Of a stretch of 64,000 bases of DNA, positions 1 to 64,000 are shown one piece after another. This DNA comes from Escherichia coli (GTDB taxonomy: Bacteria; Pseudomonadota; Gammaproteobacteria; Enterobacterales; Enterobacteriaceae). Below the pieces are notes generated by a model. That model was not told the origin of the DNA. It made no database searches and worked only from the letters and a program-made list of their open reading frames with translations. The first letter of the stretch is position 1. Every line of letters starts with the position of its first letter. The stretch is taken from assembly GCF_003790525.1 (NCBI RefSeq), contig NZ_CP033635.1. One strand, written 5' to 3'. Both the position numbers and the translations under genes were made by a program.

Positions 1-1
1 A

Positions 2-142
2 GAGAGCTATGAAGATGAGATGTTCAGCATCAGATACTTTAAGAAGGGCTCCGCGCATATCACATTCAGAAAACCAGAACTGGTTGATCGGCTAAATGAC
101 ATCATTGCAAAGCGTTATCCGGGACAATTATCAGCCATCTGA
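2..142 (+). CDS. 3' end of an unidentified protein-coding gene (C-terminus ...FSIRYFKKGSAHITFRKPELVDRLNDIIAKRYPGQLSAI*); N-terminus lies outside the window
   Basis: Open frame running from the window edge to TGA at 140-142; followed by a hairpin and then ileX. Not recognised as the K-12 neighbour of ileX. Confidence 0.3.
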   Translation, partial: ESYEDEMFSIRYFKKGSAHITFRKPELVDRLNDIIAKRYPGQLSAI

Positions 143-190
143 GTCAGATGGAAAAAAGCTTACCTGACCCATTACCTGACCCAATTCAAA

Positions 191-235
191 GGAAAAAGAA
201 AAAGGGTTAGCTGGTTTATTAGCTAACCCTTTGTT
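191..235 (-). terminator. Rho-independent terminator downstream of ileX, probably bidirectional
   Basis: Perfect inverted repeat aagggttagct / agctaaccctt (202-231) with an 8-nt loop; on the minus strand it is followed by a T-rich run (plus-strand ggaaaaagaaa, 191-201). Confidence 0.55.
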
Positions 236-240
236 GTGTA

Positions 241-316
241 TGGTGGCCCCTGTTGGGTTTGAACCAACGACCAAGCGATTATGAGTCGCCTGCTCTAACC
301 ACTGAGCTAAGGGGCC
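241..316 (-). tRNA. ileX: tRNA-Ile2 (anticodon CAU, lysidine-type)
   Basis: Minus-strand sequence ggccccttagctcagtggttagagcaggcgactCATaatcgc...ggggccacca: 76 nt, cloverleaf-compatible, anticodon loop cuCAUaa, encoded 3' CCA. Position next to mug/rpoD matches ileX. Confidence 0.85.
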
Positions 317-440
317 ATGGTAGCGGATTATAAAGTAACTCCGTGTCGCAATCCAGCCATTACCGCGCGCCTGCTGTTTTTATAAACAATGTATTTTCAA
401 TCCGTTATACTTTTCCTGGTGATGTTAGAAAGGAGTAAAT

Positions 441-947
441 ATGGTTGAGGATATTTTGGCTCCAGGGTTACGGGTCGTGTTTTGCGGTATCAACCCTGGG
501 CTTTCATCCGCCGGGACTGGTTTTCCCTTTGCTCATCCGGCAAATCGCTTCTGGAAGGTGATATATCAGGCCGGGTTTACCGACCGTCAGTTGAAGCCGC
601 AGGAGGCACAGCATCTGCTGGATTATCGTTGTGGCGTCACCAAACTGGTAGACCGTCCAACGGTGCAAGCCAATGAAGTTTCAAAGCAGGAGCTGCACGC
701 AGGCGGGCGTAAGCTAATTGAAAAAATAGAAGATTATCAGCCGCAGGCGTTGGCGATTCTGGGCAAACAAGCATATGAACAGGGATTCAGCCAGCGCGGT
801 GCACAGTGGGGGAAACAAACGCTCACCATTGGTTCGACGCAGATTTGGGTGCTGCCAAATCCCAGCGGTTTAAGTCGCGTTTCACTGGAGAAACTGGTTG
901 AAGCGTATCGCGAGCTGGACCAGGCGCTGGTAGTGCGTGGCTTGTGA
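441..947 (+). CDS. mug: G/U mismatch-specific DNA glycosylase
   Basis: 168-aa [23 protein letters not shown]... recognised as Mug; AGGAG Shine-Dalgarno 7 nt upstream. Confidence 0.95.
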
Positions 948-1003
948 AGTACAGTGTAACGAAGTTATGAGCGGGCCAGGCACCGCTCCTCACCGCTACT
1001 GGC

Positions 1004-1567
1004 TTATTCTTCCGCCAAACGGTCTCTGACTACCATAAGCGCAAATCCCAGCAGATTTTTCCCCTTCCAGTGAGATGGCACACCGGCATGGGGATGATCT
1101 TTTGCAAGGCCAATCCCCCAGATTTTATCCACCGGGCTGGCTTCAACCAGAATGCGAGGCTGCGTATTCAGCAGGAATGTTTTTAATGCCGAATGTTGGC
1201 TAAATTTATGGTAGTTCCCTTCGCAGACCAGATCAAAGCAGCAAGCTTGCCAGCATTGCTCGTCAAAGTTTGTCACCTGTCGCCCCAGCTTTTTGGCTTC
1301 TGCCGGGGTCGCCGCCGCCAGAATTCTGGCAAGTGTTTTACTGTCATTAAACAGCCGCGCTTTTCCCGCCATCATCCAGTGTTCTGCGGTGGCATAGGTT
1401 ATACCATCATAGGTAAAAGGCGAACCCTGCCACCACTGGCTAAAGCAAGAGGCGGTAATTTCGTGATTCGCGGCAGGTTGATGGCCCCAGAACCACAGGT
1501 ATTTCACCTTTTTCCCGGCATCGAGAGCGGAAATAAGGGCGGGGAGAGAGTAGTATCCTTGCTGCAT
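1004..1567 (-). CDS. NADAR (DUF1768) / YbiA-like N-glycosidase family protein
   Basis: 187-aa ORF with NADAR-type motifs (TAEHWMMAGKARLF; DKIWGIGL...WKGKNLLGFALMVVRDRL) resembling YbiA; AGGA SD upstream of the ATG at 1567. Not present between rpoD and mug in K-12 as I recall. Confidence 0.8.
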   Translation of the reverse strand: MQQGYYSLPALISALDAGKKVKYLWFWGHQPAANHEITASCFSQWWQGSPFTYDGITYATAEHWMMAGKARLFNDSKTLARILAAATPAEAKKLGRQVTNFDEQCWQACCFDLVCEGNYHKFSQHSALKTFLLNTQPRILVEASPVDKIWGIGLAKDHPHAGVPSHWKGKNLLGFALMVVRDRLAEE

Positions 1568-1581
1568 TGCCAGATTTCCTT

Positions 1582-1612
1582 AAAAAAAAGCCCTCACGAT
1601 GGAGGGCTTATG
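1582..1612 (-). terminator. rpoD rho-independent terminator
   Basis: Minus strand reads agccctc-atcgt-gagggct followed by TTTTTTTT, immediately after the rpoD stop. Confidence 0.75.
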
Positions 1613-1625
1613 CACATCTTTACAA

Positions 1626-3467
1626 TTAATCGTCCAGGAAGCTACGCAGCACTTCAGAACGGCTCGGGTGACGCAGTTTGCGCAGCGCCTTCGCTTCGAT
1701 CTGACGGATACGTTCGCGGGTAACGTCGAACTGTTTACCCACTTCTTCCAGCGTGTGGTCGGTGTTCATATCGATACCGAAACGCATACGCAGAACTTTC
1801 GCTTCACGCGCGGTCAGGCCAGCCAGCACGTCGTGCGTTGCCGCACGCAGGCTTTCGGTGGTCGCAGAATCCAGCGGCAGCTCGAGGGTGGTATCCTCGA
1901 TGAAATCCCCCAGATGCGAATCTTCATCATCACCGATCGGCGTTTCCATGGAGATTGGCTCTTTGGCGATCTTCAGCACTTTGCGGATCTTGTCTTCCGG
2001 CATCAGCATACGTTCAGCCAGTTCTTCCGGCGTCGGTTCACGGCCCATCTCTTGCAGCATCTGGCGAGAAATACGGTTGAGTTTGTTGATAGTCTCAATC
2101 ATATGCACCGGAATACGGATGGTGCGCGCCTGATCCGCGATAGAACGGGTGATCGCCTGACGGATCCACCAGGTTGCGTAGGTGGAGAACTTGTAACCAC
2201 GGCGGTATTCGAATTTATCAACCGCTTTCATCAGGCCGATGTTACCTTCCTGAATCAGGTCAAGGAACTGCAAGCCACGGTTGGTGTATTTCTTGGCGAT
2301 AGAAATAACCAGACGTAAGTTCGCTTCAACCATCTCTTTCTTCGCACGGCGGGCTTTTGCTTCACCGATGGACATACGACGGTTGATATCTTTAACCTGC
2401 TCGATGGTCAGGCCGGTTTCTTCTTCAATCTGCTGCAGTTTCTGCAGGGCGCGATGCACTTCTTCAGAGACATCGTGCAGTTTTTCCGACCACGGCTTGT
2501 TCATCGCAATTGCCGCGTTGAACCAGGTATCGCTGGTTTCGTTGCCGGTAAACAGGGTAATGAAGTTTTTCTTCGGCATTTTGCACTGCTCAACGCAGAG
2601 CTTCATGATCAGACGTTCTTGCGTACGAACGCGGTCCATCATGACGCGCATGCTGTTGACCAGGTAGTCAAACTGCTTCGGCACCAGGCGGAACTGTTTA
2701 AATACTTCAGACAGTTTCAGGATCTCTTCCTGAGCAGCAGCGTGACTGCGACCTTTCGCTTTGATGGTGTCACGCGTTACAACGTACTGAGCGCGCAGTT
2801 CCGCAAATTTTTCGCGAGCCAGTTCCGGGTCGATGCTGTTGTCATCATCGGCGCTGTCGTCATCGCCATCTTCTTCGTCTTCATCTTCGTCATCGTCCAG
2901 ATCTTCCTGGGAAAGCTCAGAACCGACGTGAGTGGCGGTAGGTGCCAGATCTTCTTCTGCGTTCGGGTCAACAAAGCCGGTGATCAGATCGGACAGACGC
3001 GCTTCTTCTGCTTCAACACGATCGTACTGTTCCAGCAGATAGGTGATCGCTTCCGGATATTCAGCAACGGAGCATTGAACCTGGTTGATCCCGTCTTCAA
3101 TACGCTTAGCGATGTCAATTTCGCCTTCGCGGGTCAACAGTTCAACGGTGCCCATTTCACGCATGTACATGCGTACCGGGTCAGTCGTGCGCCCGATTTC
3201 AGATTCCACGCTGGAAAGCACCTGCGCGGCGGCTTCGGCAGCATCTTCGTCCGCGGTGTTTTCAGCCAGCATCAGATCATCGGCATCCGGTGCTTCTTCC
3301 ATCACCTGAATGCCCATGTCGTTGATCATTTGGATGATGTCTTCGATCTGATCTGAATCGACGATATCTTCCGGCAGATGGTCATTGACCTCGGCATAGG
3401 TCAGATAGCCTTGCTCCTTACCACGGGTGACAAGAAGTTTCAGCTGTGACTGCGGGTTTTGCTCCAT
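1626..3467 (-). CDS. rpoD: RNA polymerase sigma-70 factor
   Basis: 613-aa ORF, full-length match to E. coli RpoD (acidic region [14 protein letters not shown]; regions 2-4). Confidence 0.98.
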
Positions 3468-3661
3468 AAGACGGTATCCACACTTATTTCATGAGGTTGG
3501 TGTTGGGCGATTGACCCGATGTCCTTCAGCTGTTAACGCTGAAATCCAACGGTTGTTTACCGCCAACGATAATTACGAGGGCGTACTTATATATTTGCCG
3601 CTGCCTCTCAGTGCGGCTGTCGGGGGCTTCCCGATCGCTCTTCGGCACTTAAGCCGTTAAA

Positions 3662-5407
3662 TCACTTTTTCGCCAGCTCCTGGTTTAATGTCCAGAGCTC
3701 CAGGCGTTCTTCGTTGCTTAAACCATGCGTGCGCTCACGAGCGATTAACTCTTCCTGGCGCAGTTCAAGCAGCGAATCAAACATATGGTTGAGTGAGTCG
3801 GTGAAGGTTTGCTCAGCAATATTCTTATCTGCTATATCGTCCCACATCGACAGTTTTTCAAGGGTGGCAGCATTATTTGTACCACGATAGTGCTCTAAAA
3901 GTTGCCCGGTGGTCAGACCTGGCTGGGAGAGACAAGTGTTGACCAGTTCTCTGAATAAGCCAAGTCCAGGGAGCTTATTTTCATCCAGATTCTCAAGCGG
4001 CGGGACCAACGTCGCTAATTCTGGATTTTGCACCAGCAACCCTATAAGTATACGCATGGTCGTGCGTTTTAGCTGCGGAACAGGGCGAGAAACGCCGCTC
4101 TCTGCCGCTTTTGGCATTAATCGTTCAAGCTGGCTGTCATCAAGTATGCCTAATTTGTTGCCTAATTCCTGACGAAGATATATTCGCAGCGTTTCGCCCG
4201 GCACTTGCGATATCAATGGCAGTGCCAGCGTACTCAAACGTGCGCGCCCGTCAGGGGTACTCAGATCAACTTGCGGCATCAGACTGTTAAACAGAAATGC
4301 GGAGAGTGGCATCGCCTGCTCCATCCGCGCTTCAAACGCTTCTTTACCTTCTTTTCGTACCAGCGTGTCAGGGTCTTCGCCATCAGGCAAAAACATAAAG
4401 CGTAGCTGACGACCGTCTGTCATGTAAGGCAGCGCCGTTTCCAGCGCTCGCCAGGCGGCATCGCGGCCTGCACGGTCGCCGTCATAACAGCAAATGACAT
4501 TGTTGGTCGCGCGGAACAACAGTTGTATGTGATCGGCAGTGGTTGACGTACCTAACGACGCAACGGCGTAATTAATGCCGTATTGCGCCAGCGCCACCAC
4601 GTCCATATAGCCTTCGACCACAAGCAGACGATTGGGTTCAGCGTTATCCTGCTGCGCTTCATAAAGACCGTAAAGCTGGCGGCCTTTATGGAAAATGTCC
4701 GTTTCCGGCGAGTTCAGGTATTTGGGGGTATCGTTGCCCAGCACGCGTCCGCCAAAACCAATCACCCGACCGCGTTTATCACGAATGGGGAACATCACCC
4801 GCTCGCGGAAACGGTCGTAACTGCGCCCCTGATCGTTAGTGACCAACATGCCCGCATCAATCAATGACTGGCGATTTTCTGGATTGCCGCCAAACCGCTT
4901 CAGGACGTTGTCCCAGCCAGGGGGGGCAAAACCAATCGCAAAGCGGGCGATAACCTCGTGGCTTAATCCGCGTTTTTCCAGATACTGGCGCGCAGACGTG
5001 GCAACAGGTTGCTGTAAAGATTGTTGGTAAAACGTATTCAGACCGTCCATCAACTGATAAAGCGTTTGTCGTTGATGGCGCTCGATCTGGCTGGGGCCGC
5101 TACCTGCTTCAAATGGCACTTCAAGATTGTGCATTGCTGCCAGCTCTTCGACCGTTTCGACGAACTCAAGCTTGTCGTAGTTCATCAGGAAGTCGATCGC
5201 GTTGCCGTGCGCGCCACATCCAAAGCAGTGGTAAAACTGTTTCTCACCGTTAACGGTGAATGATGGGGTTTTCTCGTTGTGGAATGGACAACACGCGTGG
5301 AAATTCTTGCCCTGCTTTTTCAGCTTCACACGGGCATCGATCAGATCGACGATGTCAGTGCGTGCCAGCAGATCATTAATGAATACGCGTGGGATTCGTC
5401 CAGCCAT
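3662..5407 (-). CDS. dnaG: DNA primase
   Basis: 581-aa ORF with the zinc-ribbon CCPFHNEKTPSF...CFGCGAHG and a TOPRIM domain; sits in the rpsU-dnaG-rpoD operon. Confidence 0.97.
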   Translation of the reverse strand: MAGRIPRVFINDLLARTDIVDLIDARVKLKKQGKNFHACCPFHNEKTPSFTVNGEKQFYHCFGCGAHGNAIDFLMNYDKLEFVETVEELAAMHNLEVPFEAGSGPSQIERHQRQTLYQLMDGLNTFYQQSLQQPVATSARQYLEKRGLSHEVIARFAIGFAPPGWDNVLKRFGGNPENRQSLIDAGMLVTNDQGRSYDRFRERVMFPIRDKRGRVIGFGGRVLGNDTPKYLNSPETDIFHKGRQLYGLYEAQQDNAEPNRLLVVEGYMDVVALAQYGINYAVASLGTSTTADHIQLLFRATNNVICCYDGDRAGRDAAWRALETALPYMTDGRQLRFMFLPDGEDPDTLVRKEGKEAFEARMEQAMPLSAFLFNSLMPQVDLSTPDGRARLSTLALPLISQVPGETLRIYLRQELGNKLGILDDSQLERLMPKAAESGVSRPVPQLKRTTMRILIGLLVQNPELATLVPPLENLDENKLPGLGLFRELVNTCLSQPGLTTGQLLEHYRGTNNAATLEKLSMWDDIADKNIAEQTFTDSLNHMFDSLLELRQEELIARERTHGLSNEERLELWTLNQELAKK

Positions 5408-5517
5408 AGGCCCCGATTTTTAGCAATTCATAAACGAAAATAAGCCGCGCATTCCTTTCGGAAGCACGGCCTTACAACTACAACTCGGTCTGATCGGAGA
5501 GCAACGCTCTCGGGGAA

Positions 5518-5772
<255 letters not shown>

Positions 5773-5970
5773 TCAACGCCAGCTTATTTCAAAATGGTGC
5801 GGAATTTTACTGCAATTGCTGCTGCTTTGTAAAGCACCGCGGCCTTTTTTGAAAGGGACTTTTATAAGGGTGAGGAGTATACACGAGGCTTTCTCCAGGG
5901 GCGAACAAAGTTTTACATCAACCCGCATTGGTCCTACACTGCGCGGTAATAAAGCGAGGTAAAACAAGTC

Positions 5971-6984
5971 ATGCGTGTACTGGGTATTGAAACTTCCTGC
6001 GATGAAACCGGCATCGCCATTTACGACGATGAAAAAGGTTTGTTAGCCAACCAATTGTATAGTCAGGTGAAATTGCACGCTGACTACGGCGGCGTCGTGC
6101 CTGAACTGGCCTCCCGCGATCACGTGCGTAAAACCGTACCGTTGATCCAGGAGGCGCTGAAAGAGTCTGGTTTAACGGCAAAAGACATTGATGCTGTGGC
6201 CTATACCGCAGGCCCAGGATTAGTCGGCGCACTGCTGGTTGGCGCGACCGTGGGGCGTTCTCTGGCGTTTGCCTGGGACGTTCCGGCAATCCCGGTACAC
6301 CATATGGAAGGGCATCTGTTAGCGCCGATGCTGGAAGATAACCCACCGGCATTTCCGTTTGTGGCGCTGCTGGTTTCCGGCGGTCATACGCAGTTAATCA
6401 GCGTGACTGGCATTGGTCAGTACGAGCTGCTTGGCGAGTCTATCGATGATGCTGCTGGTGAAGCGTTTGATAAAACCGCGAAGCTGCTGGGGCTGGATTA
6501 TCCTGGCGGGCCATTACTGTCGAAAATGGCGGCTCAGGGTACTGCCGGGCGCTTTGTCTTCCCGCGCCCGATGACCGACCGTCCGGGGCTGGATTTCAGC
6601 TTTTCTGGTCTGAAAACCTTCGCGGCGAACACGATTCGTGACAACGGCACCGACGACCAGACGCGTGCTGATATCGCCCGCGCCTTTGAAGATGCGGTGG
6701 TCGATACGTTGATGATTAAGTGTAAGCGAGCACTGGATCAGACGGGCTTTAAGCGACTGGTAATGGCAGGCGGCGTGAGTGCTAACCGCACGTTACGGGC
6801 GAAGCTGGCTGAAATGATGAAAAAACGCCGTGGCGAAGTGTTCTACGCGCGTCCGGAATTTTGTACTGATAACGGCGCGATGATCGCCTATGCCGGAATG
6901 GTGCGGTTTAAAGCAGGCGCGACGGCGGATCTCGGCGTTAGCGTGCGTCCGCGCTGGCCGCTGGCAGAGTTACCGGCCGCGTAA
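5971..6984 (+). CDS. tsaD: tRNA N6-adenosine threonylcarbamoyltransferase (t6A synthesis)
   Basis: 337-aa [23 protein letters not shown]...; divergent from rpsU as in E. coli. Confidence 0.95.
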
Positions 6985-7026
6985 AACTATTAGGTGCCGG
7001 AGAGTCACTTCCGGCACCGTCCTCAC

Positions 7027-8490
7027 TTAAAGCAACACCACGGGCATCCACAGTAAGCCGGTAATCACCAGCAATACGAGGAATATCAGCCCAAAAATTG
7101 CCCCCAGTCGCCAGTAATCCACCGTTGGCAGATAACCACTACCGTAGTAAATCGGGCTGGGTCCGGTGGCGTATGGCGTAAGAATGCTCCCCAGACCAAT
7201 TGCCGCGCCAACCATCAGGCAGAATACCGGCAGCGGGATTTCCGGCATCGCCAGCGCGGCGGCAATCATCATCGGCGCGAGAGCGGAGGTATACGCCGTG
7301 GCGCTGGCGAAAAAGTAGCGCAGTAGATAAAACACCACAATCAACGCCACCATCACTATCGTTGGCGAATAACCGCTTAAGCTGCCTGCTAACAGTTTGC
7401 CAAACCAGCTAATAAAACCGGTGTTGTTGAGTCCGGTAGCGAGGGTGATAAGCGAGGCCAGCCAGAAGAAAACGTTCCACGCGGCTTTATTACTGACAAT
7501 GTCGTCCCAACTGATAATGCGCAGAAGCAGCATCAGCGCCACCACGCTGTAACCGACCATCGCGGCATCGATATAATCACCGCCGAAAATCCACAGCACC
7601 AGCGCGCCTACCATCAGCCCCAGCATCCGTTTTTCACGCGAACAGAGCGGGCCCATTGCCTGCAGTTCCGTCTCTGCCCAGCGCGGCACCTGATCACCAG
7701 ACTTCAGTACCGGCGGGTACAGCACGTAAGCCAGCCAGGGAACCAGCAGAACCAGTAAAATACTGAGCGGCAACATCCCGAGGAACCAGTCGCCCCAACT
7801 CAGTGTGGCGTGAGATGCGCTTTTCATCAGGCCAATTAACAGCAAGTTAGGTGCCATCGCCGTCAGGAAAATGGCGCTGGTCACGCAGTCGGCAACAATC
7901 CCCATCCACATGATGTACGAGCCAATGCTGCGCGAACTGCTGTCGTTTGGTTGTGATTGATAGAGCGGTGGCAGGTTACGGATGATGGGATAGATAATCC
8001 CCGCACCACGCGCCGAGTTGGACGGTGTTACAGGTGCCAGGATAAGCTCGGAGAACATCACCGCATAGCCGAGAAACAGCGTGCGATGCCCCATCTTTTT
8101 CACCAGAATCAGCGCGATACGTCGCCCCAGCCCGGTTTTTTCATAGCCTGTGCCAAACATAAAGGCGGCGAAAATCAGCCAGATAACCGAATTAGAAAAA
8201 CCAGAAACCGCCCAGGAGAGGGATTTGGCGGTGAACTTAAAACCTGGCTGGGCGAGCTGCTCCGGGCTGAACAGCAGCCAGGGAGAGAGAATGGCGATAA
8301 TGGAGATACCCACCATCGCCACCACGGCACCCGGCACGGGTTCGAGGATCAGTCCAACGATCACGCCAGTAAAAACAGCAAAGTAGAGCCAGGTATGACT
8401 CTCCAGCCCTGCGGGAACCGGAATTAGAGCAATAATGGCGATGACCGCCAGCGGCGCAAGGTATCGCCACCATTCAGTGGAAGGTTTCAT
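7027..8490 (-). CDS. ttdT: L-tartrate/succinate antiporter
   Basis: 487-aa polytopic membrane protein (DASS family) immediately downstream of ttdAB. Confidence 0.9.
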   Translation of the reverse strand: MKPSTEWWRYLAPLAVIAIIALIPVPAGLESHTWLYFAVFTGVIVGLILEPVPGAVVAMVGISIIAILSPWLLFSPEQLAQPGFKFTAKSLSWAVSGFSNSVIWLIFAAFMFGTGYEKTGLGRRIALILVKKMGHRTLFLGYAVMFSELILAPVTPSNSARGAGIIYPIIRNLPPLYQSQPNDSSSRSIGSYIMWMGIVADCVTSAIFLTAMAPNLLLIGLMKSASHATLSWGDWFLGMLPLSILLVLLVPWLAYVLYPPVLKSGDQVPRWAETELQAMGPLCSREKRMLGLMVGALVLWIFGGDYIDAAMVGYSVVALMLLLRIISWDDIVSNKAAWNVFFWLASLITLATGLNNTGFISWFGKLLAGSLSGYSPTIVMVALIVVFYLLRYFFASATAYTSALAPMMIAAALAMPEIPLPVFCLMVGAAIGLGSILTPYATGPSPIYYGSGYLPTVDYWRLGAIFGLIFLVLLVITGLLWMPVVLL

Positions 8491-8537
8491 CGTGTTATGC
8501 CTGCGAAAAAGGAGAGGGGCGAGCCTCTCCGGGAGGG

Positions 8538-9143
8538 TTATTTGATGTAATGGACGTGCTCGCAGATCTCTTCCACGATGGGATCGCGGCGTTCGGCGAA
8601 CAGCTTTTTGTTTTCGGCTATCAGGTTGTTGCCGTGGGTATCAATAGAGACAATCAGCGGGCCGAACTCTTTGACCCGGCAGACCCACAGTGACTCCGGC
8701 ATCCCGAGTTCTGTCCAGTGCACTTCTTCAATCTCTTCCACCTGGGTTGCCGCCAGTACTGCGCAGCCTGCCGGGAAAATCACATGTAGCGCCTTGAATT
8801 TCTGGCAGCCTTCTTCGGTCAGCGGCCCCATTCCGCCTTTGCCGACCACCAGTTTCACGCCGGTCTGTTCGATAAATTCACGTTCAAAACTTTCCATACG
8901 CATACTGGTTGTCGGGCCGACGGATACCATCTCCCATTTGTCGCCGTTTTTGCGCACGATGGGGCCAGCGTGGAAAATCGCTTTGCCGTTGAGATCGTAA
9001 GGGATCGGACGTTTGAGTTCGATCAAGCGACGGTGACAAACGTCACGGCAGGTCACCAGCGTACCGGTCAGGTAGATCACATCGCCGACGCGAATATCTT
9101 GCAGATCTTCAGCTTTGATCGGGGTTGTCAGGATCTTTTTCAT
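8538..9143 (-). CDS. ttdB: L(+)-tartrate dehydratase beta subunit
   Basis: 201-aa ORF; its start overlaps the ttdA stop (ATGA at 9140-9143). Confidence 0.9.
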
Positions 9144-10051
9144 AACGCGCTCCGGGTGTGAGACAGATTTTCAAAGGTGAGATCGGCATGAACCAGCAGT
9201 GTGCCGCGACGATGCGCCCAGCAGCCTGTAGAAACAGCAACGCCGATGGTTGACGGATGGCGGGCGGCAGATTCGATATGTACGCCCATCACTGAACTGT
9301 TGCCAGTCAGCCCTTGTGGACCAATCCCCAGACGGTTGAGTCCTTCTTCCAGGCGTAGCTCCAGCTCTGCCGCTTTCGGATTGGGGTGGCGGCTGCCAAT
9401 CGGGCGCAAAATGGCTTTACGCGAGAGCACGGCGGCGGTTTCCACCGAGGTAGCGATGCCAACGCCCACAAGTACCGGCGGACAGGCGTTTACGGCGAGG
9501 GTGGAGATATTTTCGAAGACGAATTTCACTACGCCTTCGTAGCCTTCTGACGGCATTAACACTTTCGAGCGGCCTGGTAGCGTGCAGCCGCCGCCTGCCA
9601 TGTAAACTTCGATTTCCGCATCGTCATTGTCGGGGATGATGTCCCAGGTGACCCACGGTACACCGCTGCCGGTATTTTTGCCGGTGTTTACTTCGTCAAA
9701 AATTTCTACCGCATTGTGACGCAGTGGCGCTTTGACGGTTGCCTCTTCCACGGCTTGTTTGAGTATGCTTTGCAGCTCGCCAAGCAGTGGGAAACGGGAA
9801 CCGACCTTAACAAAAAACATGATTTCGCCGGTGTCCTGACAGGCAGGACGATTCAGGTCGATCGCTTTTTGCATGTTATCGAACATCGTGTGGTAGATGA
9901 TTTTCCCCATCGACGATGTTTCGGCATCCTTTAGCTGTTTTAGTTTGTCCACCACGTCATCGGGCATTCGGGTAGAAATCATGGCGGTAAAGTTAGCGAC
10001 AATCTCCGTCAACTTATTCACTGCCTGTTGCTTATTACTTTCGCTCATCAT
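9140..10051 (-). CDS. ttdA: L(+)-tartrate dehydratase alpha subunit
   Basis: 303-aa ORF of the fumarate-hydratase class I / tartrate-dehydratase alpha family. Confidence 0.9.
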
Positions 10052-10257
10052 GGCAACTCCAGTTTATGTATTTGTCTGGAAAAATTCACCGCCACAAACT
10101 ACCACTAAAAATGTGGTTTTATATTTTTTGCTGCCGTGAATATGTAATTCACAGTTCGTGAATCAACGCGAAAATAAGAATGAATATTGCGCCAGAGCAG
10201 GGAATGGCAATGTTTTACGAAATACACTGCGCTTATCACAACTGCGGATAATTAACG

Positions 10258-11190
10258 ATGCTGAATAGCTGGCCTTTAGCCAAAGATTTGCAGGTACTGG
10301 TAGAAATCGTCCACAGCGGGAGTTTTAGCGCCGCAGCGGCGACGCTTGGGCAGACGCCTGCATTTGTCACCAAGCGGATCCAAATCCTTGAAAATACGCT
10401 GGCAACAACGCTGCTGAACCGCTCCGCTCGCGGCGTGGCGCTGACTGAAAGTGGCCAACGTTGTTACGAGCATGCGCTGGAAATCCTCACCCAATATCAG
10501 CGACTGGTCGATGACGTCACGCAAATCAAAACGCGCCCGGAGGGGATGATTCGTATTGGTTGCAGTTTTGGTTTTGGGCGCAGCCATATTGCGCCAGCCA
10601 TTACCGAACTGATGCGCAATTATCCTGAGTTACAGGTGCATTTTGAATTGTTCGATCGGCAAATTGATTTAGTGCAGGATAATATTGATCTGGATATTCG
10701 TATTAATGACGAAATTCCTGATTATTATATTGCGCATCTGTTAACGAAAAATAAAAGAATATTATGCGCAGCACCTGAGTATCTGCAAAAATATCCGCAG
10801 CCACAATCCTTACAGGAATTAAGTCGTCATGATTGTCTGGTGACCAAAGAGCGCGATATGACCCACGGAATATGGGAGTTGGGGAACGGTCAGGAGAAAA
10901 AATCGGTGAAGGTAAGCGGGCATCTTTCCTCCAATAGCGGCGAGATAGTGTTGCAATGGGCGCTGGAGGGCAAAGGGATTATGTTGCGTTCCGAGTGGGA
11001 TGTGTTGCCGTTTCTGGAGAGTGGCAAACTGGTGCGAGTATTGCCGGAGTATGCACAAAGCGCCAATATCTGGGCTGTTTACCGGGAGCCGCTCTATCGC
11101 AGCATGAAATTACGTGTCTGCGTGGAATTTCTGGCGGCATGGTGCCAGCAACGGCTGGGCAAGCCCGACGAAGGCTATCAGGTCATGTAA
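10258..11190 (+). CDS. ttdR: LysR-family transcriptional activator of ttdAB
   Basis: 310-aa ORF with an N-terminal LysR HTH; divergent from ttdA. Confidence 0.85.
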
Positions 11191-11202
11191 ATCCACCAGA
11201 AA

Positions 11203-11820
11203 TCACTCGGGATCCTTTTCGCGCTTTCTTTTGAATTTCGTCCAGATTTTTGTCTCCTGACGACGCCACAGACGCTGGATGTTGTCATGATGACGCAGCA
11301 GGATCAGGCAAGAGAGCATCGAAACCGGGAAGGTGAATTGTGGCTTAAACCACCAGACATAAAACGGAGCAATCAGTGCACTGACAATCGCTCCCAGCGA
11401 CGAATATCCGCTCAATAGCACGGTCAGTAACCAGGTTCCCGCCATTACTCCGGTGAGATCCCAGCCAATTGGTGCGATGGCACCAAAAGCGGTAGCAACG
11501 CCTTTTCCTCCTTTAAAACCGAAGAAAACGGGCCAGATGTGTCCAAGACAGGCGGCGATGGCAATTAAGCCTAGCCAGAAGGGGCTGACACCTAATTCAT
11601 ACGCGCCCCAGACAGGCAACATTCCTTTCAGAACGTCGAAAATCAGTACTGCTACGGCTGCTCCCTTGCCACCGATACGTAACACATTGGTTGCGCCTGG
11701 ATTGCCGGAGCCGCTGGTTCGCGGATCGGGCAACCCACACAAGCGGCAAACCAGAATGGCACTGGAAATGGAGCCGCAGAGGTACGCGATGAGGATCATT
11801 CCAGGCGCGATTGCACTCAT
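11203..11820 (-). CDS. plsY: Glycerol-3-phosphate acyltransferase (acyl-phosphate dependent)
   Basis: 205-aa membrane protein [45 protein letters not shown]... Confidence 0.9.
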
Positions 11821-11924
11821 AAGCTGTTCCGTTTTGAAAATTCGTGTTCAACGATGAATCTGTGGATAATACGCACATTTCGCCGGAAGTGGTATCCGGT
11901 TAGCCAAAAAGCAGGCAGGACGTG

Positions 11925-12293
11925 ATGGATATTGTATTTATAGAGCAACTTTCGGTAATCACCACTATTGGTGTTTACGACTGGGAACAGACCATCGAAC
12001 AGAAGTTAGTGTTCGATATCGAAATGGCGTGGGATAACCGTAAAGCGGCGAAAAGTGATGATGTGGCGGATTGCCTCAGTTACGCTGACATTGCAGAAAC
12101 GGTGGTCAGCCACGTCGAGGGGGCGCGTTTTGCGCTGGTGGAACGCGTGGCTGAAGAGGTGGCGGAGCTGCTGTTAGCACGCTTCAACTCGCCGTGGGTG
12201 CGCATCAAACTTAGCAAGCCAGGTGCGGTGGCGCGAGCGGCGAATGTCGGCGTCATCATTGAGCGTGGCAATAATCTGAAAGAAAATAATTAA
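11925..12293 (+). CDS. folB: Dihydroneopterin aldolase
   Basis: ORF MDIVFIEQLSVITTIGVYDWEQT...; start placed at the second ATG (122 aa) rather than the track's 11922. Confidence 0.9.
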   Translation: MDIVFIEQLSVITTIGVYDWEQTIEQKLVFDIEMAWDNRKAAKSDDVADCLSYADIAETVVSHVEGARFALVERVAEEVAELLLARFNSPWVRIKLSKPGAVARAANVGVIIERGNNLKENN

Positions 12294-12383
12294 TTTTACA
12301 GCTGTTAAACCAAACGGTTATAACCTGGTCATACTGCAGTAGTTCGGACAAGCGGTACATTTTAATAATTTAGGGGTTTATTG

Positions 12384-13205
12384 ATGAGCGATATGCACTC
12401 GCTGCTGATAGCGGCAATATTGGGTGTGGTCGAAGGATTGACAGAATTTCTGCCGGTATCCAGCACGGGCCATATGATTATTGTCGGTCACTTGTTGGGG
12501 TTTGAGGGCGACACGGCGAAAACCTTTGAAGTCGTGATCCAGTTAGGATCAATTCTGGCAGTGGTTGTCATGTTCTGGCGACGTCTGTTTGGCCTTATTG
12601 GTATTCACTTTGGTCGCCCGTTGCAGCACGAAGGAGAAAGCAAAGGCCGTTTAACGCTGATCCACATTTTGCTGGGGATGATTCCGGCGGTGGTACTGGG
12701 GCTGTTGTTCCACGACACGATTAAATCATTGTTTAACCCGATAAATGTGATGTATGCACTGGTCGTTGGCGGTCTGTTGCTGATTGCCGCTGAATGCCTG
12801 AAGCCGAAAGAGCCGCGTGCGCCGGGTCTTGATGATATGACCTATCGTCAGGCGTTTATGATTGGCTGTTTCCAGTGTCTGGCGCTGTGGCCGGGTTTCT
12901 CTCGCTCCGGGGCGACCATTTCAGGTGGGATGCTGATGGGCGTGAGCCGTTACGCTGCTTCCGAGTTCTCGTTCCTGCTGGCGGTGCCGATGATGATGGG
13001 CGCAACGGCGCTCGATCTCTACAAAAGCTGGGGCTTCCTGACTACCGGCGATATCCCGATGTTTGCCGTTGGGTTTATCACCGCTTTTGTGGTGGCGCTG
13101 ATAGCGATTAAAACCTTCCTGCAATTGATTAAGCGCATTTCGTTTATCCCTTTCGCCATTTATCGCTTTATTGTGGCGGCTGCGGTGTATGTCGTGTTCT
13201 TTTGA
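12384..13205 (+). CDS. uppP: Undecaprenyl-diphosphate phosphatase
   Basis: [36 protein letters not shown]...; start placed at the ATG at 12384 (the track starts on the TTG at 12381). Confidence 0.9.
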
Positions 13206-13215
13206 TTGAGGAATA

Positions 13216-13255
13216 GTGTCGGATATGACGCTTGTGCGTCTTATCCGACCTGGCC
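13216..13255. repeat. REP-like palindromic element
   Basis: gtcggata...tatccgac inverted repeat with a GC-rich flank (cctggccgg) in the uppP-cca intergenic space. Confidence 0.4.
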
Positions 13256-13285
13256 GGTGTTTGCAATAAATTGAAATTCAAGTGC

Positions 13286-14524
13286 TTAATCAGGCTTTGG
13301 ACAACGTTGTTCCTTCCAGCTGGCTACCGCCGCAATCCGCCGTCGGGTCAGCTCCTCGCGAATCTCCACACCTTTAAATCCCGCTTCAACGACGGCTTTT
13401 GTCGGCACTGACTGTGCCACTTCCCAGGCTTCGCGCAACCAGCGGCCTTGCGGGTAGTCGGCTGATTCAAAACCGGTTCTGCCGCGCACATCAGCCTCGC
13501 TGGTCAGCGCCAGTTGCTCGACACGCTGCGGTTTACGCCAGGCGTCGATGGAATCAAATAGTTTGACGATGGTTTTTGGGTTCAGCATTGGGAAGGTGTG
13601 GATGAGATCGTGAAACTCAGCCACCAGTCTGGCTAAATCGCGAATTTCATTTGGCACGCGCAGACGCTGGCATAGTTGTTCCACTAACTTCACACCCGCC
13701 GGGCCATGACCATGATGACGCGGCCAAAGTTCTGGTGGCGTCAGTCCTTTACCGAGATCGTGGCATAACGTTGCGAAACGGACATCGACCTGCGGACTCA
13801 GCATCGCCGCCATTGAGAGCGTCATTAAGGTATGAATACCCGTGTCGATTTCCGGATGCCACCTGGCAGGGGCCGGAACGCCAAACAGGGCGTCAATTTC
13901 CGGGAATAAAACGCGCAGTGCGCCGCAATCGCGCAGTACCTGGAAGAACACCTGGGGATTGCGGGTAGTGAGGGCGCTTTCCGTCTCTTTCCATACCCGT
14001 TCAGGCGTCAGGTGTTCCAGTTCACCCGCGTGGGTCATCTCGCGCATCAGCGCCAGAGTTTCATCGGCAATACGAAAACCGAGGTGGGCATAACGCGCAG
14101 CAAAACGCGCTACGCGCAACACGCGTAACGGATCTTCGCCAAAAGCGGGGGAAACATGGCGCAACAGACGATTTTGCAGATCGCCCAGACCGTTGTACGG
14201 GTCGATAATCTCGCCGTTATCGTCCTGGGCCAGCGCATTAATGGTCAGATCGCGACGCTTAAGATCATCTTCCAGCGTGACATCCGGTGCGGCATAGCAG
14301 GTAAAACCGGTGTAACCGGAACCGGATTTCCGTTCGGTACGTGCCAGTGCATACTCTTCATGCGTTTGCGGATGCAGAAACACAGGAAAATCGCGGCCTA
14401 CCTGCTGGTAGCCCGCGTCGAGCATCTCCTGTGGCGTACTGCCGACCACCACCCAATCTCTGTCTTTGACCGGTAGCCCTAACAATGCATCCCGAACAGC
14501 ACCACCGACCAGATAAATCTTCAC
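13286..14524 (-). CDS. cca: tRNA nucleotidyltransferase (CCA-adding enzyme)
   Basis: 412-aa [31 protein letters not shown]... with a C-terminal HD domain. Confidence 0.92.
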
Positions 14525-14587
14525 GCCATCATCCCTTCGTCAAATACACAATTCCTAATAATAAGACAGTGCAACGAAGAAGGCGAT

Positions 14588-15208
14588 TTAGTTCATCCAG
14601 CGATCTTTGCGTTTGCGGCTTGGGATCAGGTGCGGCAGTACCAGACCGAGCAGCAAGCCAAGCCCCAGCACGCCGCCGCCATACATAAACCATTGCATGA
14701 TGATGGTGCGCTGTTTGTCATCCAGCTGTACGCTGGCGGCATCGACCTTTTTCTGCGCGACAATCAGCTCGTTTTTCAGTTTCTGATTTTCTTCTTTTAA
14801 CCCGTTGATCACGCTGTCGCTCTGCGCCACTTTTTGCTGCATTTCTGCGGTGCGCTGATTCCAGGTGTTATCGATATTGGTGAGTTTATCGGTCAGGGTT
14901 TTGACCTGATTTTCCAGATCTGGCACACGGGAGCGCAGGCTTGGCTCAGTGCTAAGTTGTTTCAACGGGATCCAGGCGGTACGGCCAGAGCTGTCTTTCA
15001 CCTGGGCATAATTGGTGTTGGCGTCAGTTTGTAATAAGGTCACTTCCTCGCCGGCGTTAACCGTGCCTACGAGGCGATAATGATCTCCCGGACCGCTACG
15101 GACCCAGGTATTCAGTTCGTCAGAAACATAGCGCGTTTCTTCAGCGTGTGAGACGGCAGTCGCGCTAAGTGCGAGTAAAGTTAATCCGATCAGGCGTAAT
15201 TTTGGCAT
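14588..15208 (-). CDS. ygiM: SH3-domain membrane protein
   Basis: 206-aa ORF with a signal peptide, SH3-like region, coiled coil and C-terminal TM helix; position between cca and ygiF matches. Confidence 0.85.
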   Translation of the reverse strand: MPKLRLIGLTLLALSATAVSHAEETRYVSDELNTWVRSGPGDHYRLVGTVNAGEEVTLLQTDANTNYAQVKDSSGRTAWIPLKQLSTEPSLRSRVPDLENQVKTLTDKLTNIDNTWNQRTAEMQQKVAQSDSVINGLKEENQKLKNELIVAQKKVDAASVQLDDKQRTIIMQWFMYGGGVLGLGLLLGLVLPHLIPSRKRKDRWMN

Positions 15209-15449
15209 CAGGCTGTCGTTATTGTCATGGAAAGTGGAACGATAGTAGTGGCATCAGTGTCGCTACGCAAAGCATTCGACATCAATCGGAATCCTCTGTG
15301 TCAGGTCTTGCCACTGCTTCAAACTTTTACGCCCGTCAAATTGCCCGTTGCATGGCAATTTGGCGCAAAATACTATCTACTGACAAAAAAGATCGCATTA
15401 AGTTCGCCGTTCATCGTCACTTATGTGACATAACCGATAAGTAAAGGCT

Positions 15450-16751
15450 ATGGCTCAGGAAATCGAATTAAAGTTTATTGTTAATCACAGTGCCGTTGAG
15501 GCGTTGCGTGACCATCTCAATACGCTGGGCGGCGAGCACCATGACCCCGTGCAGTTGCTGAATATTTACTACGAAACGCCGGATAACTGGCTGCGTGGGC
15601 ACGACATGGGCTTGCGTATTCGTGGCGAAAACGGTCGCTATGAGATGACCATGAAAGTTGCAGGAAGAGTGACAGGCGGCTTACACCAGCGCCCGGAATA
15701 TAACGTGGCGTTGAGCGAACCGATGCTCGACCTGGCGCAGTTACCGACGGAAGTCTGGCCGAACGGCGAATTGCCTACCGATCTCGCTTCCCGCGTGCAG
15801 CCGCTGTTTAGCACCGATTTTTATCGCGAAAAGTGGCTGGTAGAGGTTGATGGTAGCCAAATTGAAATCGCCCTCGACCAAGGGGAAGTGAAAGCGGGTG
15901 AATTTGCTGAACCTATCTGCGAGCTGGAACTGGAACTGCTTAGCGGCGACACGCGCGCGGTGCTGAAACTGGCGAACCAACTGGTATCGCAAACCGGATT
16001 ACGCCAGGGCAGCCTGAGCAAAGCGGCGCGTGGCTATCATCTGGCGCAGGGCAATCCGGCGCGTGAAATCAAACCGACCACCATTTTACATGTTGCGGCA
16101 AAAGCGGATGTCGAGCAGGGGCTGGAAGCGGCGCTCGAGCTGGCGTTAGCGCAATGGCAGTATCATGAAGAGCTGTGGGTACGCGGCAACGATGCGGCGA
16201 AAGAGCAGGTGCTGGCAGCCATTGGCCTGGTCCGTCATACGCTGATGCTGTTCGGTGGCATTGTGCCGCGTAAAGCGAGCACTCACTTACGTGATTTGCT
16301 GACCCAATGCGAAGCGACCATCGCTTCAGTGGTTTCTGCCGTGACGGCGGTCTATTCTACCGAAACGGCAATGGCGAAGCTGGCGTTGACCGAATGGCTG
16401 GTAAGCAAAGCCTGGCAGCCGTTTTTAGATGCCAAAGCGCAGAGTAAAATGAGCGATTCCTTCAAACGCTTTGCCGATATCCATCTTTCCCGCCATGCCG
16501 CTGAACTGAAAAGCGTTTTCTGCCAGCCGTTAGGCGATCGCTACCGTGACCAGTTGCCACGTCTGACGCGTGATATTGACTCAATACTGTTGCTGGCGGG
16601 TTACTATGATCCTGTCGTGGCTCAAGCCTGGCTGGAGAACTGGCAGGGGCTGCGTCACGCTATTGTGACCGGGCAACGCATTGAAATTGAACATTTCCGT
16701 AATGAGGCAAACAATCAGGAACCGTTCTGGTTGCACAGCGGAAAACGTTAA
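15450..16751 (+). CDS. ygiF: Inorganic triphosphatase (CYTH domain)
   Basis: 433-aa [26 protein letters not shown]... (CYTH EXEXK motif). Confidence 0.85.
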
Positions 16752-16773
16752 TCAGGCAAGGATAAAATCGCTT

Positions 16774-19614
16774 ATGAAGCCGCTCTCTTCACCGTTACAG
16801 CAGTACTGGCAGACCGTTGTTGAGCGGCTGCCAGAGCCTTTAGCCGACGAATCACTTAGCGCACAGGCGAAGTCGGTACTTACTTTCAGTGATTTTGTGC
16901 AGGACAGCGTGATTGCGCATCCAGAGTGGCTGACGGAACTGGAAAGCCAACCGCCGCAGGCCGACGAATGGCAGCATTACTCTGCATGGTGGCAGGAGGC
17001 GCTCAGTAATGTGAGTGACGAAGCCGGGTTAATGCGCGAGCTGCGGCTATTCCGGCGGCGCATTATGGTGCGCATCGCCTGGGCGCAAACGTTGGCACTG
17101 GTTACTGAAGAGAGCATATTGCTGCAGCTCAGCCATCTGGCGGAGACGCTGATTGTTGCGGCGCGTGACTGGCTGTATGACGCCTGCTGCCGCGAGTGGG
17201 GAACGCCGTGCAATGCGCAGGGCGAAGCGCAACCGCTGCTGATTTTAGGCATGGGTAAGCTGGGCGGAGGGGAACTGAATTTCTCCTCAGATATCGATCT
17301 GATTTTTGCCTGGCCGGAACATGGTTGTACGCAGGGCGGACGCCGGGAACTGGATAACGCCCAGTTTTTTACCCGCATGGGGCAGCGGCTGATTAAAGTG
17401 CTGGATCAACCAACGCAGGATGGCTTCGTCTATCGCGTGGATATGCGACTGCGTCCGTTTGGCGAAAGTGGCCCGCTGGTGCTGAGCTTTGCGGCACTGG
17501 AAGATTATTACCAGGAGCAGGGGCGCGACTGGGAGCGTTACGCGATGGTCAAGGCGCGGATTATGGGCGATAGCGAAGGCGTCTATGCTAACGAGTTGCG
17601 TGCGATGCTGCGCCCGTTTGTTTTCCGTCGTTACATCGATTTCAGCGTGATTCAGTCGCTGCGCAACATGAAAGGGATGATTGCCCGTGAAGTGCGTCGG
17701 CGCGGTTTGACCGACAACATCAAACTTGGCGCGGGTGGCATTCGTGAAATTGAATTTATCGTCCAGGTATTCCAGCTCATTCGCGGCGGGCGCGAACCGT
17801 CGCTGCAATCGCGCTCTTTACTGCCAACGCTCAGCGCCATTGCCGAGCTGCATCTGCTTTCTGAAAACGATGCTGAACAATTGCGAGTGGCGTATCTGTT
17901 CCTGCGGCGTCTGGAAAACCTGCTGCAAAGCATTAACGACGAACAAACCCAGACGCTTCCTTCTGATGAGCTTAACCGTGCGCGGCTGGCGTGGGCGATG
18001 GACTTTGCTGACTGGCAGCAACTGACTGGGGCGCTGATCGGACATATGACCAATGTGCGCCGGGTGTTTAATGAATTGATTGGCGACGACGAAAGTGAAA
18101 CTCAGGAAGAGTCGCTGTCGGAACAGTGGCGTGAGCTGTGGCAGGACGCGTTGCAGGAAGATGACACTACACCAGTGCTGGCGCATCTTAGCGAGGACGA
18201 TCGCAAACAGGTGCTGACGCTGATTGCCGATTTCCGCAAAGAGCTGGATAAGCGCACAATCGGGCCACGCGGACGTCAGGTGCTCGACCATCTGATGCCA
18301 CATCTGCTAAGAGATGTCTGTACACGTGAAGACGCTGCTGTAACGCTGTCGCGCATTACGGCCTTGCTGGTGGGGATTGTTACCCGCACCACCTATTTAG
18401 AATTGCTCAGTGAATTTCCTGCGGCGCTTAAGCATTTGATTTCTCTGTGTGCCGCATCGCCGATGATTGCCAGCCAGCTGGCGCGCTATCCGTTATTGCT
18501 GGATGAACTGCTCGATCCAAACACTCTCTACCAGCCGACGGCGACCGATGCCTACCGTGATGAACTGCGCCAGTATTTGCTGCGCGTGCCGGAAGATGAC
18601 GAAGAACAACAGCTTGAGGCGCTGCGTCAGTTCAAACAGGCGCAACTGTTACGCATTGCGGCAGCGGATATCGCCGGTACGCTACCGGTAATGAAAGTGA
18701 GCGATCACTTAACCTGGCTGGCGGAAGCTATGATAGATGCCGTCGTTCAGCAGGCGTGGGTTCAAATGGTTGCCCGCTACGGTAAACCGAATCACCTGAA
18801 CGAGCGCGAAGGGCGTGGTTTTGCGGTGGTCGGCTACGGCAAGCTGGGCGGCTGGGAGTTAGGCTACAGTTCCGATCTTGACCTGATCTTCCTCCATGAT
18901 TGCCCAATGGATGCGATGACTGACGGCGAGCGGGAAATCGACGGGCGACAGTTTTATCTGCGTCTGGCGCAACGCATTATGCATCTGTTCAGTACGCGAA
19001 CCTCTTCCGGCATTTTGTATGAAGTGGATGCTCGACTGCGTCCATCCGGGGCGGCGGGAATGCTGGTGACATCCGCAGAAGCATTTGCTGATTATCAGAA
19101 AAACGAGGCCTGGACGTGGGAACATCAGGCGCTGGTGCGTGCGCGTGTAGTGTACGGCGATCCGCAGCTCACCGCGCACTTTGACGCGGTGCGTCGCGAG
19201 ATTATGACGCTGCCGCGAGAAGGTAAAACTCTGCAAACGGAAGTGCGGGAAATGCGCGAGAAAATGCGCGCTCATCTCGGTAATAAACATCGCGATCGCT
19301 TTGATATCAAAGCCGATGAAGGCGGAATTACCGATATCGAATTTATTACCCAATATCTGGTGTTGCGCTACGCTCATGAAAAACCGAAGTTAACGCGCTG
19401 GTCAGACAACGTACGTATTCTGGAACTGCTGGCGCAAAACGACATTATGGAAGAGCAGGAAGCGATGGCGCTGACCCGTGCTTACACTACGCTGCGCGAT
19501 GAACTTCATCATCTGGCATTACAGGAATTGCCGGGCCATGTGCCGGAGGATTGCTTCACCGCAGAGCGTGAACAGGTGCGGGTAAGCTGGCAGAAGTGGC
19601 TGGTGGAAGAATGA
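16774..19614 (+). CDS. glnE: Glutamine synthetase adenylyltransferase / adenylyl-removing enzyme
   Basis: 946-aa product starting [13 protein letters not shown]... at the ATG at 16774; the track's 977-aa form starts inside ygiF and is rejected. Confidence 0.95.
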
Positions 19615-19661
19615 AGTATGGTATTATCGCGCGCAAATTTTGAATCTCTCAGGAGACAGGA

Positions 19662-21095
19662 ATGAAAGTAACGCTGCCAGAGTTTGAACGTGCAGGAGTG
19701 ATGGTGGTTGGTGATGTGATGCTGGATCGTTACTGGTACGGTCCCACCAGCCGTATCTCGCCGGAAGCGCCGGTGCCCGTGGTTAAAGTGAATACCATCG
19801 AAGAACGTCCGGGCGGCGCGGCTAACGTGGCGATGAATATCGCTTCTCTCGGTGCTAATGCACGCCTGGTCGGGTTGACGGGCATTGACGATGCAGCGCG
19901 CGCGCTGAGTAAATCTCTGGCCGACGTCAACGTCAAATGCGACTTCGTTTCTGTACCGACGCATCCGACTATCACCAAATTACGGGTGCTTTCCCGCAAC
20001 CAACAGCTGATTCGTCTGGATTTTGAAGAAGGTTTCGAAGGTGTTGATCCGCAACCGCTGCACGAACGGATTAATCAGGCGCTGAGTTCGATTGGCGCGC
20101 TGGTGCTTTCTGACTACGCCAAAGGTGCGCTGGCAAGCGTACAGCAGATGATCCAACTGGCGCGTAAAGCGGGTGTTCCGGTGCTGATTGATCCAAAAGG
20201 TACCGATTTTGAGCGCTACCGCGGCGCTACGCTGTTAACGCCGAATCTCTCGGAATTTGAAGCTGTTGTCGGTAAATGTAAGACCGAAGAAGAGATTGTT
20301 GAGCGCGGCATGAAACTAATTGCCGATTACGAACTCTCGGCTCTGTTAGTGACCCGTTCCGAACAGGGTATGTCGCTGCTGCAACCGGGTAAAGCGCCGC
20401 TGCATATGCCAACCCAGGCGCAGGAAGTGTATGACGTTACCGGTGCGGGCGACACGGTGATTGGCGTCCTGGCGGCAACGCTGGCAGCGGGTAATTCGCT
20501 GGAAGAAGCCTGCTTCTTTGCCAATGCGGCGGCTGGTGTGGTGGTCGGCAAACTGGGGACATCCACGGTTTCGCCGATCGAGCTGGAAAACGCAGTACGT
20601 GGACGTGCAGATACCGGCTTTGGCGTGATGACCGAAGAGGAACTGAAGCTTGCTGTAGCGGCAGCGCGTAAACGCGGTGAAAAAGTGGTGATGACCAATG
20701 GCGTCTTTGACATCCTGCACGCCGGACACGTCTCTTATCTGGCAAATGCCCGCAAACTGGGTGACCGTTTGATTGTCGCCGTCAACAGCGATGCCTCCAC
20801 CAAACGGCTGAAAGGGGATTCCCGCCCCGTTAACCCGCTTGAACAGCGTATGATTGTGCTGGGCGCACTGGAAGCGGTCGACTGGGTGGTGTCGTTTGAA
20901 GAAGACACGCCGCAGCGCTTGATCGCCGGGATCCTGCCAGACCTGCTGGTGAAAGGCGGCGATTATAAACCAGAAGAGATTGCCGGGAGTAAAGAAGTCT
21001 GGGCCAATGGTGGCGAAGTGCTGGTGCTCAACTTTGAAGACGGTTGCTCGACCACTAACATTATCAAGAAGATCCAACAGGATAAAAAAGGCTAA
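19662..21095 (+). CDS. hldE: Bifunctional D-beta-D-heptose 7-phosphate kinase / heptose 1-phosphate adenylyltransferase
   Basis: 477-aa [31 protein letters not shown]... Confidence 0.95.
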
Positions 21096-21139
21096 CCGGA
21101 AAGCGCTTCACAGTTCTCGCGTTGTGCCGGATAGACCTA

Positions 21140-21168
21140 TTGACGCTGTTGTTTTTTCAACCTAAAGT
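21140..21168 (+). promoter_or_regulatory. Sigma-70 promoter of Sib antisense RNA, copy 1
   Basis: TTGACG (21140-21145), 17-bp spacer, TAAAGT (21163-21168). Confidence 0.55.
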
Positions 21169-21174
21169 AAAGGA

Positions 21175-21323
21175 ACAAGGGTAAGGGAGGATTTCTCCCC
21201 CCTCTGATGAGTTGTTAGTAAGTCGGGAAACTTAACAGTAACAACACAACCAGTATGATGACGAACTTCATCATAACCCTTTCCTTCTATAAGGCCCCTT
21301 CCTCGGGAGGGGCTTTCCCGTTT
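21175..21323 (+). ncRNA. sibD: Sib-type antisense RNA (antitoxin of a type I toxin-antitoxin pair), copy 1; ends approximate
   Basis: Plus-strand transcript predicted from the promoter above; fully complementary to the ibs ORF and its RBS; ends at the hairpin ccccttcc-tcgg-gagggg (21295-21312) followed by a U-rich stretch. Confidence 0.5.
21215..21274 (-). CDS. ibsD: Ibs-family type I toxin, 19 aa (MMKFVIILVVLLLLSFPTY)
   Basis: Minus strand: ATGATGAAGTTCGTCATCATACTGGTTGTGTTGTTACTGTTAAGTTTCCCGACTTACTAA, with a GGAAAGGG SD upstream. Confidence 0.7.
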   Translation of the reverse strand: MMKFVIILVVLLLLSFPTY

Positions 21324-21515
21324 CAGCCCCTTGCTGACTCCCCGATTGTTGATGAGCGCCAGACCCCGCGCAATGCTTTCTCTTATGCAGTTTTCTCTTC
21401 CCCGAGTCGGCTCGCAAAACGCTGTAACAACCTGATCATTTGTACTTTTTAGCAGAACGCAGATATAAAAAATCCCCGGCTTTTTGGGCCAGGGATATGT
21501 GTTAATGAAACCTTC

Positions 21516-21544
21516 TTGACGCTGTTGTTTTTTCAACCTAAAGT
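21516..21544 (+). promoter_or_regulatory. Sigma-70 promoter of Sib antisense RNA, copy 2
   Basis: TTGACG (21516-21521), 17-bp spacer, TAAAGT (21539-21544). Confidence 0.55.
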
Positions 21545-21550
21545 AAAGGA

Positions 21551-21700
21551 ACAAGGGTGAGGGAGGATTTCTCCCCCCTCTGATTGGCTGTTAATAAGTG
21601 GCGAAACTTACAAGTAACAACACAATCAGTATGATGACGAGCTTCATCATAACCCTTTCCTTCTGTAAGGCCCCTTCCTCGGGAGGGGCTTTCCCGTTTC
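21551..21700 (+). ncRNA. sibE: Sib-type antisense RNA, copy 2; ends approximate
   Basis: Same architecture as copy 1, with the terminator hairpin at ~21671-21688. Confidence 0.5.
21591..21650 (-). CDS. ibsE: Ibs-family type I toxin, 19 aa (MMKLVIILIVLLLVSFATY)
   Basis: Minus strand: ATGATGAAGCTCGTCATCATACTGATTGTGTTGTTACTTGTAAGTTTCGCCACTTATTAA. Confidence 0.7.
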   Translation of the reverse strand: MMKLVIILIVLLLVSFATY

Positions 21701-21888
21701 AGCCCTTTGCTGACTCCCCGATTGTTGATGAGCGCCGGACCCCGCGCAACGCTTTCCCTGAGGCAGTTTTGCCTTCCCCGAGCGGTCACGCAAAACGTTG
21801 CAACGACCTGATCATTTGCAGTTTTTAGCGGAACGCAGATATAAAAAATCCCCGGCTTTTTGTGCCAGGGATGTTCATAGCTGAAAAT

Positions 21889-23550
21889 TTATTCTACGTT
21901 TTCGGCGACGGGAGTTGTTGAGGTTAAGGGTGAAGTCAATGCAGCCAGTGAGCCGCCTGAAACGCCAATTTCATTGAGCAAGGAGTCAATCAGCGGTGCC
22001 TGTGTGCGGTAAGAAAGGGCGGCAGACAATGCCTGTTCTGCCAGGTTTCCGCCACTAACGCTGCCTGATGCCGCATCCCCCGCAGCACCACCTCGGTTTA
22101 ATCCATCGACCTGAATAATCTTAATGCCGTCAATGGACTTCATCGGCTCAACGGATTTCTCTATTACTGCAGGTAACGACTGTAATAGCGCCAGTTTGAA
22201 TTTAAGGCTGGTTTGCTCGTCAGAAAGTACGTTGATAGCGTCGTTCAGCGCACGTTGCGCTTCTGCTTCCGCCAGGCCTTTTTTGCGTGTTGCTTCGGCT
22301 AACTCAACGATCGCCGCCGCCTGCATCTCTGCGGCTTCTTTCTCTGCTTTCGCCCGCACGGTCAGTTCAACCGCTTTGGTTTCTGCATCCTGCGCGGCAG
22401 CGATTAGGGCAACTTGTTTAGCACGATCGGCTTCTGCGGTCTGGCGAGTGGTTTCTACGTTTTGCTGGGCGCTTACCGCTTCTGCAAGTGCAAGGTTGGC
22501 ACGCGCTTCCGCTTGTGACTGCTGTTCCGATTTGGCGGCAATAGCGATCGATTTCGTCTGGTTGGCGATTTCGGTGACCTGCTGTTGTTCGATCTCTTTA
22601 ATGCGAACTTCACGTTCAGCTTCAACTTTTCTTGAGCGGACGGCCTGTTCGCGGTCGATTTCTGTTTCCTGAATCTGTCGTTCAGCCAGAATTCGCGTCT
22701 GCTCTGCTTCACGACGACGTTCAGCTTCAAAAGCCGCAATTTTCGCATTCTGCTCAGCGGTACGGGTTTTAACCTGCTGCTCCTGCTCAAGCGTCATAAA
22801 CGCTTCTTGTTGTTCAATCTCCAACTTGCGCGAAAGTGCATCACGGTTTTTCTCACGCACCGCAACTTCTACATCCTGTTCAACTTCGTTACGTTCGCGA
22901 CGACGGCGCTCCGTCTCCTGCGTCAGCTTGGTTAAACCTTCGGCGTCAAAGGCGTTGTTAGGATTGAAATGTTCTTTCGACGTCTGGTTAAAGTTGGTAA
23001 GTGAAACGCTTTCCAGTTCCAGGCCGTTTTTCGACAGATCTTCAGCAACGGTATTTTGTACGCCCTGCACGAAGTTCTCGCGGGTATCCTGTAACTCATG
23101 CATGGTCATTTGCGCAGCTGTTGCACGGAGGGCATCGACAAATTTATCTTCAACCAACATACGTAAGTCTTCAGGCGACAGGGTGCGTTGCCCCAGCGTC
23201 TGGGCAGCGGTGGCGATCCCTTCTACTGAAGGTTTTACCCGCACAAAGAAAGCGACAACGACATCGACGCGCATACGATCTTTCGTAATCAGGCTATCAA
23301 TGGTTGAGCGGCTGACTTCCAGCTTCAGAGTATTCATATTGATGGGGATTATTTCATGGAAGATCGGCATCACGATTGCGCCACCGCTCATTACCACTTT
23401 TTGCCCACCTAAACCAGTACGAACAAAAGCTTGCTCTGCCGAAGCGCGACGATAGAGCCTGGCGAAAATAATTCCAATAATAAACAGAATGCATACGGCA
23501 ATAATCGCGGTAAACATCCAGGAGGGCACAGAATTAACAATATCATCCAT
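21889..23550 (-). CDS. yqiK: SPFH/flotillin-like membrane protein
   Basis: 553-aa ORF with an N-terminal TM helix, band-7 domain and long coiled-coil, E/Q/A-rich region. Confidence 0.85.
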   Translation of the reverse strand: MDDIVNSVPSWMFTAIIAVCILFIIGIIFARLYRRASAEQAFVRTGLGGQKVVMSGGAIVMPIFHEIIPINMNTLKLEVSRSTIDSLITKDRMRVDVVVAFFVRVKPSVEGIATAAQTLGQRTLSPEDLRMLVEDKFVDALRATAAQMTMHELQDTRENFVQGVQNTVAEDLSKNGLELESVSLTNFNQTSKEHFNPNNAFDAEGLTKLTQETERRRRERNEVEQDVEVAVREKNRDALSRKLEIEQQEAFMTLEQEQQVKTRTAEQNAKIAAFEAERRREAEQTRILAERQIQETEIDREQAVRSRKVEAEREVRIKEIEQQQVTEIANQTKSIAIAAKSEQQSQAEARANLALAEAVSAQQNVETTRQTAEADRAKQVALIAAAQDAETKAVELTVRAKAEKEAAEMQAAAIVELAEATRKKGLAEAEAQRALNDAINVLSDEQTSLKFKLALLQSLPAVIEKSVEPMKSIDGIKIIQVDGLNRGGAAGDAASGSVSGGNLAEQALSAALSYRTQAPLIDSLLNEIGVSGGSLAALTSPLTSTTPVAENVE

Positions 23551-23576
23551 TATTAAATTTCCTTTTGATTAATAAA

Positions 23577-24206
23577 TTACAATATTTGGGGCCAGGGATT
23601 GTTTTCCGCCAAATATCGAGTTGCAGAAAGTCGGCAAATAATTAACACTTTGTCTCCTTTAGTGAAAATTTTTCCTTCTTCAGGCTCCAGTAGTAAATAA
23701 TGTATTTGGCCAAATTGATCGGTGAGTTTTCCTTCGCAGGGATTACCTGAAGTGGCTTGATGACCGGTAATTAACGCCATGCTACCAATATATTCTTCTT
23801 CTGTAATAGCTGAGCTATGATCGCGTGGAATCCAGGGCGCAACTATTTTACCGGTATAATGCACCGCAATAATCGTAAACAGTAAACTGACAGGAACCAC
23901 AAACAGGTTCGAGAGTGGTGATTGCCAGACCATGATGCAGGTATGCTGCAACAGGATGCCAATAAGACCAAAAAAACCAGCCAGTAAGCAAAGAACGACG
24001 AGAGCTGGCAATCTTCCGATATTGAGATAATGAAGTGCCTGGCTAATATGACCTGTGGTTATGGAATCATAATGGTCAAGATGTGCATCAAGTGCACCGG
24101 AGAGCATGTGACCGCAGATAAGCGCAAAAATTTCTAAAAGGCCGATCAACAGTACAAAGGAAATAGCGAAAAGATAAGGGGTGTTATAGTCGGCGAATAA
24201 AATCAT
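23577..24206 (-). CDS. yqiJ: NfeD-like inner-membrane protein, partner of YqiK
   Basis: 209-aa polytopic ORF directly upstream of yqiK. Confidence 0.85.
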
Positions 24207-24474
24207 ATGTCACTCCAATGTCCATTTAGTGACGCAATATTTACTTTGGGATAGTTTCCTTGCTTACATTTGTCTTTGCTAATAATAACACATGTTGGAG
24301 AAGTTCTGGAAGAGAAAGTCTTTTAATATGGTTTTTTATTTTTCACTAAAAAGTGTGATCGGGGACAATATATTTACGCACGTTATGTTTAAAGGCACTA
24401 CACTGATTGGGGAATACTGAAATCAGAAAAAGCATATGGCCTTAAAAGGTATGCGATAACCGGAGGATGTGCTT

Positions 24475-24675
24475 ATGGATCATAGTCTTAATTCTTTAAA
24501 TAATTTCGATTTCCTGGCGCGTAGTTTTGCCAGAATGCACGCAGAAGGTCGCCCGGTCGATATTCTGGCCGTTACTGGTAACATGGATGAAGAACATAGA
24601 ACCTGGTTTTGCGCACGTTATGCCTGGTATTGCCAACAAATGATGCAAACCAGAGAACTTGAATTAGAACACTGA
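24475..24675 (+). CDS. glgS: GlgS (surface composition regulator)
   Basis: 66-aa product [74 protein letters not shown] at 24463-24468. Confidence 0.85.
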
Positions 24676-24709
24676 TATTACGGGCCGTCTGGCCCGTTTT
24701 TGTGTTGCT

Positions 24710-25009
24710 TTATTCTGCTTTATCAATAGGCGGGATAGCCGGAGGAGATTGAAGATCTGCTACCGAATTATTGCGCGCTTCCAGTTCACTGATGCGCTGC
24801 TCCAGTAACGCCAGTTTTTCACGAGTCCGTAACAGGACTTGCGTCTGAACGTCGAATTCTTCGCGGCTTACCAGATCGAGACGTGTCAGCTGCGCTTGTA
24901 GGGTTTGGCGGATTTTTTTCTCCACATCTTCCCCGAACTCCCTGATTCCTTTAGGCATTGATTCGTGAACCTGGCGAGCGATTTGCTCAATTTTTTTCGG
25001 GTCAATCAT
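24710..25009 (-). CDS. ubiK: Ubiquinone biosynthesis accessory factor UbiK
   Basis: [39 protein letters not shown]... (coiled coil); start chosen at the ATG at 25009 with a GGAA SD. Confidence 0.8.
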
Positions 25010-25124
25010 TGTAGTTTCCCTGTACTGATAGGTGTTGAGTGCCATTGTAGTGCGATAAGAGTAAGTCATAAACCAGAATTATGTGAAGCTATGCGTTGCT
25101 GCCGCTAATCATTAGCGTTATAGT

Positions 25125-25375
25125 GAATCCGCTTATTCTCAGGGCGGGGCGAAATTCCCCACCGGCGGTAAATCAACTCAGTTGAAAGCCCGCGAGCGCT
25201 TTGGGTGCGAACTCAAAGGACAGCAGATCCGGTGTAATTCCGGGGCCGACGGTTAGAGTCCGGATGGGAGAGAGTAACGATTCTGTCGGGCATGGACCCG
25301 CTCACGTTATTTTGGCTATATGCCGCCACTCCTAAGACTGCCCTGATTCTGGTAACCATAATTTTAGTAAGGTTT
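25125..25375 (+). ncRNA. FMN riboswitch (RFN element) in the ribB leader
   Basis: Conserved RFN segments agggcggggcgaaattccccaccggcggta ... ccggggccgacggttagagtccggatgggagaga directly upstream of ribB. Confidence 0.8.
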
Positions 25376-25382
25376 TTTTACC

Positions 25383-26036
25383 ATGAATCAGACGCTACTT
25401 TCCTCTTTTGGTACGCCTTTCGAACGTGTTGAAAATGCACTGGCTGCGCTGCGTGAAGGACGCGGTGTAATGGTGCTTGATGATGAAGACCGTGAAAACG
25501 AAGGCGATATGATCTTCCCGGCAGAAACCATGACCGTTGAGCAGATGGCGCTGACCATTCGCCACGGTAGCGGTATTGTTTGCCTGTGCATTACTGAAGA
25601 TCGCCGTAAACAACTCGATCTGCCAATGATGGTAGAAAATAACACCAGCGCCTATGGCACCGGTTTTACCGTGACCATTGAAGCGGCTGAAGGTGTGACT
25701 ACCGGTGTTTCTGCCGCTGACCGTATTACGACCGTTCGCGCAGCGATTGCCGATGACGCAAAACCTTCTGATCTGAATCGCCCGGGCCACGTTTTCCCAC
25801 TTCGCGCGCAGGCAGGTGGAGTACTGACGCGTGGCGGCCATACTGAAGCAACTATTGATCTAATGACGCTGGCAGGCTTTAAACCGGCTGGTGTGCTGTG
25901 TGAGCTGACTAATGACGATGGCACGATGGCGCGTGCACCAGAGTGCATTGAGTTTGCCAATAAACACAATATGGCGCTCGTGACTATTGAAGACCTGGTG
26001 GCATACCGTCAGGCACATGAGCGTAAAGCCAGCTGA
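25383..26036 (+). CDS. ribB: 3,4-dihydroxy-2-butanone 4-phosphate synthase
   Basis: 217-aa [45 protein letters not shown]... Confidence 0.95.
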
Positions 26037-26068
26037 AAACCGCTGCTTAATTTACTGCCTTAATCAAG

Positions 26069-26105
26069 AAACCGAAGTTGTAGCAGGCTTCGGTTTTTAT
26101 TTTTC
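26069..26105 (+). terminator. ribB rho-independent terminator
   Basis: gaaaccgaag-(loop)-cttcggttt followed by a T run. Confidence 0.6.
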
Positions 26106-26297
26106 CCTGCTATGCAAGATGTTAATTCCGCTTCTCTTTCTATGAGAAAATTTCATTAATATCAGGCATTCTTTTTCATTATGATCAAAATCATATAATT
26201 GTTCCGTTATTATGCGACCATATGAATATATCCGAAAAAGGATATGTGAAATTTATGCGCTAAATGTTTAGTATTGTTAAATATTAAGGGTAAAAGG

Positions 26298-26468
26298 ATG
26301 TTTATCGCCTGGTACTGGATTGTATTGATTGCTCTTGTTGTTGTGGGTTATTTCCTGCATTTGAAACGTTATTGTCGGGCGTTTCGCCAGGACAGAGACG
26401 CACTGCTTGAAGCGCGGAACAAATACTTAAACAGTACGAGAGAAGAGACAGCCGAAAAGGTAGAATAA
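26298..26468 (+). CDS. Small single-pass membrane protein (56 aa), function unknown
   Basis: ORF MFIAWYWIVLIALVVVGYFLHLKRYCRAFRQDRDALLEARNKYLNSTREETAEKVE with an AAGGG SD about 8 nt upstream. Confidence 0.4.
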   Translation: MFIAWYWIVLIALVVVGYFLHLKRYCRAFRQDRDALLEARNKYLNSTREETAEKVE

Positions 26469-26525
26469 GGCTTTAGTGAAGCTGGCAGAAGTTGTCCATG
26501 CGCTGGACAACTTCTGATGTTGCTT

Positions 26526-27299
26526 TTAACCAATTCCCGCCGTTTGTAGCAGCACTAAACTGAATCCCATCACTGACATTCCACATAGTACGCCATAGCT
26601 GGGGTTATTATTAGGGTCAATCTCTTTGGCGAGCGGCATTAATTCATCAACCGAGAGCGCTACCATAATTCCTGCAACCGCCGCCATGATTGCCGCCATG
26701 ACCACCGGGGAAATCATGCTACCGAGGATTAACCACGCCAGCACACCACCAAGAATTTCTGCCAGTCCAGAAATCCCCGCCCAAAGAATCGCGGTGCGTT
26801 TAGACCCCGTTGCCGCGTAAACCGGGCCTGCAACCGCCAGACCTTCAGGAATATTGTGTAACGCAACGGCCAGTGCGATGCCAAAGCCCAGCTCCAGGTT
26901 GCTGCTCGCCGTGACAAAGGTGGCAATCCCTTCCGGGAAGTTATGCAGACTGATGCCGAGAGTGAGCAGAATGGCTGTGCGCTTGATCGATTTTGGCAAC
27001 GGCTGCACCGATTTTTGCATTAAATCCTGCGGATGCGCATGTGGCAACATGCGGTCCAGGCCAAAATAGCCAAGCAGACCGAAGATAAACATTCCATAAC
27101 CCAACACAGGTGACATTCCTTCGGCGGCTAATGCGGCAGGAAGCATTTCCATTAATGAGATGAGCAACATGATCCCCGCCGCAAATCCTAGCGAAAACGC
27201 CAGTAAGCGGTTCGAGGGTTTTTGCCCGAGAACGCCGAGAAACGCGCCAATAAACGTGGCTGCCCCCGCCAGTATGGTCAGAATGAGAGGTACTGACAT
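26526..27299 (-). CDS. zupT: Zinc transporter, ZIP family
   Basis: 257-aa product starting [22 protein letters not shown]... (track ORF is 14 codons longer). Confidence 0.9.
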
Positions 27300-27414
27300 C
27301 GACAACTCCTTATAAATCTTCACCTTCAGGCAGATCGTCAAAATAACTGATGATCATCATCATTGTTATCCGGGTTCTTACTCCGCCGAACAAGCGTATT
27401 GTGAGGATATCAAA

Positions 27415-28230
27415 ATGACACCTTTAGTTAAGGATATCATCATGTCTTCAACACGTATGCCAGCATTGTTTTTAGGTCACGGTAGTCCGATGAACGTGCT
27501 GGAAGATAATTTGTATACCCGCAGCTGGCAGACGTTGGGGATGACATTGCCACGCCCGCAAGCAATAGTGGTGGTTTCGGCTCACTGGTTTACCCGTGGA
27601 ACAGGAGTGACCGCGATGGAGACGCCGCCCACGATTCATGACTTTGGTGGCTTCCCGCAGGCGCTGTACGATACGCATTATCCTGCTCCGGGTTCACCTG
27701 CGCTGGCACAGCATCTGGTTGAGCTGTTAGCGCCGGTCCCTGTGACGCTGGATAAAGAAGCCTGGGGCTTCGACCACGGCTCGTGGGGCGTACTGATTAA
27801 GATGTATCCTGACGCCGATATCCCGATGGTGCAGTTGAGTATCGACAGTAGCAAACCTGCCGCCTGGCATTTCGAAATGGGGCGCAAACTCGCGGCGCTG
27901 CGTGATGAAGGGATAATGTTGGTCGCCAGTGGCAACGTGGTGCATAACCTGCGTACAGTGAAGTGGCACGGTGATAGTTCACCGTATCCGTGGGCGACGT
28001 CGTTTAATGAGTATGTGAAAGCGAATCTGACGTGGCAAGGGCCGGTGGAACAACATCCTCTGGTGAATTATCTCGACCATGAAGGTGGCGCGTTATCGAA
28101 CCCAACGCCAGAGCACTATCTGCCGTTGTTGTATGTCTTAGGTGCGTGGGATGGGCAGGAGCCAATTACCATTCCGGTCGATGGTATAGAAATGGGCAGT
28201 TTAAGTATGCTGTCGGTGCAGATAGGTTAA
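27415..28230 (+). CDS. ygiD: Extradiol ring-cleavage dioxygenase (4,5-DOPA dioxygenase-like)
   Basis: 271-aa ORF ...LFLGHGSPMNVLEDN...; an alternative start at MSSTRMPAL (27442) is possible. Confidence 0.85.
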   Translation: MTPLVKDIIMSSTRMPALFLGHGSPMNVLEDNLYTRSWQTLGMTLPRPQAIVVVSAHWFTRGTGVTAMETPPTIHDFGGFPQALYDTHYPAPGSPALAQHLVELLAPVPVTLDKEAWGFDHGSWGVLIKMYPDADIPMVQLSIDSSKPAAWHFEMGRKLAALRDEGIMLVASGNVVHNLRTVKWHGDSSPYPWATSFNEYVKANLTWQGPVEQHPLVNYLDHEGGALSNPTPEHYLPLLYVLGAWDGQEPITIPVDGIEMGSLSMLSVQIG

Positions 28231-28237
28231 TAAAAGA

Positions 28238-28266
28238 ACCCGAAGCCAGAATGACTGGCTTCGGGT
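28238..28266. terminator. Bidirectional hairpin terminator between ygiD and dsbI
   Basis: acccgaagccag-aatgac-tggcttcgggt. Confidence 0.5.
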
Positions 28267-28275
28267 GTTGCTGAG

Positions 28276-28947
28276 TTAGCCTCTGATGATTTTAAGTGCC
28301 CATGCGCCACTCATAATGACCAGCAGCACCAGACACATACCAAAAGCCAGCATACAAGCCTGAGCCATATTCATAAAATGCCATGGTGGTAGCAGATACC
28401 AGCCTTCAGATTGCTGATACATTTCCACAAACCACTGTTGCGTGCTGCTCAGTGTGACGCCATCAGGAACGATTGGTGCGTCATAGCCACAATCCCCGGT
28501 AGGCTTGAACCAATTTGGTGCCCACTGTGCCAGCGGCAGGTTAAAGGGAAAAGTTGGATCGGTAGAGCAACCCTGTACGCCAAACAGTGAATCGGGATCC
28601 GGATTATGTACTGCATGGTGGATATCGTTCAGTTTGAGCGAAAACTTCAGTCCCAAAATGCTGCCGTAAAATGCCATCACGCAGCCAATTAGCTTTAGGA
28701 TGATGTTCTTTGGGTTGATCGCTGCAACCAATCCTCCAATAACCATCACAAACATGGCGTAGCGAATGTATACACATTGCTCACAGGGTGCCATGTAGAG
28801 ATAGATCTGGAAGAAAGAGTGCGCCAGGATAATTAACGCGCCCATCGCAACGGCCATTAACAACCACAACAAGCGTTGCTCCTGCCATCTGACCAGTGTG
28901 TCAACTGGTGATGTGCGAAGATCTTTCCACATTCCCTTAATACCCAT
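28276..28947 (-). CDS. dsbI: DsbB-like membrane disulfide oxidoreductase
   Basis: 223-aa polytopic ORF with paired cysteines (CEQC; C...C in the periplasmic loop); last gene of the assT operon. Confidence 0.85.
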
Positions 28948-28961
28948 AGCCTGTTTCCCTG

Positions 28962-29630
28962 TTATTTGCTTGCTAACTCACGGATAAGGTCTGCCATCGC
29001 GTCGATGGATTTGATGCTCTTGGTGTAGATCAAGTACTTACCATTAACGACATAGGCTGGAACCCCCTGGATTTTGGCGACATCATAAGAGGCTTTCCAT
29101 TTTTCCAGTGTTTCTTGAACCGCTGGTTCTTTCAGTGCCGCTTCAAAATCCGCCTGACTCATACCTGCGGCATCCAGACCGGTTTTGATAAAAGCAGCCG
29201 GATCTTTACCGTCAGACCAGCGTTCTTTTTTGTCGTGATAAGCCACGTAGTAGGCAAACTTGGCTTTCTTAAACTGAGAGTTAGCATCAAATAAGGAAAT
29301 GCCTGCTGCTTTATCTTTATTGATCAAGACCGCAAAGACTTCGCTTGCTTGTTTGCCGTATTCACCTTTGGTTTCCAGATGGAACGGCGTGAAAGCAACG
29401 ATATCTTTCACTTTTTCCGATACCGGACCGGTAACCGCTTTGTCGTACTTGTAACAGAACGGGCAGGCGTAGCTGAATACCTTAATCAGCGTTTTGTCTG
29501 CATTCGGAATAGGTTTTTCCAGAACCATGTAATCCGTGCCTTCGGTAAATGCAGAAGCGGTAAATGAAACAGCCAAAGCTGCGGTAAGCAGTATGCTTTT
29601 AAATAGTGATGAGATCCCTAATTTCGACAT
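28962..29630 (-). CDS. dsbL: DsbA-like periplasmic thiol:disulfide oxidoreductase
   Basis: 222-aa ORF with a signal peptide and CPFC active site ([10 protein letters not shown]). Confidence 0.85.
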
Positions 29631-29647
29631 TTTTATTCCCTTCTTAA

Positions 29648-31444
29648 TTATTTGAACATCTGTTGTGGACGGACTAACAATGCACGATAGTGAGTCTGAT
29701 TGGGTTTATCTGACAGCACGTCGATTTCCACTTTCACTTCTTTGGTTTTGTAATCGATTTCGTTCAACTTACCGACGGTTGGCTGCCCGACATCGAACAA
29801 ATGAATAGAACCACCGAAGCCAAACATGGTGTTACGGTCGGCTTGATATTCAATGATGGAGGTGATTGGGCTATAGAAATCGTAGCCACGTTCTTTACCG
29901 TATTCCCACACTTGCTGAACGGTGCCTTTCTTCTCATCAATCTTATATTCCACAAAGCGGGAATATTTCATGGTTGGTAAGGCAGGTTGTTCCAGATGAC
30001 GACCATCGCCATTATCAAAAATGGTGAGCGTTCCTTTGCTGGAAATCCAGGCGGTATGCTGGGTGTAGGTAAAGTCGAAGTCTGAGTTTTCGCACAGGCC
30101 ATTTTCGTTACAGGTAATTGGCTTACCGTTAGCATCAACCGGTTTCAGCAGCTTGCTGGCCAGCGGTTTTTCCCAACCTTTAGAGGGTGCAAGGATCCAT
30201 TTCACTTGCTTATCACGACCAATCTTCACAACACCCTGGTGACGAGAAGAGAGAATAATTGAGTCATCTTTTGCGTCATAAGCGATGGAATTAACGTGCG
30301 CCCAGTTACGGCCTGGCCCTACACCCAGAGCGTCGCCGAACGGTGTATCTGGTTCCAGTTTTGCCTGTTGTCCTGCATGGGCAAGGTCAACGTTAACGCA
30401 AACTGCACCTGCATCCAGCGCGCCGAGCAGTGCATCGCGTTTCGGATCGAGGATCTTCGTCAGATCCCATACATCTACAACGCGACCAGATTTATCGACT
30501 TCGAGGATATGGTCACGAATGGTGGTGACGTGTACGCCGTCATCGCGACGATAGTTACTCTTACCTACGCGCAACAGTACCGTGCCATTTGGCGTCTCAA
30601 TGGATTCATGAGTAGCGTCAGCAAATCCGCGCGGTAGTTTGTGATCTTCGAGCACCTGCCCCATCATGTCGAACTCGTACCAGTGCTGACCTTGTACAGC
30701 GGTAAAGGTGCCGCGTGGCGTTTCGCGGATACCCATCAGATAACCACGTTTGTTAATGTTGCGGTCACGACCATCGTAGAAGGTGTTTTGATCCAACCAC
30801 CAGCGGTATTCGCCTTCCGTATCGACGATAAAGGTGAATGGCGCGATATCAAAAGGGAGTGCGCCAGTTGCCGGACCCGCATCAAGGATACCGGCATTTT
30901 TATCTTTCTCACCATGCCAGTGGAGATCGGAACCTTGGGCGGTAAAGGTGTGGGTATTAACCAGATAGAGGCGATCTTCAAAACCCGGTGCGACTTTAAT
31001 AACTTTGGTCTGTTGTAAATCGGAGATAGAGCGGTTATCCATGTAATTATTGACGATGGCCGAAGTGTGCACCACATAATCATCTTTCATGACCTTGCCG
31101 TTTTCTTTCCACTCAACGGTCACTTTGTTAGCAAATTTCTGATAAAGACCAAAAATCGGTACACCATCGTAAGTTTTTAGTGATTCCTGACCCACGGGAT
31201 AGCTGATTTCTACGCCTTTTTCGCCCTTCCCATGGACGGTAACTCTGACGTCAGAAATAACATGGCTATCTAAGTCAACCAAAGCGGTCAGTGGTGCATT
31301 GCCGTAGGGATCGACAATGACCGCACCCAGTTGCCCGGCAGGCGGCGCTGGTTTAAAACCCGCAGCCATCACCCCCGATGCTGACAAACCCAGGGTTATC
31401 GCCACAGTTCCGGCTACGAGTGTTTTTCTATATTTATCAAACAT
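29648..31444 (-). CDS. assT: Periplasmic arylsulfate sulfotransferase
   Basis: 598-aa ORF with a signal peptide; recognised as AssT by family resemblance and by the dsbL-dsbI partners. Confidence 0.88.
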   Translation of the reverse strand: MFDKYRKTLVAGTVAITLGLSASGVMAAGFKPAPPAGQLGAVIVDPYGNAPLTALVDLDSHVISDVRVTVHGKGEKGVEISYPVGQESLKTYDGVPIFGLYQKFANKVTVEWKENGKVMKDDYVVHTSAIVNNYMDNRSISDLQQTKVIKVAPGFEDRLYLVNTHTFTAQGSDLHWHGEKDKNAGILDAGPATGALPFDIAPFTFIVDTEGEYRWWLDQNTFYDGRDRNINKRGYLMGIRETPRGTFTAVQGQHWYEFDMMGQVLEDHKLPRGFADATHESIETPNGTVLLRVGKSNYRRDDGVHVTTIRDHILEVDKSGRVVDVWDLTKILDPKRDALLGALDAGAVCVNVDLAHAGQQAKLEPDTPFGDALGVGPGRNWAHVNSIAYDAKDDSIILSSRHQGVVKIGRDKQVKWILAPSKGWEKPLASKLLKPVDANGKPITCNENGLCENSDFDFTYTQHTAWISSKGTLTIFDNGDGRHLEQPALPTMKYSRFVEYKIDEKKGTVQQVWEYGKERGYDFYSPITSIIEYQADRNTMFGFGGSIHLFDVGQPTVGKLNEIDYKTKEVKVEIDVLSDKPNQTHYRALLVRPQQMFK

Positions 31445-31894
31445 GGATATATCTCCTTATATAACGCAAATATATAATAATGATGAATATCGACTGTTGA
31501 GAGGGTGCTAATAAATTCGTTACGTGAATATGAATATTAATTCAATAAAGAGTGAGAATGCTTTTGTGTTTCTTTTAAATATGTTGTTATTCGGTGAAAC
31601 AAATATTTATGTTTAATGGATAGTAGGGGGGCAATATATCAATCACAATGTTCAATACTGTGTAGTGTGATCCCTGCAACATTGTTTTTTAATTATTAAA
31701 TTTAAATCTGGTGAGATAAAAGTAAAGTATTTAAATAATATCAAATAGTTATGTTGTGATGTATTCACTTACTTTAATTACAATATCGCTTGCATATGAC
31801 GATTTAACATTAAATTGAGTATTAATGTTAAATAAAGGTTGGATATGTATGTGTTTATATATTGATGGGAATTATGAATGGTGGATTATAAGAG
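31445..31894 (-). promoter_or_regulatory. AT-rich upstream/promoter region of the assT operon
   Basis: About 450 bp of strongly AT-rich non-coding DNA with no ORF of 60 codons or more; typical of a horizontally acquired, nucleoid-protein-silenced promoter. Confidence 0.4.
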
Positions 31895-31917
31895 ATTGCC
31901 CCGCTTATCGGGGCAAT
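31895..31917 (-). terminator. Hairpin downstream of ygiC (possible terminator, weak U tract)
   Basis: attgccccg-cttat-cggggcaat perfect stem. Confidence 0.4.
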
Positions 31918-31928
31918 ATTAAGCTGTA

Positions 31929-33089
31929 TTACTCAACAAAAATATGCGGATAAAACCGAGACATATCCTGGGTGATCAATGCACGGTCTTCACGAATGCC
32001 AATTCCGGCAGGTTGATCGTTCACCAGCCAGCTACCAATCAGCATATAGCTGTCGCCGAATTTCGGTAACGGGTGGAATTGCTGAACAATCATCCCTTCT
32101 TCGCCATACGGACCTTCCGCTGCTTCAATGGTTTTGCCGTTCTCAATGATCGACACGTTTGCGCCTTCACGGGAGAAGATCGGTTTAACCACATATTTTT
32201 CCATTTGCGGATGATCATCTTCCGCAAAATAAGCGGGCAGCAGGTTCGGGTGATTCGGGAACATCTCCCACAGTAGCGGTAGAAGCGCTTTGTTGGAGAT
32301 AATGCTCTTCCACGCCGGTTCCAGCCAGCGTACGCCTGCATCCTCCAGCTTGGTGGAGAACATCTCACGCAACATAAATTCCCACGGATACAGCTTGAAC
32401 AGGTTGGAAATCACCTGATCCTGTAAATCCGTGAACTGACCTTTTTCACCTAACCCGATATCGTCGATGTAGAGGAACTCGGTAGCGATTTCAGCTTCCG
32501 TCGCGCAGTCCTGCAAATACTGAATGGTTCCGCGATCTTCCACCGTGTCGCGACAGCAGGTGAGATGCAGCAACTGGAAGCCATACTGTTCACGCAGCTC
32601 AACGAAGCGATCGATCAGCTTTTCTTGCAAACTGTTAAACTGGTCGCTGCCCTCCGGCAAGTTACCGGCGTTAAGCTGATCTTCCAGCCAGATCCACTGA
32701 AAGAACGCCGCCTCGTATAGTGACGTTGGCGTATCGGCGTTATTTTCCAGAAGCTTAGGTTCGCCAGTGCCATCCCACGCCAGATCAAGACGCGAATAAA
32801 GCGATGGCTGGTGCGTCAGCCATGACTGGCGCACAAAACTCCAGGTGTGTTTTGGTATGCGGAATTTGGTCATCAGCTCATCGCTGGCGATCACTTTTTC
32901 CACCACTTTCAGGCACATCTGGTGCAGTTCGGCGGTGACTTCTTCCAGCTTTTCAACCTGAGCGAGGGTCAACTTGTAGTAAGCATCTTCACACCAGTAC
33001 GGCTCGCCGTACATGGTGTGAAAATTGAAACCGTATTCGTGGGCTTTTTCGCGCCAGTCCGGGCGCTCGGTAATACTGACTCTTTCCAT
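31929..33089 (-). CDS. ygiC: Glutathionylspermidine-synthase-like ATP-grasp protein
   Basis: 386-aa [35 protein letters not shown]... Confidence 0.9.
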
Positions 33090-33094
33090 CGGTA

Positions 33095-33766
33095 TCAGCC
33101 ACCCATTGAACGAGAAGAGGTGCCGGTTGCGCTACGCTGCATAGTGCTTTGTTTGGCAACAGATTCACCAAAACCGCCACGGGTAACGGTAGTGGTGGTC
33201 GCCGGTTTTGGTGCCATTGCCGTCTTCGGTACGGTCATGGTGCGGCCTGGCTGGGCTGCGCCATAGTTTTTACCCGTCGCGTCGGTATATTTACCGTAAG
33301 CCGGGCTGGCCGGGTTTTTCGAGGAGAACAGCGGCTGCTGTGCAAATCCCGCGCCGCCGCCCATCAGACGCCCCATCATGTAACCGGCCATCAGCGGCAT
33401 CCAGAAACTTCCGCTGGATTGCTGGGCCTGCGCCTGGTTTTCTGGTGCCATACCAGCCTGGGCTGGTGCCTGCTGGCACTGACCTTCACCAAATTCAGCA
33501 ACACAGTCTTCACGGGTGGCGTATTTCGGCGCAGTACGTTCGGCTTCTTTCAGCGCATTGTTGTACGCGGTGGTACATTCGGCGCTTTTGCCTGGGTTTG
33601 CAGCTGAACAGTCGTCAGCATTTTGATAGAGAGACACTGTTTCATCACTCTTTTCACAGCCAGCCAGCATAAAAACAGTGGCAACCGCGAGAGCGACTGG
33701 TGTCAGATGGCGTGCGCTCCAGTTTTTGCGGAACGATGCGTGGCGTATGGATTTTGTCCGTTTCAT
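33095..33766 (-). CDS. ygiB: DUF1190 lipoprotein-like protein
   Basis: Product starting [37 protein letters not shown]...; part of the tolC-ygiBC operon. Confidence 0.85.
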
Positions 33767-33913
33767 TTTTGTCTTCCGGGACCAGTGGTAAATACCCATC
33801 AGAATAGAGGATGGCTGGTCGAAATTGAAGCGAGAAGGGGGAAGAATGCGGCAGATAACCCGTATCTTTACGTTGCCTTACGTTCAGACGGGGCCGAAGC
33901 CCCGTCGTCGTCA

Positions 33914-35395
33914 TCAGTTACGGAAAGGGTTATGACCGTTACTGGTGGTAGTGCGTGCGGATGTTTGCTGAACGACGGGTGCCGGGCTATCAGGCGCATA
34001 ACCATCAGCAATAGCATTCTGTTCCGGCGTTTGCGGGGCAACGTTTTCCGGATTAGTGGAAACCGGTTTGCTCAGCGCATTGTTCAGTGCCAGAAGATCC
34101 TGCTCGTTCAACGTACCCAGAGCTGATTTAATATTCAACTGGTTAATCAGGTAGTTATAACGCGCATTTGCCAGCTCTTGCTTGGCGTTGTACAGCGTGG
34201 TGGTCGCATCCAACACATCAACAATGGTACGCGTACCGACCGAGTAACCCGCTTCCATCGCGTCTAATGAGCTTTGAGCGGAAACTACGGCTTGTTTGTA
34301 GGCGTTAATGCTACTGATAGAAGCATTAATGTTGTTGAAGGAGGAACGTACGGTTTGTACGACGCTACGATGCGCGCTTTCCAGTTGCTCGCTGGCACCA
34401 ACAAAGTTGTACTGGGCCTGTTTCACCTGCGAGTTAACCATTCCGCCCTGATAAATCGGCAGCGAGAAGCTCAGGCCAACTTTGTTCTGGCCCATATTGC
34501 TATCGTCATACTGGGTACCAGCGGCACCACGGGTTTTCGAACCGCTATAAGAGGTGTCAGAAATCCCGGTAGAAGCCGTTAAATCCAGAGTCGGTAAGTG
34601 ACCATCCTGCGCCTGGCGAATTTGCTCGCGCGCCAGGTCCTGGCTCAAGCGCGCCTGTAACAACGACAGGTTGCGTTTTTCGGCTTCTTTCAGCAGCGTG
34701 TTAACCGGCTGTGGTTTGTCGGTTTTAAAGTTTTCGACATTCAGCGCCGCCAGTTCCGGATAGTAGTTACCGGTGATCTGGCGCAGCTGCTCTACCGCGT
34801 TATCAAGGTTATTACGTGCGGTCACTTCGTTCGCCAGCACGGTATCGTACTGTGCGCGGGCGTTCTGCACGTCAGTGATCGCTACCAGGCCCACGTTAAA
34901 ACGTTGGGTGGTTTGATCTAATTGACGGTAGATCGCTTCTTTTTGCGCCTGTGTATAGGAAAGAACGTCAATAGCATTCAACACGTTGAAATAAGCGGTC
35001 GCGGTGTTGAGGATCAAAGTTTGTTGATCGGTCTGATACGTGACGTCCTGAATCCCAGCTGCTTTTTCCTGCAGCGTTAACGCACGCCATTTCGACATAT
35101 CAAAAATGGATTGAGTTAACTGCAGGGACGCACTGGTCGCGTTAGAGTTGATGCCGTTCGCGTCGCGGTAGCCGTTGCTATAGGTGTAATCTGCACCTAA
35201 ACCTAGCTGTGGCAGTAATGGACTGCGCGCTTCATTAATTTTTTCAAAGGCAGCATCACGATCGGCGGCAGACTTACGCAATTCCGGGTTACTAAGGCGT
35301 GCTTGCTGATAAACTTGCATCAGGTTCTCGGCCTGGCTCAACGAACTGAAACCAGAAAGGCTCAGGCCGATAAGAATGGGGAGCAATTTCTTCAT
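33914..35395 (-). CDS. tolC: Outer-membrane efflux channel
   Basis: 493-aa product MKKLLPILIGLSLSGFSSLSQAENLMQVYQQARLSNPELRKS...; start at the ATG at 35395. Confidence 0.95.
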   Translation of the reverse strand: MKKLLPILIGLSLSGFSSLSQAENLMQVYQQARLSNPELRKSAADRDAAFEKINEARSPLLPQLGLGADYTYSNGYRDANGINSNATSASLQLTQSIFDMSKWRALTLQEKAAGIQDVTYQTDQQTLILNTATAYFNVLNAIDVLSYTQAQKEAIYRQLDQTTQRFNVGLVAITDVQNARAQYDTVLANEVTARNNLDNAVEQLRQITGNYYPELAALNVENFKTDKPQPVNTLLKEAEKRNLSLLQARLSQDLAREQIRQAQDGHLPTLDLTASTGISDTSYSGSKTRGAAGTQYDDSNMGQNKVGLSFSLPIYQGGMVNSQVKQAQYNFVGASEQLESAHRSVVQTVRSSFNNINASISSINAYKQAVVSAQSSLDAMEAGYSVGTRTIVDVLDATTTLYNAKQELANARYNYLINQLNIKSALGTLNEQDLLALNNALSKPVSTNPENVAPQTPEQNAIADGYAPDSPAPVVQQTSARTTTSNGHNPFRN

Positions 35396-35599
35396 TTGCA
35401 TTCCTTGTGGTGAAGCAGTATTTAGCGCGATCAAACTGTAAAATTATTGCGGATTCTAGCAGAAGCCGCTACCGCAAAAGGTTGGCGTTACGTGCCATAG
35501 GGCGTTAATGTGCCTCAATTTAACACATGACTGCTCAAACGGCAGTCAAACGTCGCTGAAATTCACATTTAATTCACTATTAGTGCCAGGACATTAACA

Positions 35600-36229
35600 A
35601 TGCTTAAGCCAGACAACCTGCCCGTTACATTTGGCAAAAACGATGTAGAAATTATTGCACGAGAAACACTTTATCGCGGCTTTTTTTCATTAGATCTTTA
35701 TAGATTTCGTCATCGTCTATTCAACGGGCAAATGAGTCATGAGGTACGGCGGGAAATTTTTGAGCGCGGTCACGCCGCAGTCTTGCTACCCTTTGACCCA
35801 GTACGTGATGAAGTTGTGCTGATTGAGCAGATTCGAATTGCCGCGTACGACACTAGCGAAACCCCCTGGCTACTGGAGATGGTTGCCGGGATGATTGAAG
35901 AGGGTGAAAGTGTGGAAGATGTTGCCCGTCGCGAAGCGATTGAAGAGGCGGGGCTGATAGTCAAACGGACCAAACCGGTGTTAAGTTTCCTGGCAAGCCC
36001 GGGGGGCACCAGTGAGCGTTCGTCAATTATGGTGGGCGAAGTGGACGCCACGACCGCAAGCGGTATTCACGGTCTGGCTGATGAAAACGAAGATATTCGC
36101 GTTCATGTGGTAAGCCGGGAACAGGCATACCAGTGGGTAGAAGAGGGGAAAATCGACAACGCAGCGTCGGTCATCGCTTTGCAATGGCTGCAGCTGCATC
36201 ATCAAGCGTTAAAAAATGAGTGGGCATAA
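35600..36229 (+). CDS. nudF: ADP-ribose pyrophosphatase (Nudix)
   Basis: 209-aa ORF with the Nudix box [22 protein letters not shown]. Confidence 0.9.
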
Positions 36230-36652
36230 ATGAAGCGTTACACACCTGACTTTCCTGAAATGATGCGCCTGTGCGAGATGAACTTTTCACAATTGCGCCG
36301 TTTGTTACCGCGCAATGACGCACCCGGCGAAACTGTAAGCTATCAGGTGGCAAACGCACAATATCGGCTGACGATTGTGGAATCGACCCGATACACTACC
36401 CTGGTGACAATAGAACAGACTGCGCCCGCGATCAGTTACTGGAGCCTTCCGTCAATGACGGTGCGTCTGTATCATGACGCGATGGTGGCTGAAGTGTGTT
36501 CAAGCCAGCAGATTTTTCGCTTCAAAGCGCGGTATGATTATCCTAATAAAAAGTTGCATCAACGCGACGAAAAGCATCAAATTAATCAGTTTTTAGCGGA
36601 CTGGTTGCGATACTGTTTAGCACATGGAGCGATGGCGATTCCGGTTTATTAG
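36230..36652 (+). CDS. yqiB: DUF1249 protein
   Basis: 140-aa ORF starting immediately after the nudF stop (coupled). Confidence 0.8.
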
Positions 36653-36676
36653 CGTCGTGAAACCTAAGGACACCAT

Positions 36677-37504
36677 TTGGAAAGCCTGTTAACCCTTCCT
36701 CTGGCTGGTGAGGCCAGAGTCAGGATTTTACAAATTACCGACACTCACCTGTTTGCACAAAAGCACGAAGCCCTGTTAGGGGTAAACACCTGGGAAAGCT
36801 ACCAGGCGGTGCTGGAGGCGATTCGGCCACACCAGCACGAATTCGACCTGATTGTCGCGACAGGTGATTTAGCGCAGGATCAATCCTCTGCGGCCTATCA
36901 GCATTTCGCTGAAGGCATCGCAAGTTTTCGTGCGCCCTGCGTCTGGCTGCCGGGCAACCACGATTTCCAGCCCGCGATGTACAGCGCGTTACAGGATGCG
37001 GGTATCTCCCCGGCGAAGCGGGTGTTTATTGGTGAGCAATGGCAAATCCTGTTGCTGGATAGCCAGGTGTTTGGCGTGCCGCACGGTGAGCTGAGCGAGT
37101 TTCAGCTTGAGTGGCTGGAACGTAAACTGGCCGATGCGCCAGAACGCCATACGTTGCTGCTGCTGCATCATCATCCGCTACCTGCGGGTTGTAGTTGGCT
37201 TGATCAACACAGCCTGCGTAACGCGGGCGAACTGGATACCGTGCTGGCGAAGTTTCCGCACGTCAAATACTTGCTGTGCGGTCATATTCATCAGGAGCTG
37301 GATCTCGACTGGAACGGTCGCCGCTTGCTGGCAACGCCGTCGACCTGTGTGCAGTTTAAGCCGCACTGTTCTAACTTTACGCTGGACACCATCGCGCCCG
37401 GCTGGCGTACTCTCGAGTTACATGCTGATGGCACGCTGACCACCGAGGTGCATCGCCTGGCGGACGCACGCTTCCAACCTGATACCGCTTCAGAAGGCTA
37501 CTGA
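36677..37504 (+). CDS. cpdA: 3',5'-cyclic AMP phosphodiesterase
   Basis: 275-aa ORF with metallophosphatase motifs (GDLAQD, GNHD); TTG start. Confidence 0.9.
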
Positions 37505-38085
37505 TGTCTACGCTTCTTTATTTACACGGTTTCAACAGCTCGCCGCGCTCTGCAAAAGCGAGCTTGTTAAAAAACTGGTTGGCGGAACATCACCCTGACG
37601 TAGAGATGATCATTCCGCAGTTGCCGCCGTATCCTTCCGATGCGGCAGAACTGCTGGAATCCATTGTCCTGGAACATGGCGGCGATTCGCTGGGTATTGT
37701 CGGTTCGTCACTGGGGGGATATTACGCCACCTGGTTGTCGCAATGTTTTATGCTGCCCGCAGTGGTGGTAAACCCGGCGGTGCGCCCGTTTGAACTGCTG
37801 ACGGACTATCTCGGTCAGAACGAGAACCCCTACACCGGGCAGCAATATGTGCTAGAGTCACGCCATATTTACGATCTCAAAGTCATGCAGATTGACCCGC
37901 TGGAAGCGCCGGATTTGATCTGGCTGCTGCAACAGACGGGAGATGAAGTGCTGGATTACCGCCAGGCGGTGGCGTACTACGCTTCCTGCCGCCAGACTGT
38001 CATAGAAGGCGGCAACCACGCATTCACGGGCTTCGAAGATTATTTCAACCCGATCGTCGATTTTCTTGGTCTGCACCATCTCTGA
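37504..38085 (+). CDS. yqiA: Esterase YqiA
   Basis: 193-aa [22 protein letters not shown]... (alpha/beta hydrolase). Confidence 0.85.
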
Positions 38086-38110
38086 CGATCAACTCGAATT
38101 GCTAACTTAA

Positions 38111-40006
<1,896 letters not shown>

Positions 40007-40024
40007 TAATCCTCCCGCCAGAAG

Positions 40025-40058
40025 AATAAAACATAGCCCGGTATACAAGTGTATACCG
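40025..40058 (+). terminator. parE rho-independent terminator
   Basis: agcccggtatac-aagt-gtataccgggct followed by TTTTTT. Confidence 0.75.
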
Positions 40059-40069
40059 GGCTTTTTTGA

Positions 40070-42211
40070 TCAAAATTCCATTTTCACCGTGAATTGCACT
40101 TCACGAGGATCGCCAATCTGGTTGCCCAGATTATTTGTGGCGATGGAAGAGGTGTAATACGTTTTATCAAACAGGTTTTTGACGTTTAATTGCAGTGTGA
40201 CCGGATACTGCAATTTCATTTTGTATGCGGCGAAGGCATCGGCAACGAAATAGCCTGGCAGATAATAGTCAGCCCCATTGGTTGCCGAACGACGGCTTAC
40301 GCCATGTCCACCACCGCCAAACGTCAGTGTGTTATTGCCAGGCATGTTATGAATGTCATAAGTCAGGAATAGCGAACCGGTATGACGAGGAACATTCGGC
40401 AATGGTTTCCCTGCATAATCAGGATCCTCCAGAACCTTAGCATCGGTATAGCCGTAGCTGGCAATGATATTAATGTTTTCAGTTAATGCTCCCGCAAGGT
40501 CGACTTCTACCCCTCTTGAACGAACACGGCCTGCCGTTTTGGCAATGGTTTCATCACCAACACTTTCGGTATACAACACATTACGTTTATGGATATCAAA
40601 CAGCGCAATATCTGCGGTGATACCATCGAATAGCTCGAATTTTGCCCCGACTTCGTAAGCATTAGATGATTCCGGTGGAAGATCGCCAATGTAGCTGGCA
40701 ATTGACGACTGCGGCATAAATGTTTGCGAATAATTGGCAAATAAGGATACCGATGGCGTCAGTTTGTAGACTAACCCCAGTTTGGGAGTCCATTGTTCAT
40801 CGCGGCTGTCAGTATTGACATTAAAAGGACGGCCTTTACCCGCATACTGCGTGTAATACTGATAGCGGATCCCGGCGACGGCAATCCAGTTATCGGTCAG
40901 ATAGAGTGCGTCCTGTGCATACGCTGAGTAGCTCTCCTGTTTGATCGTCTGATCACTGTCCGACGCCGAAACCGTTGTACATTTGCTGGTATTACCATAA
41001 ACAGGGTTGTAGATATTGAAATCTTTAGCTTTTTTACAGCGAATCATATCTGTACGCAGAAGATCATAATATTCATATGACACCCCACCCAGAATCTCAT
41101 TATAGAATCCGGCAATATCAACATTCCCTTGCAGATCCGCACGAGTAGCATGCATACGCTGGGTAGATCCCTGAGTTGCATCAACACGCCGTGTCAGTGT
41201 TCCTGTCGTTGCATCATACGCGGTAACACGCGCCTGATTATCGCTGTATTTATCCTGGCTGTAGCTGTAATCAAAGCGCGCTGTCCACTGGCTATTGAGA
41301 TGATATTCTGCGTTGAGTTGCGCCAGATCGGACTTTCCATCTGTAATATTAAACGGTTCGTCAAAACGTATTTTTCGATCAACGTTTACGGGCTGTTTCG
41401 TCGTAAGGTCGAAAATCGTTCCACGATCGAACGGAGTTTTATAGTCCCGATGGGAATAGAGCATAGTTACTGTTGCATTATCACCAAACCAGGTGAGTGA
41501 CGGGGCAATAAATGTACTGCGCTCTTTACCGAAGTTTCGCCAGTAATCTTCATCCTGCACTTCCCCGGTAAGGCGATACGCCAGCTGAGTGCCTTCAATG
41601 GGACCTGTGATATCAAGTTGCCCAGTGCCGCCACCAAAACTGGAGGAGGTGGCTGAAACCGAACCATGGAATGTTTTTTCCGGGCGCTTGGTCACGACGT
41701 TAATCAGTCCACCAGGATCGAGAATGCCATACAGCGTGGAGGCCGGACCTTTTAGCACTTCCACACGTTCTGTGGCGGCGTTGAAACTGCGAGGAAGTAC
41801 AGTTCGCAGGCCGTTGGTCATGATGGAGCCATCCCGGTTAGCACCAAACCCACGACGTACAAAGGCGTCCTGAGTTCCGCCTAATGTATTGGTCTGTACC
41901 ACGTTACTGACGTTATAAAGCGCTTCATCCAGCGTCGTCGCATTCTGATTTTCCAGAACCTGATCGCTAACAGTATTGACCACCTGCGGGATATCCAGCA
42001 TCGGCATATCGGTTAATGTCGCCGTGGAAGTGCTCAGAGGTTGATAACCATCGGTTGCCTCAGTTGCGGTATTTGCATCTGCTGTAACAGTGATTGTTTC
42101 GCCATCTTTGGTCGTTACAGAGTCTGTTGCATGAATCATCGGTGCCGCAAAAAGCAGTGAAAAGAGCGCCCGACCTTTGAGTCCTGAGAATGAAGGTGTG
42201 AACATAGCCAT
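40070..42211 (-). CDS. TonB-dependent outer-membrane siderophore receptor (accessory)
   Basis: 713-aa ORF with a signal peptide, TonB box ETITVTA, plug and beta-barrel, and a C-terminal aromatic residue (MEF). Confidence 0.85.
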   Translation of the reverse strand: MAMFTPSFSGLKGRALFSLLFAAPMIHATDSVTTKDGETITVTADANTATEATDGYQPLSTSTATLTDMPMLDIPQVVNTVSDQVLENQNATTLDEALYNVSNVVQTNTLGGTQDAFVRRGFGANRDGSIMTNGLRTVLPRSFNAATERVEVLKGPASTLYGILDPGGLINVVTKRPEKTFHGSVSATSSSFGGGTGQLDITGPIEGTQLAYRLTGEVQDEDYWRNFGKERSTFIAPSLTWFGDNATVTMLYSHRDYKTPFDRGTIFDLTTKQPVNVDRKIRFDEPFNITDGKSDLAQLNAEYHLNSQWTARFDYSYSQDKYSDNQARVTAYDATTGTLTRRVDATQGSTQRMHATRADLQGNVDIAGFYNEILGGVSYEYYDLLRTDMIRCKKAKDFNIYNPVYGNTSKCTTVSASDSDQTIKQESYSAYAQDALYLTDNWIAVAGIRYQYYTQYAGKGRPFNVNTDSRDEQWTPKLGLVYKLTPSVSLFANYSQTFMPQSSIASYIGDLPPESSNAYEVGAKFELFDGITADIALFDIHKRNVLYTESVGDETIAKTAGRVRSRGVEVDLAGALTENINIIASYGYTDAKVLEDPDYAGKPLPNVPRHTGSLFLTYDIHNMPGNNTLTFGGGGHGVSRRSATNGADYYLPGYFVADAFAAYKMKLQYPVTLQLNVKNLFDKTYYTSSIATNNLGNQIGDPREVQFTVKMEF

Positions 42212-42311
42212 TTAGTCTGTTATCCCAAAAACTCGCGGATTGTCGCGAGTGAAAATTGTTTCTTATTGCTCACTAAGCACTATCCGTTTGTTATTTCGCC
42301 ATCGGATATGT

Positions 42312-42330
42312 AATTGAGAATCATTCAATC
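42312..42330. promoter_or_regulatory. Candidate Fur box in the divergent receptor/ABC promoter region
   Basis: aattGAGAATCATTCaatc partially matches the GATAATGATAATCATTATC consensus (about 12 of 19). Confidence 0.25.
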
Positions 42331-42584
42331 ACGCAGTAATGTAGTAGTAAATGAGAAATAACAAAAAATTGCTACATGTGTTTTTATGAAAAGTTTATAC
42401 AATTTGATTGCTTTTAATTTATTGATATTTAATGGTTTTGTTTTTATGTGCAAAAATATTTTACCTGTTATTTACCTTGTTTTTGTGTGGCTTTTAACTG
42501 CTTGACTACTACATTTTGTGGCGTCAAACTCTCAAAGGAGAATGAGTTTTATTTTTGTTTGTCTTTGATTAAGTTGGCGTACAC

Positions 42585-43394
42585 GTGGCACATAACGCAA
42601 AAGGGCAGGGGCTGATCCTCGACAATGTTTCTGCCGGGTATCACAAGAAAATCATTGTTGATGGTGTTTCTTTCTCCGTTCCCACAGAAAAAATGACCGT
42701 TCTGGTTGGGGCAAACGGCTGTGGAAAGTCGACGCTGCTCAGCACCATTGCTCGTATCTTGCAACCCATGGGCGGTTCGATATTGCTGGATGGTAAAGCG
42801 ATTCACGAGCAACCAACGAAAGCGTTATCCCGTAGACTTGGGATCTTGCCGCAGTCGCCATTATTGCCGGAGGGCTTAACCGTTTATGAACTGGTGTCGC
42901 GTGGGCGTTTTCCCTGGCAGAATTTCATTCGTCAATGGAGCGACGCCGATGAGCTGGCGGTAGAAGAGGCCCTGAAATTAACGGGTACGCAGGAGTTTGC
43001 ACATTTACCTGTTGAAAAACTCTCTGGTGGGCAGCGCCAGCGTTGCTGGATTGCGATGGTGTTGGCGCAAAAGACGCCTTATATCCTGCTGGATGAACCC
43101 ACAACCTGGCTTGATTTACGTTATCAGGTTGAAATTCTTGAGTTATTACATGATTTAACGCGTCATCACGGGCGTACAGTCGTCGTGGTGTTGCATGATC
43201 TGAATTTTGCCGTCAATTATGGCGATACGTTGATATTTTTACGCCAGGGGAAAGTGGTGCGTGTGTTGAATGAGGGGGAGCATTGCACGCCTGAGCTGGT
43301 AAAAGCGGTCTTTGACGTTGATGTTCACGCATCAATAAATCCTCTGACGGGAAAGCCGTTCTTCATGCCGTTTCGTGGTGTAGAAAAAGTATGA
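42585..43394 (+). CDS. ABC transporter ATP-binding protein (FecE/FepC-like)
   Basis: Walker A GANGCGKST, signature LSGGQRQR, Walker B ILLDEP; GTG start with a weak SD. Confidence 0.85.
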   Translation: MAHNAKGQGLILDNVSAGYHKKIIVDGVSFSVPTEKMTVLVGANGCGKSTLLSTIARILQPMGGSILLDGKAIHEQPTKALSRRLGILPQSPLLPEGLTVYELVSRGRFPWQNFIRQWSDADELAVEEALKLTGTQEFAHLPVEKLSGGQRQRCWIAMVLAQKTPYILLDEPTTWLDLRYQVEILELLHDLTRHHGRTVVVVLHDLNFAVNYGDTLIFLRQGKVVRVLNEGEHCTPELVKAVFDVDVHASINPLTGKPFFMPFRGVEKV

Positions 43395-44374
43395 TGCGCA
43401 CAGGGCTGGTTACTGTAATTTTCCTCGCCTTACTGCTGGTGGGATGCGTGGTATATCCAGGGATTGGTGCCCGATTTATTGCACCACAAACGGTGTTGCA
43501 GGCATTTCTTCATTTTGATCCGCAAAACTTCGATCACAACGTAATTGTAAGACTCCGTTTGCCGCGTTTAGCGGCAGCATTGCTTACCGGTGCTTCTCTT
43601 GGAGTTGCTGGTGCTTTGTTGCAGGCTGTCATTCGTAACCCATTGGGGGAGCCACATATTTTAGGCTTAAATGCCGGAGCCGCTCTTGCTGTCGTTGCTG
43701 CCAGTGCGCTTGGGCTGGCCTTTCCGGTTGGACGCCCACTGCTGGCATCTACGGGCGGCGCGTTATTGTTCCTGTTGATATTGCTGCTTTCCTCCGCAGG
43801 GCGTTCAGGGTTAACGCCAATGAAAGTTACTTTATGCGGCGTGGCGCTATCGGCGTTCGTGTCCTCAATAACGGCTGCAATCCTGATTCTTGACGAACAA
43901 ACACTGCTGGCGATGCGGACATGGCTAGCAGGTGATTTAGCGGGGCAGGATTGGGCGACGCTGGGTACGTCCGCCTGGTTTTCTCTGGGGGGATTTGTGT
44001 TAGCCCTTTACCTTGCACCCTCCCTTAACATGTTGGCACTGGGCGATCGCATGGCGCAGGGGCTGGGCGTCTCTGTATTCCGCACGCGAACATTCACCCT
44101 GCTTGCGATCGCGTTGCTCTGTGGCGCAGCCGTATCGATTGCTGGCCCCATTGGTTTTGTCGGCCTGCTAGTACCGCAGATTGTCCGGCGTCTGGTATCA
44201 GCGGATCTGCGCGTTCTGCTCCCTCTTTCAGCTTGTGTCGGCGCACTTTTGTTATTACTGGCAGATATTATTGCCCGTACGCTTTTCACACCCCATGAGT
44301 TAGCGACCGGTGTCATGACGGCGTTAGTTGGTGCGCCTGTTTTTGTCATTATGGCGACGAGGATGTTCAAATGA
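43391..44374 (+). CDS. ABC transporter permease, FecCD family
   Basis: 327-aa polytopic ORF; start overlaps the ATPase stop. Confidence 0.85.
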   Translation: MMRTGLVTVIFLALLLVGCVVYPGIGARFIAPQTVLQAFLHFDPQNFDHNVIVRLRLPRLAAALLTGASLGVAGALLQAVIRNPLGEPHILGLNAGAALAVVAASALGLAFPVGRPLLASTGGALLFLLILLLSSAGRSGLTPMKVTLCGVALSAFVSSITAAILILDEQTLLAMRTWLAGDLAGQDWATLGTSAWFSLGGFVLALYLAPSLNMLALGDRMAQGLGVSVFRTRTFTLLAIALLCGAAVSIAGPIGFVGLLVPQIVRRLVSADLRVLLPLSACVGALLLLLADIIARTLFTPHELATGVMTALVGAPVFVIMATRMFK

Positions 44375-45420
44375 GTCGGATAATGAACGTCGGGCTACGC
44401 CCACTACGTGTTGGTAAGTTTTCGACACTGGTACGCCCTAAAAATCTGCTGTTGCTTGGTGGGCTGTTCCTGCTTGCGGTTGGAATACTGATATTCGGTC
44501 TGATGCAGGGTTCTTTCTCTGTTCCGGCATCGGAAGTAGGACGAGCGTTGTTTGCTCCAGAAAACGTAAGCACAGACGCACGTTATATTGTGCAGGATAT
44601 TCGCTTGCCGAGAGTCATCATGGCATTGCTATGCGGGGCCATGTTAGGTATGGCAGGGGCCGCAATGCAATCCATTGCACGTAACGGCCTTGCCGATCCT
44701 GGTTTAATCGGCGTCAAAGAAGGATGTAGCGTGGCTGTGCTGTGGCTGATTTTCCAGTTTCCAATGCTGGGAATGTTCTGGCGTCCAGTGGCTGGTCTTG
44801 CTGGTGGCCTGTTGGTGGCTTTAATCGTGATTTTTTGTGCGCGCGATATTTCCCGCCCGCGATTTGTTCTGATTGGTATTGGTGTTTCCTGGTTTTTCGC
44901 CGCCGGTATCGGTGTATTTATGACCACTGCAGATGTTCGAGATGTACAAACTGCATTGATGTGGTTATCGGGAAGCCTGCATGCAGCTAACTGGATGTTA
45001 GTCGCTATTTCAGCCTGTTGGATGTTGCCAGCCGCTCTTTTATTGCTGTTCACCGCCAGGACGGCGGATATCGCTCTGCTTGGTCATCAGGTTGCAACCG
45101 GGTTAGGGGTGAATAGTTCTCGTCTGGCGTTGTTACGTGTCGCTGCACCCATAATCCTGACAGCCGTCTGCGTTTCGTGTGTTGGTAACATCGGTTTTGT
45201 CGGATTGATAGCACCCCATATATCACGTTTTATTCTACGTGGCGGGCAGACGACATTACTGCTGGGGAGCGCGGTATCGGGGGCGTTGTTAGTTATTCTG
45301 GCGGATAGCATTGGTCGTTTGGCTTTTTTGCCTTTGCAACTGCCTGCCGGAATCATTATCTCACTGATTGGTGGACCATTTTTTTTGCTACTGCTCTGGC
45401 AGCGCAGGAACAGTTTTTAA
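44371..45420 (+). CDS. ABC transporter permease, FecCD family
   Basis: 349-aa polytopic ORF; overlaps the upstream permease by 4 nt. Confidence 0.85.
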   Translation: MSRIMNVGLRPLRVGKFSTLVRPKNLLLLGGLFLLAVGILIFGLMQGSFSVPASEVGRALFAPENVSTDARYIVQDIRLPRVIMALLCGAMLGMAGAAMQSIARNGLADPGLIGVKEGCSVAVLWLIFQFPMLGMFWRPVAGLAGGLLVALIVIFCARDISRPRFVLIGIGVSWFFAAGIGVFMTTADVRDVQTALMWLSGSLHAANWMLVAISACWMLPAALLLLFTARTADIALLGHQVATGLGVNSSRLALLRVAAPIILTAVCVSCVGNIGFVGLIAPHISRFILRGGQTTLLLGSAVSGALLVILADSIGRLAFLPLQLPAGIIISLIGGPFFLLLLWQRRNSF

Positions 45421-45430
45421 CGGGAGTTAT

Positions 45431-46378
45431 ATGCGTTTATTTTTTTCTCTGCTGATACTGTTGTCATTTTTTTCCCGTGCAACAGAACCTGTTCAGGTAT
45501 TTACTGATGATTTAGGGCGCAAAGTCACTGTTCCTGCTCATCCAAAGAGAATTGTCTCTTTACACGATCTTGATATCACTATTCCTCTGATTGAGCTCGG
45601 TGTACCTCCTGTCGCCAGCCACGGGCGAACTCGGCCTGACGGTAGCCATTTCATTCGATCTGGCGCGTTATTGACAGGTGTCGACTTTGATAATTCATCG
45701 ATCGCCTTTATTGGTACCGCTGATATTGATATTGAAGCGATTGTGGCGGCAAAGCCTGACCTGATCATCACAGAACCGACCCGTAATACGCCCATTGAAC
45801 AACTTGAAAAAATTGCGCCCACGGTGAGCATTGATCATCTCAAAGGGGGCGCGCCAGAAATCTATCGCAAGCTGGCAGAACTTACAGGAACGCAGTCGCA
45901 GCTGGCGATACTTGAACGCCGCTATCAGGCACAAATCAATGCGCTGAAGGCGACGCTGGACAGCCAAAAAATAACGGTATCGGTGATTCAGGCAAACCAG
46001 GGAAAAATTAATGTGATGCATAGCTATCATTCGCTGGGGCGGGTATTACGCGATGCTGGTTTTCGTTTTCCGCCGCTGATTGAGAGCATTCCTGAAGGTG
46101 GGCGAATGGATGTGAGCGCGGAGCGTTTACCTGAACTGGATGCCGATTTTGTTTTTGCAACCTGGCGCGGTGACACCGGTGGTAAACCTCAGGATGAGCT
46201 GGCAGCAATGGAAAAAGTCATGCCGGGATGGTGTCAGTTTCTGACTGCCTGTCGTTCCGGGCGTTATGTGCTGATTTCTCGTGAAGAGGCGATTTCTAAC
46301 TCCTTTGCATCTCTGGGGCTGATGGCTGCGCAGATACAATCACAAATTGCAGGGCGACCTCTACCGGAGGATAAATGA
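45431..46378 (+). CDS. Periplasmic substrate-binding protein (FecB/FepB-like, cluster A)
   Basis: Product starting MRLFFSLLILLSFFSRA (signal peptide) at the ATG at 45431, with a GGGAG SD. Confidence 0.8.
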   Translation: MRLFFSLLILLSFFSRATEPVQVFTDDLGRKVTVPAHPKRIVSLHDLDITIPLIELGVPPVASHGRTRPDGSHFIRSGALLTGVDFDNSSIAFIGTADIDIEAIVAAKPDLIITEPTRNTPIEQLEKIAPTVSIDHLKGGAPEIYRKLAELTGTQSQLAILERRYQAQINALKATLDSQKITVSVIQANQGKINVMHSYHSLGRVLRDAGFRFPPLIESIPEGGRMDVSAERLPELDADFVFATWRGDTGGKPQDELAAMEKVMPGWCQFLTACRSGRYVLISREEAISNSFASLGLMAAQIQSQIAGRPLPEDK

Positions 46379-47262
46379 TCCAGAAAGATAAAGCGCGGGT
46401 TGATATTTTTGGTGAGCGTTTTCGCACTCGCGCGAGTCAGTTAACGCCTGGGTTAAGAGTTGTCGCCAGCTACATTAATGAGCATCGTGAAGTGGTACTC
46501 GAGCAAACGGCGATGGAAATTGCGGCCACGTTGAACACTTCCGATGCCACAGTTATCAGGGCTATACAGGCCCTGGGGTTTGCCGGGCTGCGTGATCTGA
46601 AACGCACTCTGGAACAGTGGCTTGGTCCAGCCCTTAGTTCCAGCGAAAAGATGTCTACGACGGTGAGTAACTTGACGAGCGATGTTAACACCGCAATCGA
46701 CTTTGTTCTTGAAGGGCATTTGTATACCTGTAATGTCCTGTCAGAGCCTGAAAACCGCCACGCGCTTGCGCAAGCTGTAGCGTTGTTGGTGCAGGCACGG
46801 CAAGTCGCTATTTTTGGCATTGGCGCTTCGGGTATCCTGGCGGACTATACCGCACGACTATTCAACCGCATAGGTTTGCCTGCCACGGCACTAAACCGTA
46901 CGGGTATTGGCCTTGCCGAGCAACTGATCGCGCTTCAACGTGGCGATGTTCTGATCATGATGGCGCAAAAATCTGCGCACCGGGAAGGGCTGACAACGCT
47001 TCGTGAGGCGAGGCGGCTGGGGATCCCTGTTATTTTGCTGACAAACGCGCTGGATTCACGTTTTAGCAAAGACGCCAGTATCGTGATTCATGTTCCGCGC
47101 GGGGATGAAAAAGGGAAAACGCCGCTACATGGTACGGTATTGTTGTGTCTGGAAATGATTGTCTGGTCGGTAGCTTCCGCAGTGCCGCAGCGTGCGGTTA
47201 AAACCATTAAGCGAATTAACGATTTCCATCGAGGACTGAAAACGGGAAGAAAGAATGGCTAA
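46375..47262 (+). CDS. RpiR/MurR-family transcriptional regulator (HTH plus SIS domain)
   Basis: 295-aa ORF with an N-terminal HTH (TAMEIAATLNTSDATVIRAIQALGFAGLRDLK) and a SIS phosphosugar-binding fold (IFGIGASGILA); overlaps the binding-protein stop. Confidence 0.8.
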   Translation: MIQKDKARVDIFGERFRTRASQLTPGLRVVASYINEHREVVLEQTAMEIAATLNTSDATVIRAIQALGFAGLRDLKRTLEQWLGPALSSSEKMSTTVSNLTSDVNTAIDFVLEGHLYTCNVLSEPENRHALAQAVALLVQARQVAIFGIGASGILADYTARLFNRIGLPATALNRTGIGLAEQLIALQRGDVLIMMAQKSAHREGLTTLREARRLGIPVILLTNALDSRFSKDASIVIHVPRGDEKGKTPLHGTVLLCLEMIVWSVASAVPQRAVKTIKRINDFHRGLKTGRKNG

Positions 47263-47306
47263 TCTGGGCTGAGACCGGTAGCAACACCGGCCTCTTTTCA
47301 GGAATG

Positions 47307-47621
47307 TTAAATCCCCGGTTGCAGGATGCGGATATTCATCTCCAGCACATCGCCTTTTACGGCCTCGCTGTACGCTTTCATGTGCGGGGTCTGCAAGTGC
47401 GCTTCAAGATGCGCGATGCTTTCCCACTGCTCAATCATCACGATAGAATCCGGTGCCATAGACTGGAAACTCACGCCAGCAGCGCAATCCACCATTGGCG
47501 CATAGCCGTGGCAACCTTCTTCTTTCAGTACGGTTGGAACGATTTTAGCAAACTGATCCAACACTGCCTGACGGTGATGTTGACCAGGACGAGTACGGAT
47601 TTCTGCGATTACTGTAATCAT
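47307..47621 (-). CDS. ygiN: Quinol monooxygenase
   Basis: 104-aa ORF MITVIAEIRTRPGQHHRQAVLDQF... (ABM domain). Confidence 0.9.
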   Translation of the reverse strand: MITVIAEIRTRPGQHHRQAVLDQFAKIVPTVLKEEGCHGYAPMVDCAAGVSFQSMAPDSIVMIEQWESIAHLEAHLQTPHMKAYSEAVKGDVLEMNIRILQPGI

Positions 47622-47651
47622 GGTTAACTCCTTCTAAAGCCAGAGCTCTAG

Positions 47652-48233
47652 TTAACCAAAAATTTCCACAAGATGCTTGCGATATTCTTCAGTATAGCGG
47701 GGAACATCAGGCATTTTTATCACGTCATTAGCGATAAATGTCGGCAGCGGTTCCATGCCAAGGAATTGGTTTGCTTTATGAAACGGCAGGTACACACCGT
47801 CAACACCAACGCCGTGGAAGAACTGATCTTTTTCGGTGAAGGCTTCCATTGGTGCGTTCCAGGTCAGAGAAAGCATATATTTTTTGCCCTGTACCAGGCC
47901 GCCGGAGCCGTATTTTTTCGACGGATCTTTGCGGGTACGACCATCGCTGGCATACAGCGTCCCGTGACCTTCGGTGAATACATCATCAATGTATTTTTTC
48001 ACTGTCCACGGCGCGCCCATCCACCAGCCTGGCATCTGCCAGATCACCACATCAGCCCAGAGAAAGTTTTGTACTTCCGCTTTGACATCGTAGTCGCTGT
48101 CGGCGCGAACGATGCGGACATCATGCCCGAGGTCGCGCAGTGTGCCATCCGCGACTTCGGTCAGGGTGTCGTTCAGTTGACCATTGGAGTGGGCGAATTT
48201 TTTCGCGCCGTTGATAATCAGGATGTTGCTCAT
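47652..48233 (-). CDS. mdaB: NADPH:quinone oxidoreductase
   Basis: 193-aa ORF MSNILIINGAKKFAHSNGQLNDTL... Confidence 0.9.
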   Translation of the reverse strand: MSNILIINGAKKFAHSNGQLNDTLTEVADGTLRDLGHDVRIVRADSDYDVKAEVQNFLWADVVIWQMPGWWMGAPWTVKKYIDDVFTEGHGTLYASDGRTRKDPSKKYGSGGLVQGKKYMLSLTWNAPMEAFTEKDQFFHGVGVDGVYLPFHKANQFLGMEPLPTFIANDVIKMPDVPRYTEEYRKHLVEIFG

Positions 48234-48342
48234 TTTTTAACCTTAAGGTGAGACGTTTGCCGACTATAGTACGTCACAGAGCGGTACGGTGAAATTAGCA
48301 AAATGTGCAAAGTCTTTTGCGAATTTAGCAAAAGTCTTACCC

Positions 48343-49692
48343 TTACCAGCTTACTTTCGCCTCAAATCCACCTTGTTCCGCATTCCCAAACTCAACATTC
48401 ATGTCATGCAGCTTGGCGATTCGCTGGACAATTGAAAGCCCAAGTCCACTGCCGGTAGCGGTTTGTCCGGGTGGGCGATAGAAGCGTTCGCCAATTCTCG
48501 CCAGTGCCTCTGGCGTCACACCGGGGCCGTTATCCTTCACGATGAAATTATCGGCATTCAGCGTGACGTCCACCACGCAGCCCTGTGGACTGTAGCGCAC
48601 GGCGTTATCCAGAAGGTTTCGTACCAACAAACTTAGCAACAGCGGTTGTCCGGTGCGTTTGATGCCGTGGGCATTGAGTGTCAGTCGCACGTCAATTTTC
48701 GCCTGCTGCGCCGTGTGGTAAATATCCATCACCGACGATTGCAGGAGATCTTCAAGCGGGATCTCCGCGACGTCCTGAAGGTTATCCAGTGAGTCCAGCC
48801 GCGATAGCGTGAGCAGTTGATCAACCAGACGAGTAGCGCGATCGATCCCGGAATGTAATTGGAGCAGCGCTTTTTTCCGCGCCTGCGGATCATCGTCAGA
48901 GAGCTGAGCAACTTCGGTTTGCACTTTCAGCGCCGTTAACGGGCTACGAAGTTCGTGAGCTGCGTCGGAGGTAAAGCGTCGTTCACGAACCATCATCGCA
49001 TGTGTGCGGGCGAACAGTTGATTCAACGACTCAACCAGTGGGCGCACTTCGCTGGGTACGCCCGTCGCGTTTAGTGGTTTTTCCGAGTCTGGGTCACGCA
49101 TACGTAGTGCCAGCGCCAGTTTGTTCAGCGGCGCGAGTTCACGACCCAGTAGTACCATCATGATGATTAACATAATCGGCAGTGCGACCAGCCACGGGAT
49201 CAATTGTCCGGCAACAATCGCCAGCGCCATGTCTTCACGGTATTCCCATTCCTGACCAACAACAATGCGATATTTGCCATCAGGTGAGGTCATCCAGACA
49301 AAACGCCATTGATCTTTATCGCCCACCAGTTGCCCGTCAGCAAAACCTTCTCGTTGATAGCTATAAGGAATATCTTCTCCATTATCGCCATCGTTAAGGA
49401 CCATTCTGCCGTCGTGGGTAAAGATGGCAAAGGTCAGCGCATCGTCATCAACATGACCGTGTTTTAATTTATTTGGCGTCTGTGCCATGCGATCCGCCGC
49501 GTTGATTTCGTTGAGATCGAGCGTACTTAACCGTTTGGCAAACAGCATCAGTTGGGTGTCGAACAACTCATCGACGTTATCCGTTGTTTGTTTCCAGGCG
49601 ACAAAGCTGGAAAGCAGCCAGGTCACCGAGGCCAGAATTAAAAAGATTAGCGTTAGCCTGACTCGCAGACTAAGACGTTGGGTAAATTTCAT
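48343..49692 (-). CDS. qseC: Sensor histidine kinase QseC
   Basis: 449-aa ORF with two TM helices, an H-box ([12 protein letters not shown]) and an ATPase domain. Confidence 0.9.
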
Positions 49693-50348
49693 TTCTCACC
49701 TAATGTGTAGCCAATACCATGAACGGTACGAATAAAATCACTGCCGAGTTTGCGTCGCAGATGATGCACATGCACTTCAACGGCATTACTGGTGACCTCT
49801 TCGTCCCAGGTATACAGTTTCTCTTCAATCAGTTTGCGCGGCAGTACCCGACCAGCGTTACGCATCAGTAATTCCAGCAGGGCAAATTCTTTTGGCTTCA
49901 GCGTTAAGGGTTCGCCAGCCAGCGTGGCGATACGTTTGCCGGGGTCGAGCATGACGTTGCCGTGGCGCAGCTCGTTGCTGGCCTGGCCGTTGGTTCGGCG
50001 CATCAGAGCTTCCAGCCTGGCGGCGACTTCTATCAACGCAAAAGGTTTACACAGATAATCGTCAGCTCCCAGACGCAGCCCTTCTACACGTTCCGCCAGC
50101 GCATCGCGCGCGGTCAGGATCAAAACCGGCTCACGCTGACCTTTTTCTCGCCATTCGCGCAAAATATCGCGACCATCCATGCCCGGTAAGGTTAAATCCA
50201 GGATCACCGCATCATAAGGTGCGCTATATAGCGCCTCTTTTCCCTGACGACCTTGTGTAAACCAGTCGACGCTAAAACCCATTTTACTAAGGCCCGTTTT
50301 GATGCCGTCGCCAATCAGCATGTCATCTTCTATCAGTAAAATTCGCAT
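49689..50348 (-). CDS. qseB: Response regulator QseB (OmpR family)
   Basis: 219-aa [18 protein letters not shown]...; overlaps the qseC start. Confidence 0.9.
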
Positions 50349-50499
50349 TTTTTCATCCCTGCGATAACCGTATTTGCTGCCAGTAAACCGTGTTGTAACG
50401 CGCTCTGTACAGCATTAAATTTTATTTTTTTCCCTTAAGAAGTTGTTAAGGACTATCTTGTTAAATGCTCGGAAACAGACATTAAAGGGAGTAATAAAC

Positions 50500-50892
50500 A
50501 TGAAAAAATACGCAGCAGTAATCGCAGTAATGGCCCTGTGCAGTGCACCGGTTATGGCAGCAGAGCAGGGAGGTTTTTCTGGCCCATCGGCAACGCAAAG
50601 TCAGGCCGGAGGATTCCAGGGGCCGAATGGCAGCGTAACGACTATAGAAAGCGCAAAATCCCTGCGTGACGACACCTGGGTAACCCTGCGCGGCAATATC
50701 GTTGAACGCATCTCTGACGATCTCTACGTGTTCAAAGATGCCAGCGGTACTATCAATGTTGATATCGACCACAAACGCTGGAACGGCATGACGGTGACGC
50801 CGAAAGATACGGTTGAGATTCAGGGTGAAGTCGATAAAGACTGGAATTCTGTTGAAATTGACGTCAAACAGATCCGCAAAGTAAATCCGTAA
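50500..50892 (+). CDS. ygiW: OB-fold periplasmic stress protein (BOF family)
   Basis: 130-aa product MKKYAAVIAVMALCSAPVMA...; ATG at 50500 with an AAGGGA SD. Confidence 0.85.
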   Translation: MKKYAAVIAVMALCSAPVMAAEQGGFSGPSATQSQAGGFQGPNGSVTTIESAKSLRDDTWVTLRGNIVERISDDLYVFKDASGTINVDIDHKRWNGMTVTPKDTVEIQGEVDKDWNSVEIDVKQIRKVNP

Positions 50893-50944
50893 TTGTTACC
50901 GCTCCCGGGACACGTTCCCGGGAATAATTTCGCAGGGAGGCAAA

Positions 50945-51427
50945 ATGACAAACCTGACACTGGATGTAAATATTATCGATTTCCCATCAATCCCTGTGGC
51001 GATGTTGCCGCACCGCTGTAGCCCTGAGTTGCTCAACTACAGTGTGGCGAAATTTATCATGTGGCGTAAAGAGACGGGGCTTTCTCCTGTTAACCAAAGC
51101 CAGACTTTTGGCGTCGCCTGGGACGACCCTGCCACCACCGCACCAGAAGCGTTTCGCTTTGATATCTGCGGCAGCGTTAGCGAACCGATCCCCGATAATC
51201 GTTATGGCGTAAGTAATGGTGAACTTACCGGTGGACGTTATGCTGTGGCCCGCCATGTTGGCGAGCTGGACGATATTTCACACACGATATGGGGCATCAT
51301 TCGCCACTGGCTTCCGGCAAGCGGCGAAAAAATGCGCAAGGCCCCGATCCTGTTTCACTACACCAATCTTGCCGAAGGGATGACAGAGCAGCGACTGGAA
51401 ACAGATGTTTATGTGCCGTTGGCGTGA
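50945..51427 (+). CDS. ygiV: GyrI-like domain protein
   Basis: 160-aa ORF MTNLTLDVNIIDFPSIPVAML... Confidence 0.8.
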   Translation: MTNLTLDVNIIDFPSIPVAMLPHRCSPELLNYSVAKFIMWRKETGLSPVNQSQTFGVAWDDPATTAPEAFRFDICGSVSEPIPDNRYGVSNGELTGGRYAVARHVGELDDISHTIWGIIRHWLPASGEKMRKAPILFHYTNLAEGMTEQRLETDVYVPLA

Positions 51428-51535
51428 TGAAGAATCTTTACCGGAGTGTGAGCCAAATCACTCGCGATAAGTTTGAGCGAACAATGCCACAGGCGTATTG
51501 TTGTTGGGCTTATAATTTCTCCGGTAAGGAATACC

Positions 51536-53143
51536 ATGTATACGCGAAATTTATTATGGCTGGTCAGCCTGGTAAGTGCGGCTCCTCTCTACGCTGCTGA
51601 CGTTCCCGCCAACACACCGCTCGCCCCGCAACAAGTCTTTCGTTACAACAATCATAGCGACCCAGGCACGCTCGACCCGCAAAAGGTGGAGGAGAATACT
51701 GCCGCGCAGATTGTGCTGGATCTGTTTGAAGGTCTGGTATGGATGGACGGTGAAGGCCAGGTGCAGCCCGCTCAGGCTGAACGCTGGGAGATACTGGACG
51801 GCGGCAAGCGCTATATTTTCCATCTGCGTAGCGGTTTGCAGTGGTCAGACGGTCAGCCTCTGACGGCAGAGGATTTTGTCCTCGGCTGGCAGCGCGCGGT
51901 TGACCCGAAAACGGCAAGCCCTTTTGCTGGCTATCTGGCACAGGCGCACATTAACAATGCCGCGGCTATTGTTGCGGGTAAAGCAGATGTTACATCGCTG
52001 GGTGTCAAAGCGACGGATGATCGTACTCTTGAAGTTACGCTTGAGCAGCCAGTTCCTTGGTTCACGACGATGCTCGCCTGGCCGACGCTGTTCCCGGTTC
52101 CTCATCATGTCATCGCTAAACATGGCGATAGCTGGAGTAAGCCAGAGAACATGGTTTACAACGGTGCCTTTGTGCTTGATCAGTGGGTAGTTAACGAAAA
52201 GATTACTGCACGCAAAAATCCAAAGTACCGCGATGCGCAACATACAGTATTGCAACAGGTTGAGTATCTGGCGCTGGATAATTCGGTCACCGGCTATAAC
52301 CGCTATCGCGCGGGAGAGGTCGATCTCACCTGGGTTCCGGCGCAGCAAATTCCCGCCATTGAAAAATCACTGCCTGGCGAGCTACGAATTATTCCGCGTC
52401 TGAACAGCGAATATTACAACTTCAACCTTGAGAAACCGCCATTTAACGATGTGCGGGTGCGTCGGGCGCTATATCTTACGGTTGATCGACAGCTTATTGC
52501 GCAAAAGGTACTGGGGTTGAGAACGCCCGCAACTACGCTGACGCCGCCAGAGGTAAAAGGCTTTAGCGCGACGACGTTCGATGAACTGCAAAAGCCGCTG
52601 AGTGAGCGCGTCGCGATGGCAAAAGCCTTGTTGAAACAGGCGGGATACGACGCCTCTCATCCGCTTCGCTTTGAGCTGTTCTACAACAAGTACGATCTGC
52701 ATGAAAAGACCGCGATAGCGTTGTCTTCCGAATGGAAAAAATGGCTGGGTGCACAGGTGACGCTGCGCACAATGGAGTGGAAAACTTATCTTGATGCCCG
52801 ACGAGCCGGTGATTTCATGTTGTCTCGGCAGTCGTGGGATGCGACGTACAATGATGCCTCCACCTTTCTGAACACGCTTAAGAGCGATAGCGAGGAAAAT
52901 GTCGGCCACTGGAAAAACGCGCAGTATGACGCCTTACTAAACCAGGCGGCACAAACGGCTGATGCAACAAAGCGTAATGCGTTGTATCAGCAGGCAGAAG
53001 TGATCATCAACCAGCAGGCACCGCTCATTCCTGTCTATTATCAGCCGTTAATCAAACTGCTTAAACCCTACGTTGGCGGTTTTCCGCTGCATAATCCCCA
53101 GGATTATGTCTACAGCAAAGAGTTGTATATCAAGGCACATTGA
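51536..53143 (+). CDS. ygiS: Periplasmic solute-binding protein, family 5 (OppA-like)
   Basis: Product starting MYTRNLLWLVSLVSAAPLYA at the ATG at 51536, with a TAAGGA SD. Confidence 0.85.
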   Translation: MYTRNLLWLVSLVSAAPLYAADVPANTPLAPQQVFRYNNHSDPGTLDPQKVEENTAAQIVLDLFEGLVWMDGEGQVQPAQAERWEILDGGKRYIFHLRSGLQWSDGQPLTAEDFVLGWQRAVDPKTASPFAGYLAQAHINNAAAIVAGKADVTSLGVKATDDRTLEVTLEQPVPWFTTMLAWPTLFPVPHHVIAKHGDSWSKPENMVYNGAFVLDQWVVNEKITARKNPKYRDAQHTVLQQVEYLALDNSVTGYNRYRAGEVDLTWVPAQQIPAIEKSLPGELRIIPRLNSEYYNFNLEKPPFNDVRVRRALYLTVDRQLIAQKVLGLRTPATTLTPPEVKGFSATTFDELQKPLSERVAMAKALLKQAGYDASHPLRFELFYNKYDLHEKTAIALSSEWKKWLGAQVTLRTMEWKTYLDARRAGDFMLSRQSWDATYNDASTFLNTLKSDSEENVGHWKNAQYDALLNQAAQTADATKRNALYQQAEVIINQQAPLIPVYYQPLIKLLKPYVGGFPLHNPQDYVYSKELYIKAH

Positions 53144-53280
53144 TGTCTTTATCGCCGTCGGAGCACGTCCGGCGGCGCTATTCACGCTGATCTCCTGTGA
53201 CTCGACGCGGCAGATAATGTAGTATCTCCGGCAATATTGCCCCTTTGAAGGCTGGCGAATAAGTTGAGGAATCAGAATTA

Positions 53281-55539
53281 ATGAGCGATATGGCAGAGCG
53301 CCTTGCGCTACATGAATTTACGGAAAACGCCTACTTAAACTACTCCATGTACGTGATCATGGACCGTGCGTTGCCGTTTATTGGTGATGGTCTGAAACCC
53401 GTTCAGCGGCGCATTGTGTATGCGATGTCTGAACTGGGTCTGAATGCCAGTGCCAAATTTAAAAAATCGGCCCGTACCGTCGGTGACGTACTGGGTAAAT
53501 ACCATCCGCACGGCGATATTGCCTGTTATGGAGCGATGGTCCTGATGGCGCAGCCGTTCTCTTACCGTTATCCGCTGGTTGATGGTCAGGGGAACTGGGG
53601 CGCGCCGGACGATCCGAAATCGTTCGCGGCAATGCGTTACACCGAATCCCGGTTATCGAAATATTCTGAGTTGCTATTAAGCGAGCTTGGACAGGGGACG
53701 GCTGACTGGGTGCCAAACTTCGACGGCACCTTACAGGAGCCGAAAATGCTGCCAGCCCGCCTGCCGAACATTTTGCTTAACGGCACCACCGGTATTGCCG
53801 TCGGCATGGCGACCGATATTCCACCGCATAACCTGCGTGAAGTGGCTCAGGCGGCAATCGCATTAATCGACCAGCCGAAAACCACGCTCGATCAGCTGCT
53901 GGATATCGTGCAGGGGCCGGATTATCCGACTGAAGCGGAAATTATCACTTCGCGCGCCGAGATTCGTAAAATCTACGAGAACGGACGTGGTTCAGTGCGT
54001 ATGCGCGCGGTTTGGAAGAAAGAAGATGGCGCGGTGGTTATTAGCGCATTGCCGCATCAGGTTTCAGGTGCGCGCGTACTGGAGCAAATTGCTGCGCAAA
54101 TGCGCAACAAAAAGCTGCCGATGGTTGACGATCTGCGCGATGAATCTGACCACGAGAACCCGACCCGTCTGGTGATTGTGCCGCGTTCCAACCGCGTGGA
54201 TATGGATCAGGTGATGAACCACCTCTTCGCTACCACCGATCTGGAAAAGAGCTATCGCATTAACCTCAATATGATCGGTCTGGATGGTCGTCCGGCGGTG
54301 AAAAACCTGCTGGAAATCCTCTCCGAATGGCTGGTGTTCCGCCGCGATACCGTGCGCCGCCGACTGAACTATCGTCTGGAGAAAGTCCTCAAGCGCCTGC
54401 ATATCCTCGAAGGTTTGCTGGTGGCGTTTCTCAATATCGACGAAGTGATTGAGATCATTCGTAATGAAGATGAACCGAAACCGGCGCTGATGTCGCGGTT
54501 TGGCCTTACGGAAACCCAGGCGGAAGCGATCCTCGAACTGAAACTGCGTCATCTTGCCAAACTGGAAGAGATGAAGATTCGCGGTGAGCAGAGTGAGCTG
54601 GAAAAAGAGCGCGACCAGTTGCAGGGCATTTTGGCTTCCGAGCGTAAAATGAATAACCTGCTGAAGAAAGAACTGCAGGCAGACGCGCAAGCCTACGGTG
54701 ACGAACGTCGTTCGCCGTTGCAGGAACGCGAAGAAGCGAAAGCGATGAGCGAGCACGACATGCTGCCGTCTGAACCTGTCACCATTGTGCTGTCGCAGAT
54801 GGGCTGGGTACGCAGCGCTAAAGGCCATGATATCGACGCGCCGGGCCTGAATTATAAAGCGGGCGATAGCTTCAAAGCGGCGGTGAAAGGTAAGAGCAAC
54901 CAACCGGTAGTGTTTGTTGATTCCACCGGTCGTAGCTATGCCATCGACCCGATTACGCTGCCGTCGGCGCGTGGTCAGGGCGAACCGCTCACCGGCAAAT
55001 TAACGTTGCCGCCTGGAGCGACCGTTGACCATATGCTGATGGAAAGCGACGATCAGAAACTGCTGATGGCTTCCGATGCGGGTTACGGTTTCGTCTGCAC
55101 CTTTAACGATCTGGTGGCGCGTAACCGTGCAGGTAAGGCTTTGATCACCTTACCGGAAAATGCCCATGTTATGCCGCCGGTGGTGATTGAGGATGCTTCC
55201 GATATGCTGCTGGCAATCACTCAGGCAGGCCGTATGTTGATGTTCCCGGTAAGCGATCTGCCGCAGTTGTCGAAGGGCAAAGGCAATAAGATTATCAACA
55301 TTCCGTCGGCAGAAGCCGCGCGTGGCGAGGATGGTCTGGCGCAACTGTACGTTCTACCACCGCAAAGCACGCTGACCATTCATGTTGGGAAACGCAAAAT
55401 TAAACTGCGTCCGGAAGAGCTACAGAAAGTCACTGGCGAACGTGGACGCCGCGGTACGTTGATGCGCGGTTTGCAGCGTATCGATCGTGTTGAGATCGAC
55501 TCTCCTCGCCGTGCCAGCAGCGGTGATAGCGAAGAGTAA
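53281..55539 (+). CDS. parC: DNA topoisomerase IV subunit A, carrying S80I and E84G in the QRDR
   Basis: 752-aa ORF; codon 80 is ATT (53518-53520) and codon 84 is GGA (53530-53532), giving [13 protein letters not shown]. Confidence 0.97.
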
Positions 55540-55545
55540 TATGCC

Positions 55546-55610
55546 GGGGAGGGCGCTGTTTCCTCCCGCTTGCAAGGAACGCCGGATGAAACGTTAAGTC
55601 GTCATCCGGC
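55546..55610. repeat. Two hairpins after parC (terminator and/or REP-like element)
   Basis: gggagg...cctccc, then gccggatga-(12-nt loop)-tcatccggc. Confidence 0.35.
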
Positions 55611-55772
55611 AGCGTATTCAACCCCCGGAAACGATAAAAATTCCCTTGAAACCGTTGTTTATTCATGCGTTGCGATTAACAATACGCTTTTCCAGAGAGC
55701 TGCTTTTAACAATGCCCTAACCTGATTTCAGGTGACGTACAATGCCAGTCTCTCAGACCTTCAGAGGGTGTT

Positions 55773-56510
55773 ATGCTATATATCTTTCGTCTTATTATTA
55801 CCGTGATTTACAGCATTTTAGTCTGTGTATTCGGCTCCATTTACTGCCTTTTCAGCCCGCGTAATCCGAAACATGTGGCCACCTTTGGGCATATGTTTGG
55901 CCGTCTTGCGCCGCTGTTCGGCCTGAAAGTGGAGTGCCGCAAACCTGCAGACGCTGAAAGTTACGGCAATGCTATCTATATCGCTAACCACCAGAACAAC
56001 TATGACATGGTGACAGCATCGAACATTGTGCAACCGCCGACGGTAACGGTAGGTAAAAAGAGCTTGCTGTGGATCCCCTTCTTCGGGCAGTTGTACTGGT
56101 TAACCGGTAACTTATTGATCGACAGAAACAATCGCACTAAAGCTCACGGCACTATTGCGGAAGTCGTGAATCACTTCAAAAAACGCCGTATTTCCATCTG
56201 GATGTTCCCGGAAGGAACCCGCAGCCGTGGTCGCGGCCTGCTACCGTTCAAGACCGGGGCATTTCACGCGGCAATTGCGGCGGGCGTCCCGATTATTCCC
56301 GTGTGCGTCTCTACAACTTCGAATAAGATTAATCTTAATCGGCTACACAACGGTCTGGTGATTGTCGAAATGCTGCCGCCAATTGACGTCAGTCAGTATG
56401 GCAAAGATCAGGTTCGCGAGTTGGCTGCCCATTGTCGTTCGATAATGGAACAAAAAATCGCTGAGCTCGATAAAGAAGTCGCAGAGCGCGAAGCCGCCGG
56501 AAAAGTTTAA
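55773..56510 (+). CDS. plsC: 1-acyl-sn-glycerol-3-phosphate acyltransferase
   Basis: 245-aa ORF with the acyltransferase motifs NHQNNYD and FPEGTRS. Confidence 0.9.
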   Translation: MLYIFRLIITVIYSILVCVFGSIYCLFSPRNPKHVATFGHMFGRLAPLFGLKVECRKPADAESYGNAIYIANHQNNYDMVTASNIVQPPTVTVGKKSLLWIPFFGQLYWLTGNLLIDRNNRTKAHGTIAEVVNHFKKRRISIWMFPEGTRSRGRGLLPFKTGAFHAAIAAGVPIIPVCVSTTSNKINLNRLHNGLVIVEMLPPIDVSQYGKDQVRELAAHCRSIMEQKIAELDKEVAEREAAGKV

Positions 56511-56584
56511 GTCGGCAATCTGTATTTTTGCGGGGAACACTTTCCTGCACGGTATTACTTTAGCCAGTTTTACATGGAGCAAAT

Positions 56585-57997
56585 ATGTCACTCAGTCGGC
56601 GTCAGTTCATTCAGGCATCGGGGATTGCACTTTGTGCAGGCGCTGTTCCCCTGAAGGCCAGCGCAGCCGGGCAACAGCAACCGCTACCCGTTCCGCCGCT
56701 GCTTGAATCTCGCCGTGGGCAACCGCTGTTTATGACTGTACAACGTGCGCACTGGTCATTTACGCCAGGGACACGCGCGTCGGTTTGGGGAATCAATGGT
56801 CGTTACCTGGGGCCGACTATCCGCGTCTGGAAGGGCGACGATGTTAAGCTTATTTACAGCAACCGCCTGACAGAAAATGTCTCAATGACGGTGGCCGGGC
56901 TACAGGTACCTGGCCCGCTGATGGGCGGTCCGGCACGGATGATGTCGCCAAACGCTGACTGGGCACCCGTACTGCCTATTCGCCAGAACGCAGCTACTCT
57001 GTGGTATCACGCCAATACTCCCAACCGCACGGCTCAGCAGGTCTATAACGGCCTTGCCGGAATGTGGCTGGTGGAAGATGAAGTCAGCAAGTCGCTGCCT
57101 ATCCCCAACCATTATGGTGTGGATGATTTTCCGGTCATTATTCAGGATAAACGGCTGGATAACTTTGGTACGCCAGAATACAACGAACCGGGAAGCGGCG
57201 GCTTTGTTGGCGATACGCTGCTGGTTAACGGTGTACAAAGCCCGTACGTTGAAGTCTCGCGTGGCTGGGTGCGCTTGCGTCTGTTGAACGCGTCGAACTC
57301 TCGTCGCTATCAACTACAGATGAGCGATGGTCGCCCGTTACATGTGATTTCTGGCGATCAGGGATTCCTGCCCGCTCCTGTATCGGTGAAGCAACTTTCG
57401 CTGGCACCGGGCGAGCGTCGTGAGATTCTGGTGGATATGAGCAACGGTGATGAAGTGTCGATCACCTGTGGTGAAGCGGCGAGCATTGTTGATCGTATTC
57501 GCGGCTTCTTTGAGCCATCCAGTATTCTGGTTTCTACCCTGGTGCTAACGCTGCGCCCAACCGGCCTTCTGCCGCTGGTCACAGACAGTCTTCCGATGCG
57601 CTTGCTGCCAACTGAAATTATGGCCGGTTCGCCGATTCGAAGTCGTGATATCAGTCTGGGTGATGACCCGGGGATTAATGGGCAGTTGTGGGACGTCAAC
57701 CGTATTGATGTTACTGCGCAGCAAGGAACGTGGGAACGCTGGACGGTACGCGCGGACGAGCCGCAAGCGTTCCATATTGAAGGCGTGATGTTCCAGATCC
57801 GTAACGTGAATGGTGCGATGCCGTTCCCGGAAGACAGAGGCTGGAAAGATACCGTTTGGGTTGACGGACAAGTGGAGCTGCTGGTTTATTTCGGTCAGCC
57901 TTCCTGGGCGCACTTCCCGTTCTACTTCAACAGTCAGACGCTGGAAATGGCGGACCGTGGTTCGATTGGGCAACTGTTGGTCAATCCGGTACCGTAA
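56585..57997 (+). CDS. ftsP: Cell division protein FtsP (multicopper-oxidase fold, Tat-exported)
   Basis: 470-aa ORF MSLSRRQFIQASGIALCAGAVPLKASA... (twin-arginine signal). Confidence 0.92.
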   Translation: MSLSRRQFIQASGIALCAGAVPLKASAAGQQQPLPVPPLLESRRGQPLFMTVQRAHWSFTPGTRASVWGINGRYLGPTIRVWKGDDVKLIYSNRLTENVSMTVAGLQVPGPLMGGPARMMSPNADWAPVLPIRQNAATLWYHANTPNRTAQQVYNGLAGMWLVEDEVSKSLPIPNHYGVDDFPVIIQDKRLDNFGTPEYNEPGSGGFVGDTLLVNGVQSPYVEVSRGWVRLRLLNASNSRRYQLQMSDGRPLHVISGDQGFLPAPVSVKQLSLAPGERREILVDMSNGDEVSITCGEAASIVDRIRGFFEPSSILVSTLVLTLRPTGLLPLVTDSLPMRLLPTEIMAGSPIRSRDISLGDDPGINGQLWDVNRIDVTAQQGTWERWTVRADEPQAFHIEGVMFQIRNVNGAMPFPEDRGWKDTVWVDGQVELLVYFGQPSWAHFPFYFNSQTLEMADRGSIGQLLVNPVP

Positions 57998-58005
57998 TGG
58001 ACCAA

Positions 58006-58037
58006 TTCAATGCCCCACAGAGTGGTGGGGCATTGAA
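58006..58037. terminator. Bidirectional hairpin between ftsP and the TRAP operon
   Basis: caatgccccac-(loop)-gtggggcattg, an 11-bp perfect stem. Confidence 0.45.
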
Positions 58038-58067
58038 AATTACTCAGTATGCAGTCTTCATTGTGTA

Positions 58068-59414
58068 TCAGGTCGAAAATAATCCTGGCAGCATCAGACT
58101 AAGCTGCGGGAAATAACAAATAATTGCCATTACTACAAACAATGCCAGAAACATCGGCAGTAATGGTTTTATTGCCCTGTCGATACTGACCTTACCAATG
58201 CTGCAACCAACAAACAGAATGGTGCCAACGGGTGGTGTACAAAGGCCAATGGTCAAGTTGAACACCATAATAATACCGAAGTGGATGGGATCTATTCCCA
58301 GATGCTGAGCGATCGGCAGGAAAATAGGCGTAAATATCAGGATCGCCGGTGTGATATCCATAAAGGTACCGACGATCAACAGAATGATATTGATGATAAA
58401 CAGAATAACCCATTTGTTATCCGAAACACTGGTAATCAGTTCGTTGATCAACTCAGGAACATCAGCATTCGTCATGGCCCATGACATCCCCATCGAGCAG
58501 CCTACCAGTAACAGAACAATTGAACTGGTTACTACCGAATCTAACAGAATATCATTGAGCTTCTTAAAAGTGATTTCCCGGTAAATCATCGCCAGGGCTA
58601 AACTATAAATTACCGCAATTGCCGATGCTTCCGTGGGCGTGAATACCCCTGCGATAATACCGCCAATAATGATAAAAATAAGCATCAGGCTGGGAATTGA
58701 TTCGCGGAATACCTGCAAAAATTGATGAAAATTGATACGTTCGGCCACCGGATAATGGTTACGTCGCGCATAAAGTGCCGCCACAAACATTAAAGCAGCA
58801 GCGGTGAGAATGCCTGGCAAGTATCCGGCTAAGAACAACGCAGCAACAGAAGTCCCGCCACTGGCGAGGGAATAAACAATCAACACATTGCTCGGTGGGA
58901 TCATCAGGCCAATGGGGGCAGAGGCAATATTAACCGCTGCTGAAAACGCCGGATCATAGCCCTCTTTTTCTTGCAGTGGTGACATAATTCCACCTACCGC
59001 GGCGGCTGACGCAACGGCTGAACCTGAAATCGCACCAAACAGCGTATTCGCGAGGATATTACAATGAGCCAGTGAGCCAGGAAGACGCCCAACTAATGCT
59101 TGCGCTAGGTTAACCAGTCGTCTGGCTATACCACCGGTATTCATAATGTTTCCGGCTAACACGAAGAAGGGAATGGCTAATAGCGTAAAGCCATCCAGCC
59201 CCACAGTCATCTTTTGCGAAATCACAGAAATGGCGGCATCGGGTGGTAAGGCAGTAATAATAGATAACAGCGAAGAAAGACCAATCGCAAAAGTAATTGG
59301 CACACCGATTGCCAGCATGACGGCAAAACTGCCAAATAAAATTAAGACGGGGTAGATATATTCAAAGTCCATATTTCCCTCGTTAATGAAAATTCCGTTT
59401 ACGATAGTTGTCAA
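58068..59414 (-). CDS. TRAP transporter large permease (DctM family)
   Basis: 448-aa polytopic ORF; the true start may be the internal MDFEYIYP. Confidence 0.85.
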   Translation of the reverse strand: MTTIVNGIFINEGNMDFEYIYPVLILFGSFAVMLAIGVPITFAIGLSSLLSIITALPPDAAISVISQKMTVGLDGFTLLAIPFFVLAGNIMNTGGIARRLVNLAQALVGRLPGSLAHCNILANTLFGAISGSAVASAAAVGGIMSPLQEKEGYDPAFSAAVNIASAPIGLMIPPSNVLIVYSLASGGTSVAALFLAGYLPGILTAAALMFVAALYARRNHYPVAERINFHQFLQVFRESIPSLMLIFIIIGGIIAGVFTPTEASAIAVIYSLALAMIYREITFKKLNDILLDSVVTSSIVLLLVGCSMGMSWAMTNADVPELINELITSVSDNKWVILFIINIILLIVGTFMDITPAILIFTPIFLPIAQHLGIDPIHFGIIMVFNLTIGLCTPPVGTILFVGCSIGKVSIDRAIKPLLPMFLALFVVMAIICYFPQLSLMLPGLFST

Positions 59415-59865
59415 TAATATTCATTACTGAATACCAGACCAGAATAAGTCCACTGACAGGCATAACCCAATATACTTTATCCATTGGCCATTTTAATACT
59501 GGAGAGATTTGTCCAACATGTTGTGCTTTTTCAACAACAATATTCCCGCCATAGATCATGAAAATAACCGCAAAGACCGTAATAATAATTTGGATAAAAC
59601 TGTCAAGCGTCAGAACAGATGCAGCCGGAAGTTTTTGAGCCAACAAATCAATGGCCAGATGTTTTTTTAACCCCGCAGTATATACACCGCCAAGTAAAAT
59701 CATCCACATAAATAAAATCTGGGTGAACTCATCAAGCACAGTGCTGGGAGCGTTAAAAATAAAACGTGCAATAACTTGCTAGGTTACGCAGAACACCATA
59801 ATGGCGAGAATAATGCAGCAACATCCGGCAAGGATCTTATTAAGAATATGAGTGAGTGTTCGCAT
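59383..59865 (-). pseudogene. TRAP transporter small permease (DctQ family) interrupted by an in-frame TAG at codon 29
   Basis: ATG at 59865 with a GGAAG SD, giving MRTLTHILNKILAGCCCIILAIMVFCVT, then TAG (59781-59779), then the frame continues QVIARFIFNAPSTVLDEFTQILFMWMILLGG... to 59383. Confidence 0.6.
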
Positions 59866-59906
59866 AAGTCTTCCATGAAAAGGCAGGAATTACCTGCCCA
59901 TTAGGG

Positions 59907-60890
59907 TTACATACTTTCTACTAGCTCAAGGTTTTTGGCTGATTGTGCATCTTTCGCCTTGAATTCATCGTATAACGGTTTGACGCGTTCTTTGAAAGCG
60001 GATTTATCAACATCAACAACTGTTGCGTTCATCCCTTTCATTTTGTCGTAGGCTTCTTTTTCAGCCGCAGGCCAGATGACGTCCTTCATCTGCATCATGG
60101 ACTCATCGGCTGCTTTTAATAATGCCGTGCGCTCTTTATCACCAAGTTTATTCAACACGTTGGTGCTGATAATTAACACATCAGGTACCATGGTGTGTTC
60201 ATCACGTGAATAGACTTTTGCGACTTCGGCGTGACGCATATCGGAATAGACAACGGTATTGTTCTCTCCGCCATCAACCACTCCTTGCTGAAGTGCGGTG
60301 TAGAGTTCGCCTTGCGCCATCGGGGTAGCGACACCACCGAGTGCTTTCATCATTGCAATGGCGCTGGGGCTTTGTTGAACCCTGATTTTCATTCCCGCTA
60401 AATCTTCAGGTTTTGTAATCGGTTTATTGGAATAAAAACTTCTCGCACCGCCGTCATAGTACGTAATACCAACAAAACCTTTGCTTTCTGATGAATTAAG
60501 TATTTTTTTACCTAAATCACTTTGCAGAACACGATAATAGTGATCACGGTCGCGGAATAAGAACGGCAGACTGAAAAGGCTGTAATCTGGAGCAAATGAT
60601 TCTAGTGATGCGGCATTAACCTTAACCATCTGTAATGCACCGGAGTTCATTAATTCCAGTGATTCACGCTCATTACCTAATGTTGCATTTGGGTAAATGC
60701 GAATAACTAATTCACCATTAGAATACTCTTTGGTTTTATCCGCTAAATAGCTTAATGCTTTATGGACAGCATGGCTTTTATCCTGATTATGACTCAGTTT
60801 TAATGTTGTTTTTGCCAGTGTGGTATTAGATATTAATAAACAACTGGTTAACAGCATAAGCGATGCCGTCAGAGGACGAAGTGCTTTCAT
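59907..60890 (-). CDS. TRAP transporter periplasmic solute-binding protein (DctP family)
   Basis: 327-aa ORF with a signal peptide and DctP-type fold. Confidence 0.85.
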   Translation of the reverse strand: MKALRPLTASLMLLTSCLLISNTTLAKTTLKLSHNQDKSHAVHKALSYLADKTKEYSNGELVIRIYPNATLGNERESLELMNSGALQMVKVNAASLESFAPDYSLFSLPFLFRDRDHYYRVLQSDLGKKILNSSESKGFVGITYYDGGARSFYSNKPITKPEDLAGMKIRVQQSPSAIAMMKALGGVATPMAQGELYTALQQGVVDGGENNTVVYSDMRHAEVAKVYSRDEHTMVPDVLIISTNVLNKLGDKERTALLKAADESMMQMKDVIWPAAEKEAYDKMKGMNATVVDVDKSAFKERVKPLYDEFKAKDAQSAKNLELVESM

Positions 60891-60962
60891 ATCCTGCTCC
60901 TGGTTAATATAACAGAAACGATAAATACAGCGCTTTTCTATCGTTATAATAAAAAGTAGTGA

Positions 60963-61973
60963 TTAATTCTCTGCCAGATAATGGAATATTCCTGCCGGAA
61001 CCGGAATACCTTCCTGTTGGCATTTTTCTTTGTAGTGTATTTGCGGATCGTTCGGCGCTAACACTTTTTCGACACCGGGAGCCGGTTTAACGGCATGCAG
61101 CTCCGTGACCATTTTCGCCATGGTTTTTGCAAAAACAGGATTGCCGAGCTTTTTCGGATCGATGGCAATAACCAAACTTGCCAGCTTACGCATCTTGTCA
61201 TAATCACCATACATGCGAACAATATGGTTGCCAAAATTCGCATTCATCAGCACGCCAGTCAGTGCATCAATAGCCAGTGCAATGCCTGAACCTTTGTGTT
61301 GGCCGAAAGGTAGCAGGTTTTCAATCTTATACGGATCAGTGGTGCCATAACCGTTTTTATCTATCGCCAGCCCTTCACCAATATGTTTTCCGGTTTCCTT
61401 TGCATGAAGTATTTTGCCGAAAGCCGTGGCACTGGTCGCCATATCAACAATCATCGGATGGCTGTTTTCCACCGGGAAACCAAAGGCGATGGGGTTAGTT
61501 CCCAAAAAGCGCTCGGCGCCGCCATGGGGAGCCACACAGGTATCGGTTTGCGTCATTACGATAGCAACCAACCCTTTGTTGGTGATCATCTCTGCAAAAT
61601 AAGATAACGCACCACAGTGAGACGTGTTTTTAACGCTAACAAAACCGAGGCCCTCTTGCTGGGCCAGTTTAATAGCGTGCTCAGTGGCGCTAATTAATGC
61701 GGAATGCCCCATTCCGTCGTCAGAGTCGAGAATGGCCACTGACGGTGAAATTTGCTCAATGCTAAACTGCGGGGCTTTATTTAACCCTCCGGCAGCAAGG
61801 CGGGTGCAATAATGTTCGACACGCATAACACCATGTGAATGCACACCTGTAATATCGGCATGTACTAAAACATCTGTCACCTGTTGTGTGGTGTCGGTAT
61901 CCAGCCCGGCGGTATGTAATTTGTGGTGCACCAGTGATTTTAAATTTTCTTCACTGACATAAACAGTTGTCAT
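60963..61973 (-). CDS. Ldh_2-family (malate/L-lactate/sulfolactate type) NAD(P)-dependent dehydrogenase, YiaK-like
   Basis: 336-aa ORF ...HGVMRVEHY...GHSA...HKGSGIA... Confidence 0.8.
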   Translation of the reverse strand: MTTVYVSEENLKSLVHHKLHTAGLDTDTTQQVTDVLVHADITGVHSHGVMRVEHYCTRLAAGGLNKAPQFSIEQISPSVAILDSDDGMGHSALISATEHAIKLAQQEGLGFVSVKNTSHCGALSYFAEMITNKGLVAIVMTQTDTCVAPHGGAERFLGTNPIAFGFPVENSHPMIVDMATSATAFGKILHAKETGKHIGEGLAIDKNGYGTTDPYKIENLLPFGQHKGSGIALAIDALTGVLMNANFGNHIVRMYGDYDKMRKLASLVIAIDPKKLGNPVFAKTMAKMVTELHAVKPAPGVEKVLAPNDPQIHYKEKCQQEGIPVPAGIFHYLAEN

Positions 61974-61983
61974 ATTTGTTCCC

Positions 61984-63000
61984 TTAAAAAGTGATCACAC
62001 CCTTGACCATATTTTTATTTTCTACAACGTTACGCTGGTAATCTTCGCCAACACTAAAGAAATTGAACGCCTGGTTTTTCATTAAATTTTCGTGAATTTT
62101 ATTGCTGCGCATCAGTTCAATCACCAACGCAAAATCTTCCCGTGTGGCATTGCGGCTGCTGAGTAACGTTGTCTCTTTTTTATGGAAGGTCGGATCGTCA
62201 ATAACAAGTTCACCAATGTACAAACCGATGAAAACAATTTTGCCGCCATGACGAATAAGATTTACATCATGACTCATTGAAGCTTTATTTCCCGTCGCAT
62301 CCAGTACTACGCAAGCCAGTTCGCCTCCAAATACTTCACTAAGCGCGGCAATAAAACCTTCCTGTGTTGGGTCGAAGACATTAATTGCCAGATGATCCAC
62401 AACGTGCTGGCGACGTTGACAGTCAATATCAGCAACAACAACATGCGCCCCTTTAGCCCTGGCGATGGCTGCGGTAGCCAAACCGATTGGCCCAGCACCA
62501 ATCACCAGTACGTTTTGTTCAGCCTTGATCTCTGCCCGACGAACGGCATGTGCACCAATGGCGAAACATTCAACCAATGCTCCGGCACTGTCGCTGACCT
62601 CGTCAGGGAGAGGCACAAGGTTGTCTTCACGTACCGCAAGGTACTCACTAAAACCCCCATCCTGATGCACGCCATACAGCGAAACACGTTCGCAGCAGTT
62701 CGTTTTCTCTTCCCGACAGGCTGCGCACTCGCCACACGGAATGCATGGGATGACGGAATAGCGCTGGCCTGATTGTGCTGTTTGGCACTGGCTGCCTCGC
62801 GAAACCGCTTCGGCGCATATTTCATGACCTAATACACGTGGGTAGCTAAAAAAAGGCTGTCTGCCGGCAAAAGCGTGAATATCAGTACCACAAATACCCA
62901 CAGCTTTGATTTTTAACAGCACTTCATTATCTGCTGGTGTGGGAATATCCTTTTCCACATATTCCATAACGCCAGGCTGCTGACAAATTAATGTTTTCAT
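61984..63000 (-). CDS. Zinc-dependent medium-chain alcohol/polyol dehydrogenase
   Basis: 338-aa ORF with GHE, CxxC...C zinc sites and a GAGPIG NAD-binding motif. Confidence 0.8.
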   Translation of the reverse strand: MKTLICQQPGVMEYVEKDIPTPADNEVLLKIKAVGICGTDIHAFAGRQPFFSYPRVLGHEICAEAVSRGSQCQTAQSGQRYSVIPCIPCGECAACREEKTNCCERVSLYGVHQDGGFSEYLAVREDNLVPLPDEVSDSAGALVECFAIGAHAVRRAEIKAEQNVLVIGAGPIGLATAAIARAKGAHVVVADIDCQRRQHVVDHLAINVFDPTQEGFIAALSEVFGGELACVVLDATGNKASMSHDVNLIRHGGKIVFIGLYIGELVIDDPTFHKKETTLLSSRNATREDFALVIELMRSNKIHENLMKNQAFNFFSVGEDYQRNVVENKNMVKGVITF

Positions 63001-64000
63001 TTCTGCTCATCCGATAATAATTGGCTGATGGTGGCCTTGATGCCTTTGTTTTTTATATTCGCAAAGGCGATTTTTATTTCATTTATAAATGGCTGATGGT
63101 TGCTTAAATCACCAAATATGGCGCTAAGGTGCAGTAATGCGAGCGCCTGTTGCCATGCGTCTTGTTGTTCCTTTATTAGCGCCTGAAATTGGTCATTCAT
63201 TGGATCAGCGGCAGACTGGCTTTTCTCAACAGCATCAATGACATAATGCAACCAACCAGCAATGAGCAGTGACAGAACAGCATTGTTTTGCTTTTGCTGA
63301 TGCAATTTCAGCCAGGGCGTCAGCGCTCGCTGGGGAAGCTTTTGTGAACCGTCCATGGCTATTTGCCCGGTACGGTGTGCAACGTTACGGTTGCTAAAGC
63401 GTTCAATTAACAGGTCGGCGTATTCCTGGATGTTGATATTTAAGTCTGGATTAAGTGTTCGGGCTTGTTCATTAATCATCAGTTGGTGGGTAATGGAACG
63501 AAAATTAGCGTCTTCCATGCATTGCCAGATAAACTCATAGCCTGCCAGCGAGCCGTTATAAGCCAGAAATGAATGGCTACCATTTAACATGCGTAACTTC
63601 ATCTCTTCATAAGGCTGAACATTGCTGACAAACATCGCGCCGGCTTTATCCCATTGTGGTCGTCCGCGCACAAAATTATCTTCGATCACCCACTGACGAA
63701 ATGATTCGCAGACGATCCCGCAGGGATCGGCATAACCGGTTTTCGTTTCCAGTAAGGCGAATTGCGATTCAGTCATTGCCGGAACAATGCGATCTACCAT
63801 CGTGCCTGGAAATGAGACATTTTCTTCGATCCACTGAGCCAGGGGCTGGTCCAGTTGTCGGGCAAAACCGAGAACGGCATTGCGCGTCAGATGCCCATTG
63901 TCTGGCAAGTTGTCACAGGAGAGCACACTAAAAGCGGCGAGTCCTGTCGCTTTACGTTGTTGCAAAGCACAGACGATCACGCCAATAGCTGACAGAGGCG
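62997..64000 (-). CDS. Mannitol-dehydrogenase-family oxidoreductase (mannonate/fructuronate reductase-like), N-terminus outside the window
   Basis: The frame stays open to the window edge; the C-terminal 330 or so residues are of mannitol-DH type; overlaps the Zn-ADH start by 4 nt. Confidence 0.75.
   Translation of the reverse strand, partial: PLSAIGVIVCALQQRKATGLAAFSVLSCDNLPDNGHLTRNAVLGFARQLDQPLAQWIEENVSFPGTMVDRIVPAMTESQFALLETKTGYADPCGIVCESFRQWVIEDNFVRGRPQWDKAGAMFVSNVQPYEEMKLRMLNGSHSFLAYNGSLAGYEFIWQCMEDANFRSITHQLMINEQARTLNPDLNINIQEYADLLIERFSNRNVAHRTGQIAMDGSQKLPQRALTPWLKLHQQKQNNAVLSLLIAGWLHYVIDAVEKSQSAADPMNDQFQALIKEQQDAWQQALALLHLSAIFGDLSNHQPFINEIKIAFANIKNKGIKATISQLLSDEQK

Follow-up and report, generated by a model that had tools for sequence, protein, structure and literature searches.

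Why should a siderophore-type uptake operon end in a regulator of the RpiR family, and what would such a regulator sense? The question is raised by an ORF in a 7,193-bp block (positions 40070-47262) flanked by parE and ygiN in the E. coli chromosome, within the 64,000-nucleotide stretch of DNA analyzed here (the window). A preliminary description regarded an RpiR-type regulator as unusual for an iron-uptake cluster, which we judge correct. This ORF corresponds to fitR, with which the fit island (fitA <> fitBCDE-fitR) ends; the island encodes an accessory uptake system of the siderophore type (see the table). The block matches exactly the size of the 'fit operon' region of BEN2908 (7,193 bp; PMC12928451), and the fit region is 100% identical, with unchanged gene order, in E. 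coli SMS-3-5 and other strains. All six genes were found in the layout published by Ouyang and Isaacson in 2008, i.e. six genes with a bidirectional promoter and an HTH + SIS regulator: a divergent receptor, fitA, followed by the ATPase, two permeases, the binding protein and the regulator, with no difference from the published operon at the level of the locus (PMC2593036). The RefSeq annotation agrees on the genes around fitR (a Peripla_BP_2 binding protein, two FecCD permeases, an ABC ATPase and the divergent TonB-dependent receptor). The identity of fitR, its HTH + SIS composition and its role as a repressor were published in 2006-2008, which makes the observation correct but already known. 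Searching the literature for subsequent studies of FitR, for siderophore clusters with RpiR regulators and for the old locus tags turned up nothing beyond the 2008 paper and brief mentions.

Table. Features of the fit island and of its divergent promoter region (positions in the window)
Feature	Position	Strand	Basis
fitA, TonB-dependent siderophore receptor, 713 aa	40070..42211	-	ORF, RefSeq, TIGR01783, structure matches
Fur-box-like palindrome AATTGAGAATCATTCAAT, over the fitA promoter -10 (TG.TTGAAT)	42312..42329		intergenic alignment, Fur consensus
O1 TGTAGTAGTA, candidate FitR operator half-site	42340..42349		intergenic alignment, invariant block
O1' CTACA, inverted partner of O1 at a distance of 32 bp, conserved in part	42372..42376		alignment; weakest of the three candidate sites
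O2 TTGACTACTACA, candidate FitR operator overlapping the fitBCDER promoter -35 TTGACT	42502..42513		intergenic alignment, invariant block
Fur-box-like GAGAATGAGTTTTATTTTT, downstream of the fitB -10	42538..42556		conserved block; 13/19 Fur consensus
fitB, ABC transporter ATPase, GTG start	42585..43394	+	ORF, RefSeq
fitC, FecCD permease	43391..44374	+	ORF, RefSeq
fitD, FecCD permease	44383..45420 (RefSeq start; ORF opens 44371)	+	ORF, RefSeq
fitE, periplasmic siderophore-binding protein	45431..46378	+	ORF, RefSeq, PDB match
fitR, RpiR-family (HTH_6 + SIS) auto-repressor, pocket loop A197-Q-K-S-A-H202	46375..47262	+	ORF, Pfam, AlphaFold2, fold matches; function PMC2593036
Weak terminator-like hairpin CCGGTAGCAACACCGG with T-rich tail, 3' of fitR	47275..47290	+	consensus scan, whose count of terminator-like sites was no higher than in shuffled sequence

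FitR belongs to the RpiR/MurR family by both of its domains, the N-terminal HTH_6 and the C-terminal SIS fold. The HMM search suggested in the preliminary description identified both of them (PF01418, residues 15-81, E 1.9e-9; PF01380, residues 138-247, E 1.3e-13), and the fold matches of the AlphaFold2 model (mean pLDDT 92.8, with a helical N-terminal domain) agree with this assignment: the best folds in the PDB are the full-length RpiR regulators RccR-KDPG (8k3b), V. vulnificus NanR (4ivn) and S. pneumoniae NanR, together with the RpiR SIS domain 3sho, and Foldseek gave a probability of 1.00 for each of RccR, NanR, MurR and 3sho. The ORF begins with ATG and encodes 295 aa; its start codon overlaps the stop codon of fitE by 4 nt (ATGA, 46375-46378), which bears out the reported coupling to the binding protein. 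The extended N-terminus (K..RVD..GERFR.R) is kept in orthologues down to 66% identity, and thus supports the 295-aa start; the conserved ORF has a predicted mass of 32.2 kDa, as against the 28 kDa given in PMC2593036. FitR falls into none of the NCBIfam equivalogs, the best scores being 79.6, 72.5, 65.7 and 51.6 bits against cutoffs of 920, 378, 400 and 296 (for MurR, 26.8/408; AlsR, 65.7/400; HexR, 51.6/296).

FitR acts as a Fur-independent repressor of the two divergent fit promoters and therefore represses itself; the promoter-binding EMSA and the reporter tests that had been suggested are already among the published evidence, which comprises lacZ fusions, qRT-PCR, a knockout, complementation and EMSA (PMC2593036). 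The expression of fitB-lacZ dropped 3.2-fold upon over-expression of FitR and was de-repressed in the knockout, repression was restored by complementation, and the shift of the probe, which covered the whole fitA-fitB intergenic fragment, was competed by unlabelled promoter DNA (PMC2593036). Repression was 2-5 fold, in LB with no ligand added, and no ligand for FitR is reported in that paper (PMC2593036).

The alignment of the fitA-fitB intergenic region revealed invariant blocks that are conspicuous amid otherwise diverged DNA. Two of them, O1 (on the fitA strand TTTACTACTACA, overlapping the -35 TTTACT) and O2 (its consensus drawn from 53 distinct sequences), are candidate operators, with the proviso that these blocks include the -35 hexamers, which are expected to be conserved regardless. 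They are the arms of the inverted repeat I2 (14 nt, 93% complementary) and the only two sites of TGTAGTAGT in the window, O2 being on the minus strand. The divergent TGTAGTAGT/ACTACTACA pair was seen in 57 loci, and the motif accompanies FitR homologues with as little as 45% identity, across three gene arrangements (including the Pantoea-type and Orrella loci). These motifs, which lie across the -35 of each promoter next to Fur-like boxes, contain a half-site like the TGTAGT/ACTACA bound by RccR (PMC11014249), and we infer from the aligned sequences that FitR recognizes TGTAGTAGT/ACTACTACA as candidate operators of this type. The partner site O1' is kept in Escherichia, Enterobacter, Kosakonia, Citrobacter and the Pantoea/Serratia-type regions, and is absent from Raoultella, Klebsiella and Kluyvera. 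The spacing between O1 and O2 across loci (164-166, 178-189 or 124 bp) is not constant in helical turns, so that looping between them is speculative. The consensus promoter scan identified no canonical sigma-70 promoter in the intergenic region, hence the -35/-10 assignments rest on conserved spacing; the proposed promoters have good -35 hexamers and weak -10 hexamers. Among the Fur-like boxes, GAGAATGAGTTTTATTTTT is the best match to the Fur consensus in the region, while the 19-mer from position 42310, which overlaps AATTGAGAATCATTCAAT, agrees at 12/19 positions, both matches being modest; the AATTGAGAATCATTCAAT palindrome hardly varies among the 18 cassettes of the alignment or in loci of the Pantoea/Serratia type. 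Direct control of fit by Fur has been published (PMC2593036; PMC7157518).

With one candidate FitR site overlapping the -35 (TT[GT]ACT) of each divergent promoter and the Fur-like boxes probably covering the -10/+1 regions, this arrangement suggests two independent locks on the fit operon: low iron would open the Fur lock, and a second signal would open that of FitR. With low confidence, the second signal may be a small molecule, probably an anion, that occupies the SIS pocket. But what kind of molecule? The preliminary description took the SIS domain to be of the phosphosugar-binding kind, as in MurR or RpiR, and this part is not supported. In the alignment FitR lacks the phosphate-binding loop [ST]-x-[ST]-G found in MurR, AlsR, HexR/YebK, RccR and NanR: where the characterized members have SQSGRS, SSSGST, SYSGSK, SHTGRT or THSGRT, FitR has the conserved A197-Q-K-S-A-H202. 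Three of the four phosphate-holding Ser/Thr residues, which are said to be conserved also in NanR and MurR (PMC11014249), are replaced (S183, S185 and S188 of RccR by A197, K199 and H202), and only S152 is kept. In the FitR clade the loop is conserved as Q-K-S-x-H, and Q198-K-S-x-H202 together with the pocket residues R165, R242 and H252 is strictly conserved across genera, down to 40-45% identity; of the representatives of the best-scoring 150 clusters at 50% identity, 104 are near full length (250-560 aa), and none of these has the canonical motif. On the other hand, the pocket retains S152, S200 and the conserved basic residues R161, R165, K199, H202, R242 and H252, and RccR binds the phosphate by backbone amides as well, so a phosphorylated ligand of some kind is still conceivable.

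Does FitR nevertheless sense a phosphosugar like MurR, AlsR, HexR and NanR, with Fit importing a glycosylated siderophore or another glycoconjugate, or with uptake tied to the sugar-phosphate status? Its fold is that of a true SIS domain, the effectors of the characterized RpiR members compared are all phosphorylated, and FitR retains both a basic pocket and, in the first phosphate loop, S152. In some variant cassettes (Erwinia sp. JUb26 and Orrella) there are also two PstS-family genes, similar to phosphate-binding proteins, which could hint at a phosphorylated ligand, and the cassette of Pantoea coffeiphila probably carries such a pair too, given an equal 3-kb gap. Against this, neither FitR nor any of its orthologues has kept the [ST]-x-[ST]-G loop, FitR scores well under the MurR, AlsR and HexR cutoffs, and no kinase or isomerase gene, nor any sugar-metabolism gene, accompanies FitR in the six annotated contexts (E. 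coli, Kosakonia, Raoultella, Erwinia, Pantoea and Orrella), where the sole PTS gene lies ~8 kb off in one Kosakonia locus; the absence of sugar-metabolism genes weakens the idea further, and we consider it unlikely.

The receptor speaks against the glycosylated siderophore as well. FitA exceeds the TIGR01783 cutoff (375 bits); its nearest equivalogs are FhuA, FoxA and FhuE, each below its own cutoff, and its nearest solved structures FoxA, FetA and FhuA, whereas FepA-family models gave only weak local matches of ~75 residues. Salmochelin, a glycosylated enterobactin, enters via a FepA-type receptor. Because FitA resembles FoxA, FhuA and FhuE, a salmochelin-type (glycosylated catecholate) substrate was judged unlikely, and the sugar-containing ligand proposed in the preliminary description is not borne out. 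The PDB entries 3BE5/3BE6 match FitE along its entire chain (residues 19-315, E 1e-194). One later citing paper states that the Fit substrate is not enterobactin and that none had been assigned by 2018 (PMC5907654), and another ascribes uptake of Fe2+/Co2+/Cd2+ to Fit (PMC12928451).

Or perhaps FitR has no small-molecule effector at all, and its degenerate SIS domain serves only for oligomerization, making the protein a plain negative-feedback damper on an accessory transporter after release of Fur? The modest repression in ligand-free LB, the position of fitR as the last gene of the operon it represses and the loss of the canonical ligand residues would all fit such a role. The strict conservation of Q198-K-S-x-H202, R165, R242 and H252 is, however, hard to explain with an unused pocket, and this option too seems improbable. 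We favor, with low confidence, a signal that would be the imported compound or its derivative (substrate induction combined with negative autoregulation) rather than a canonical phosphosugar, because the Ser/Thr loop is replaced by the conserved Q-K-S-x-H and sugar-metabolism genes are missing from the contexts.

The distribution of the cassette bears on whether fit is the true target of FitR. The authors of the 2008 paper left open that FitR might be a global regulator (PMC2593036), and if it mainly controlled other loci (globally, or the neighbors ygiN-mdaB and qseBC), its place at the end of the fit operon would be incidental. A homologue from Xanthobacter (52% identity) indeed has neither iron genes nearby nor the motif. 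However, the motif occurs nowhere else in the window, fitB-fitR is all-or-none in E. coli (matches in 1870 of the 5426 complete genomes, all 1870 holding at least 80% of the operon), and the cassette moves as a unit between differing genomic flanks, being present also in Kosakonia and Raoultella with unrelated flanks. FitR is co-inherited with the uptake genes in ~80 species; all six genes are found at 49 of the best 80 species loci, and at most of the others FitR is still beside a TonB-dependent receptor and/or a siderophore-binding protein. The Orrella homologue (45% identity) forms the end of a receptor-ABC operon. A homologue with 41% identity (P0140) adjoins NicO, HupE/UreJ-like and YgiW-like genes and lacks the motif, and the contexts of three distant homologues (P0128, P0129 and P0132) are on short contigs or uninformative. 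The Xanthobacter and P0140 contexts indicate that the link to uptake is strong only in the Enterobacterales clade and Orrella. Together with the published genetics and EMSA (PMC2593036), this co-inheritance answers the concern that the regulator might act on a neighboring locus rather than on its own operon, which we regard as highly improbable.

Our best joint explanation, to which we assign a probability of about 70%, is that the ORF is fitR of the fit island, that FitR acts on the TGTAGTAGT/ACTACTACA candidate sites, that Fur and FitR form two locks, and that the effector is likelier an imported compound than a phosphosugar. A more far-reaching and distinctly tentative proposal is that the FitR clade comprises the first RpiR/SIS regulators with a Q-K-S-x-H pocket, remodelled with loss of the usual phosphate-holding serines, that sense a non-phosphosugar, the candidate being an imported (xeno)siderophore or metallophore or its breakdown product, in a substrate-inducible, Fur-gated switch of Enterobacterales operating via the TGTAGTAGT candidate operators over the two -35s. 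Within this siderophore-sensing proposal, a FitR tetramer could possibly bridge the two divergent -35 operators. The lost phosphate-binding loop and the TGTAGTAGT/ACTACTACA motif over both -35s appear to be unreported: the searched literature yielded no report of this loss, of the FitR operator sequence or of the distribution of FitR over three gene arrangements. Roughly one in three complete E. coli genomes, and many other Enterobacterales, carry the fit island, which iron limitation induces in carbapenem-resistant Klebsiella. The candidate operator sequence would allow clean reporter and footprint experiments. A conserved pocket that is not built for phosphosugars calls for ligand screens that reach beyond sugar phosphates, and FitR-based reporters could reveal the Fit substrate should the transported compound be what FitR senses.

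Among known regulators, the best PDB match in both sequence and fold is RccR of P. aeruginosa (RccR/HexR branch, 8k3b; PMC11014249), with 22-23% identity. Both are two-domain HTH_6 + SIS repressors, and the TGTAGT/ACTACA half-site recurs in the candidate FitR operator, but RccR grips the phosphate of KDPG via S139, S183, S185 and S188, of which FitR retains the first alone; RccR controls central carbon metabolism and FitR a siderophore transporter, and the RccR operator is a compact palindrome while the candidate FitR sites are ~165-189 bp apart. MurR, AlsR (RpiR) and YebK/HexR of E. coli and NanR of V. vulnificus share with FitR the family and fold (18-26% identity) and, like it, are each a repressor encoded beside the target operon, but they keep [ST]-x-[ST]-G (SYSG, THSG, SHTG and SSSG) where FitR has A-Q-K-S. 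The best SIS-only match, 3sho, an RpiR-family SIS domain from Sphaerobacter thermophilus (rmsd 2.4-2.6 A, TM-score 0.83-0.85 by target length), likewise lacks the motif, yet with 22% identity to FitR it has a different pocket loop, S-V-W-R-Y-L; the title of the entry names no function. Substrate-responsive regulation of siderophore uptake layered on Fur is familiar from the AraC-type regulators PchR, YbtA and AlcR and from FecIR-type surface signalling, in which the transporter is made only when low iron coincides with a specific signal. FitR resembles these systems as a second, system-specific regulator over Fur, substrate sensing by FitR being hypothetical, and differs from them in that they are activators of unrelated families, whereas FitR represses and belongs to the RpiR family.

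The 46375-47262 ORF encodes a protein with an HTH_6 domain (residues 15-81, E 1.9e-9) and a SIS domain (residues 138-247, E 1.3e-13), as identified with Pfam. The AlphaFold2 model, built with 92 homologues, has a mean pLDDT of 92.8, and its top matches in the PDB are full-length RpiR regulators (P. aeruginosa RccR with KDPG, V. vulnificus NanR with ManNAc-6P and S. pneumoniae NanR) and the RpiR SIS domain 3sho. The domain composition proposed in the preliminary description is thereby confirmed, as is the 4-nt coupling to the binding-protein gene, whose stop codon overlaps the fitR start in the ATGA at 46375-46378. Genes for a Peripla_BP_2 binding protein, two FecCD permeases and an ABC ATPase lie 5' of fitR, and a TonB-dependent siderophore receptor gene is divergent from this operon.

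The locus is the published fit system, with fitA for the receptor, fitB for the ATPase, fitC and fitD for permeases, fitE for the binding protein, and fitR (PMC2593036). This identification is supported by the length of 40070-47262 (7,193 bp, the same as the 'fit operon' region listed for BEN2908, PMC12928451), by the whole-chain match of FitE to 3BE5/3BE6 in the PDB (E 1e-194), and by the naming of the Fit pathway as c3771-c3775 in the CFT073 Fur-regulon study (PMC7157518). FitR has been in print since 2006-2008 and the earlier claim of novelty therefore fails. Over-expressed FitR lowered fitB-lacZ expression 3.2-fold, a fitR knockout de-repressed it and complementation restored repression, while refolded His-tagged FitR shifted a 347-bp fitA-fitB fragment in EMSA, with competition by the unlabelled fragment (PMC2593036). 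Action of the regulator on its own operon, for which EMSA and reporter tests had been suggested, is thus already documented. FitR is given there as 28 kDa, whereas the conserved 295-aa ORF predicts a protein of 32.2 kDa and a start at Met47 one of 26.9 kDa (~28 kDa with a His tag), so the N-terminal 46 residues of the HTH domain may have been missing from the published construct. The FitR homologues also include a cluster of 246-aa 'partial' E. coli entries (P0008).

The 40000-47700 segment is 100% identical to E. coli SMS-3-5 and other strains and belongs to the E. coli chromosome, with nudF-yqiB-cpdA-yqiA-parE on the left of the receptor gene and ygiN-mdaB-qseCB-ygiW-ygiV-ygiS on the right of fitR. 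The operon part (42212-47262) was matched in 1870 of 5426 complete E. coli genomes, with coverage of at least 80% in every one of the 1870, which indicates an all-or-none accessory island. Two further stretches of the window have a low GC content: ~28276-31444 (minus strand; 0.44-0.46) between ygiC and ygiD, with aryl-sulfate sulfotransferase, dsbA/dsbL-type and dsbI genes, which looks like another accessory insertion, and ~58000-64000 (0.44-0.47), with dehydrogenases and a TRAP transporter, whose small-permease gene (~59383-59865) is, in the SMS-3-5 annotation, a pseudogene interrupted by an internal stop. ygiV directly adjoins ygiS (50945-53143), whereas the K-12 map has the mqsR-mqsA toxin-antitoxin pair between them, so this pair appears to be absent from the present strain. 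According to the RefSeq annotation, Ibs type I toxin genes lie opposite the Sib RNAs (see table).

Coordinates of features in the window and, where marked, in a homologous locus
Feature	Position	Strand	Description
fitR	46375-47262	+	ORF, 295 aa, ATG start
Conserved block 1	42312-42349		AATTGAGAATCATTCAAT, ~10 nt, then TGTAGTAGTA
Conserved block 2	42502-42556		TTGACTACTACA, ~24 nt, then GAGAATGAGTTTTATTTTT
Two Sib antitoxin RNAs	21140-21289, 21516-21665	+	Rfam RF00113, 142 and 144 bits
FMN riboswitch 5' of ribB	25131-25279	+	Rfam RF00050, 120.9 bits; also in RefSeq
PstS-like gene pair, Orrella dioscoreae	L008 7010-8946

FitR orthologues (66-99% identity) occur across Enterobacterales, and scanning a single genome for each species yielded 297 relatives. 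Among the best 80 of these loci, 49 have the complete six-gene set in unchanged order (with unrelated flanking DNA in Kosakonia and Raoultella), while in about 20, from Pantoea, Serratia, Erwinia, one Tatumella and one record titled Enterobacter cancerogenus, FitR is divergent from another TonB-dependent receptor (35-39% identical to FitA) with no ABC genes. A ferrichrome/ferrioxamine-type binding-protein gene follows the receptor in one annotated Pantoea locus, and such a binding protein alone is left in Erwinia typographi. In Erwinia sp. JUb26 (L050 6926-9992) fitE and fitR are separated by a PepSY_TM gene, for a membrane protein of the FoxB/PiuB type, together with two PstS-family binding-protein-like genes; the same 3-kb gap is found in Pantoea coffeiphila (L054). 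The betaproteobacterium Orrella dioscoreae has co-directional genes for a receptor, an ATPase, two permeases, a binding protein, two PstS-like proteins and an RpiR protein 45% identical to FitR; the phosphate-binding-protein-like pair thus recurs in variant siderophore-type cassettes of this species, Erwinia sp. JUb26 and probably Pantoea coffeiphila. On the metagenome contig L010, a protein 41% identical to FitR (P0140) has the loop Q-K-S-K-H and neighbours that are metal-related rather than siderophore genes (NicO, RcnR-like, HupE/UreJ-like and the BOF protein YgiW-like); the TGTAGTAG motif was not found on this contig.

Alignment of the fitA-fitB intergenic DNA from 18 species revealed two near-invariant blocks amid diverged sequence (see table). 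TGTAGTAGT is the reverse complement of ACTACTACA, hence TT[GT]ACTACTACA is what either divergent promoter shows when read the way it is transcribed; the initial six bases resemble a -35 hexamer, and 17 nt past it lies TG.TTGAAT (fitA side) or CAa.aT (fitB side). The 64-kb window has only two copies of TGTAGTAGT, both in this intergenic region, and a repeat finder lists the two as an inverted repeat of 14 nt with 93% complementarity. Such a divergent pair was found in 57 loci, with spacings of 164-166 bp (19), 178-189 bp (37) or 124 bp (1). We predict from these alignments that the blocks contain the FitR operator, a comparative addition to a known system. Conservation of a -35 hexamer would be expected anyway, and no canonical promoter came up in a simple scan of the region. 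In the Pantoea/Serratia-type loci the TGTAGTAGT motif is situated between the receptor and FitR genes, adjoining a AATTGAGAATCATTCAA box and ~30 bp from a CTACA partner, and an inverted motif pair precedes the Orrella operon. RccR, the closest structurally characterised relative, binds TGTAGT/ACTACA (PMC11014249). Five Pantoea/Serratia-type loci (L071, L081, L084, L092 and L093) have an extra TGTAGTAGT close to where the receptor gene ends (~7465-7531), which may represent an internal operator, a coincidental match or a trace of shared descent; in L080, which lacks it and has annotated neighbours, the equivalent position is just 5' of a FhuD-like binding-protein gene.

Two A/T-rich palindromic blocks agree with the Fur consensus at 12/19 and 13/19 positions, and Fur control of fit has been published (PMC2593036; PMC7157518). 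We propose a model in which the promoter pair would carry two locks, FitR covering the -35 and spacer and Fur covering the -10/+1 region; such an arrangement fits the published mutual independence of FitR and Fur repression (PMC2593036).

As regards the substrate, still given as unknown, with enterobactin excluded, in a 2018 paper (PMC5907654), a sugar-containing compound such as a glycosylated siderophore had been suggested. FitA passes the TonB-siderophore subfamily model and is closest to the FhuA, FoxA and FhuE models and to the FoxA, FetA and FhuA structures, its matches to FepA-family models being weak and local, and FitE has weak similarity to binding proteins of the FepB, FhuD and YfiY types. 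Nothing among these model and structure matches favours glycosylation. No sugar kinase or isomerase gene was found beside FitR in six annotated gene contexts; the sole PTS gene among them, in a Kosakonia locus, is ~8 kb distant.

In RccR, S139, S183, S185 and S188 hold the phosphate of KDPG, and four conserved S/T are said to do so in NanR, MurR and RccR (PMC11014249). Alignments made with phmmer and with MAFFT, the latter including E. coli MurR, YebK/HexR and AlsR, P. aeruginosa RccR and V. vulnificus NanR, place S152 of FitR at the first of these positions. The second loop, however, reads SYSGSK, SHTGRT, THSGRT, SQSGRS and SSSGST in MurR, YebK/HexR, AlsR, RccR and NanR, and A197-Q-K-S-A-H202 in FitR, a register with which the model agrees (strand 192-196, loop 197-202, helix from 203). 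Twelve FitR-clade sequences, with identities as low as 40%, show no variation at Q198 and H202 and hardly any at K199 and S200. FitR also scores far below the cutoff of every NCBIfam equivalog. Its SIS fold is thus true, but not of the MurR/RpiR kind, which weakens the proposed phosphosugar sensing, while domain identity, coupling and action on the operon stand. The pocket is conserved and has stayed basic, which suggests an anionic ligand; this could be phosphorylated, since S152, S200, backbone amides and Lys/His might still provide phosphate contacts. What is added here is modest, a predicted operator and a non-canonical pocket, but makes the questions of effector and substrate testable. 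The [ST]-x-[ST]-G motif is absent from every one of the closest representatives of 50%-identity clusters, with identities down to 28%, which mostly have A-Y-G-R-x-Y at the loop and have R165, G177, D191, E204, R242 and H252 in common with FitR; 3sho, a structural-genomics SIS domain, belongs to this non-canonical loop group.

Follow-up and report, generated by a model that had tools for sequence, protein, structure and literature searches.

In Escherichia coli K-12 MG1655, the interval between qseC and mdaB measures 696 bp and carries ygiZ (b3027), a gene on the opposite strand that encodes a DUF2645 inner-membrane protein of 110 aa. A study of H-NS-repressed genes placed ygiZ among the loci activated by BglJ-RcsB (PMC3950696). 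The literature that we found on ygiZ was limited to this BglJ-RcsB regulation, sabinene tolerance and hits in screens. We found no paper on ygiZ as a T6SS immunity gene, none on DUF2645 and none on an hcp gene together with qseC and mdaB. Further systems with which the locus can be compared are T6SS effector-immunity pairs. Among these, Tse3/Tge1-Tsi3 and Tge2-Tgi2 involve effectors that are peptidoglycan glycoside hydrolases, and known immunity proteins of the Tgi type are either periplasmic or lipoproteins. The Tlde1/Tae5 pair of Salmonella SPI-6 is reportedly a T6SS cargo effector-immunity module linked to an orphan hcp.

We examined the qseC-mdaB locus in the window, by which we mean the whole 64-kb stretch of E. 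coli DNA that was analysed. Open reading frames and annotation place its genes on the minus strand, in the order qseB (49689-50348), encoding a response regulator, whose stop codon overlaps the start of qseC; qseC (48343-49692), encoding a sensor histidine kinase of 449 aa; mdaB (47652-48233), encoding an NADPH:quinone oxidoreductase of 193 aa; and its downstream partner ygiN (47307-47621), encoding a quinol monooxygenase and annotated as ygiN in both strain SC516 and K-12. The spacer between qseC and mdaB (48234-48342) is exactly 109 bp long and lacks ygiZ. The only ORFs that touch it, mechanical ones of 33-51 aa, extend into the flanking genes (48230-48331 on the minus strand, 48289-48435 and 48303-48458 on the plus strand), in keeping with an earlier note on this DNA that had described a 109-bp gap without an ORF. 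There is nothing unusual about a gene-free spacer of this length, and the question of chance does not arise. Searching the 64-kb window with two YgiZ alleles (tblastn), we detected nothing resembling YgiZ, the best hit having an E-value of 0.7, and no ORF of the DUF2645 family (PF10840) was found between qseC and mdaB.

In K-12 the interval is flanked by these same genes, likewise oriented, and over the 104 bp adjoining mdaB it shows 99% identity to the window. It differs by 592 extra bp at 35% G+C, in place of which pairwise BLAST left only 5 nt in the window (48342-48338). The earlier note had stated that K-12 has ygiZ between qseC and mdaB and that the gene appears to be missing here, and this is borne out by the alignment and by the K-12 interval being several hundred bp long rather than a similarly short gap. 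The five nucleotides read GGGTA on the gene strand (48338-48342, minus strand) and directly follow the qseC stop codon. Because K-12 has its 592 bp and strain HB37 about 1.7 kb at this position, we take GGGTA to mark the insertion point. The extra DNA of K-12 comprises ygiZ, convergent to qseC, together with a terminator-like hairpin and a ygiZ promoter of its own that is activated by BglJ-RcsB. Occupied intervals have a G+C content of 35%; for the window spacer, taken together with 60 bp of flanking sequence per side, the value is 43%. This low G+C content and the appearance of ygiZ in the BglJ-RcsB/H-NS study fit acquired DNA. At its right edge, CGGTGAG-TCAGAGTAAGA, the K-12 insert looks similar to the 3' end, GGTGAGCTGGTCAGAGTAAGA, of the qseC gene of Escherichia sp. 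MOD1-EC7003 (extracts 6400-6426 versus 3870-3897), where qseC is two codons longer. Such a resemblance may reflect a duplicated target of the original insertion; it was not seen at the Citrobacter and Pseudocitrobacter junctions described below.

To determine which state is ancestral, we searched with MdaB in one genome per bacterial species and inspected the best 80 loci of the 349 species that carry it. The spacer measured 102-111 bp in 76 of these 80 Enterobacteriaceae loci. It was 109 bp in E. albertii and in another Escherichia species, 107 bp in two Salmonella subspecies, 108-109 bp in many Citrobacter, 106 bp in Klebsiella and 103-107 bp in Enterobacter, with Kluyvera and Leclercia falling in the same overall range. 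The junction is also almost the same within Escherichia, as the window reads TAA-GGGTA-AGACTTTTGC and E. albertii TAG-CGGTA-AGACTTTTGC. In length, in its conserved block and repeat, and in this junction, the window spacer thus has what is found in unoccupied Enterobacteriaceae spacers, including those of E. coli O157:H7, 536 and SMS-3-5, from which it differs by point differences only; nothing sets it apart. As the short form occupies 76 of the 80 loci as well as 824 of the 5,426 E. coli genomes described below, K-12 represents the derived, inserted state. We are therefore highly confident that the 109-bp spacer is an unoccupied, ancestral-type allele comprising the probable mdaB-ygiN promoter region, and that ygiZ is missing because the window belongs to a lineage without a small AT-rich island that other E. 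coli carry at the same point. The absence of ygiZ should accordingly not be read as a loss. One contig among those with the locus, titled Chryseobacterium sp. 18061, has an Enterobacter-like qseC-mdaB region with a 104-bp spacer and with MdaB and QseC 89% and 67% identical to those of E. coli, and probably comes from a contaminated or mislabelled assembly.

Across 5,426 complete E. coli genomes, the site takes three main forms. A 110-nt probe over the window junction aligned without interruption in 824 genomes (about 15%), including SMS-3-5, 536 and O157:H7. The ygiZ-only interval of the 696-bp K-12 type was present at nearly full length in about 3,330 genomes (about 61%). In a further state, ygiZ is accompanied by hcp and by a gene for a 236-aa hypothetical protein, here called X; the hcp-X segment was found in 1,262 genomes (about 23%), among them ST131 and APEC O18. 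The AT-rich island exists in two forms, an hcp-X-ygiZ cassette and a reduced form with ygiZ only, the latter including K-12. The coding sequence of ygiZ was detectable in 4,600 of the 5,426 genomes. Several strains are very close to the window: SMS-3-5 and about 30 others score equal to the best match over 2.4 kb of the window allele, strain 536 has an identical sequence across the spacer and 60 bp on each side, and SC516 is nearly identical, with five SNPs and one indel over 26 kb. A fourth allele was seen in E. coli LR-28, which has a ygiZ-only interval of 735 bp (extract 1135-1869) that is 89% identical to the K-12 interval and has extra sequence upstream of ygiZ; WP4-S18-ESBL-09 gave a match of the same span. 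This variant indicates that the region upstream of ygiZ is itself variable. In E. coli 2017.20.01CC (NZ_AP027865.1, 698085-699558), a K-12-type interval is broken by an IS1B element.

The full cassette forms an interval of 1,826 bp with the gene order hcp, X and ygiZ, hcp being proximal to mdaB; no part of it is present in the window, where searches with X and Hcp also found no similarity anywhere. The hcp gene (TssD, 159 aa), which lies immediately upstream of X in an operon-like array, matches PF05638 (E-value of 3.5e-20) and TIGR03344 (1.3e-58), and the YgiZ proteins of both K-12 and HB37 match PF10840. The X family is small: its 34 clusters come exclusively from Enterobacterales, and each is annotated as 'hypothetical'. 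In every locus that we inspected, X was part of an hcp-X-DUF2645 triad, in unrelated genomic settings: at qseC-mdaB in E. coli, Citrobacter werkmanii and a Pseudocitrobacter genome, in an island with integrase and transposase genes in Chania, between pagP and eamA in Pectobacterium, on a conjugative-type plasmid in Serratia and beside yfbR in Erwinia. In C. werkmanii (extract 2216-4000) and the Pseudocitrobacter metagenome-assembled genome (2076-4000), the cassette sits between the qseC stop codon and the TTGC...GCAA repeat. Identities to the E. coli cassette in these two genomes are 77% and 69% for Hcp, 74% and 67% for X, and 62% and 43% for YgiZ, against 78% and 68% for the flanking QseC. 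Between E. coli and Citrobacter, YgiZ therefore diverges faster than Hcp and X. A cassette at the same point with divergence like that of its flanks suggests either an ancient polymorphism or a preference for this site, and the presence/absence polymorphism of the islet may be old. Avian pathogenic E. coli also carries hcp2B, but this is not the same orphan hcp, as it belongs to an hcp2B-vgrG2-xmtU/xmtV operon (PMC5874247).

These observations bear on how the window came to have an empty site. The lineage of the window might once have carried ygiZ or the full cassette and then regained the empty allele by homologous recombination, which would leave no scar. The alleles are mixed within and among lineages: 536 has the empty site, ST131 and APEC O18 the full cassette and K-12 ygiZ only, and we take the first three to belong to one phylogroup, B2. 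This scatter makes regain a real possibility. Two other indels, mqsRA and a siderophore island of 7.3 kb, also give the neighbourhood a mosaic character, and the cassette is possibly old at the site, given its identical position in Citrobacter and Pseudocitrobacter. With divergence there resembling that of the flanks, the insertion could date far back, and the empty state could be a reversion in many lineages. Still, the sequence does not require such a history, since the outgroups have a matching spacer and junction, and we consider it unlikely for the window.

A new deletion that removed ygiZ from a K-12-type or cassette-type interval is far less probable. Short GTAA/GTAAG repeats flank the K-12 insert and could in principle mediate such an event. 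Joining the GTAA repeats on either side of the K-12 insert would, however, produce GGTAAGATCAGAC (TAAGATCAGAC...), where the window reads GGTAAGGGTAAGAC (TAAGGGTAAGAC), and the window thus shows no deletion scar of this kind. The window spacer contains no cassette residue or insert-derived bases. Moreover, its five nucleotides are common to E. albertii (there CGGTA), its 109 bp equal the outgroup length, and 824 genomes from several lineages have the identical junction.

The ancestral-type spacer itself is conserved. In an alignment of 78 empty spacers from about ten genera, a 23-nt block, GCAAAAGACTTTGCACATTTTGC (48298-48320, minus strand), is near-invariant, with at least 95% identity in all columns but one, which has 80-95%. 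The spacer also has an inverted repeat, CTTTTGC-N7-GCAAAAG (48314-48334, minus strand). In the predicted fold this makes up the central stem, and the conservation of its TTGC and GCAA cores reaches at least 95% in the 78 spacers. This repeat could be a weak terminator hairpin of qseC or the binding site of a dimeric regulator. Within the region of the 23-nt block there is also a marbox-like sequence, TTTGCACATTTTGCTAATT (48293-48311, minus strand), with two mismatches to AYNGCACNNWNNRYYAAAY; it is a candidate MarA/SoxS/Rob site and abuts a -35-like TTCACC (48288-48293, minus strand). The window contains 14 marbox-like matches where 16.7 are expected, so a match alone is not significant, and the putative assignment upstream of mdaB is based on conservation together with the two-mismatch match. 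In the literature, mdaB has been described as a member of the mar regulon (PMC2989944). A -10-like TACTAT (48266-48271, minus strand) lies 16 nt downstream of TTCACC, with its GTA..AT positions conserved in the 78 spacers, and would complete a candidate mdaB promoter; a Shine-Dalgarno sequence follows these two elements. The conserved spacer thus probably represents the promoter and regulatory region of mdaB-ygiN, and would be intact in all three alleles. In the empty allele, qseBC and mdaB-ygiN stand head-to-tail, 109 bp apart. As K-12 has a convergent gene and a hairpin in between, regulation by read-through may differ between the alleles.

The same features could instead be taken to mean that the spacer encodes a small protein or sRNA of its own in place of ygiZ, as the mechanical ORFs overlap it and a 7-bp hairpin can form. 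This is very improbable. Those ORFs run on into the flanking genes, a consensus scan called no promoter or terminator inside the spacer (TACTAT went unflagged), and conservation is concentrated in the 23-nt block, which is typical of a regulatory site and not of a reading frame. RNA folding of the whole spacer region also gave a stability no better than that of shuffled sequence (z = -0.26). Finally, an assembly or sequence artefact, or a ygiZ that has moved elsewhere in the genome, can practically be dismissed: we found no support for either, the junction recurs in 824 complete genomes, none of the 64-kb window resembles ygiZ, and the 826 genomes without ygiZ (5,426 - 4,600) tally with the 824 empty junctions, so the gene was not simply relocated. 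The preferred reading remains that of an unoccupied site.

Several other differences were noted in the window. The mqsR-mqsA toxin-antitoxin pair is absent at 51430-51434, where only 5 bp lie between the two blocks that align to K-12; in K-12 it occupies 927 bp between ygiV and ygiS. It is also absent in HB37 and 536 and present in UK_Dog_Liverpool. A 7.3-kb island (40003-47306) separates parE from ygiN in the window, against 51 bp in K-12. It has genes for a TonB-dependent siderophore receptor, an ABC ATPase, two FecCD permeases, a substrate-binding protein and a MurR/RpiR regulator, and also occurs in SC516, HB37, 536 and LR-28. The first FecCD permease gene of this island (ORF 43391-44374) has one extra G at 43987 relative to SC516 and is intact in the window, encoding 327 aa, while the SC516 gene is frameshifted according to its RefSeq annotation. 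A gene for the small permease of a TRAP transporter in SC516 (24084-24566; about 59383-59865 in the window) is annotated in that strain as a pseudogene with an internal stop. In mdaB, one base at a third codon position (47781) differs from SC516. As all top-scoring E. coli genomes score equally and slightly below a perfect match, this change is probably private to the window strain. The MdaB protein predicted from the window is a 100% match to that of E. whittamii.

The nature of protein X determines how the cassette may be understood. X has no hydrophobic leader in its hydropathy profile, and single-sequence and profile searches gave no significant match to Pfam, NCBIfam or PDB sequences. Only structure comparison was informative, and predicted a lytic-transglycosylase/lysozyme fold that resembles the T6SS muramidase Tse3. 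X is thus predicted to have a lysozyme-like fold of the family-1 lytic transglycosylases (SLT, goose-type lysozyme). Three motifs, WIE81(S)GG, G113-S-x-x-x-Q118 and R186-Y-N-R-G190, are invariant or nearly so in 24 homologues, and in our reading they would correspond to the SLT motifs, that is, the catalytic Glu in E-S, G-x-x-Q and Y-N-x-G. One distant relative (P0148) gave a marginal match to SLT (PF01464) over 33 residues, scoring 22.6 bits against a cut-off of 21.3. Since X itself has no Pfam match and only this relative reaches a marginal one, X is best filed as SLT-like and not as a member of PF01464. A profile search retrieved 374 representatives, in which the X domain is found at the C-terminus of proteins that carry RHS repeats, eCIS_core (PF13699), or those plus OmpA/M15-like regions. 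Polymorphic toxin domains are expected to show such fusions.

The most economical reading of hcp-X-ygiZ is that it may encode an Hcp-dependent effector that degrades the cell wall, with YgiZ as its immunity protein, in which case the K-12 ygiZ would be an orphan immunity gene. The gene looks like one because it is always third in a mobile hcp-X-DUF2645 triad in which X has a Tse3-like predicted fold. The peptidoglycan glycoside hydrolase effectors introduced above serve as comparison systems here; X has no significant Pfam or PDB sequence match. Like orphan immunity genes that are kept without their toxin, ygiZ of the K-12 type stands alone. It is intact in 4,582 of the 4,600 genomes that carry it, with a dN/dS of 0.2-0.5, orphan copies included; the immunity function of YgiZ, in turn, is suggested by synteny. 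Two caveats apply. First, the hydropathy profile of YgiZ shows, in our reading, three hydrophobic segments, and a polytopic inner-membrane protein differs from the periplasmic or lipoprotein Tgi proteins and would be unusual as immunity to a peptidoglycan hydrolase. Second, the ygiZ-only allele of K-12 is not a simple deletion of an HB37-type cassette, as this is ruled out by 131 bp upstream of K-12 ygiZ that have no counterpart there; in this segment we found no remnant of hcp or X, as nothing matched at the nucleotide level and the protein comparison gave no E-value below 0.03. On balance, we see about an even chance that the spacer has long served as a docking site for a mobile T6SS islet composed of an orphan hcp, an undescribed family of lysozyme/lytic-transglycosylase-like effectors and a DUF2645 immunity gene, that the K-12 ygiZ was left behind after loss of hcp and the effector, and that strains with an empty site are sensitive.

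For the window strain itself the finding is of low importance, as its site is of the common empty type and its probable mdaB promoter region is intact. The variation at this site is a common presence/absence polymorphism, ordinary rather than a lesion and of a kind already known. It nevertheless corrects a K-12-centred view of the locus, in which ygiZ is an accessory gene, the empty site is the ancestral type and K-12 is derived. If the effector-immunity reading is true, strains with an empty site, such as the window strain, 536, SMS-3-5 and O157:H7, would be sensitive to the effector of ST131- or APEC O18-type strains. With YgiZ as an immunity protein, the three alleles would predict who kills whom among E. 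coli lineages, and this reading would provide a testable function for the orphan K-12 gene ygiZ.

Follow-up and report, generated by a model that had tools for sequence, protein, structure and literature searches.

In Escherichia coli K-12, the MqsRA type II toxin-antitoxin (TA) module is encoded between ygiV and ygiS. In the stretch of E. coli DNA considered here, which comprises 64 kb and is referred to as the window, the same two genes are separated by 108 bp. This locus raises the question of whether the strain lost mqsRA, carries it at another position, or never received it.

The ygiV-ygiS junction and its K-12 counterpart

The window and K-12 share the genes that flank the locus, in the same order and orientation (qseCB / ygiW-ygiV ... 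ygiS-parC), including the upstream arrangement qseC-qseB / ygiW-ygiV. Between the two sequences, 127 of 130 residues are identical in YgiW, 158 of 160 in YgiV, and 529 of 535 in YgiS. Both the window sequence and its list of open reading frames (ORFs) place a 108-bp spacer (51428-51535) between ygiV and ygiS. The reading frame of ygiV closes with a double stop codon (TGA TGA), and the letters running past the gene are ...GTT GGC GTG A TGA AGAATCTTTACCGG... The spacer is made up of 2 nt of the second stop codon, the 5-nt string AAGAA, and a 101-bp block that adjoins ygiS (Table 1).

The first-pass annotation had claimed that ygiV ends at 51427 and ygiS starts at 51536, leaving 108 bp without an ORF. 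This was confirmed by the sequence, by the ORF list, and by the RefSeq annotation of two genomes. CFSAN061771, which is identical to the window over a 508-bp junction query, and SMS-3-5 are both annotated with ygiV, ygiS, and the same 108-bp gap. The only ORFs touching the spacer are upstream extensions of ygiS and a 42-aa minus-strand ORF (51409-51537), and the ORF list holds no plausible gene within the 108 bp. The 42-aa ORF was considered as a gene and rejected. A stop codon interrupts it in E. whittamii and in Escherichia SCPM-O-B-8794, so it does not represent a conserved gene.

Table 1. Features at the ygiV-ygiS junction (window positions unless stated otherwise)
Feature	Position	Strand	Remarks
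ygiW, OB-fold stress protein, upstream neighbor	50500..50892	+	SMS-3-5 RefSeq annotation mapped to the window
ygiV, GyrI-like / AraC-family regulator	50945..51427	+	160 aa, intact
Empty site, AAGAA, 5 nt	51430..51434	.	Prefix/suffix match and alignments against K-12
Conserved 101-bp block upstream of ygiS	51435..51535	+	Right flank, 100% identity to K-12
ygiS, periplasmic substrate-binding protein of ABC transporter	51536..53143	+	535 aa, intact
ygiS-deleted haplotype, E. coli M11	L003:3201-3745		Corresponds to window 51428-53280

The annotation of a K-12 derivative gives the order ygiV, 204 bp, mqsR, mqsA, 132 bp, ygiS. The same gene order appears in a published table (PMC5120126), and both sources agree with the K-12 order given in the first-pass annotation. 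When the window was aligned to the K-12 ygiV-ygiS region, 927 bp in K-12 stood against 5 bp in the window, as a clean indel with collinear flanks. Exact matching puts the last shared position on the left at 51429 and the first on the right at 51435. The K-12 cassette defined in this way comprises a promoter region of ~200 bp, mqsR (98 aa), mqsA (131 aa), and a terminator formed by a hairpin followed by a T run. Two ACCTTTTAGGT palindromes, the MqsA operators, lie in its upstream region. The window has AAGAA in place of all these elements. The G+C content of the cassette is 41.1%, compared with 52-53% for ygiV and ygiS. Target-site duplication, terminal repeats, and a recombinase gene, as signs of insertion, are all absent at the cassette. 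A search for direct or terminal repeats as an explanation for the insertion yielded only a 12-nt inverted repeat, which is described below.

A separate observation concerns the 3′ end of ygiV. Positions 51193-51430 show 93-95% identity to K-12 and to E. coli M11, compared with ~98% in the surrounding DNA. This pattern suggests a recombination patch in the lineage of the window, unrelated to mqsRA. The idea that the divergent 3′ end arrived together with mqsRA was rejected, since M11 lacks mqsRA and diverges from the window likewise.

Occurrence of mqsRA and junction haplotypes in E. coli

Searches of the window returned neither an MqsR toxin ORF (about 98 aa) nor an MqsA antitoxin ORF (about 131 aa). 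With the K-12 proteins as tblastn queries against the whole 64 kb, the best E value was 2.4 for MqsR and 0.56 for MqsA, the latter in an unrelated region. All matches are scattered noise, with none better than E = 0.56. MqsA operator palindromes of the form ACCT(N2-4)AGGT are absent from positions 50801-51700. The motif occurs twice in the whole 64 kb, which is the chance level (~3 expected by estimate). At positions 39001-64000, the window matches E. coli SMS-3-5 and about 25 other complete genomes with a rounded identity of 100%. SMS-3-5 belongs to phylogroup F and ST354 (PMC11537424).

Three haplotypes account for 5,407 of 5,426 complete E. coli genomes (2,299 + 1,754 + 1,354). mqsRA is present in 2,299 of them (42%) and is always chromosomal. 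The uninterrupted junction, as in the window, was found in 1,754 genomes, including those of O157:H7 RIMD 0509939, an APEC O2:K1:H4 strain, and SMS-3-5. The third haplotype (1,354 genomes) lacks mqsRA together with most of ygiS. The K-12 arrangement is a minority state, and ~58% of complete E. coli genomes are devoid of mqsRA. Across genomes, identity of the junction matches extends down to about 95%, and that of the mqsRA matches is at least 99% throughout. The near-uniform mqsRA sequence fits a young insert that spread by recombination.

The ygiS-deleted haplotype, represented by E. coli M11 and E2865, resembles the window in that it lacks mqsRA and keeps a 5-nt string (there GGGAA) followed by the conserved spacer. 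It differs in ygiS, which is intact in the window. In this haplotype, the gene gives way after its first 22 bp to 236 bp of unrelated DNA, and only its 3′ end is kept. An Rfam search of this 236-bp replacement DNA gave no meaningful match (E up to 1).

Ancestral state of the locus and competing explanations

In an outgroup scan with a single genome for each species, ygiV was located in five Escherichia lineages besides E. coli; the locus search did not recover E. fergusonii or genera outside Escherichia. No MqsR or MqsA match lies next to ygiV in any of these five lineages. E. albertii, E. whittamii, and SCPM-O-B-8794 carry ygiV, a spacer of ~110 bp, and an intact ygiS. In Escherichia sp. E1V33 and in MOD1-EC7003, ygiV is followed by remnants of ygiS. 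Together with the 1,354 E. coli genomes described above, these fragments show that loss of ygiS has occurred more than once. Across all five outgroup lineages the spacer can be aligned, including an (A/G)(A/G)GAA string at the position of the K-12 cassette. Likewise, mqsRA-less Escherichia other than the window carry GGGAA or a similar short string at the empty site.

Three observations argue for an ancestral empty site and a later gain of the cassette: the outgroups are empty, the G+C content of the cassette is foreign, and all mqsRA copies are nearly identical. Features of a never-occupied site are apparent in the sharp indel with collinear flanks, the empty outgroups, and the atypical, low-diversity insert. 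From sequence comparison, we assign a probability of about 0.92 to the reading in which the uninterrupted ygiV-ygiS junction is ancestral, the K-12 lineage gained the cassette, and the strain never received it. On this view, the 108 bp are what the genus Escherichia ancestrally had between ygiV and ygiS, with nothing inserted. A foreign cassette of 927 bp would have replaced the 5-nt string just after the ygiV stop codon in the ancestry of K-12 and related strains; we infer this direction of the event, that is, a gain. The window strain would represent an SMS-3-5-like lineage of phylogroup F that never received the cassette and holds no other copy. MqsR-family toxins occur in 73 records of a plasmid collection, from diverse Proteobacteria, and 30 of these are predicted to be conjugative. 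This plasmid occurrence is compatible with a mobile origin of the cassette.

Two other accounts would leave the same junction with a different history for the module. The source genome is represented here by 64 kb, and MqsR-family genes reside on plasmids of other Proteobacteria; mqsRA or a diverged homolog might thus occupy another chromosomal or plasmid position outside the window. A chimeric query, composed of a 2-kb window segment absent from K-12-like genomes and the mqsRA coding region, speaks against such a relocation. It matched one place in each of 30 complete genomes that are 100% identical to the window segment, and no mqsRA copy was found elsewhere in them at megablast sensitivity (roughly at least 85% identity, copies below that level being missed). 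All 2,312 places at which mqsRA occurs in the 2,299 carrier genomes are chromosomal, and no match was obtained among all E. coli plasmid records or, for MqsR, in a phage collection. In a published survey of 950 E. coli genomes, all MqsR sequences fell into one group (PMC10790755). Split junctions number 2,304 (7,728 places minus 5,424 genomes), which is within a few of the number of mqsRA carriers, so there is no class of genomes that combines an empty junction with a relocated mqsRA. Relocation appears very improbable against these data. The reading that the strain probably lacks mqsRA altogether is supported, and for the genome beyond the 64-kb window it draws on the near-identical complete genomes.

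Secondary loss, in which an ancestor had mqsRA between ygiV and ygiS and the module was later either deleted or exchanged for an empty allele by recombination, is improbable. The spacer is scarless and carries the outgroup 5-nt string at the exact insertion point, and a simple deletion would not restore this string, although recombination with an empty allele would itself leave no scar. Chromosomal TA modules are known to decay or be lost (a study on ccdO157 decay is among the references of PMC7167474), and the locus is unstable: 1,354 genomes and two further Escherichia lineages have lost ygiS. However, all five outgroup lineages are empty, and the mqsRA copies, with their high identity and foreign G+C content, indicate that the species acquired the module recently and did not carry it from early on. 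A mis-assembly or laboratory deletion in one record has a negligible chance of being correct, as the same uninterrupted junction recurs in 1,754 independent complete genomes. Under the preferred reading of a cassette gained in the K-12 lineage, the first-pass annotation requires one amendment. Its statement that the strain is without MqsRA holds for the window and for the 30 closest genomes, but the module it described as missing would never have been inserted, rather than lost.

The view of mqsRA as an accessory element, also put forward at that stage, agrees with the 2,299 carriers among 5,426 complete genomes. Fiedoruk 2015 and Ramisetty and Santhosh 2016 reportedly describe mqsRA as rare in B2. 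MG1655, W, EDL933, and UTI89 have no TA system in common (PMC7167474). The works cited in that paper include Fiedoruk 2015, for the finding that type II TA systems are spread unevenly over the E. coli phylogroups, and Ramisetty and Santhosh 2016, for horizontal transfer. In addition, the AIEC strain NRG857c has no MqsRA homolog (PMC7232551). The absence of mqsRA is an ordinary and already documented lineage difference. It is of the same kind as the published presence/absence polymorphism of type II TA systems among E. coli phylogroups, with a TA module between core genes in some lineages and an intact empty site in others. What the present analysis contributes beyond that polymorphism is, for the mqsRA locus, the precise coordinates of the junction, counts over 5,426 complete genomes, and a test against outgroups.

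In K-12, MqsRA has been credited with control of rpoS, csgD, GhoT, and ygiS mRNA, and these roles were later contested (PMC6918082). Because ~58% of complete E. coli genomes and five other Escherichia lineages are without the module, any such role of MqsRA would be lineage-specific and lie outside core E. coli physiology. Annotation, and the choice of natural mqsRA-negative controls, can make use of the exact junction and of the counts for the three haplotypes. Their importance is modest, and they open no new question.

The block upstream of ygiS and further features of the window

The 101-bp block, which in K-12 comes after the mqsA terminator, is 95-97% identical between the window and other Escherichia species, compared with 80-90% in the adjoining coding bins. 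Within it lie a perfect TATAAT (51511-51516) and AAGGA (51526-51530), the Shine-Dalgarno sequence of ygiS. For K-12, a published table places a putative promoter before ygiS and a terminator after mqsA (PMC5120126). A consensus scan for sigma-70 promoters and terminators across 50300-51700 produced hit counts that matched those of shuffled sequence and flagged only a weak 5-bp hairpin (51484-51496). The ygiS promoter was not called, which is attributable to a poor -35 element. Judged from its motifs, the block likely carries the -10 element of the ygiS promoter along with the ribosome-binding site. In this strain, ygiS would be transcribed from the conserved block and possibly also by read-through from ygiV. 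Such read-through may reach ygiS here because the K-12 terminator downstream of mqsA is part of the cassette and is absent from the window.

The block also contains the imperfect 12-nt inverted repeat mentioned above (51435-51446 / 51519-51530), whose far-upstream arm pairs with the ygiS Shine-Dalgarno sequence. The K-12 cassette starts exactly at the foot of the left arm. The predicted RNA fold has a z score of -3.8 and is stronger than that of 200 out of 200 shuffled sequences. A consensus fold of six Escherichia spacers has 35 pairs with 0 compensatory changes, which leaves the RNA structure unproven. An Rfam search of the spacer gave no meaningful match (E up to 5). Beyond a promoter, the block might form a leader structure that masks ygiS translation on transcripts reading through from ygiV, and the stem might also have served as the insertion target of the cassette; both ideas are doubtful.

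Several other features of the window were recorded. Two tandem copies of a Sib RNA / Ibs toxin type I TA system lie at 21140-21665 on the plus strand (Rfam SIB_RNA, 142 and 144 bits), so type I TA loci are retained in this region of a strain that lacks mqsRA. By the SMS-3-5 annotation, the interval from ygiC to ygiD contains, at 28276-31444 on the minus strand, a gene for an aryl-sulfate sulfotransferase accompanied by dsbI and dsbA/dsbL-type genes. K-12 is not known to carry this aryl-sulfate sulfotransferase / dsbL / dsbI cluster. A TRAP-transporter and dehydrogenase cluster around 58068-64000 contains an interrupted small-permease gene (59383-59865, minus strand). Its translation shows an internal stop codon, and the gene is annotated as a pseudogene in SMS-3-5.

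Between ygiN and parE (40070-47262), the window carries an iron-siderophore uptake cluster that is absent from K-12-like genomes. It encodes a TonB-dependent receptor, an ABC ATPase, two FecCD permeases, a binding protein, and a MurR/RpiR regulator. The cluster and mqsRA occur together in at most 13 of the 4,157 genomes that match the chimeric query, and this rarity is taken to reflect linkage and population structure. Compared position by position with SMS-3-5, the window shows 176 mismatches in positions 1-1000 and 5 scattered ones in the remaining 63 kb. Their concentration in the first 1,000 positions is probably the effect of a small indel close to the tRNA-Ile / nfeF end and not of true divergence.

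Follow-up and report, generated by a model that had tools for sequence, protein, structure and literature searches.

The window, a stretch of 64,000 nucleotides of Escherichia coli DNA, carries the genes for both subunits of DNA topoisomerase IV, parE and parC, and both are intact (Table 1). parC is an open reading frame of 752 codons that starts with ATG at 53281-53283. It is flanked by ygiS and plsC in the same order as in K-12 and in SMS-3-5, and all matching RefSeq genomes annotate this gene as parC. BLASTP alignment with ParC of K-12 MG1655 (NP_417491, from NC_000913.3) gave 749 identities over 752 residues without gaps. Because the alignment is gap-free, the numbering of ParC residues is exact. 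The sole differences from K-12 ParC are S80I, E84G and D475E. At the DNA level, parC differs from that of K-12 at 44 nucleotides, which change 43 codons, 40 of them synonymously and 3 non-synonymously. The N-terminal 490 residues of ParC align over their whole length with topoisomerase IV cores of known structure (E = 0 to 1e-215), namely the ParE-ParC fusions 5EIX, 6WAA/7LHZ and 9KGT, E. coli ParC 1ZVU, and 2XKK/2XKJ, so that the fold and the location of residues 80 and 84 are not in doubt. Two of these structures, 5EIX and 2XKK, are presumably quinolone complexes.

Table 1. Genes, codons and other features of the window (position 1 is its first nucleotide)
Feature	Position	Strand	Remark
tRNA	241-316	-	Met-CAT by ARAGORN; tRNA-Ile in RefSeq
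ttdR	10258-11190	+	intact, 310 aa
parE	38114..40006	+	DNA topoisomerase IV subunit B, 630 aa, intact
ParE V136I	38519-38521	+
ParE V153I	38570-38572	+
ParE codon 355, ACC (Thr)	39176..39178	+	I355T (ATC>ACC)
Insert between parE and ygiN	40070-47262		7.2 kb, absent from K-12; RefSeq names of its genes: TonB-dependent siderophore receptor (-), ABC ATPase, two FecCD permeases, periplasmic binding protein, MurR/RpiR regulator
Synonymous SNPs vs SMS-3-5	41972, 47781, 59106		in the genes for a TonB receptor, mdaB and the TRAP large permease, respectively
Sites of genes missing vs K-12 (mqsR-mqsA, ygiZ)	48233-48343 and 51427-51536
parC	53281..55539	+	DNA topoisomerase IV subunit A, 752 aa, intact; ORF, gap-free K-12 alignment
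ParC codon 80, ATT (Ile)	53518..53520	+	S80I; K-12 AGC (Ser)
ParC codon 84, GGA (Gly)	53530..53532	+	E84G; K-12 GAA (Glu)
ParC codon 475, GAA (Glu)	54703..54705	+	D475E; natural polymorphism
TRAP transporter small-permease gene	59383-59865	-	internal stop at codon 29

An earlier note on this DNA had read isoleucine at codon 80 and glycine at codon 84 of ParC. The alignment with K-12 parC bore out both readings; these codons are truly 80 and 84, and the reference encodes Ser and Glu there. The same note had called S80I and E84G established resistance changes of topoisomerase IV, and this agrees with surveys in which they are reported alongside gyrA S83L/D87N in ciprofloxacin-resistant isolates (PMC8117236, PMC11183298, PMC10638923). 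Two of the three amino acid changes among 752 residues are thus the two canonical drug-contact residues. By our own rough estimate, random placement of two changes on these residues has a probability of about 1e-5, and chance placement was therefore dismissed. A sequencing or assembly artefact was considered as the source of S80I and E84G and was ruled out, since the 90-nt parC haplotype of the window is identical in 28 of 5425 complete E. coli genomes and 777 public contigs encode exactly this ParC protein. ParC with E475 and the wild-type residues S80 and E84 was found on at least 1000 contigs; D475E is therefore not tied to the resistance substitutions.

ParE had been described as apparently wild type. 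This held for the residues that had been inspected (L416, D420, I444, L445, S458, E460, I464 and I529), and three differences from K-12, V136I, V153I and I355T, had been overlooked. Several E. coli surveys give I355T among the parE point mutations (PMC11183298, PMC8117236, PMC10638923, PMC8400056), and it belongs to the published ST354 pattern (PMC10638923); one published chicken isolate carried I355T without any gyrA mutation. The local 90-nt parE haplotype around I355T (39132-39221) is matched exactly in only 40 complete genomes, and the identifiable members of these appear to belong to the same group of resistant relatives. A further 74 genomes match this stretch at 95-99% and most at 90-95%, and 690 have no megablast hit, so the stretch is unusually lineage-specific. 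Nucleotide divergence from K-12 is 3.6% for parE and 1.9% for parC. One more distant genome, Ch1, has I355 and wild-type ParC, and the version of the window ParE in which T355 is replaced by I was found on 239 contigs. I355T may thus either contribute to resistance or simply mark the lineage. Separately, we considered a frameshifted parE made up of the reading frames 45368..46378 and 46375..47262, whose products sum to ~630 aa and which lie upstream of ygiN. This candidate was rejected: the two frames encode the siderophore-binding protein and the RpiR regulator of the iron-uptake insert, and the real parE is the intact gene in Table 1.

The window is nearly identical to the corresponding region of E. 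coli SMS-3-5 (NC_010498.1). parC is 100% identical in the two, and over 33000-63999 there are 3 SNPs in 31,000 bp, all synonymous. With a 25-kb query (36000-60999), 3 mismatches were found to each of eight complete genomes, SMS-3-5 among them, and the SNPs are apparently the same three against the seven other best-matching genomes. None of the 5426 complete RefSeq genomes is identical to the window, whose three synonymous SNPs in 36000-60999 are private to it; the source strain is therefore closely related to these genomes but distinct from each of them. At the left side, the best match over 1-25000 has 1 mismatch, and identity to SMS-3-5 is ~100% across 228-25000. SMS-3-5 belongs to ST354 and has been used as the ST354 reference (PMC9174282). 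None of the MLST loci adk, fumC, gyrB, icd, mdh, purA and recA is annotated in the matching regions, which make up all of the window but about 29000-33000. On the basis of this near-identity, the window is assigned to the ST354 (SMS-3-5) lineage of E. coli, phylogroup F.

The ParC and ParE substitutions also fit ST354. It has been reported that ST354/CC354 isolates carry gyrA S83L D87N, parC S80I E84G and parE I355T (PMC8117236, PMC11183298). In Table 3 of another survey, ST354 is listed with GyrA S83L D87N, ParC S80I E84G D475E R236L and ParE V136I V153I I355T (PMC10638923), and the ParC/ParE set of the window equals this pattern minus ParC R236L. The gene order of the window is shared with SMS-3-5, which has the siderophore-uptake insert between parE and ygiN as well; the window is unlike SMS-3-5 in its left end (1-227) and in the three synonymous SNPs. 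ST131-H30 is a comparable case from another lineage. Its ParC is changed at the same residues (S80I + E84V) on a gyrA S83L D87N background, and river isolates with this double mutant showed the same high-level ciprofloxacin resistance (PMC3995870). Residue 84 is however Val in ST131-H30 and Gly in the window, and ST131-H30 has other ParC/ParE lineage polymorphisms, such as ParE I529L (I529 in the window).

Several other observations concern the structure of the window. Its first bases lie in a DUF4942 gene, the last one of a prophage-like island with cbtA/yeeU, and this island adjoins a tRNA gene. Bases 1-227 are fully matched only by CS5L and EC17CM2, both chicken isolates from China; GN03551 and GN03139 match the left end from base 7, and SMS-3-5 and others diverge there. 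In the annotation of CS5L, ttdR is a pseudogene interrupted by a stop codon, while it is intact in the window; this stop may be the single mismatch between the two over 1-25000. The insert between parE and ygiN may be similar to Fit, an iron-uptake system of extraintestinal E. coli. Compared with K-12, the window lacks the toxin-antitoxin pair mqsR-mqsA between ygiV and ygiS, and it lacks ygiZ between qseC and mdaB, where some other strains have hcp, a hypothetical gene and ygiZ. The internal stop of the TRAP small-permease gene is likewise annotated in SMS-3-5 and CREC-544, and this gene is probably a pseudogene throughout the lineage.

gyrA is outside the window, as the earlier note had said; in SMS-3-5 it lies ~966 kb from parC. 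GyrA of SMS-3-5 differs from that of K-12 only by S83L and D87N. SMS-3-5 and 27 other complete genomes share this gyrA allele at 100% identity; among them are CS5L, EC17CM2, GN03551, GN03139 and SC516. Two genomes that share the parC haplotype, CREC-544 and UID2309220003, have a gyrA allele 33-34 nt from that of SMS-3-5, and their GyrA proteins carry S83L + D87Y and S83L + D87N, respectively. gyrA was doubly mutated in every examined carrier of ParC S80I + E84G. From these relatives, the source strain is expected to have gyrA S83L + D87N. The claim that the DNA comes from a quinolone-selected lineage is thereby supported, both by the near-identity to SMS-3-5 and by gyrA S83L + D87N in the closest relatives, which have the same allele. 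The further qualification "probably clinical" proved too narrow. The 28 carriers of the parC haplotype came from humans, chickens, dogs, a cat, a pangolin, and river or surface water; SMS-3-5 itself was described as an environmental isolate, and the best relatives at the variable left end are chicken isolates.

How the two ParC substitutions would act can be proposed from homologous enzymes. Quinolones are held by a water-Mg2+ bridge, which the enzyme anchors through a serine and, four positions after it, an acidic residue. [quoted passage not shown] ParC Ser80 and Glu84 correspond to GyrA Ser83 and Asp87, and they anchor the bridge between the quinolone keto-acid and topoisomerase IV. By homology, S80I + E84G would remove both anchors; the drug would then poorly stabilise topoisomerase IV-DNA cleavage complexes, and the enzyme would remain functional. 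The bridge was partly disrupted by single mutations in topoisomerase IV of Bacillus anthracis, whose homologous serine and glutamate are likewise four residues apart; when both were mutated, the interaction of drug and enzyme was abolished (PMC3632122). That double mutant is however from another species and has other replacement residues than the window, and in E. coli, unlike the B. anthracis case, topoisomerase IV is the secondary target (PMC11015057). As gyrase is the primary target, changes in parC are of benefit only after gyrA has mutated.

Published isolates are consistent with such an effect. For a CC354 isolate of the same genotype, the ciprofloxacin MIC exceeded 2 mg/L (PMC8117236), and ST354 pig isolates were ciprofloxacin-resistant (PMC8400056). 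River isolates with the gyrA double mutation and S80I had ciprofloxacin MICs of 8-24 mg/L, and those with E84V or E84G added to S80I had MICs above 32; the single E84G isolate among them also had a plasmid-borne determinant, which confounds its MIC (PMC3995870). For E84G, the literature that we found consists of correlative isolate tables, with no isogenic MIC data. A rise of the MIC in the source strain and a loss of drug binding are thus predicted by analogy with these isolates and enzymes.

The codons allow the likely history of the allele to be proposed. AGC, codon 80 of K-12, is two nucleotide steps from ATT. We took ten loci that encode ParC with S80, E84 and E475, and 8 of the 10 have AGT at codon 80. 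This suggests that ATT arose by a single G>T change (nt 239) from AGT, the likely ancestral codon, and E84G goes back to one A>G change at nt 251, from GAA. Four neighbours with one mismatch to the parC haplotype were taken, SC516, CFSAN061771, MS8345 and IMT16316, and all have ATT + GAA, that is S80I alone. SC516 shares the gyrA allele of SMS-3-5, and its 25 kb are nearly those of the window, yet it has S80I only. Exact-protein matches on the E475 background gave at least 1000 public contigs for S80I alone, 777 for S80I + E84G and 12 for E84G alone. Because E84G alone is rare and the sibling SC516 has S80I only, the most likely order, as read from the allele counts, is S80I before and E84G last. 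The proposed sequence of steps would be gyrA S83L (plus D87N), then parC S80I (AGT>ATT), then parC E84G (GAA>GGA), each a single nucleotide change selected under quinolone exposure. The pair S80I + E84G is found too with D475, as in K-12, on 590 contigs, a case of convergence. One report lists ST354 pig isolates with "parC E84G" only, without S80I (PMC8400056); S80I may really be absent there, or it may have been missed in calling because AGC and ATT differ at two nucleotides.

Taken together, we consider parC of the window to be a chromosomal QRDR target-site quinolone-resistance allele of the E. coli ST354 (SMS-3-5) lineage, with a probability of about 0.93. Other readings of the two substitutions were weighed against this. 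It is very hard to believe that they are neutral polymorphisms of the lineage, unrelated to quinolone selection or carried along by hitch-hiking. Nearby polymorphisms that do mark the lineage, ParC D475E and ParE V136I and V153I, would fit such a reading, but relatives with wild-type E475 ParC keep S80 and E84, and it would have to place two of only three amino acid changes on the two drug-contact residues. The convergent pair on the D475 background, the doubly mutated gyrA in every examined genome with the pair and the ciprofloxacin resistance of published isolates of this genotype argue against neutrality as well. It is also improbable, to a high degree, that E84G was selected mainly to compensate for the fitness of the S80I + gyrA double-mutant background and not for extra resistance. 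The near absence of E84G alone (12 contigs against 777 with S80I) would look alike if E84G had an epistatic, background-dependent benefit of this kind. Against it, the MIC of river isolates was higher with a second ParC change than with S80I only (PMC3995870), and losing the second bridge anchor directly affects the interaction with the drug biochemically (PMC3632122); we found no fitness data.

A further possibility concerns only where the allele came from. Homologous recombination may have brought in the parC allele, perhaps together with parE I355T, as a chromosomal block from another resistant E. coli, which we regard as unlikely. CREC-544 and UID2309220003 share the parC haplotype, and CREC-544 also the 25 kb, on different gyrA alleles. 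Furthermore, CREC-544 differs from the window at 5 positions over 20000-64000 and at about 45 in 16000-20000 (ygiF/glnE), which marks a mosaic boundary, and the ParC with S80I only (WP_022646133.1) is common to genomes of differing flanking identity. However, CREC-544 may itself be the recipient in any such transfer. SC516, the S80I-only sibling described above, speaks against import, as does the fact that ATT is one step from AGT, a common wild-type codon 80. Because S80I-only siblings exist on the same background, an A>G change in place is the simplest origin of E84G, simpler than import. Import would alter only the origin of the parC allele and not its mechanism, so the reading as a target-site resistance allele would stand.

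Recombination nevertheless deserves mention for other carriers of the allele. In CREC-544 the same 44 kb is almost unchanged, yet its gyrA is another allele and its divergence from the window changes sharply near position 20000, which suggests recombination mosaicism around parE-parC in some carriers. A broader idea is that a parE(I355T)-parC(S80I,E84G) block of tens of kb travels between E. coli lineages through homologous recombination and that ParE I355T is co-adapted to the doubly mutated ParC; this is speculative and in our judgement rather doubtful. Recombinational spread of QRDR alleles has already been described for other E. coli clones. A travelling parE-parC block, if true, would be only a new instance of this known process.

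S80I + E84G in ParC, the genotype, the mechanism and the lineage have all been published before, and there is no new biology in them. The value of the parC finding is practical and not conceptual, the exact protein being on hundreds of public contigs. It flags the source as a fluoroquinolone-selected ST354 E. coli, a lineage that is found in poultry, companion animals, people and water. If gyrA S83L/D87N is confirmed in the same genome, point-mutation screening would predict high-level ciprofloxacin resistance.

Follow-up and report, generated by a model that had tools for sequence, protein, structure and literature searches.

What are the extra genes that some Escherichia coli carry between ftsP and ygiQ, and what might they do for the cell? 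To address this question, we analyzed a 64,000-nucleotide stretch of E. coli DNA (contig NZ_CP033635.1; hereafter the window), the end of which carries most of such an insertion. We read it as an accessory operon for importing and breaking down a sugar acid—a TRAP transporter coupled to an enzyme cassette that would invert C5—in which a lesion in dctQ would block uptake in this strain, a reading to which we give a probability of roughly 60%. The accessory gene island itself is genuine but has been catalogued before: a 2026 study described it in silico as “GR 21” (PMC12928451). The absence from K-12 implied in a preliminary description held. In MG1655, nothing but a 110-bp spacer separates ftsP from ygiQ, and among 5426 complete E. 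coli genomes 1207 carry the island and 4198 have the empty, K-12-type junction.

Where does the island begin, and what does it contain? It is a low-GC segment of ~7.7 kb (GC of 0.452 vs. 0.54 in the flanks) that fills the ftsP-ygiQ spacer, most of it lying at 57999-64000; positions 58000-64000 are 100% identical to E. coli SMS-3-5 sequence. Alignment to the K-12 spacer places its left edge immediately behind the ftsP stop codon, at 57999 and not at 58038, where it had previously been set. K-12 homology stops one base past that codon, and a 59-bp K-12 segment with a different hairpin has been replaced by the island. The spacer between the convergent ftsP and dctM genes (57999-58067, belonging to neither strand) contains an inverted repeat, AATGCCCCAC-AGAGTG-GTGGGGCATT, at 58009-58034, which likely acts as a two-way terminator. 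All seven genes of the whole island are metabolic or regulatory; no integrase, transposase, or tRNA target of the kind that marks a mobile genomic island is present, and the junctions are clean, with no flanking direct repeats where the aligned junction sequences end. The same island occupies the same site in Klebsiella spallanzanii, E. whittamii, and E. albertii (the E. albertii copy has alignment gaps in three genes). All seven genes are under purifying selection, with dN/dS of 0.01-0.2 across E. coli lineages and E. whittamii, and the four intact island copies examined contain no internal stops.

Are these genes expressed together? The operon's six minus-strand reading frames in the window match the RefSeq annotation of SMS-3-5 and are separated—from dctM to the mannitol-dehydrogenase-family gene, in order—by 10, 41, 72, 10, and -4 bp, and promoter-like and terminator-like sites inside the operon occur no more often than in shuffled sequence. 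The short gaps and the lack of any excess of such internal sites are consistent with the single minus-strand operon first proposed for this place. Beyond 64000, SMS-3-5 continues with a 249-aa GntR/FCD regulator—a gene that the preliminary description had expected there—and then with ygiQ, with no other gene in between. This regulator is 38.5% identical to UxuR, and such a UxuR-like GntR/FCD repressor probably governs a single transcript comprising the mannitol-dehydrogenase-family gene, the Zn-dependent alcohol dehydrogenase (Zn-ADH) gene, the Ldh_2 gene, dctP, dctQ, and dctM.

What would the transporter import? The large permease gene, dctM (58068-59372, minus strand; 434 aa), scores 511.7 bits against TIGR00786 (cutoff 268), the gene for the periplasmic solute-binding protein (SBP), dctP (59907-60890, minus strand; 327 aa), scores 220 against TIGR00787 (cutoff 175), and PF03480, PF04290, and PF06808 are annotated on the orthologous TRAP genes of K. 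spallanzanii. These family models, combined with the adjacency of the genes, classify dctPQM as a DctP-type TRAP transporter. DctM is 91% identical to its K. spallanzanii counterpart and 37% to YiaN, with dN/dS of 0.01-0.04. The three genes are positional orthologues of Salmonella Typhimurium STM3169-STM3171, which occupy the same ygiQ/ftsP slot (in the order ygiQ, dctPQM, ftsP, plsC, parC) and are 83% (DctP), 88% (DctM), and 70% (DctQ) identical. In binding rather than transport experiments on six compounds, the KD of STM3169 for D-glucuronate was 0.17-0.25 µM, with N35, Q36, E74, R150, R170, N210, and D237 as the ligand residues (PMC7660916). The island DctP aligns with identical residues at all seven positions, including R170 (and R150), the arginine assigned to the ligand carboxylate in that study. 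The best PDB matches of DctP are 4OVR, 4X8R, 4N8Y, 4N91, 4MHF, and 4N15, of which 4N91 and 4MHF bind glucuronate; matches to uronate-type SBPs reach 200-233 bits, vs. 103.8 bits for the GulP-like 4PBQ far down the list. The transporter would take up a periplasmic, glucuronate-shaped carboxylate, D-glucuronate being the sole ligand shown for the Salmonella orthologue. Orthology to an already characterized system at the same site extends to the transporter only, and K-12, whose site is empty, offers no match.

In this strain, however, one transporter gene is broken, a point that escaped the preliminary description, which counted dctQ among the encoded TRAP genes. The small permease gene (59383-59865, minus strand) is a pseudogene: its translation is interrupted, RefSeq annotates an “internal stop,” and codon 29 (59779-59781) is an in-frame TAG, a TGG-to-TAG change at 59780 having turned Trp29 into an amber codon. 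Nissle 1917 and strain MG32 have an intact dctQ with TGG at this codon, and an allele-specific 55-mer detected the TAG form in 38 genomes and the TGG form in 1159 among the 1207 island carriers. Because a TRAP transporter depends on its Q subunit, uptake is probably lost here; the mutation would remove the DctQ membrane component and leave the enzymes stranded. Since a later GTG could start a 118-aa DctQ fragment and amber read-through is possible, this loss of transport is a prediction.

Which reactions might the three dehydrogenases catalyze? The family assignments made earlier agree with the best enzyme models (Ldh_2, Zn-dependent oxidoreductase, and fructuronate reductase), as they do with the TRAP models above cutoff. 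The Ldh_2-family (type-2 malate/L-lactate dehydrogenase) oxidoreductase (60963-61973, minus strand; 336 aa) is AllD-like, with AllD as its top PDB match (263 bits) and identities of 40.4% to AllD and 26.7% to YiaK. Its predicted substrate is a 2-oxo or 2-hydroxy acid. We rejected its assignment as AllD ureidoglycolate dehydrogenase: it scores below both AllD model cutoffs (340.7 vs. 356 and 318.3 vs. 496.2), and its neighbors are sugar-acid genes, not allC/allE. The Zn-dependent medium-chain dehydrogenase (61984-63000, minus strand; 338 aa) shares 55.6% identity along its entire length with the L-galactonate oxidoreductase LgoD/YjjN of K-12, has RspB (4ILK) as its top PDB match, and reaches the cutoff of no NCBIfam equivalog model. 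We predict that it is a 5-dehydrogenase for an L-configured hexonate. The long-chain mannitol-dehydrogenase-family oxidoreductase (62997-64000 at the window end, minus strand; full gene to 64469) has 490 aa at full length, as read from SMS-3-5 (L001:13998-15470), matches the fructuronate reductase model best, and is 48.7% identical to UxuB, with YdfI (4IM7, 475 bits) as its top PDB match. Its predicted role is that of a 5-keto-hexonate (fructuronate-type) reductase. It falls short of UxuB itself, scoring 506.2 against NF011611 (cutoff 603).

How widespread is this enzyme combination? Across 36 other species surveyed, the three dehydrogenase genes adjoin one another in an unchanged order in ~32, and an orthologous GntR regulator (42-91% identical) lies alongside in 26 of the 36 loci; by gene order and orthology, the three form a conserved cassette. 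Ldh_2 orthologues (60-82%) occur in Klebsiella, Salmonella, Vibrio, Agarivorans, and Pseudovibrio, always preceded by the same two genes. The identities to LgoD and UxuB are well below those to the cassette orthologues in other genera (60-82%), which marks the cassette as a separate orthologous group. In 24 of the 36 species, an orthologue of 3,6-anhydro-L-galactonate cycloisomerase is encoded within 10 kb of the cassette; many of these loci also encode KdgK and Eda, and several encode agarases or an aldehyde dehydrogenase. The cassettes of Salmonella, Vibrio, and Pseudovibrio have DUF386/YiaL-like genes alongside, and GulP-like SBPs adjoin the cassette in Vibrio nigripulchritudo and V. penaeicida. 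The product of the cycloisomerase is L-KDGal, which differs from 2-keto-3-deoxy-D-gluconate (KDG) solely at C5. P. atlantica converts L-KDGal by oxidation and subsequent re-reduction at C5 (PMC5943477), and the corresponding step has been described as still open for Vibrio (PMC11219438).

Taken together, the enzyme mix fits the conversion of a sugar acid in successive redox steps, as had been proposed from the gene families. The cassette would take an L-threo-configured C6 sugar acid through a 5-keto intermediate to the corresponding D-configured isomer: the LgoD-like Zn-ADH would oxidize the C5 hydroxyl, the UxuB/YdfI-like enzyme would re-reduce C5 to the D configuration, and the Ldh_2 enzyme would act on the C2 keto or hydroxy group beside the carboxylate. 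The product, D-mannonate or KDG, would then feed the core UxuA/KdgK/Eda route. Two features weigh against this reading. Conversion of L-KDGal to KDG is redox-neutral and takes two steps, so the strictly conserved third dehydrogenase would have no explanation unless the Ldh_2 enzyme acts twice or on a different intermediate; and because the E. coli island contains no cycloisomerase, its link to L-KDGal runs through the orthology of cassette and regulator only.

Could D-glucuronate itself be the substrate? An isomerase-independent route would begin with TRAP import and proceed from the aldehyde to L-gulonate, D-fructuronate, and D-mannonate, one enzyme reducing the aldehyde, the Zn-ADH oxidizing C5 of L-gulonate, and the UxuB-like enzyme reducing D-fructuronate; if so, the island would provide a high-affinity bypass of ExuT and UxaC. 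The tight binding of D-glucuronate by the SBP orthologue, with its ligand residues conserved, points this way, and the steps from L-gulonate through D-fructuronate to D-mannonate have been validated for homologous families (PMC5788505). We infer, moreover, that reduction, oxidation, and reduction would fit the net two-electron reduction of glucuronate to mannonate, and in Vibrio superstes and its relatives the cassette adjoins the gene for another glucuronate-type SBP, which is unrelated to the island DctP and closest to 4N91. To our knowledge, however, none of the three dehydrogenase families is a typical aldehyde reductase, and Ldh_2 enzymes act on 2-oxo or 2-hydroxy acids and cyclic imines rather than on an aldehyde at the far end of the molecule. 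Such a route would also be redundant with the core uxaC and uxuB functions of E. coli, and glucuronate plays no part where the cassette lies beside the anhydrogalactonate cycloisomerase. We consider it unlikely.

More doubtful is the keto-aldonate substrate raised in the preliminary description, in which the transporter would import 2-keto-L-gulonate or a related ascorbate breakdown product, the Ldh_2 enzyme would reduce C2 to give L-gulonate (or L-idonate), and the Zn-ADH and mannitol-dehydrogenase-family enzymes would yield D-mannonate (or D-gluconate). This scheme would give each of the three enzymes one step typical of its family, and YiaK, annotated as reducing 2,3-diketo-L-gulonate, is a relative of the Ldh_2 enzyme, although a distant one at just 27% identity. 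Just as yiaK has yiaL beside it, the cassette has DUF386/YiaL-like neighbors in other genera, and stereochemical reasoning suggests that the pyranose of 2-keto-L-gulonate resembles D-glucuronate in shape, with L-KDGal as the 3-deoxy analogue. Yet keto-aldonates were not among the six compounds tested on STM3169, and the association with the cycloisomerase favors a 3-deoxy substrate over 2-keto-L-gulonate. It is very improbable that the island is a horizontally acquired remnant being lost, with no current role in E. coli and the dctQ stop as a symptom: 77% of genomes are without it, a clade of 38 genomes has lost an intact dctQ, Salmonella retains nothing but the TRAP genes at the ftsP/ygiQ site, and the E. 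albertii copy is gapped, but every gene is under the purifying selection noted above, TGG is kept in 1159 of the 1207 carriers, and K. spallanzanii has conserved the island at this locus.

How does the proposed transporter and C5-inverting cassette compare with known systems? In yiaK-yiaL-yiaMNO, as in the island, an Ldh_2 dehydrogenase adjoins a DctP-type TRAP transporter in a sugar-acid operon, and the preliminary description rightly called the island a distinct, paralogous set. The parallel it drew was nonetheless overstated: identities are 27% (Ldh_2/YiaK), 27% (DctP/YiaO), 21% (DctQ/YiaM), and 37% (DctM/YiaN), the island lacks lyxK and sgbH/U/E, its gene order differs, and equivalence to YiaK-YiaMNO is rejected by scores far below cutoff for NF009750 (YiaK; 125.8 vs. 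316) and NF011634 (YiaN; 289 vs. 800). Closer analogues are H. influenzae GulPQM-GulD-UxuB, LgoD, UxuB, and YdfI. In K-12, LgoD and UxuB are the closest characterized paralogues, and the best structural matches are YdfI and RspB, but the lgoD system has a different gene arrangement and relies on the MFS transporter LgoT instead of a TRAP system. RspB and YdfI were reportedly described by Wichelecki et al. in 2014 as a cryptic L-gulonate route in CFT073.

Agar degraders of the Vibrio sp. EJY3 type carry orthologues of the three dehydrogenases (60-76%) and the regulator beside the crystallized cycloisomerase (5XD7), KdgK, and Eda, whereas the E. coli island has a uronate-type TRAP transporter and no cycloisomerase, aldehyde dehydrogenase, or agarase. 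We found no published assignment of the cassette to the 3,6-anhydro-L-galactose pathway; the enzymes published for the P. atlantica route from L-KDGal via L-DDGal to KDG are short-chain dehydrogenases, proteins other than those of the cassette. In Salmonella the set occupies two sites: three transporter genes alone lie at ygiQ/ftsP, where E. coli has the whole island, and the speA-speB interval holds regulator and dehydrogenase genes that are 64-78% identical to those of the island, together with a DUF386 gene. The STM3169 gene is SsrB- and ppGpp-regulated and required for virulence (Haneda 2010, PMC3022708; Herman 2020, PMC7660916), with nothing comparable known for the E. coli island, whose dctQ, relative to STM3169-STM3171, is broken in the window. 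The experimentally validated L-gulonate pathway of H. influenzae (GulPQM-GulD-UxuB-UxuA-KdgK-KdgA; PMC5788505) differs from the island in its SBP, since the island DctP is not GulP-like (103.8 bits to 4PBQ), and in having no Ldh_2 enzyme, while uxuA, kdgK, and eda lie outside the island. Both loci, however, bring together a TRAP transporter, a Zn-ADH, a mannitol-dehydrogenase-family reductase, and a UxuR-type regulator, and the logic proposed for the island—inversion at C5—is the one that H. influenzae follows via D-fructuronate.

What does the segment between ftsP and ygiQ encode? From the ftsP stop codon (57997) to the window end, the minus strand carries six reading frames: dctM (58068-59372), dctQ (59383-59865), dctP (59907-60890), an Ldh_2-family dehydrogenase (60963-61973), a Zn-dependent alcohol dehydrogenase (Zn-ADH; 61984-63000), and a mannitol-dehydrogenase-family enzyme (62997 to past the window end). 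The TRAP-transporter and three-dehydrogenase cluster of the preliminary description is thus real and was correctly outlined, with corrections to dctQ and to the boundary. Window positions 58000-64000 match E. coli SMS-3-5 and ~30 other genomes at 100% identity, and a single base separates SMS-3-5 from the window across its final 15 kb. According to the SMS-3-5 annotation, the full mannitol-dehydrogenase-family gene has 490 codons; beyond it come 322 bp, a GntR/FCD regulator of 249 codons in the same orientation, and ygiQ. Spacings within the cluster are short (10, 41, 72, 10, and -4 bp), and a scan found promoter-like and terminator-like matches inside it no more often than in shuffled sequence; both fit a single operon driven from the 322 bp that precede the first dehydrogenase gene. 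That region (SMS-3-5 contig L001:15471-15792, equivalent to window positions 64470-64791 and outside the window) contains three TTGGT(A/C)TA motifs, one of which, AAATTGGTATAC, lies ~30 bp ahead of the first dehydrogenase gene's start codon. This copy resembles half of the UxuR/ExuR operator, and the three are possible sites for the island GntR regulator or the core hexuronate repressors.

Translation of dctQ reveals an in-frame TAG at codon 29, where the otherwise nearly identical genes of Nissle 1917 and strain MG32 have TGG (Trp); RefSeq flags the SMS-3-5 copy as a pseudogene. Typing complete genomes with 55-mer allele probes, in which the variant base falls inside every 28-base seed, gave TAG in 38 and TGG in 1159, indicating that the stop is private to the SMS-3-5 clade, whose members were isolated from humans, poultry, pets, a pangolin, and river water. 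TRAP transporters depend strictly on their small subunit; the TAG is therefore predicted to disable the transporter encoded in this window and to abolish uptake through it in this strain. Residual DctQ function, through a 118-codon downstream reading frame or read-through of the TAG, is possible.

Elsewhere in the window, parC (53281-55539) encodes S80I and E84G relative to K-12 (codons at 53518-53520 and 53530-53532), neither of which is found in Nissle; these are classic quinolone-resistance substitutions of the topoisomerase IV QRDR, in keeping with the multidrug-resistant SMS-3-5 lineage. At ~51428-51535 (L001:2429-2536) the mqsR-mqsA toxin-antitoxin pair, which in K-12 sits between ygiS and ygiV, is absent, leaving ygiV and ygiS adjacent.

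How widespread is the island, and where does it end? In K-12 MG1655 the ftsP-ygiQ gap is an empty 110 bp. Junction alignment places the left end of the island at 57999, one base past the ftsP stop codon, and the right end 49 bp short of the ygiQ start (equivalent to 65742), so that 59 bp of K-12 spacer, hairpin included, are replaced; an island-borne inverted repeat (58009-58034) lies between the convergent ftsP and dctM. The GC fraction is 0.452 against 0.54 in the flanks, the annotation shows neither an integrase nor a tRNA gene, and the aligned junction sequences show no repeat at their ends. Of the 5426 complete E. coli genomes screened, the island is present in 1207 and the empty junction in 4198 (together 99.6%); Nissle 1917, the type strain ATCC 11775, and an O127:H6 strain are among those with the island. 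One or two matches fall on plasmid-class records and could be either true plasmid copies or assembly or labelling artefacts. The presence/absence polymorphism is already known, and as a genomic object the island is not new. A 2026 genome paper, with purely in silico annotation, lists the same segment as "GR 21, ygiQ..ftsP," common to BEN2908, APEC O1, IMT5155, RS218, IHE3034, CFT073, and LF82 (PMC12928451).

The whole island also occupies this locus in Klebsiella spallanzanii (protein identity 70-91%), E. whittamii, and E. albertii. We rejected the idea of an E. coli-specific cluster, given the same site in K. spallanzanii and the cassette of three dehydrogenase genes in at least 36 species. 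All seven genes have dN/dS values of 0.01-0.2 in comparisons across E. coli lineages and E. whittamii, which implies that selection maintains the island where it is present. Divergence from Nissle is uneven (dctM and the mannitol-dehydrogenase-family gene ~96% identical; dctQ, dctP, and the Ldh_2 gene 99.3-99.6%), suggesting recombination mosaicism. The contig of E. albertii NBRC 107761 shows 2-4 gap positions in the Ldh_2, mannitol-dehydrogenase-family, and dctQ genes and stops before dctM; the gaps are possibly frameshifts reflecting decay, or else draft-assembly errors.

What might the transporter carry? DctP and DctM pass curated TRAP models; DctM misses the YiaN equivalog model (289 vs. 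a cutoff of 800 bits). The solved structures nearest to DctP (4OVR, 4X8R, 4N8Y, 4N91, 4MHF, and 4N15) are all DctP proteins, and among them 4N91 binds D-glucuronate and 4MHF D-glucuronate and D-galacturonate (PMC7660916). Salmonella enterica differs in having the dctPQM operon alone in the same ygiQ-ftsP slot, as STM3169-71, whose products are 83% (DctP), 88% (DctM), and 70% (DctQ) identical to the island proteins. The STM3169 ligand-contact residues N35, Q36, E74, R150, R170, N210, and D237 are invariant, with the same numbering, in an alignment of E. coli, Salmonella, and Klebsiella DctP. The shared slot, the high identity, and these seven invariant ligand residues make orthology to STM3169-71 well supported. 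For STM3169 the KD of D-glucuronate is 0.17-0.25 µM, whereas D-galacturonate, D-gluconate, and D-galactose did not bind; D-galactonate gave a signal in the thermal-shift assay that was not borne out by fluorescence or thermophoresis, and the ligand panel comprised only six compounds (PMC7660916). The STM3169 mutant shows attenuation both in mice and in macrophages, and the gene is under SsrB/ppGpp control (PMC3022708). By orthology, D-glucuronate is the candidate ligand of E. coli DctP. Half of the cluster, the transporter, thus has a characterised orthologue; the cassette is uncharacterised.

Direct comparison with K-12 proteins placed the Zn-ADH at 55.6% identity to LgoD/YjjN (L-galactonate oxidoreductase), the mannitol-dehydrogenase-family enzyme at 48.7% to UxuB, the Ldh_2 protein at 40.4% to AllD and 26.7% to YiaK, and the regulator at 38.5% to UxuR. 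The best solved structures are RspB (4ILK) for the Zn-ADH, YdfI (4IM7) for the mannitol-dehydrogenase-family enzyme, and AllD for Ldh_2. UxuB, AllD, IdnD, YiaK, and Tdh were rejected as identities, the curated equivalog cutoffs being missed; because the three enzymes reach none of these, none can be assigned as LgoD, UxuB, AllD, IdnD, or YiaK. A possible further link, to the Bacillus hexuronate operon (B. subtilis yjmC/yjmD), is suggested by one UniRef name, "YjmC."

With which genes does the cassette travel? Homologues sharing 53-82% identity with the Ldh_2 protein are found in Klebsiella, Salmonella, Phytobacter, Leclercia, Budvicia, and Enterobacillus, and in many marine degraders of agar or alginate (Vibrio agarivorans, V. 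algivorus, Agarivorans, Aliagarivorans, Neiella, Marinomonas, and Pseudovibrio). We scored neighbours by tblastn at 36 species-representative loci and several single contigs. The order mannitol-dehydrogenase family, Zn-ADH, Ldh_2 is preserved in about 32 of the 36 species, an orthologue of the island regulator (42-91% identity) lies near the cassette at 26 of the 36 loci, and an enolase-superfamily gene lies within 10 kb of it in 24 of the 36 species. The V. agarivorans copy of this last gene matches the crystallised 3,6-anhydro-alpha-L-galactonate cycloisomerase (5XD7) at 828 bits, and the copies of Agarivorans, K. quasipneumoniae, and Polycladidibacter share 64-81% identity with it and with each other. 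At marine loci KdgK and Eda are usually adjacent and agarases near, with an aldehyde dehydrogenase in several species. The loci of K. quasipneumoniae, Budvicia, Enterobacillus, and Leclercia combine regulator, cycloisomerase, cassette, and an MFS transporter. Their surroundings lack both agarases and an anhydrogalactose dehydrogenase, suggesting that these non-marine Enterobacterales use a red-algal sugar acid in pre-oxidised form, or a related compound. Their cycloisomerases are 62-80% identical to the V. agarivorans enzyme by tblastn, Leclercia being lowest (62%).

Transporter contexts differ among the surveyed loci. Escherichia and K. spallanzanii alone have an STM3169-type TRAP transporter beside the cassette; Salmonella has the cassette, regulator, and a DUF386/YiaL-like gene between speA and speB. 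The TRAP solute-binding protein by the V. superstes cassette is closest to the glucuronate binder 4N91, and those of V. qingdaonensis, Psychromonas, and V. algivorus are 4N91-like by tblastn similarity; a cycloisomerase match is present in V. algivorus (tblastn) and was found at none of the other three loci, whereas KduI occurs at all four and DUF386 at all except Psychromonas. In V. nigripulchritudo the binding protein matches the L-gulonate binder 4PBQ best (283 bits), and in V. penaeicida it is 4PBQ-like by similarity, each with a cycloisomerase alongside. That the regulator accompanies the cassette across these contexts suggests that it senses a common intermediate, and also that the E. 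coli chemistry is the same as in the cycloisomerase-linked clusters.

What could that chemistry be? The cycloisomerase product is 2-keto-3-deoxy-L-galactonate (L-KDGal), which P. atlantica converts to KDG via C5 oxidation and re-reduction (Lee et al. 2014, summarised in PMC5943477); a 2024 review calls the L-KDGal step unresolved for Vibrio and E. coli (PMC11219438). The conserved regulator and three-dehydrogenase cassette may close this known gap in anhydrogalactose catabolism. On stereochemical reasoning, L-KDGal, L-gulonate, and L-galactonate have a common L-threo C4-C5 end, the site oxidised by LgoD-/GulD-type enzymes and at which UxuB/YdfI-type enzymes set the D configuration. From this end and the enzyme-family chemistry we infer an L-to-D inversion pair, in which the Zn-ADH would oxidise C5 to a 5-keto intermediate and the mannitol-dehydrogenase-family enzyme would re-reduce it to D; Ldh_2, from a family active on 2-oxo and 2-hydroxy acids, would act at C2. 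An inversion pair alone leaves the strictly conserved third dehydrogenase unaccounted for, the conversion of L-KDGal to KDG being redox-neutral, and likewise the feed from a D-glucuronate-type binding protein.

A more far-reaching reading, to which we give roughly one chance in four, is that regulator and cassette form an undescribed module filling the post-L-KDGal gap through an unprecedented use of Ldh_2. This enzyme would transiently reduce the 2-keto group, letting the LgoD-like and UxuB-like enzymes invert C5, before C2 re-oxidation to KDG. On this view the module of Escherichia and K. spallanzanii would be re-coupled to a host-uronate-type TRAP transporter, with 2-keto-(3-deoxy)-L-hexonates, or 4-deoxy or L-ido uronates from glycosaminoglycans or pectin, as substrates; it would further suggest that what the Salmonella virulence factor STM3169 binds physiologically is not simply D-glucuronate. 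The same order of C2 reduction, C5 inversion, and C2 re-oxidation is compatible with the data for L-KDGal or for related keto-deoxy uronates. Also compatible are a reductive, UxaC-independent glucuronate route via L-gulonate and a route from 2-keto-L-gulonate through L-gulonate to D-mannonate. Malate as a substrate is weakly disfavoured by a malate-growth study of STM3081, annotated as malate dehydrogenase, in which malate-adapted variants still arose after its deletion and duplication gave no better growth on malate.

Solving the cassette chemistry would give functions to three widely conserved "hypothetical" dehydrogenases spanning ExPEC/B2 E. coli, Salmonella, Klebsiella, and many marine bacteria, would probably close the post-L-KDGal step of agar-sugar catabolism, and would clarify which host- or diet-derived sugar acid the virulence-associated STM3169 transporter serves. 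The uncharacterised cassette is a reasonable enzymology target, and it is the cassette family, not this particular locus, that holds the interest.

How does the island compare with known systems? The parallel with yiaK-yiaMNO drawn in the preliminary description stands for family composition but not for closeness, identities being 21-37% and equivalog scores far under cutoff. The island has none of the kinase, decarboxylase, and epimerase genes found in the yia-sgb operon. A DUF386/YiaL-like gene recurs beside the cassette in other genera, and this does recall the yiaK-yiaL pairing. Closest in architecture among validated systems is the L-gulonate pathway of H. influenzae, in which the TRAP transporter GulPQM is paired with the Zn-ADH GulD, which oxidises L-gulonate at C5, and UxuB interconverts D-fructuronate and D-mannonate, feeding UxuA, KdgK, and KdgA (PMC5788505).

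Follow-up and report, generated by a model that had tools for sequence, protein, structure and literature searches.

The window, by which we mean the whole stretch of 64,000 nucleotides analysed here, is a segment of the E. coli chromosome that includes rpoD, tolC, parE, qseBC, parC, plsC and ftsP. Between ftsP and ygiQ lies an accessory operon of seven genes on the minus strand, the coordinates of which are collected in Table 1. The transporter genes follow each other in the order P-Q-M on the minus strand, and the small-permease gene dctQ adjoins both the DctM gene and the DctP gene. The window ends within the mannitol dehydrogenase family gene, which in E. coli SMS-3-5 has its full length of 1473 nt and is followed by a GntR/FadR regulator and ygiQ. 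Of 5426 complete E. coli genomes, 1207 have the island at this single conserved site, CFT073, UTI89, Nissle 1917 and ST131 strains among them. In one of the 1207 the dctQ region occurs once more on a plasmid, giving 1208 places in 1207 genomes.

Table 1. Features of the ftsP-ygiQ island in the window, with the interrupted dctQ gene and its parts.
Feature	Position	Strand	Basis
dctM, TRAP large permease, intact	58068..59372	-	TIGR00786 511.7 bits; PGAP CDS WP_012311865.1
dctQ-type TRAP small-permease pseudogene, 160 codons and stop	59383..59865	-	Pfam DctQ on intact orthologue; PGAP
GTG at codon 43 of dctQ, candidate restart	59737..59739	-	118-aa ORF in the ORF list; without ribosome-binding site
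Amber TAG, dctQ codon 29 (Trp29 to stop)	59779..59781	-	Plus-strand cta; TGG in CFT073 and HCM-24C-3
CTAGG pentamer, mutated remnant of a Dcm site (ancestral CCAGG)	59779..59783	+	Comparison with HCM-24C-3
Sole translatable product, N-terminal peptide of 28 residues ending within TM1	59782..59865	-	Translation; hydrophobicity
dctP, TRAP periplasmic substrate-binding protein, intact	59907..60890	-	NF037995 238.9 bits; TIGR00787 220.4 bits
Ldh-family (AllD-like) oxidoreductase, intact, same operon	60963..61973	-	
Zinc-binding alcohol dehydrogenase family protein, intact	61984..63000	-	
Mannitol dehydrogenase family (UxuB-like) gene, 5' part beyond the window end	62997..64000	-	

The best solved relatives of the DctP protein (WP_000645963.1) are the TRAP DctP subunits 4ovr and 4x8r, which are listed only as "DctP subunit"; of 4ovr, 4x8r, 4n8y and 4mhf, several have reportedly been solved with hexuronates. 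In the BEN2908 comparison the region appears as "GR 21 ygiQ..ftsP" and is predicted to be a module for sugar acids, with enzymes resembling UxuB and YjjN; the mannitol dehydrogenase family gene shows 49.2% identity to UxuB and the BEN2908 orthologue of the zinc-binding alcohol dehydrogenase 55.3% identity to YjjN (PMC12928451). The enzymes of the operon suggest that the substrate is a sugar acid of the hexuronate or aldonate type, not sialic acid or a C4-dicarboxylate.

A second accessory module, with all genes annotated as intact, is situated between parE and ygiN at about 40070-47260 of the window. It contains a TonB-dependent siderophore receptor, an FecCD-type ABC transporter (ATPase, two permeases and binding protein) and an RpiR regulator, and it corresponds to "GR 22 ygiN..parE" (PMC12928451). 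The only tRNA gene in the window (241-316, minus strand) is called tRNA-Met by ARAGORN, with anticodon CAT, and tRNA-Ile by RefSeq in SMS-3-5; it is presumably a lysidine-modified CAU isoleucine tRNA of the ileX type.

The dctQ frame consists of 28 sense codons, a TAG, another 131 sense codons and a TAA at 59385-59383, and the translation of the minus strand from 59865 to 59383 reads MRTLTHILNKILAGCCCIILAIMVFCVT*QVIARF...NFH*, with asterisks for the stops. A first-pass annotation made from the sequence had described an amber TAG at 59779-59781 with 28 and 131 codons on its two sides and an end at 59383, and every coordinate and count proved correct on retranslation. Its identification of a dctQ-type small permease also holds, as the gene has a Pfam DctQ match and lies between the DctM and DctP genes. 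The intact orthologue in CFT073 matches Pfam DctQ (PF04290) with E=6.5e-27 over residues 23-154, corresponding to model positions 1-130 of 132, and codon 29 is therefore inside the conserved domain.

The CFT073 gene has the same start and the same stop as the gene in the window and encodes Trp (TGG) at codon 29; the TAG and three synonymous SNPs are all that separates the two. The base that differs is position 59780 of the plus strand, which is T in the window and C in intact alleles. The stop is thus one specific substitution of TGG by TAG relative to intact alleles, and not a chance feature of a random frame. The first-pass annotation had proposed an alignment with intact orthologues to find the codon normally present, which is TGG in both CFT073 and HCM-24C-3, and had considered that the protein might normally start downstream of the TAG. 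The latter is contradicted both by the intact alleles, which use the same ATG and have Trp at codon 29, and by the homology to Pfam DctQ and to the PpSiaQ structure, which begins upstream of the stop.

In RefSeq the gene is already treated as a pseudogene (ECSMS35_RS16705 in E. coli SMS-3-5, NC_010498.1). PGAP describes it as "TRAP transporter small permease, pseudo, internal stop" with identical boundaries in all five TAG carriers inspected (SMS-3-5, CFSAN061771, M160133, EC190329 and N-01), and as intact in CFT073 and HCM-24C-3. Neither the uninterrupted frame nor the four transmembrane helices of a functional DctQ are present, and the window copy is a pseudogene that descends from the family. 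What characterizes a pseudogene formed by a nonsense mutation was found, namely a sense codon in orthologues that begin and end at the same positions, and recurrence of the change in independent sequences.

The distribution of the two alleles was determined by exact matches to the 61-mer centred on the site in the 1207 island-bearing genomes among the 5426 complete E. coli genomes. The TGG 61-mer was present in 1152 of the 1207 genomes and the TAG 61-mer in 38, while the remaining 17 have some other SNP within the 61-mer. An identity of at least 99.7% to positions 40001-64000 of the window (24 kb) is shown by 38 genomes, and these are precisely the carriers of TAG; the 39th closest genome over these 24 kb, HCM-24C-3 (99.0%), has TGG. 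The carriers were obtained from humans, poultry/chickens, dogs, a cat, a pangolin and river water on several continents, and they include SMS-3-5, a record from 2008. Recurrent independent origins at a mutational hotspot were considered and rejected: none was seen, and the carriers match one haplotype group exactly.

A sequencing or assembly error in place of a true TGG codon, which the first-pass annotation had left as an option, has a next to negligible probability. Single-base assembly errors do occur, and the window differs at three bases or more in 24 kb from every complete RefSeq genome. Its three private differences are located elsewhere (41972, 47781 and 59106), none of them in dctQ, and the TAG 61-mer recurs unchanged in 38 complete genomes that were sequenced independently, in different laboratories and years and from different hosts and countries, and that form one haplotype group. 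Because 38 independent genomes share the allele and form one group, an error is excluded for practical purposes and a single clonal origin is the simplest explanation.

No complete RefSeq genome is identical to the window, and the best eight tie at three mismatches in 24 kb. SMS-3-5 differs by three SNPs over the same distance, none in dctQ. SMS-3-5 belongs to ST354 (PMC9174282), which is included in phylogroup F (PMC12817139), and the window is from an E. coli of this lineage. Since one haplotype group comprises exactly the TAG carriers, the simplest reading is a nonsense mutation that occurred once, in an ancestor of the SMS-3-5/ST354 clone, and was then inherited.

Several rearrangements were observed in the same genomes. 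The TAG carriers are split into 30 genomes with about 100% identity to the window and eight with 99.7%, and the two sub-groups differ by 67 SNPs that are clustered at 40000-42900 of the window (the 3' end of parE and the TonB-dependent receptor gene) with almost none elsewhere; this cluster is a recombination patch next to parE. Over the first 16 kb (cpdA to ygiS) no difference separates the TGG genome HCM-24C-3 from the TAG carrier M160133, and 198 sites then differ from parC through ygiQ, with the switch at about 16000 of the locus, corresponding to about 53000 of the window (the start of parC). This recombination boundary near parC either marks a replacement of the pseudogene-bearing segment or is the edge of the segment in which the TAG arose. 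In the TAG carrier EC190329 an IS200C insertion is found between parE and the TonB-dependent receptor gene (locus positions 311-769), outside the TRAP island. In the SMS-3-5 lineage dctM has diverged unusually far from its CFT073 and HCM-24C-3 counterparts, with pS 0.147 compared with 0.004-0.096 in the other six island genes, which suggests that the part of the island nearest ftsP is mosaic and has recombined. Outside the window, at 2140001-2190000 of SMS-3-5, torS is annotated as frameshifted, and the tor-hya-ompA-ssuE region at 2.14-2.19 Mb runs in the opposite order to that in K-12, pointing to an inversion of a large part of the chromosome.

The sequence context of the mutation points to its origin. 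On the plus strand the intact alleles (HCM-24C-3) read TTGCCAGGTTAC and the window reads TTGCTAGGTTAC, so that position 59780 is the inner C of CCAGG, a Dcm site (CCWGG), changed to T, and TGG on the coding strand has become TAG. This is the pattern of a Dcm hotspot, an ancestral CCWGG with the inner C replaced by T. The intact dctQ gene contains only one CCWGG site (nt 83-87), and the change at this site is one of 17 stop-creating transitions possible among 480 positions in the gene, while Dcm 5-methylcytosines constitute 0.55% of the positions in the window. Only two CTAGG pentamers are found in the 64 kb, at 59105 and 59779, and both are CCAGG in close relatives. The former (59105-59109, minus strand, in dctM) has a T at 59106 that is private to the window, SMS-3-5 and M160133 having C, and the change is synonymous (CTG to CTA, Leu).

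In a species-wide count, dcm-vsr was present in 5358 of 5426 complete E. coli genomes (98.7%). In lacI the classic amber hotspot is a change from C to T at the second C of CCAGG, explained by 5-methylcytosine being deaminated to thymine (PMC12606429), and both such hotspots and their partial counteraction by Vsr very-short-patch repair are established (PMC12606429, PMC2715241). Judged from this context, the dctQ mutation probably arose by deamination of 5-methylcytosine, although a replication error could yield the same G:C to A:T transition without deamination. In the ancestor of the SMS-3-5/ST354 clone, the inner C of the only Dcm site in dctQ would then have been converted to T (CCAGG to CTAGG at 59780), most likely by a spontaneous deamination that escaped very-short-patch repair, with Trp29 TGG turned into amber TAG on the coding (minus) strand. 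Inheritance has been clonal, and all sampled descendants have the TAG allele.

The best hydrophobic 19-mer of DctQ is residues 11-29, which places the stop at the end of TM1. The alignment to PpSiaQ (7qha) starts at residue 18 and pairs Trp29 with PpSiaQ Trp27 and Arg34 with Arg32. The latter residue is fully conserved and forms a salt bridge to Glu237 of SiaM; the contact of the Q subunit with the M scaffold buries about 2400 Å², and a role of Q in enlarging the scaffold of the elevator mechanism has been proposed, and SiaQ and SiaM have been described as an essential stoichiometric complex (Mulligan 2012, as cited in PMC9971032; other data from PMC9971032). Translation of the window gene would end after 28 residues, inside the first transmembrane helix, and would leave no functional Q subunit. 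Because Q and M form an obligatory complex, with Q as an extension of the scaffold of the elevator-type M, this accessory sugar-acid operon is expected to have an inactive DctPQM transporter. Inactivation of the transporter by a nonsense mutation, as suggested in the first-pass annotation, is thus the most probable outcome in the SMS-3-5/ST354 lineage, judging by what is known of the TRAP family. Effects on the neighbouring gene are conceivable as well. The dctM gene starts 11 nt past the dctQ stop and keeps its own Shine-Dalgarno sequence (GAGGGA, duplex -6.4 kcal/mol), though about 400 nt of dctQ mRNA would be left untranslated and Rho-dependent polarity on dctM may follow.

Reinitiation soon after a premature stop is known in bacteria, and an uninterrupted ORF of 118 codons, the only remnant of the gene in the program-made ORF list, begins at the GTG at 59739 (codon 43). 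The first-pass annotation had mentioned an N-terminally truncated protein from this codon, and a functional permease could be imagined to arise there or from a later ATG. No Shine-Dalgarno pairing was found upstream of codons 43, 53 and 55; the anti-Shine-Dalgarno duplex has an energy of +1.2 kcal/mol at codon 43, compared with -3.3 at the native dctQ start and -6.4 at the dctM start. None of the downstream in-frame starts has a Shine-Dalgarno sequence as strong as that of dctM, the best being codon 148 (-3.9 versus -6.4 kcal/mol). The truncated product would also lack TM1 and have three transmembrane helices instead of four, which is incompatible with the N-in/C-in topology, and it would be without Arg34, the counterpart of the fully conserved PpSiaQ Arg32 with its salt bridge to SiaM, in a protein whose Pfam domain begins at residue 23. 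A working permease made by reinitiation is accordingly very improbable.

It is also unlikely, if not quite to the same degree, that leaky termination keeps the transporter partly functional, so that the mutation is a knock-down and not a knock-out. Among the stop codons UAG is the one that E. coli uses least, and low-frequency readthrough is possible, by a near-cognate or a suppressor tRNA. The 131 downstream codons are free from a second lesion, and position 29 is variable (Ala in H. influenzae SiaQM, Val in 8y4w), implying that a substitution could be tolerated. However, typical spontaneous readthrough is well below 1-2%, and the only tRNA in the window has anticodon CAT, so no suppressor tRNA was found there. 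The stop is restricted to one near-clonal group and is therefore not a programmed recoding site, and the lack of lesions is what the very low diversity of the lineage leads one to expect. Programmed readthrough or recoding was considered separately and rejected, as the stop occurs only in 38 near-identical genomes and all diverged haplotypes sampled have TGG.

With regard to the rest of the operon, the first-pass annotation had proposed a decayed island that is not under selection. This does not agree with the data. All six other island genes are intact in SMS-3-5, and also in the window up to its end; pN/pS is 0.00-0.30 across the seven island genes when the SMS-3-5, HCM-24C-3 and CFT073 haplotypes are compared, and the island occupies its conserved site in 1207 of the 5426 genomes. 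The substitution pattern points to long-term purifying selection on the island in the species. The TAG clade has hardly any internal diversity (0-3 SNPs per 24 kb apart from the one recombination patch), and for this reason the absence of further lesions is uninformative about current selection. There would have been too little time for further decay of the other operon genes, and the loss of dctQ is most probably recent and confined to one lineage. In one carrier, N-01, an IS5-family transposase splits the zinc-dependent alcohol dehydrogenase gene (N-01 locus positions 22084-24165). This is a single case, and it would agree with a relaxation of selection once the first hit had occurred.

All 38 sampled members of this globally spread, multi-host lineage have the TAG allele, which is thus fixed among them, and it may be asked if inactivation was positively selected as the ST354 clone emerged, a pathoadaptive loss for which the Dcm hotspot merely supplied the mutation. 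The insertion in N-01, as a second independent hit in the operon, would then reflect continued selection against the pathway. Fixation throughout a clone is however equally expected of a neutral founder mutation, and under relaxed selection a further hit would be expected to follow the first. There was one origin only, with no convergent inactivation in the other genomes inspected, and the island is under purifying selection elsewhere. Adaptive loss is accordingly very unlikely.

Taken together, dctQ is very probably a recently formed, lineage-specific pseudogene in which a Trp29 to TAG mutation at a Dcm site would have abolished the transporter, and the rest of the operon stayed intact. The mutation is real and ordinary, it concerns a pseudogene already annotated in RefSeq, and the protein family, the type of operon and the mutational mechanism are all textbook. 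The readings that would have had any novelty are an adaptive loss in ST354 and a functional leaky readthrough, neither of which is supported here. The practical value lies in the prediction that E. coli of the ST354/SMS-3-5 lineage would be unable to import the substrate, probably a sugar acid, of the ftsP–ygiQ TRAP operon. Many ExPEC strains of phylogroups B2 and F keep the operon intact, and SMS-3-5, if used as a reference for the island, would be a natural null. The TAG (CTAGG, 59779-59783) is furthermore a clean single-nucleotide marker of the lineage and a natural example of the textbook Dcm/5-methylcytosine amber hotspot, with no new mechanism involved.

Comparisons with known transporters show that the intact allele resembles DctQ/SiaQ proteins (PF04290; PpSiaQM 7qha and HiSiaQM 7qe5) in its length of 160 amino acids and in hydrophobic stretches that match TM1, TM3 and TM4, whereas the window copy ends after 28 residues. 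YiaMNO, the 2,3-diketo-L-gulonate transporter of E. coli K-12, is likewise a TRAP system of E. coli, and the Q subunit has no NCBIfam match other than YiaM. The scores are far from those of equivalogs (33.2 bits for YiaM, with a cutoff of 260, and 289 bits for YiaN, with a cutoff of 800), and the island, unlike YiaMNO, is located between ftsP and ygiQ and is absent from most genomes. For the mutation itself the nearest parallel is lacI, in which Coulondre, Miller, Farabaugh and Gilbert reportedly found amber hotspots at CCAGG Dcm sites in 1978. In both genes the second C of CCAGG has undergone a G:C to A:T transition, giving CTAGG and an amber codon. The deaminated C of the lacI hotspots is on the coding strand (CAG to TAG), whereas that of dctQ is on the non-coding strand (TGG to TAG), and the dctQ allele is a variant of natural populations and not a laboratory mutant. 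The closest counterparts of all are ECSMS35_RS16705 in SMS-3-5 and the corresponding genes in 37 other complete genomes, which are the same gene with the same boundaries and the same TAG and have no substantive difference from the copy in the window.
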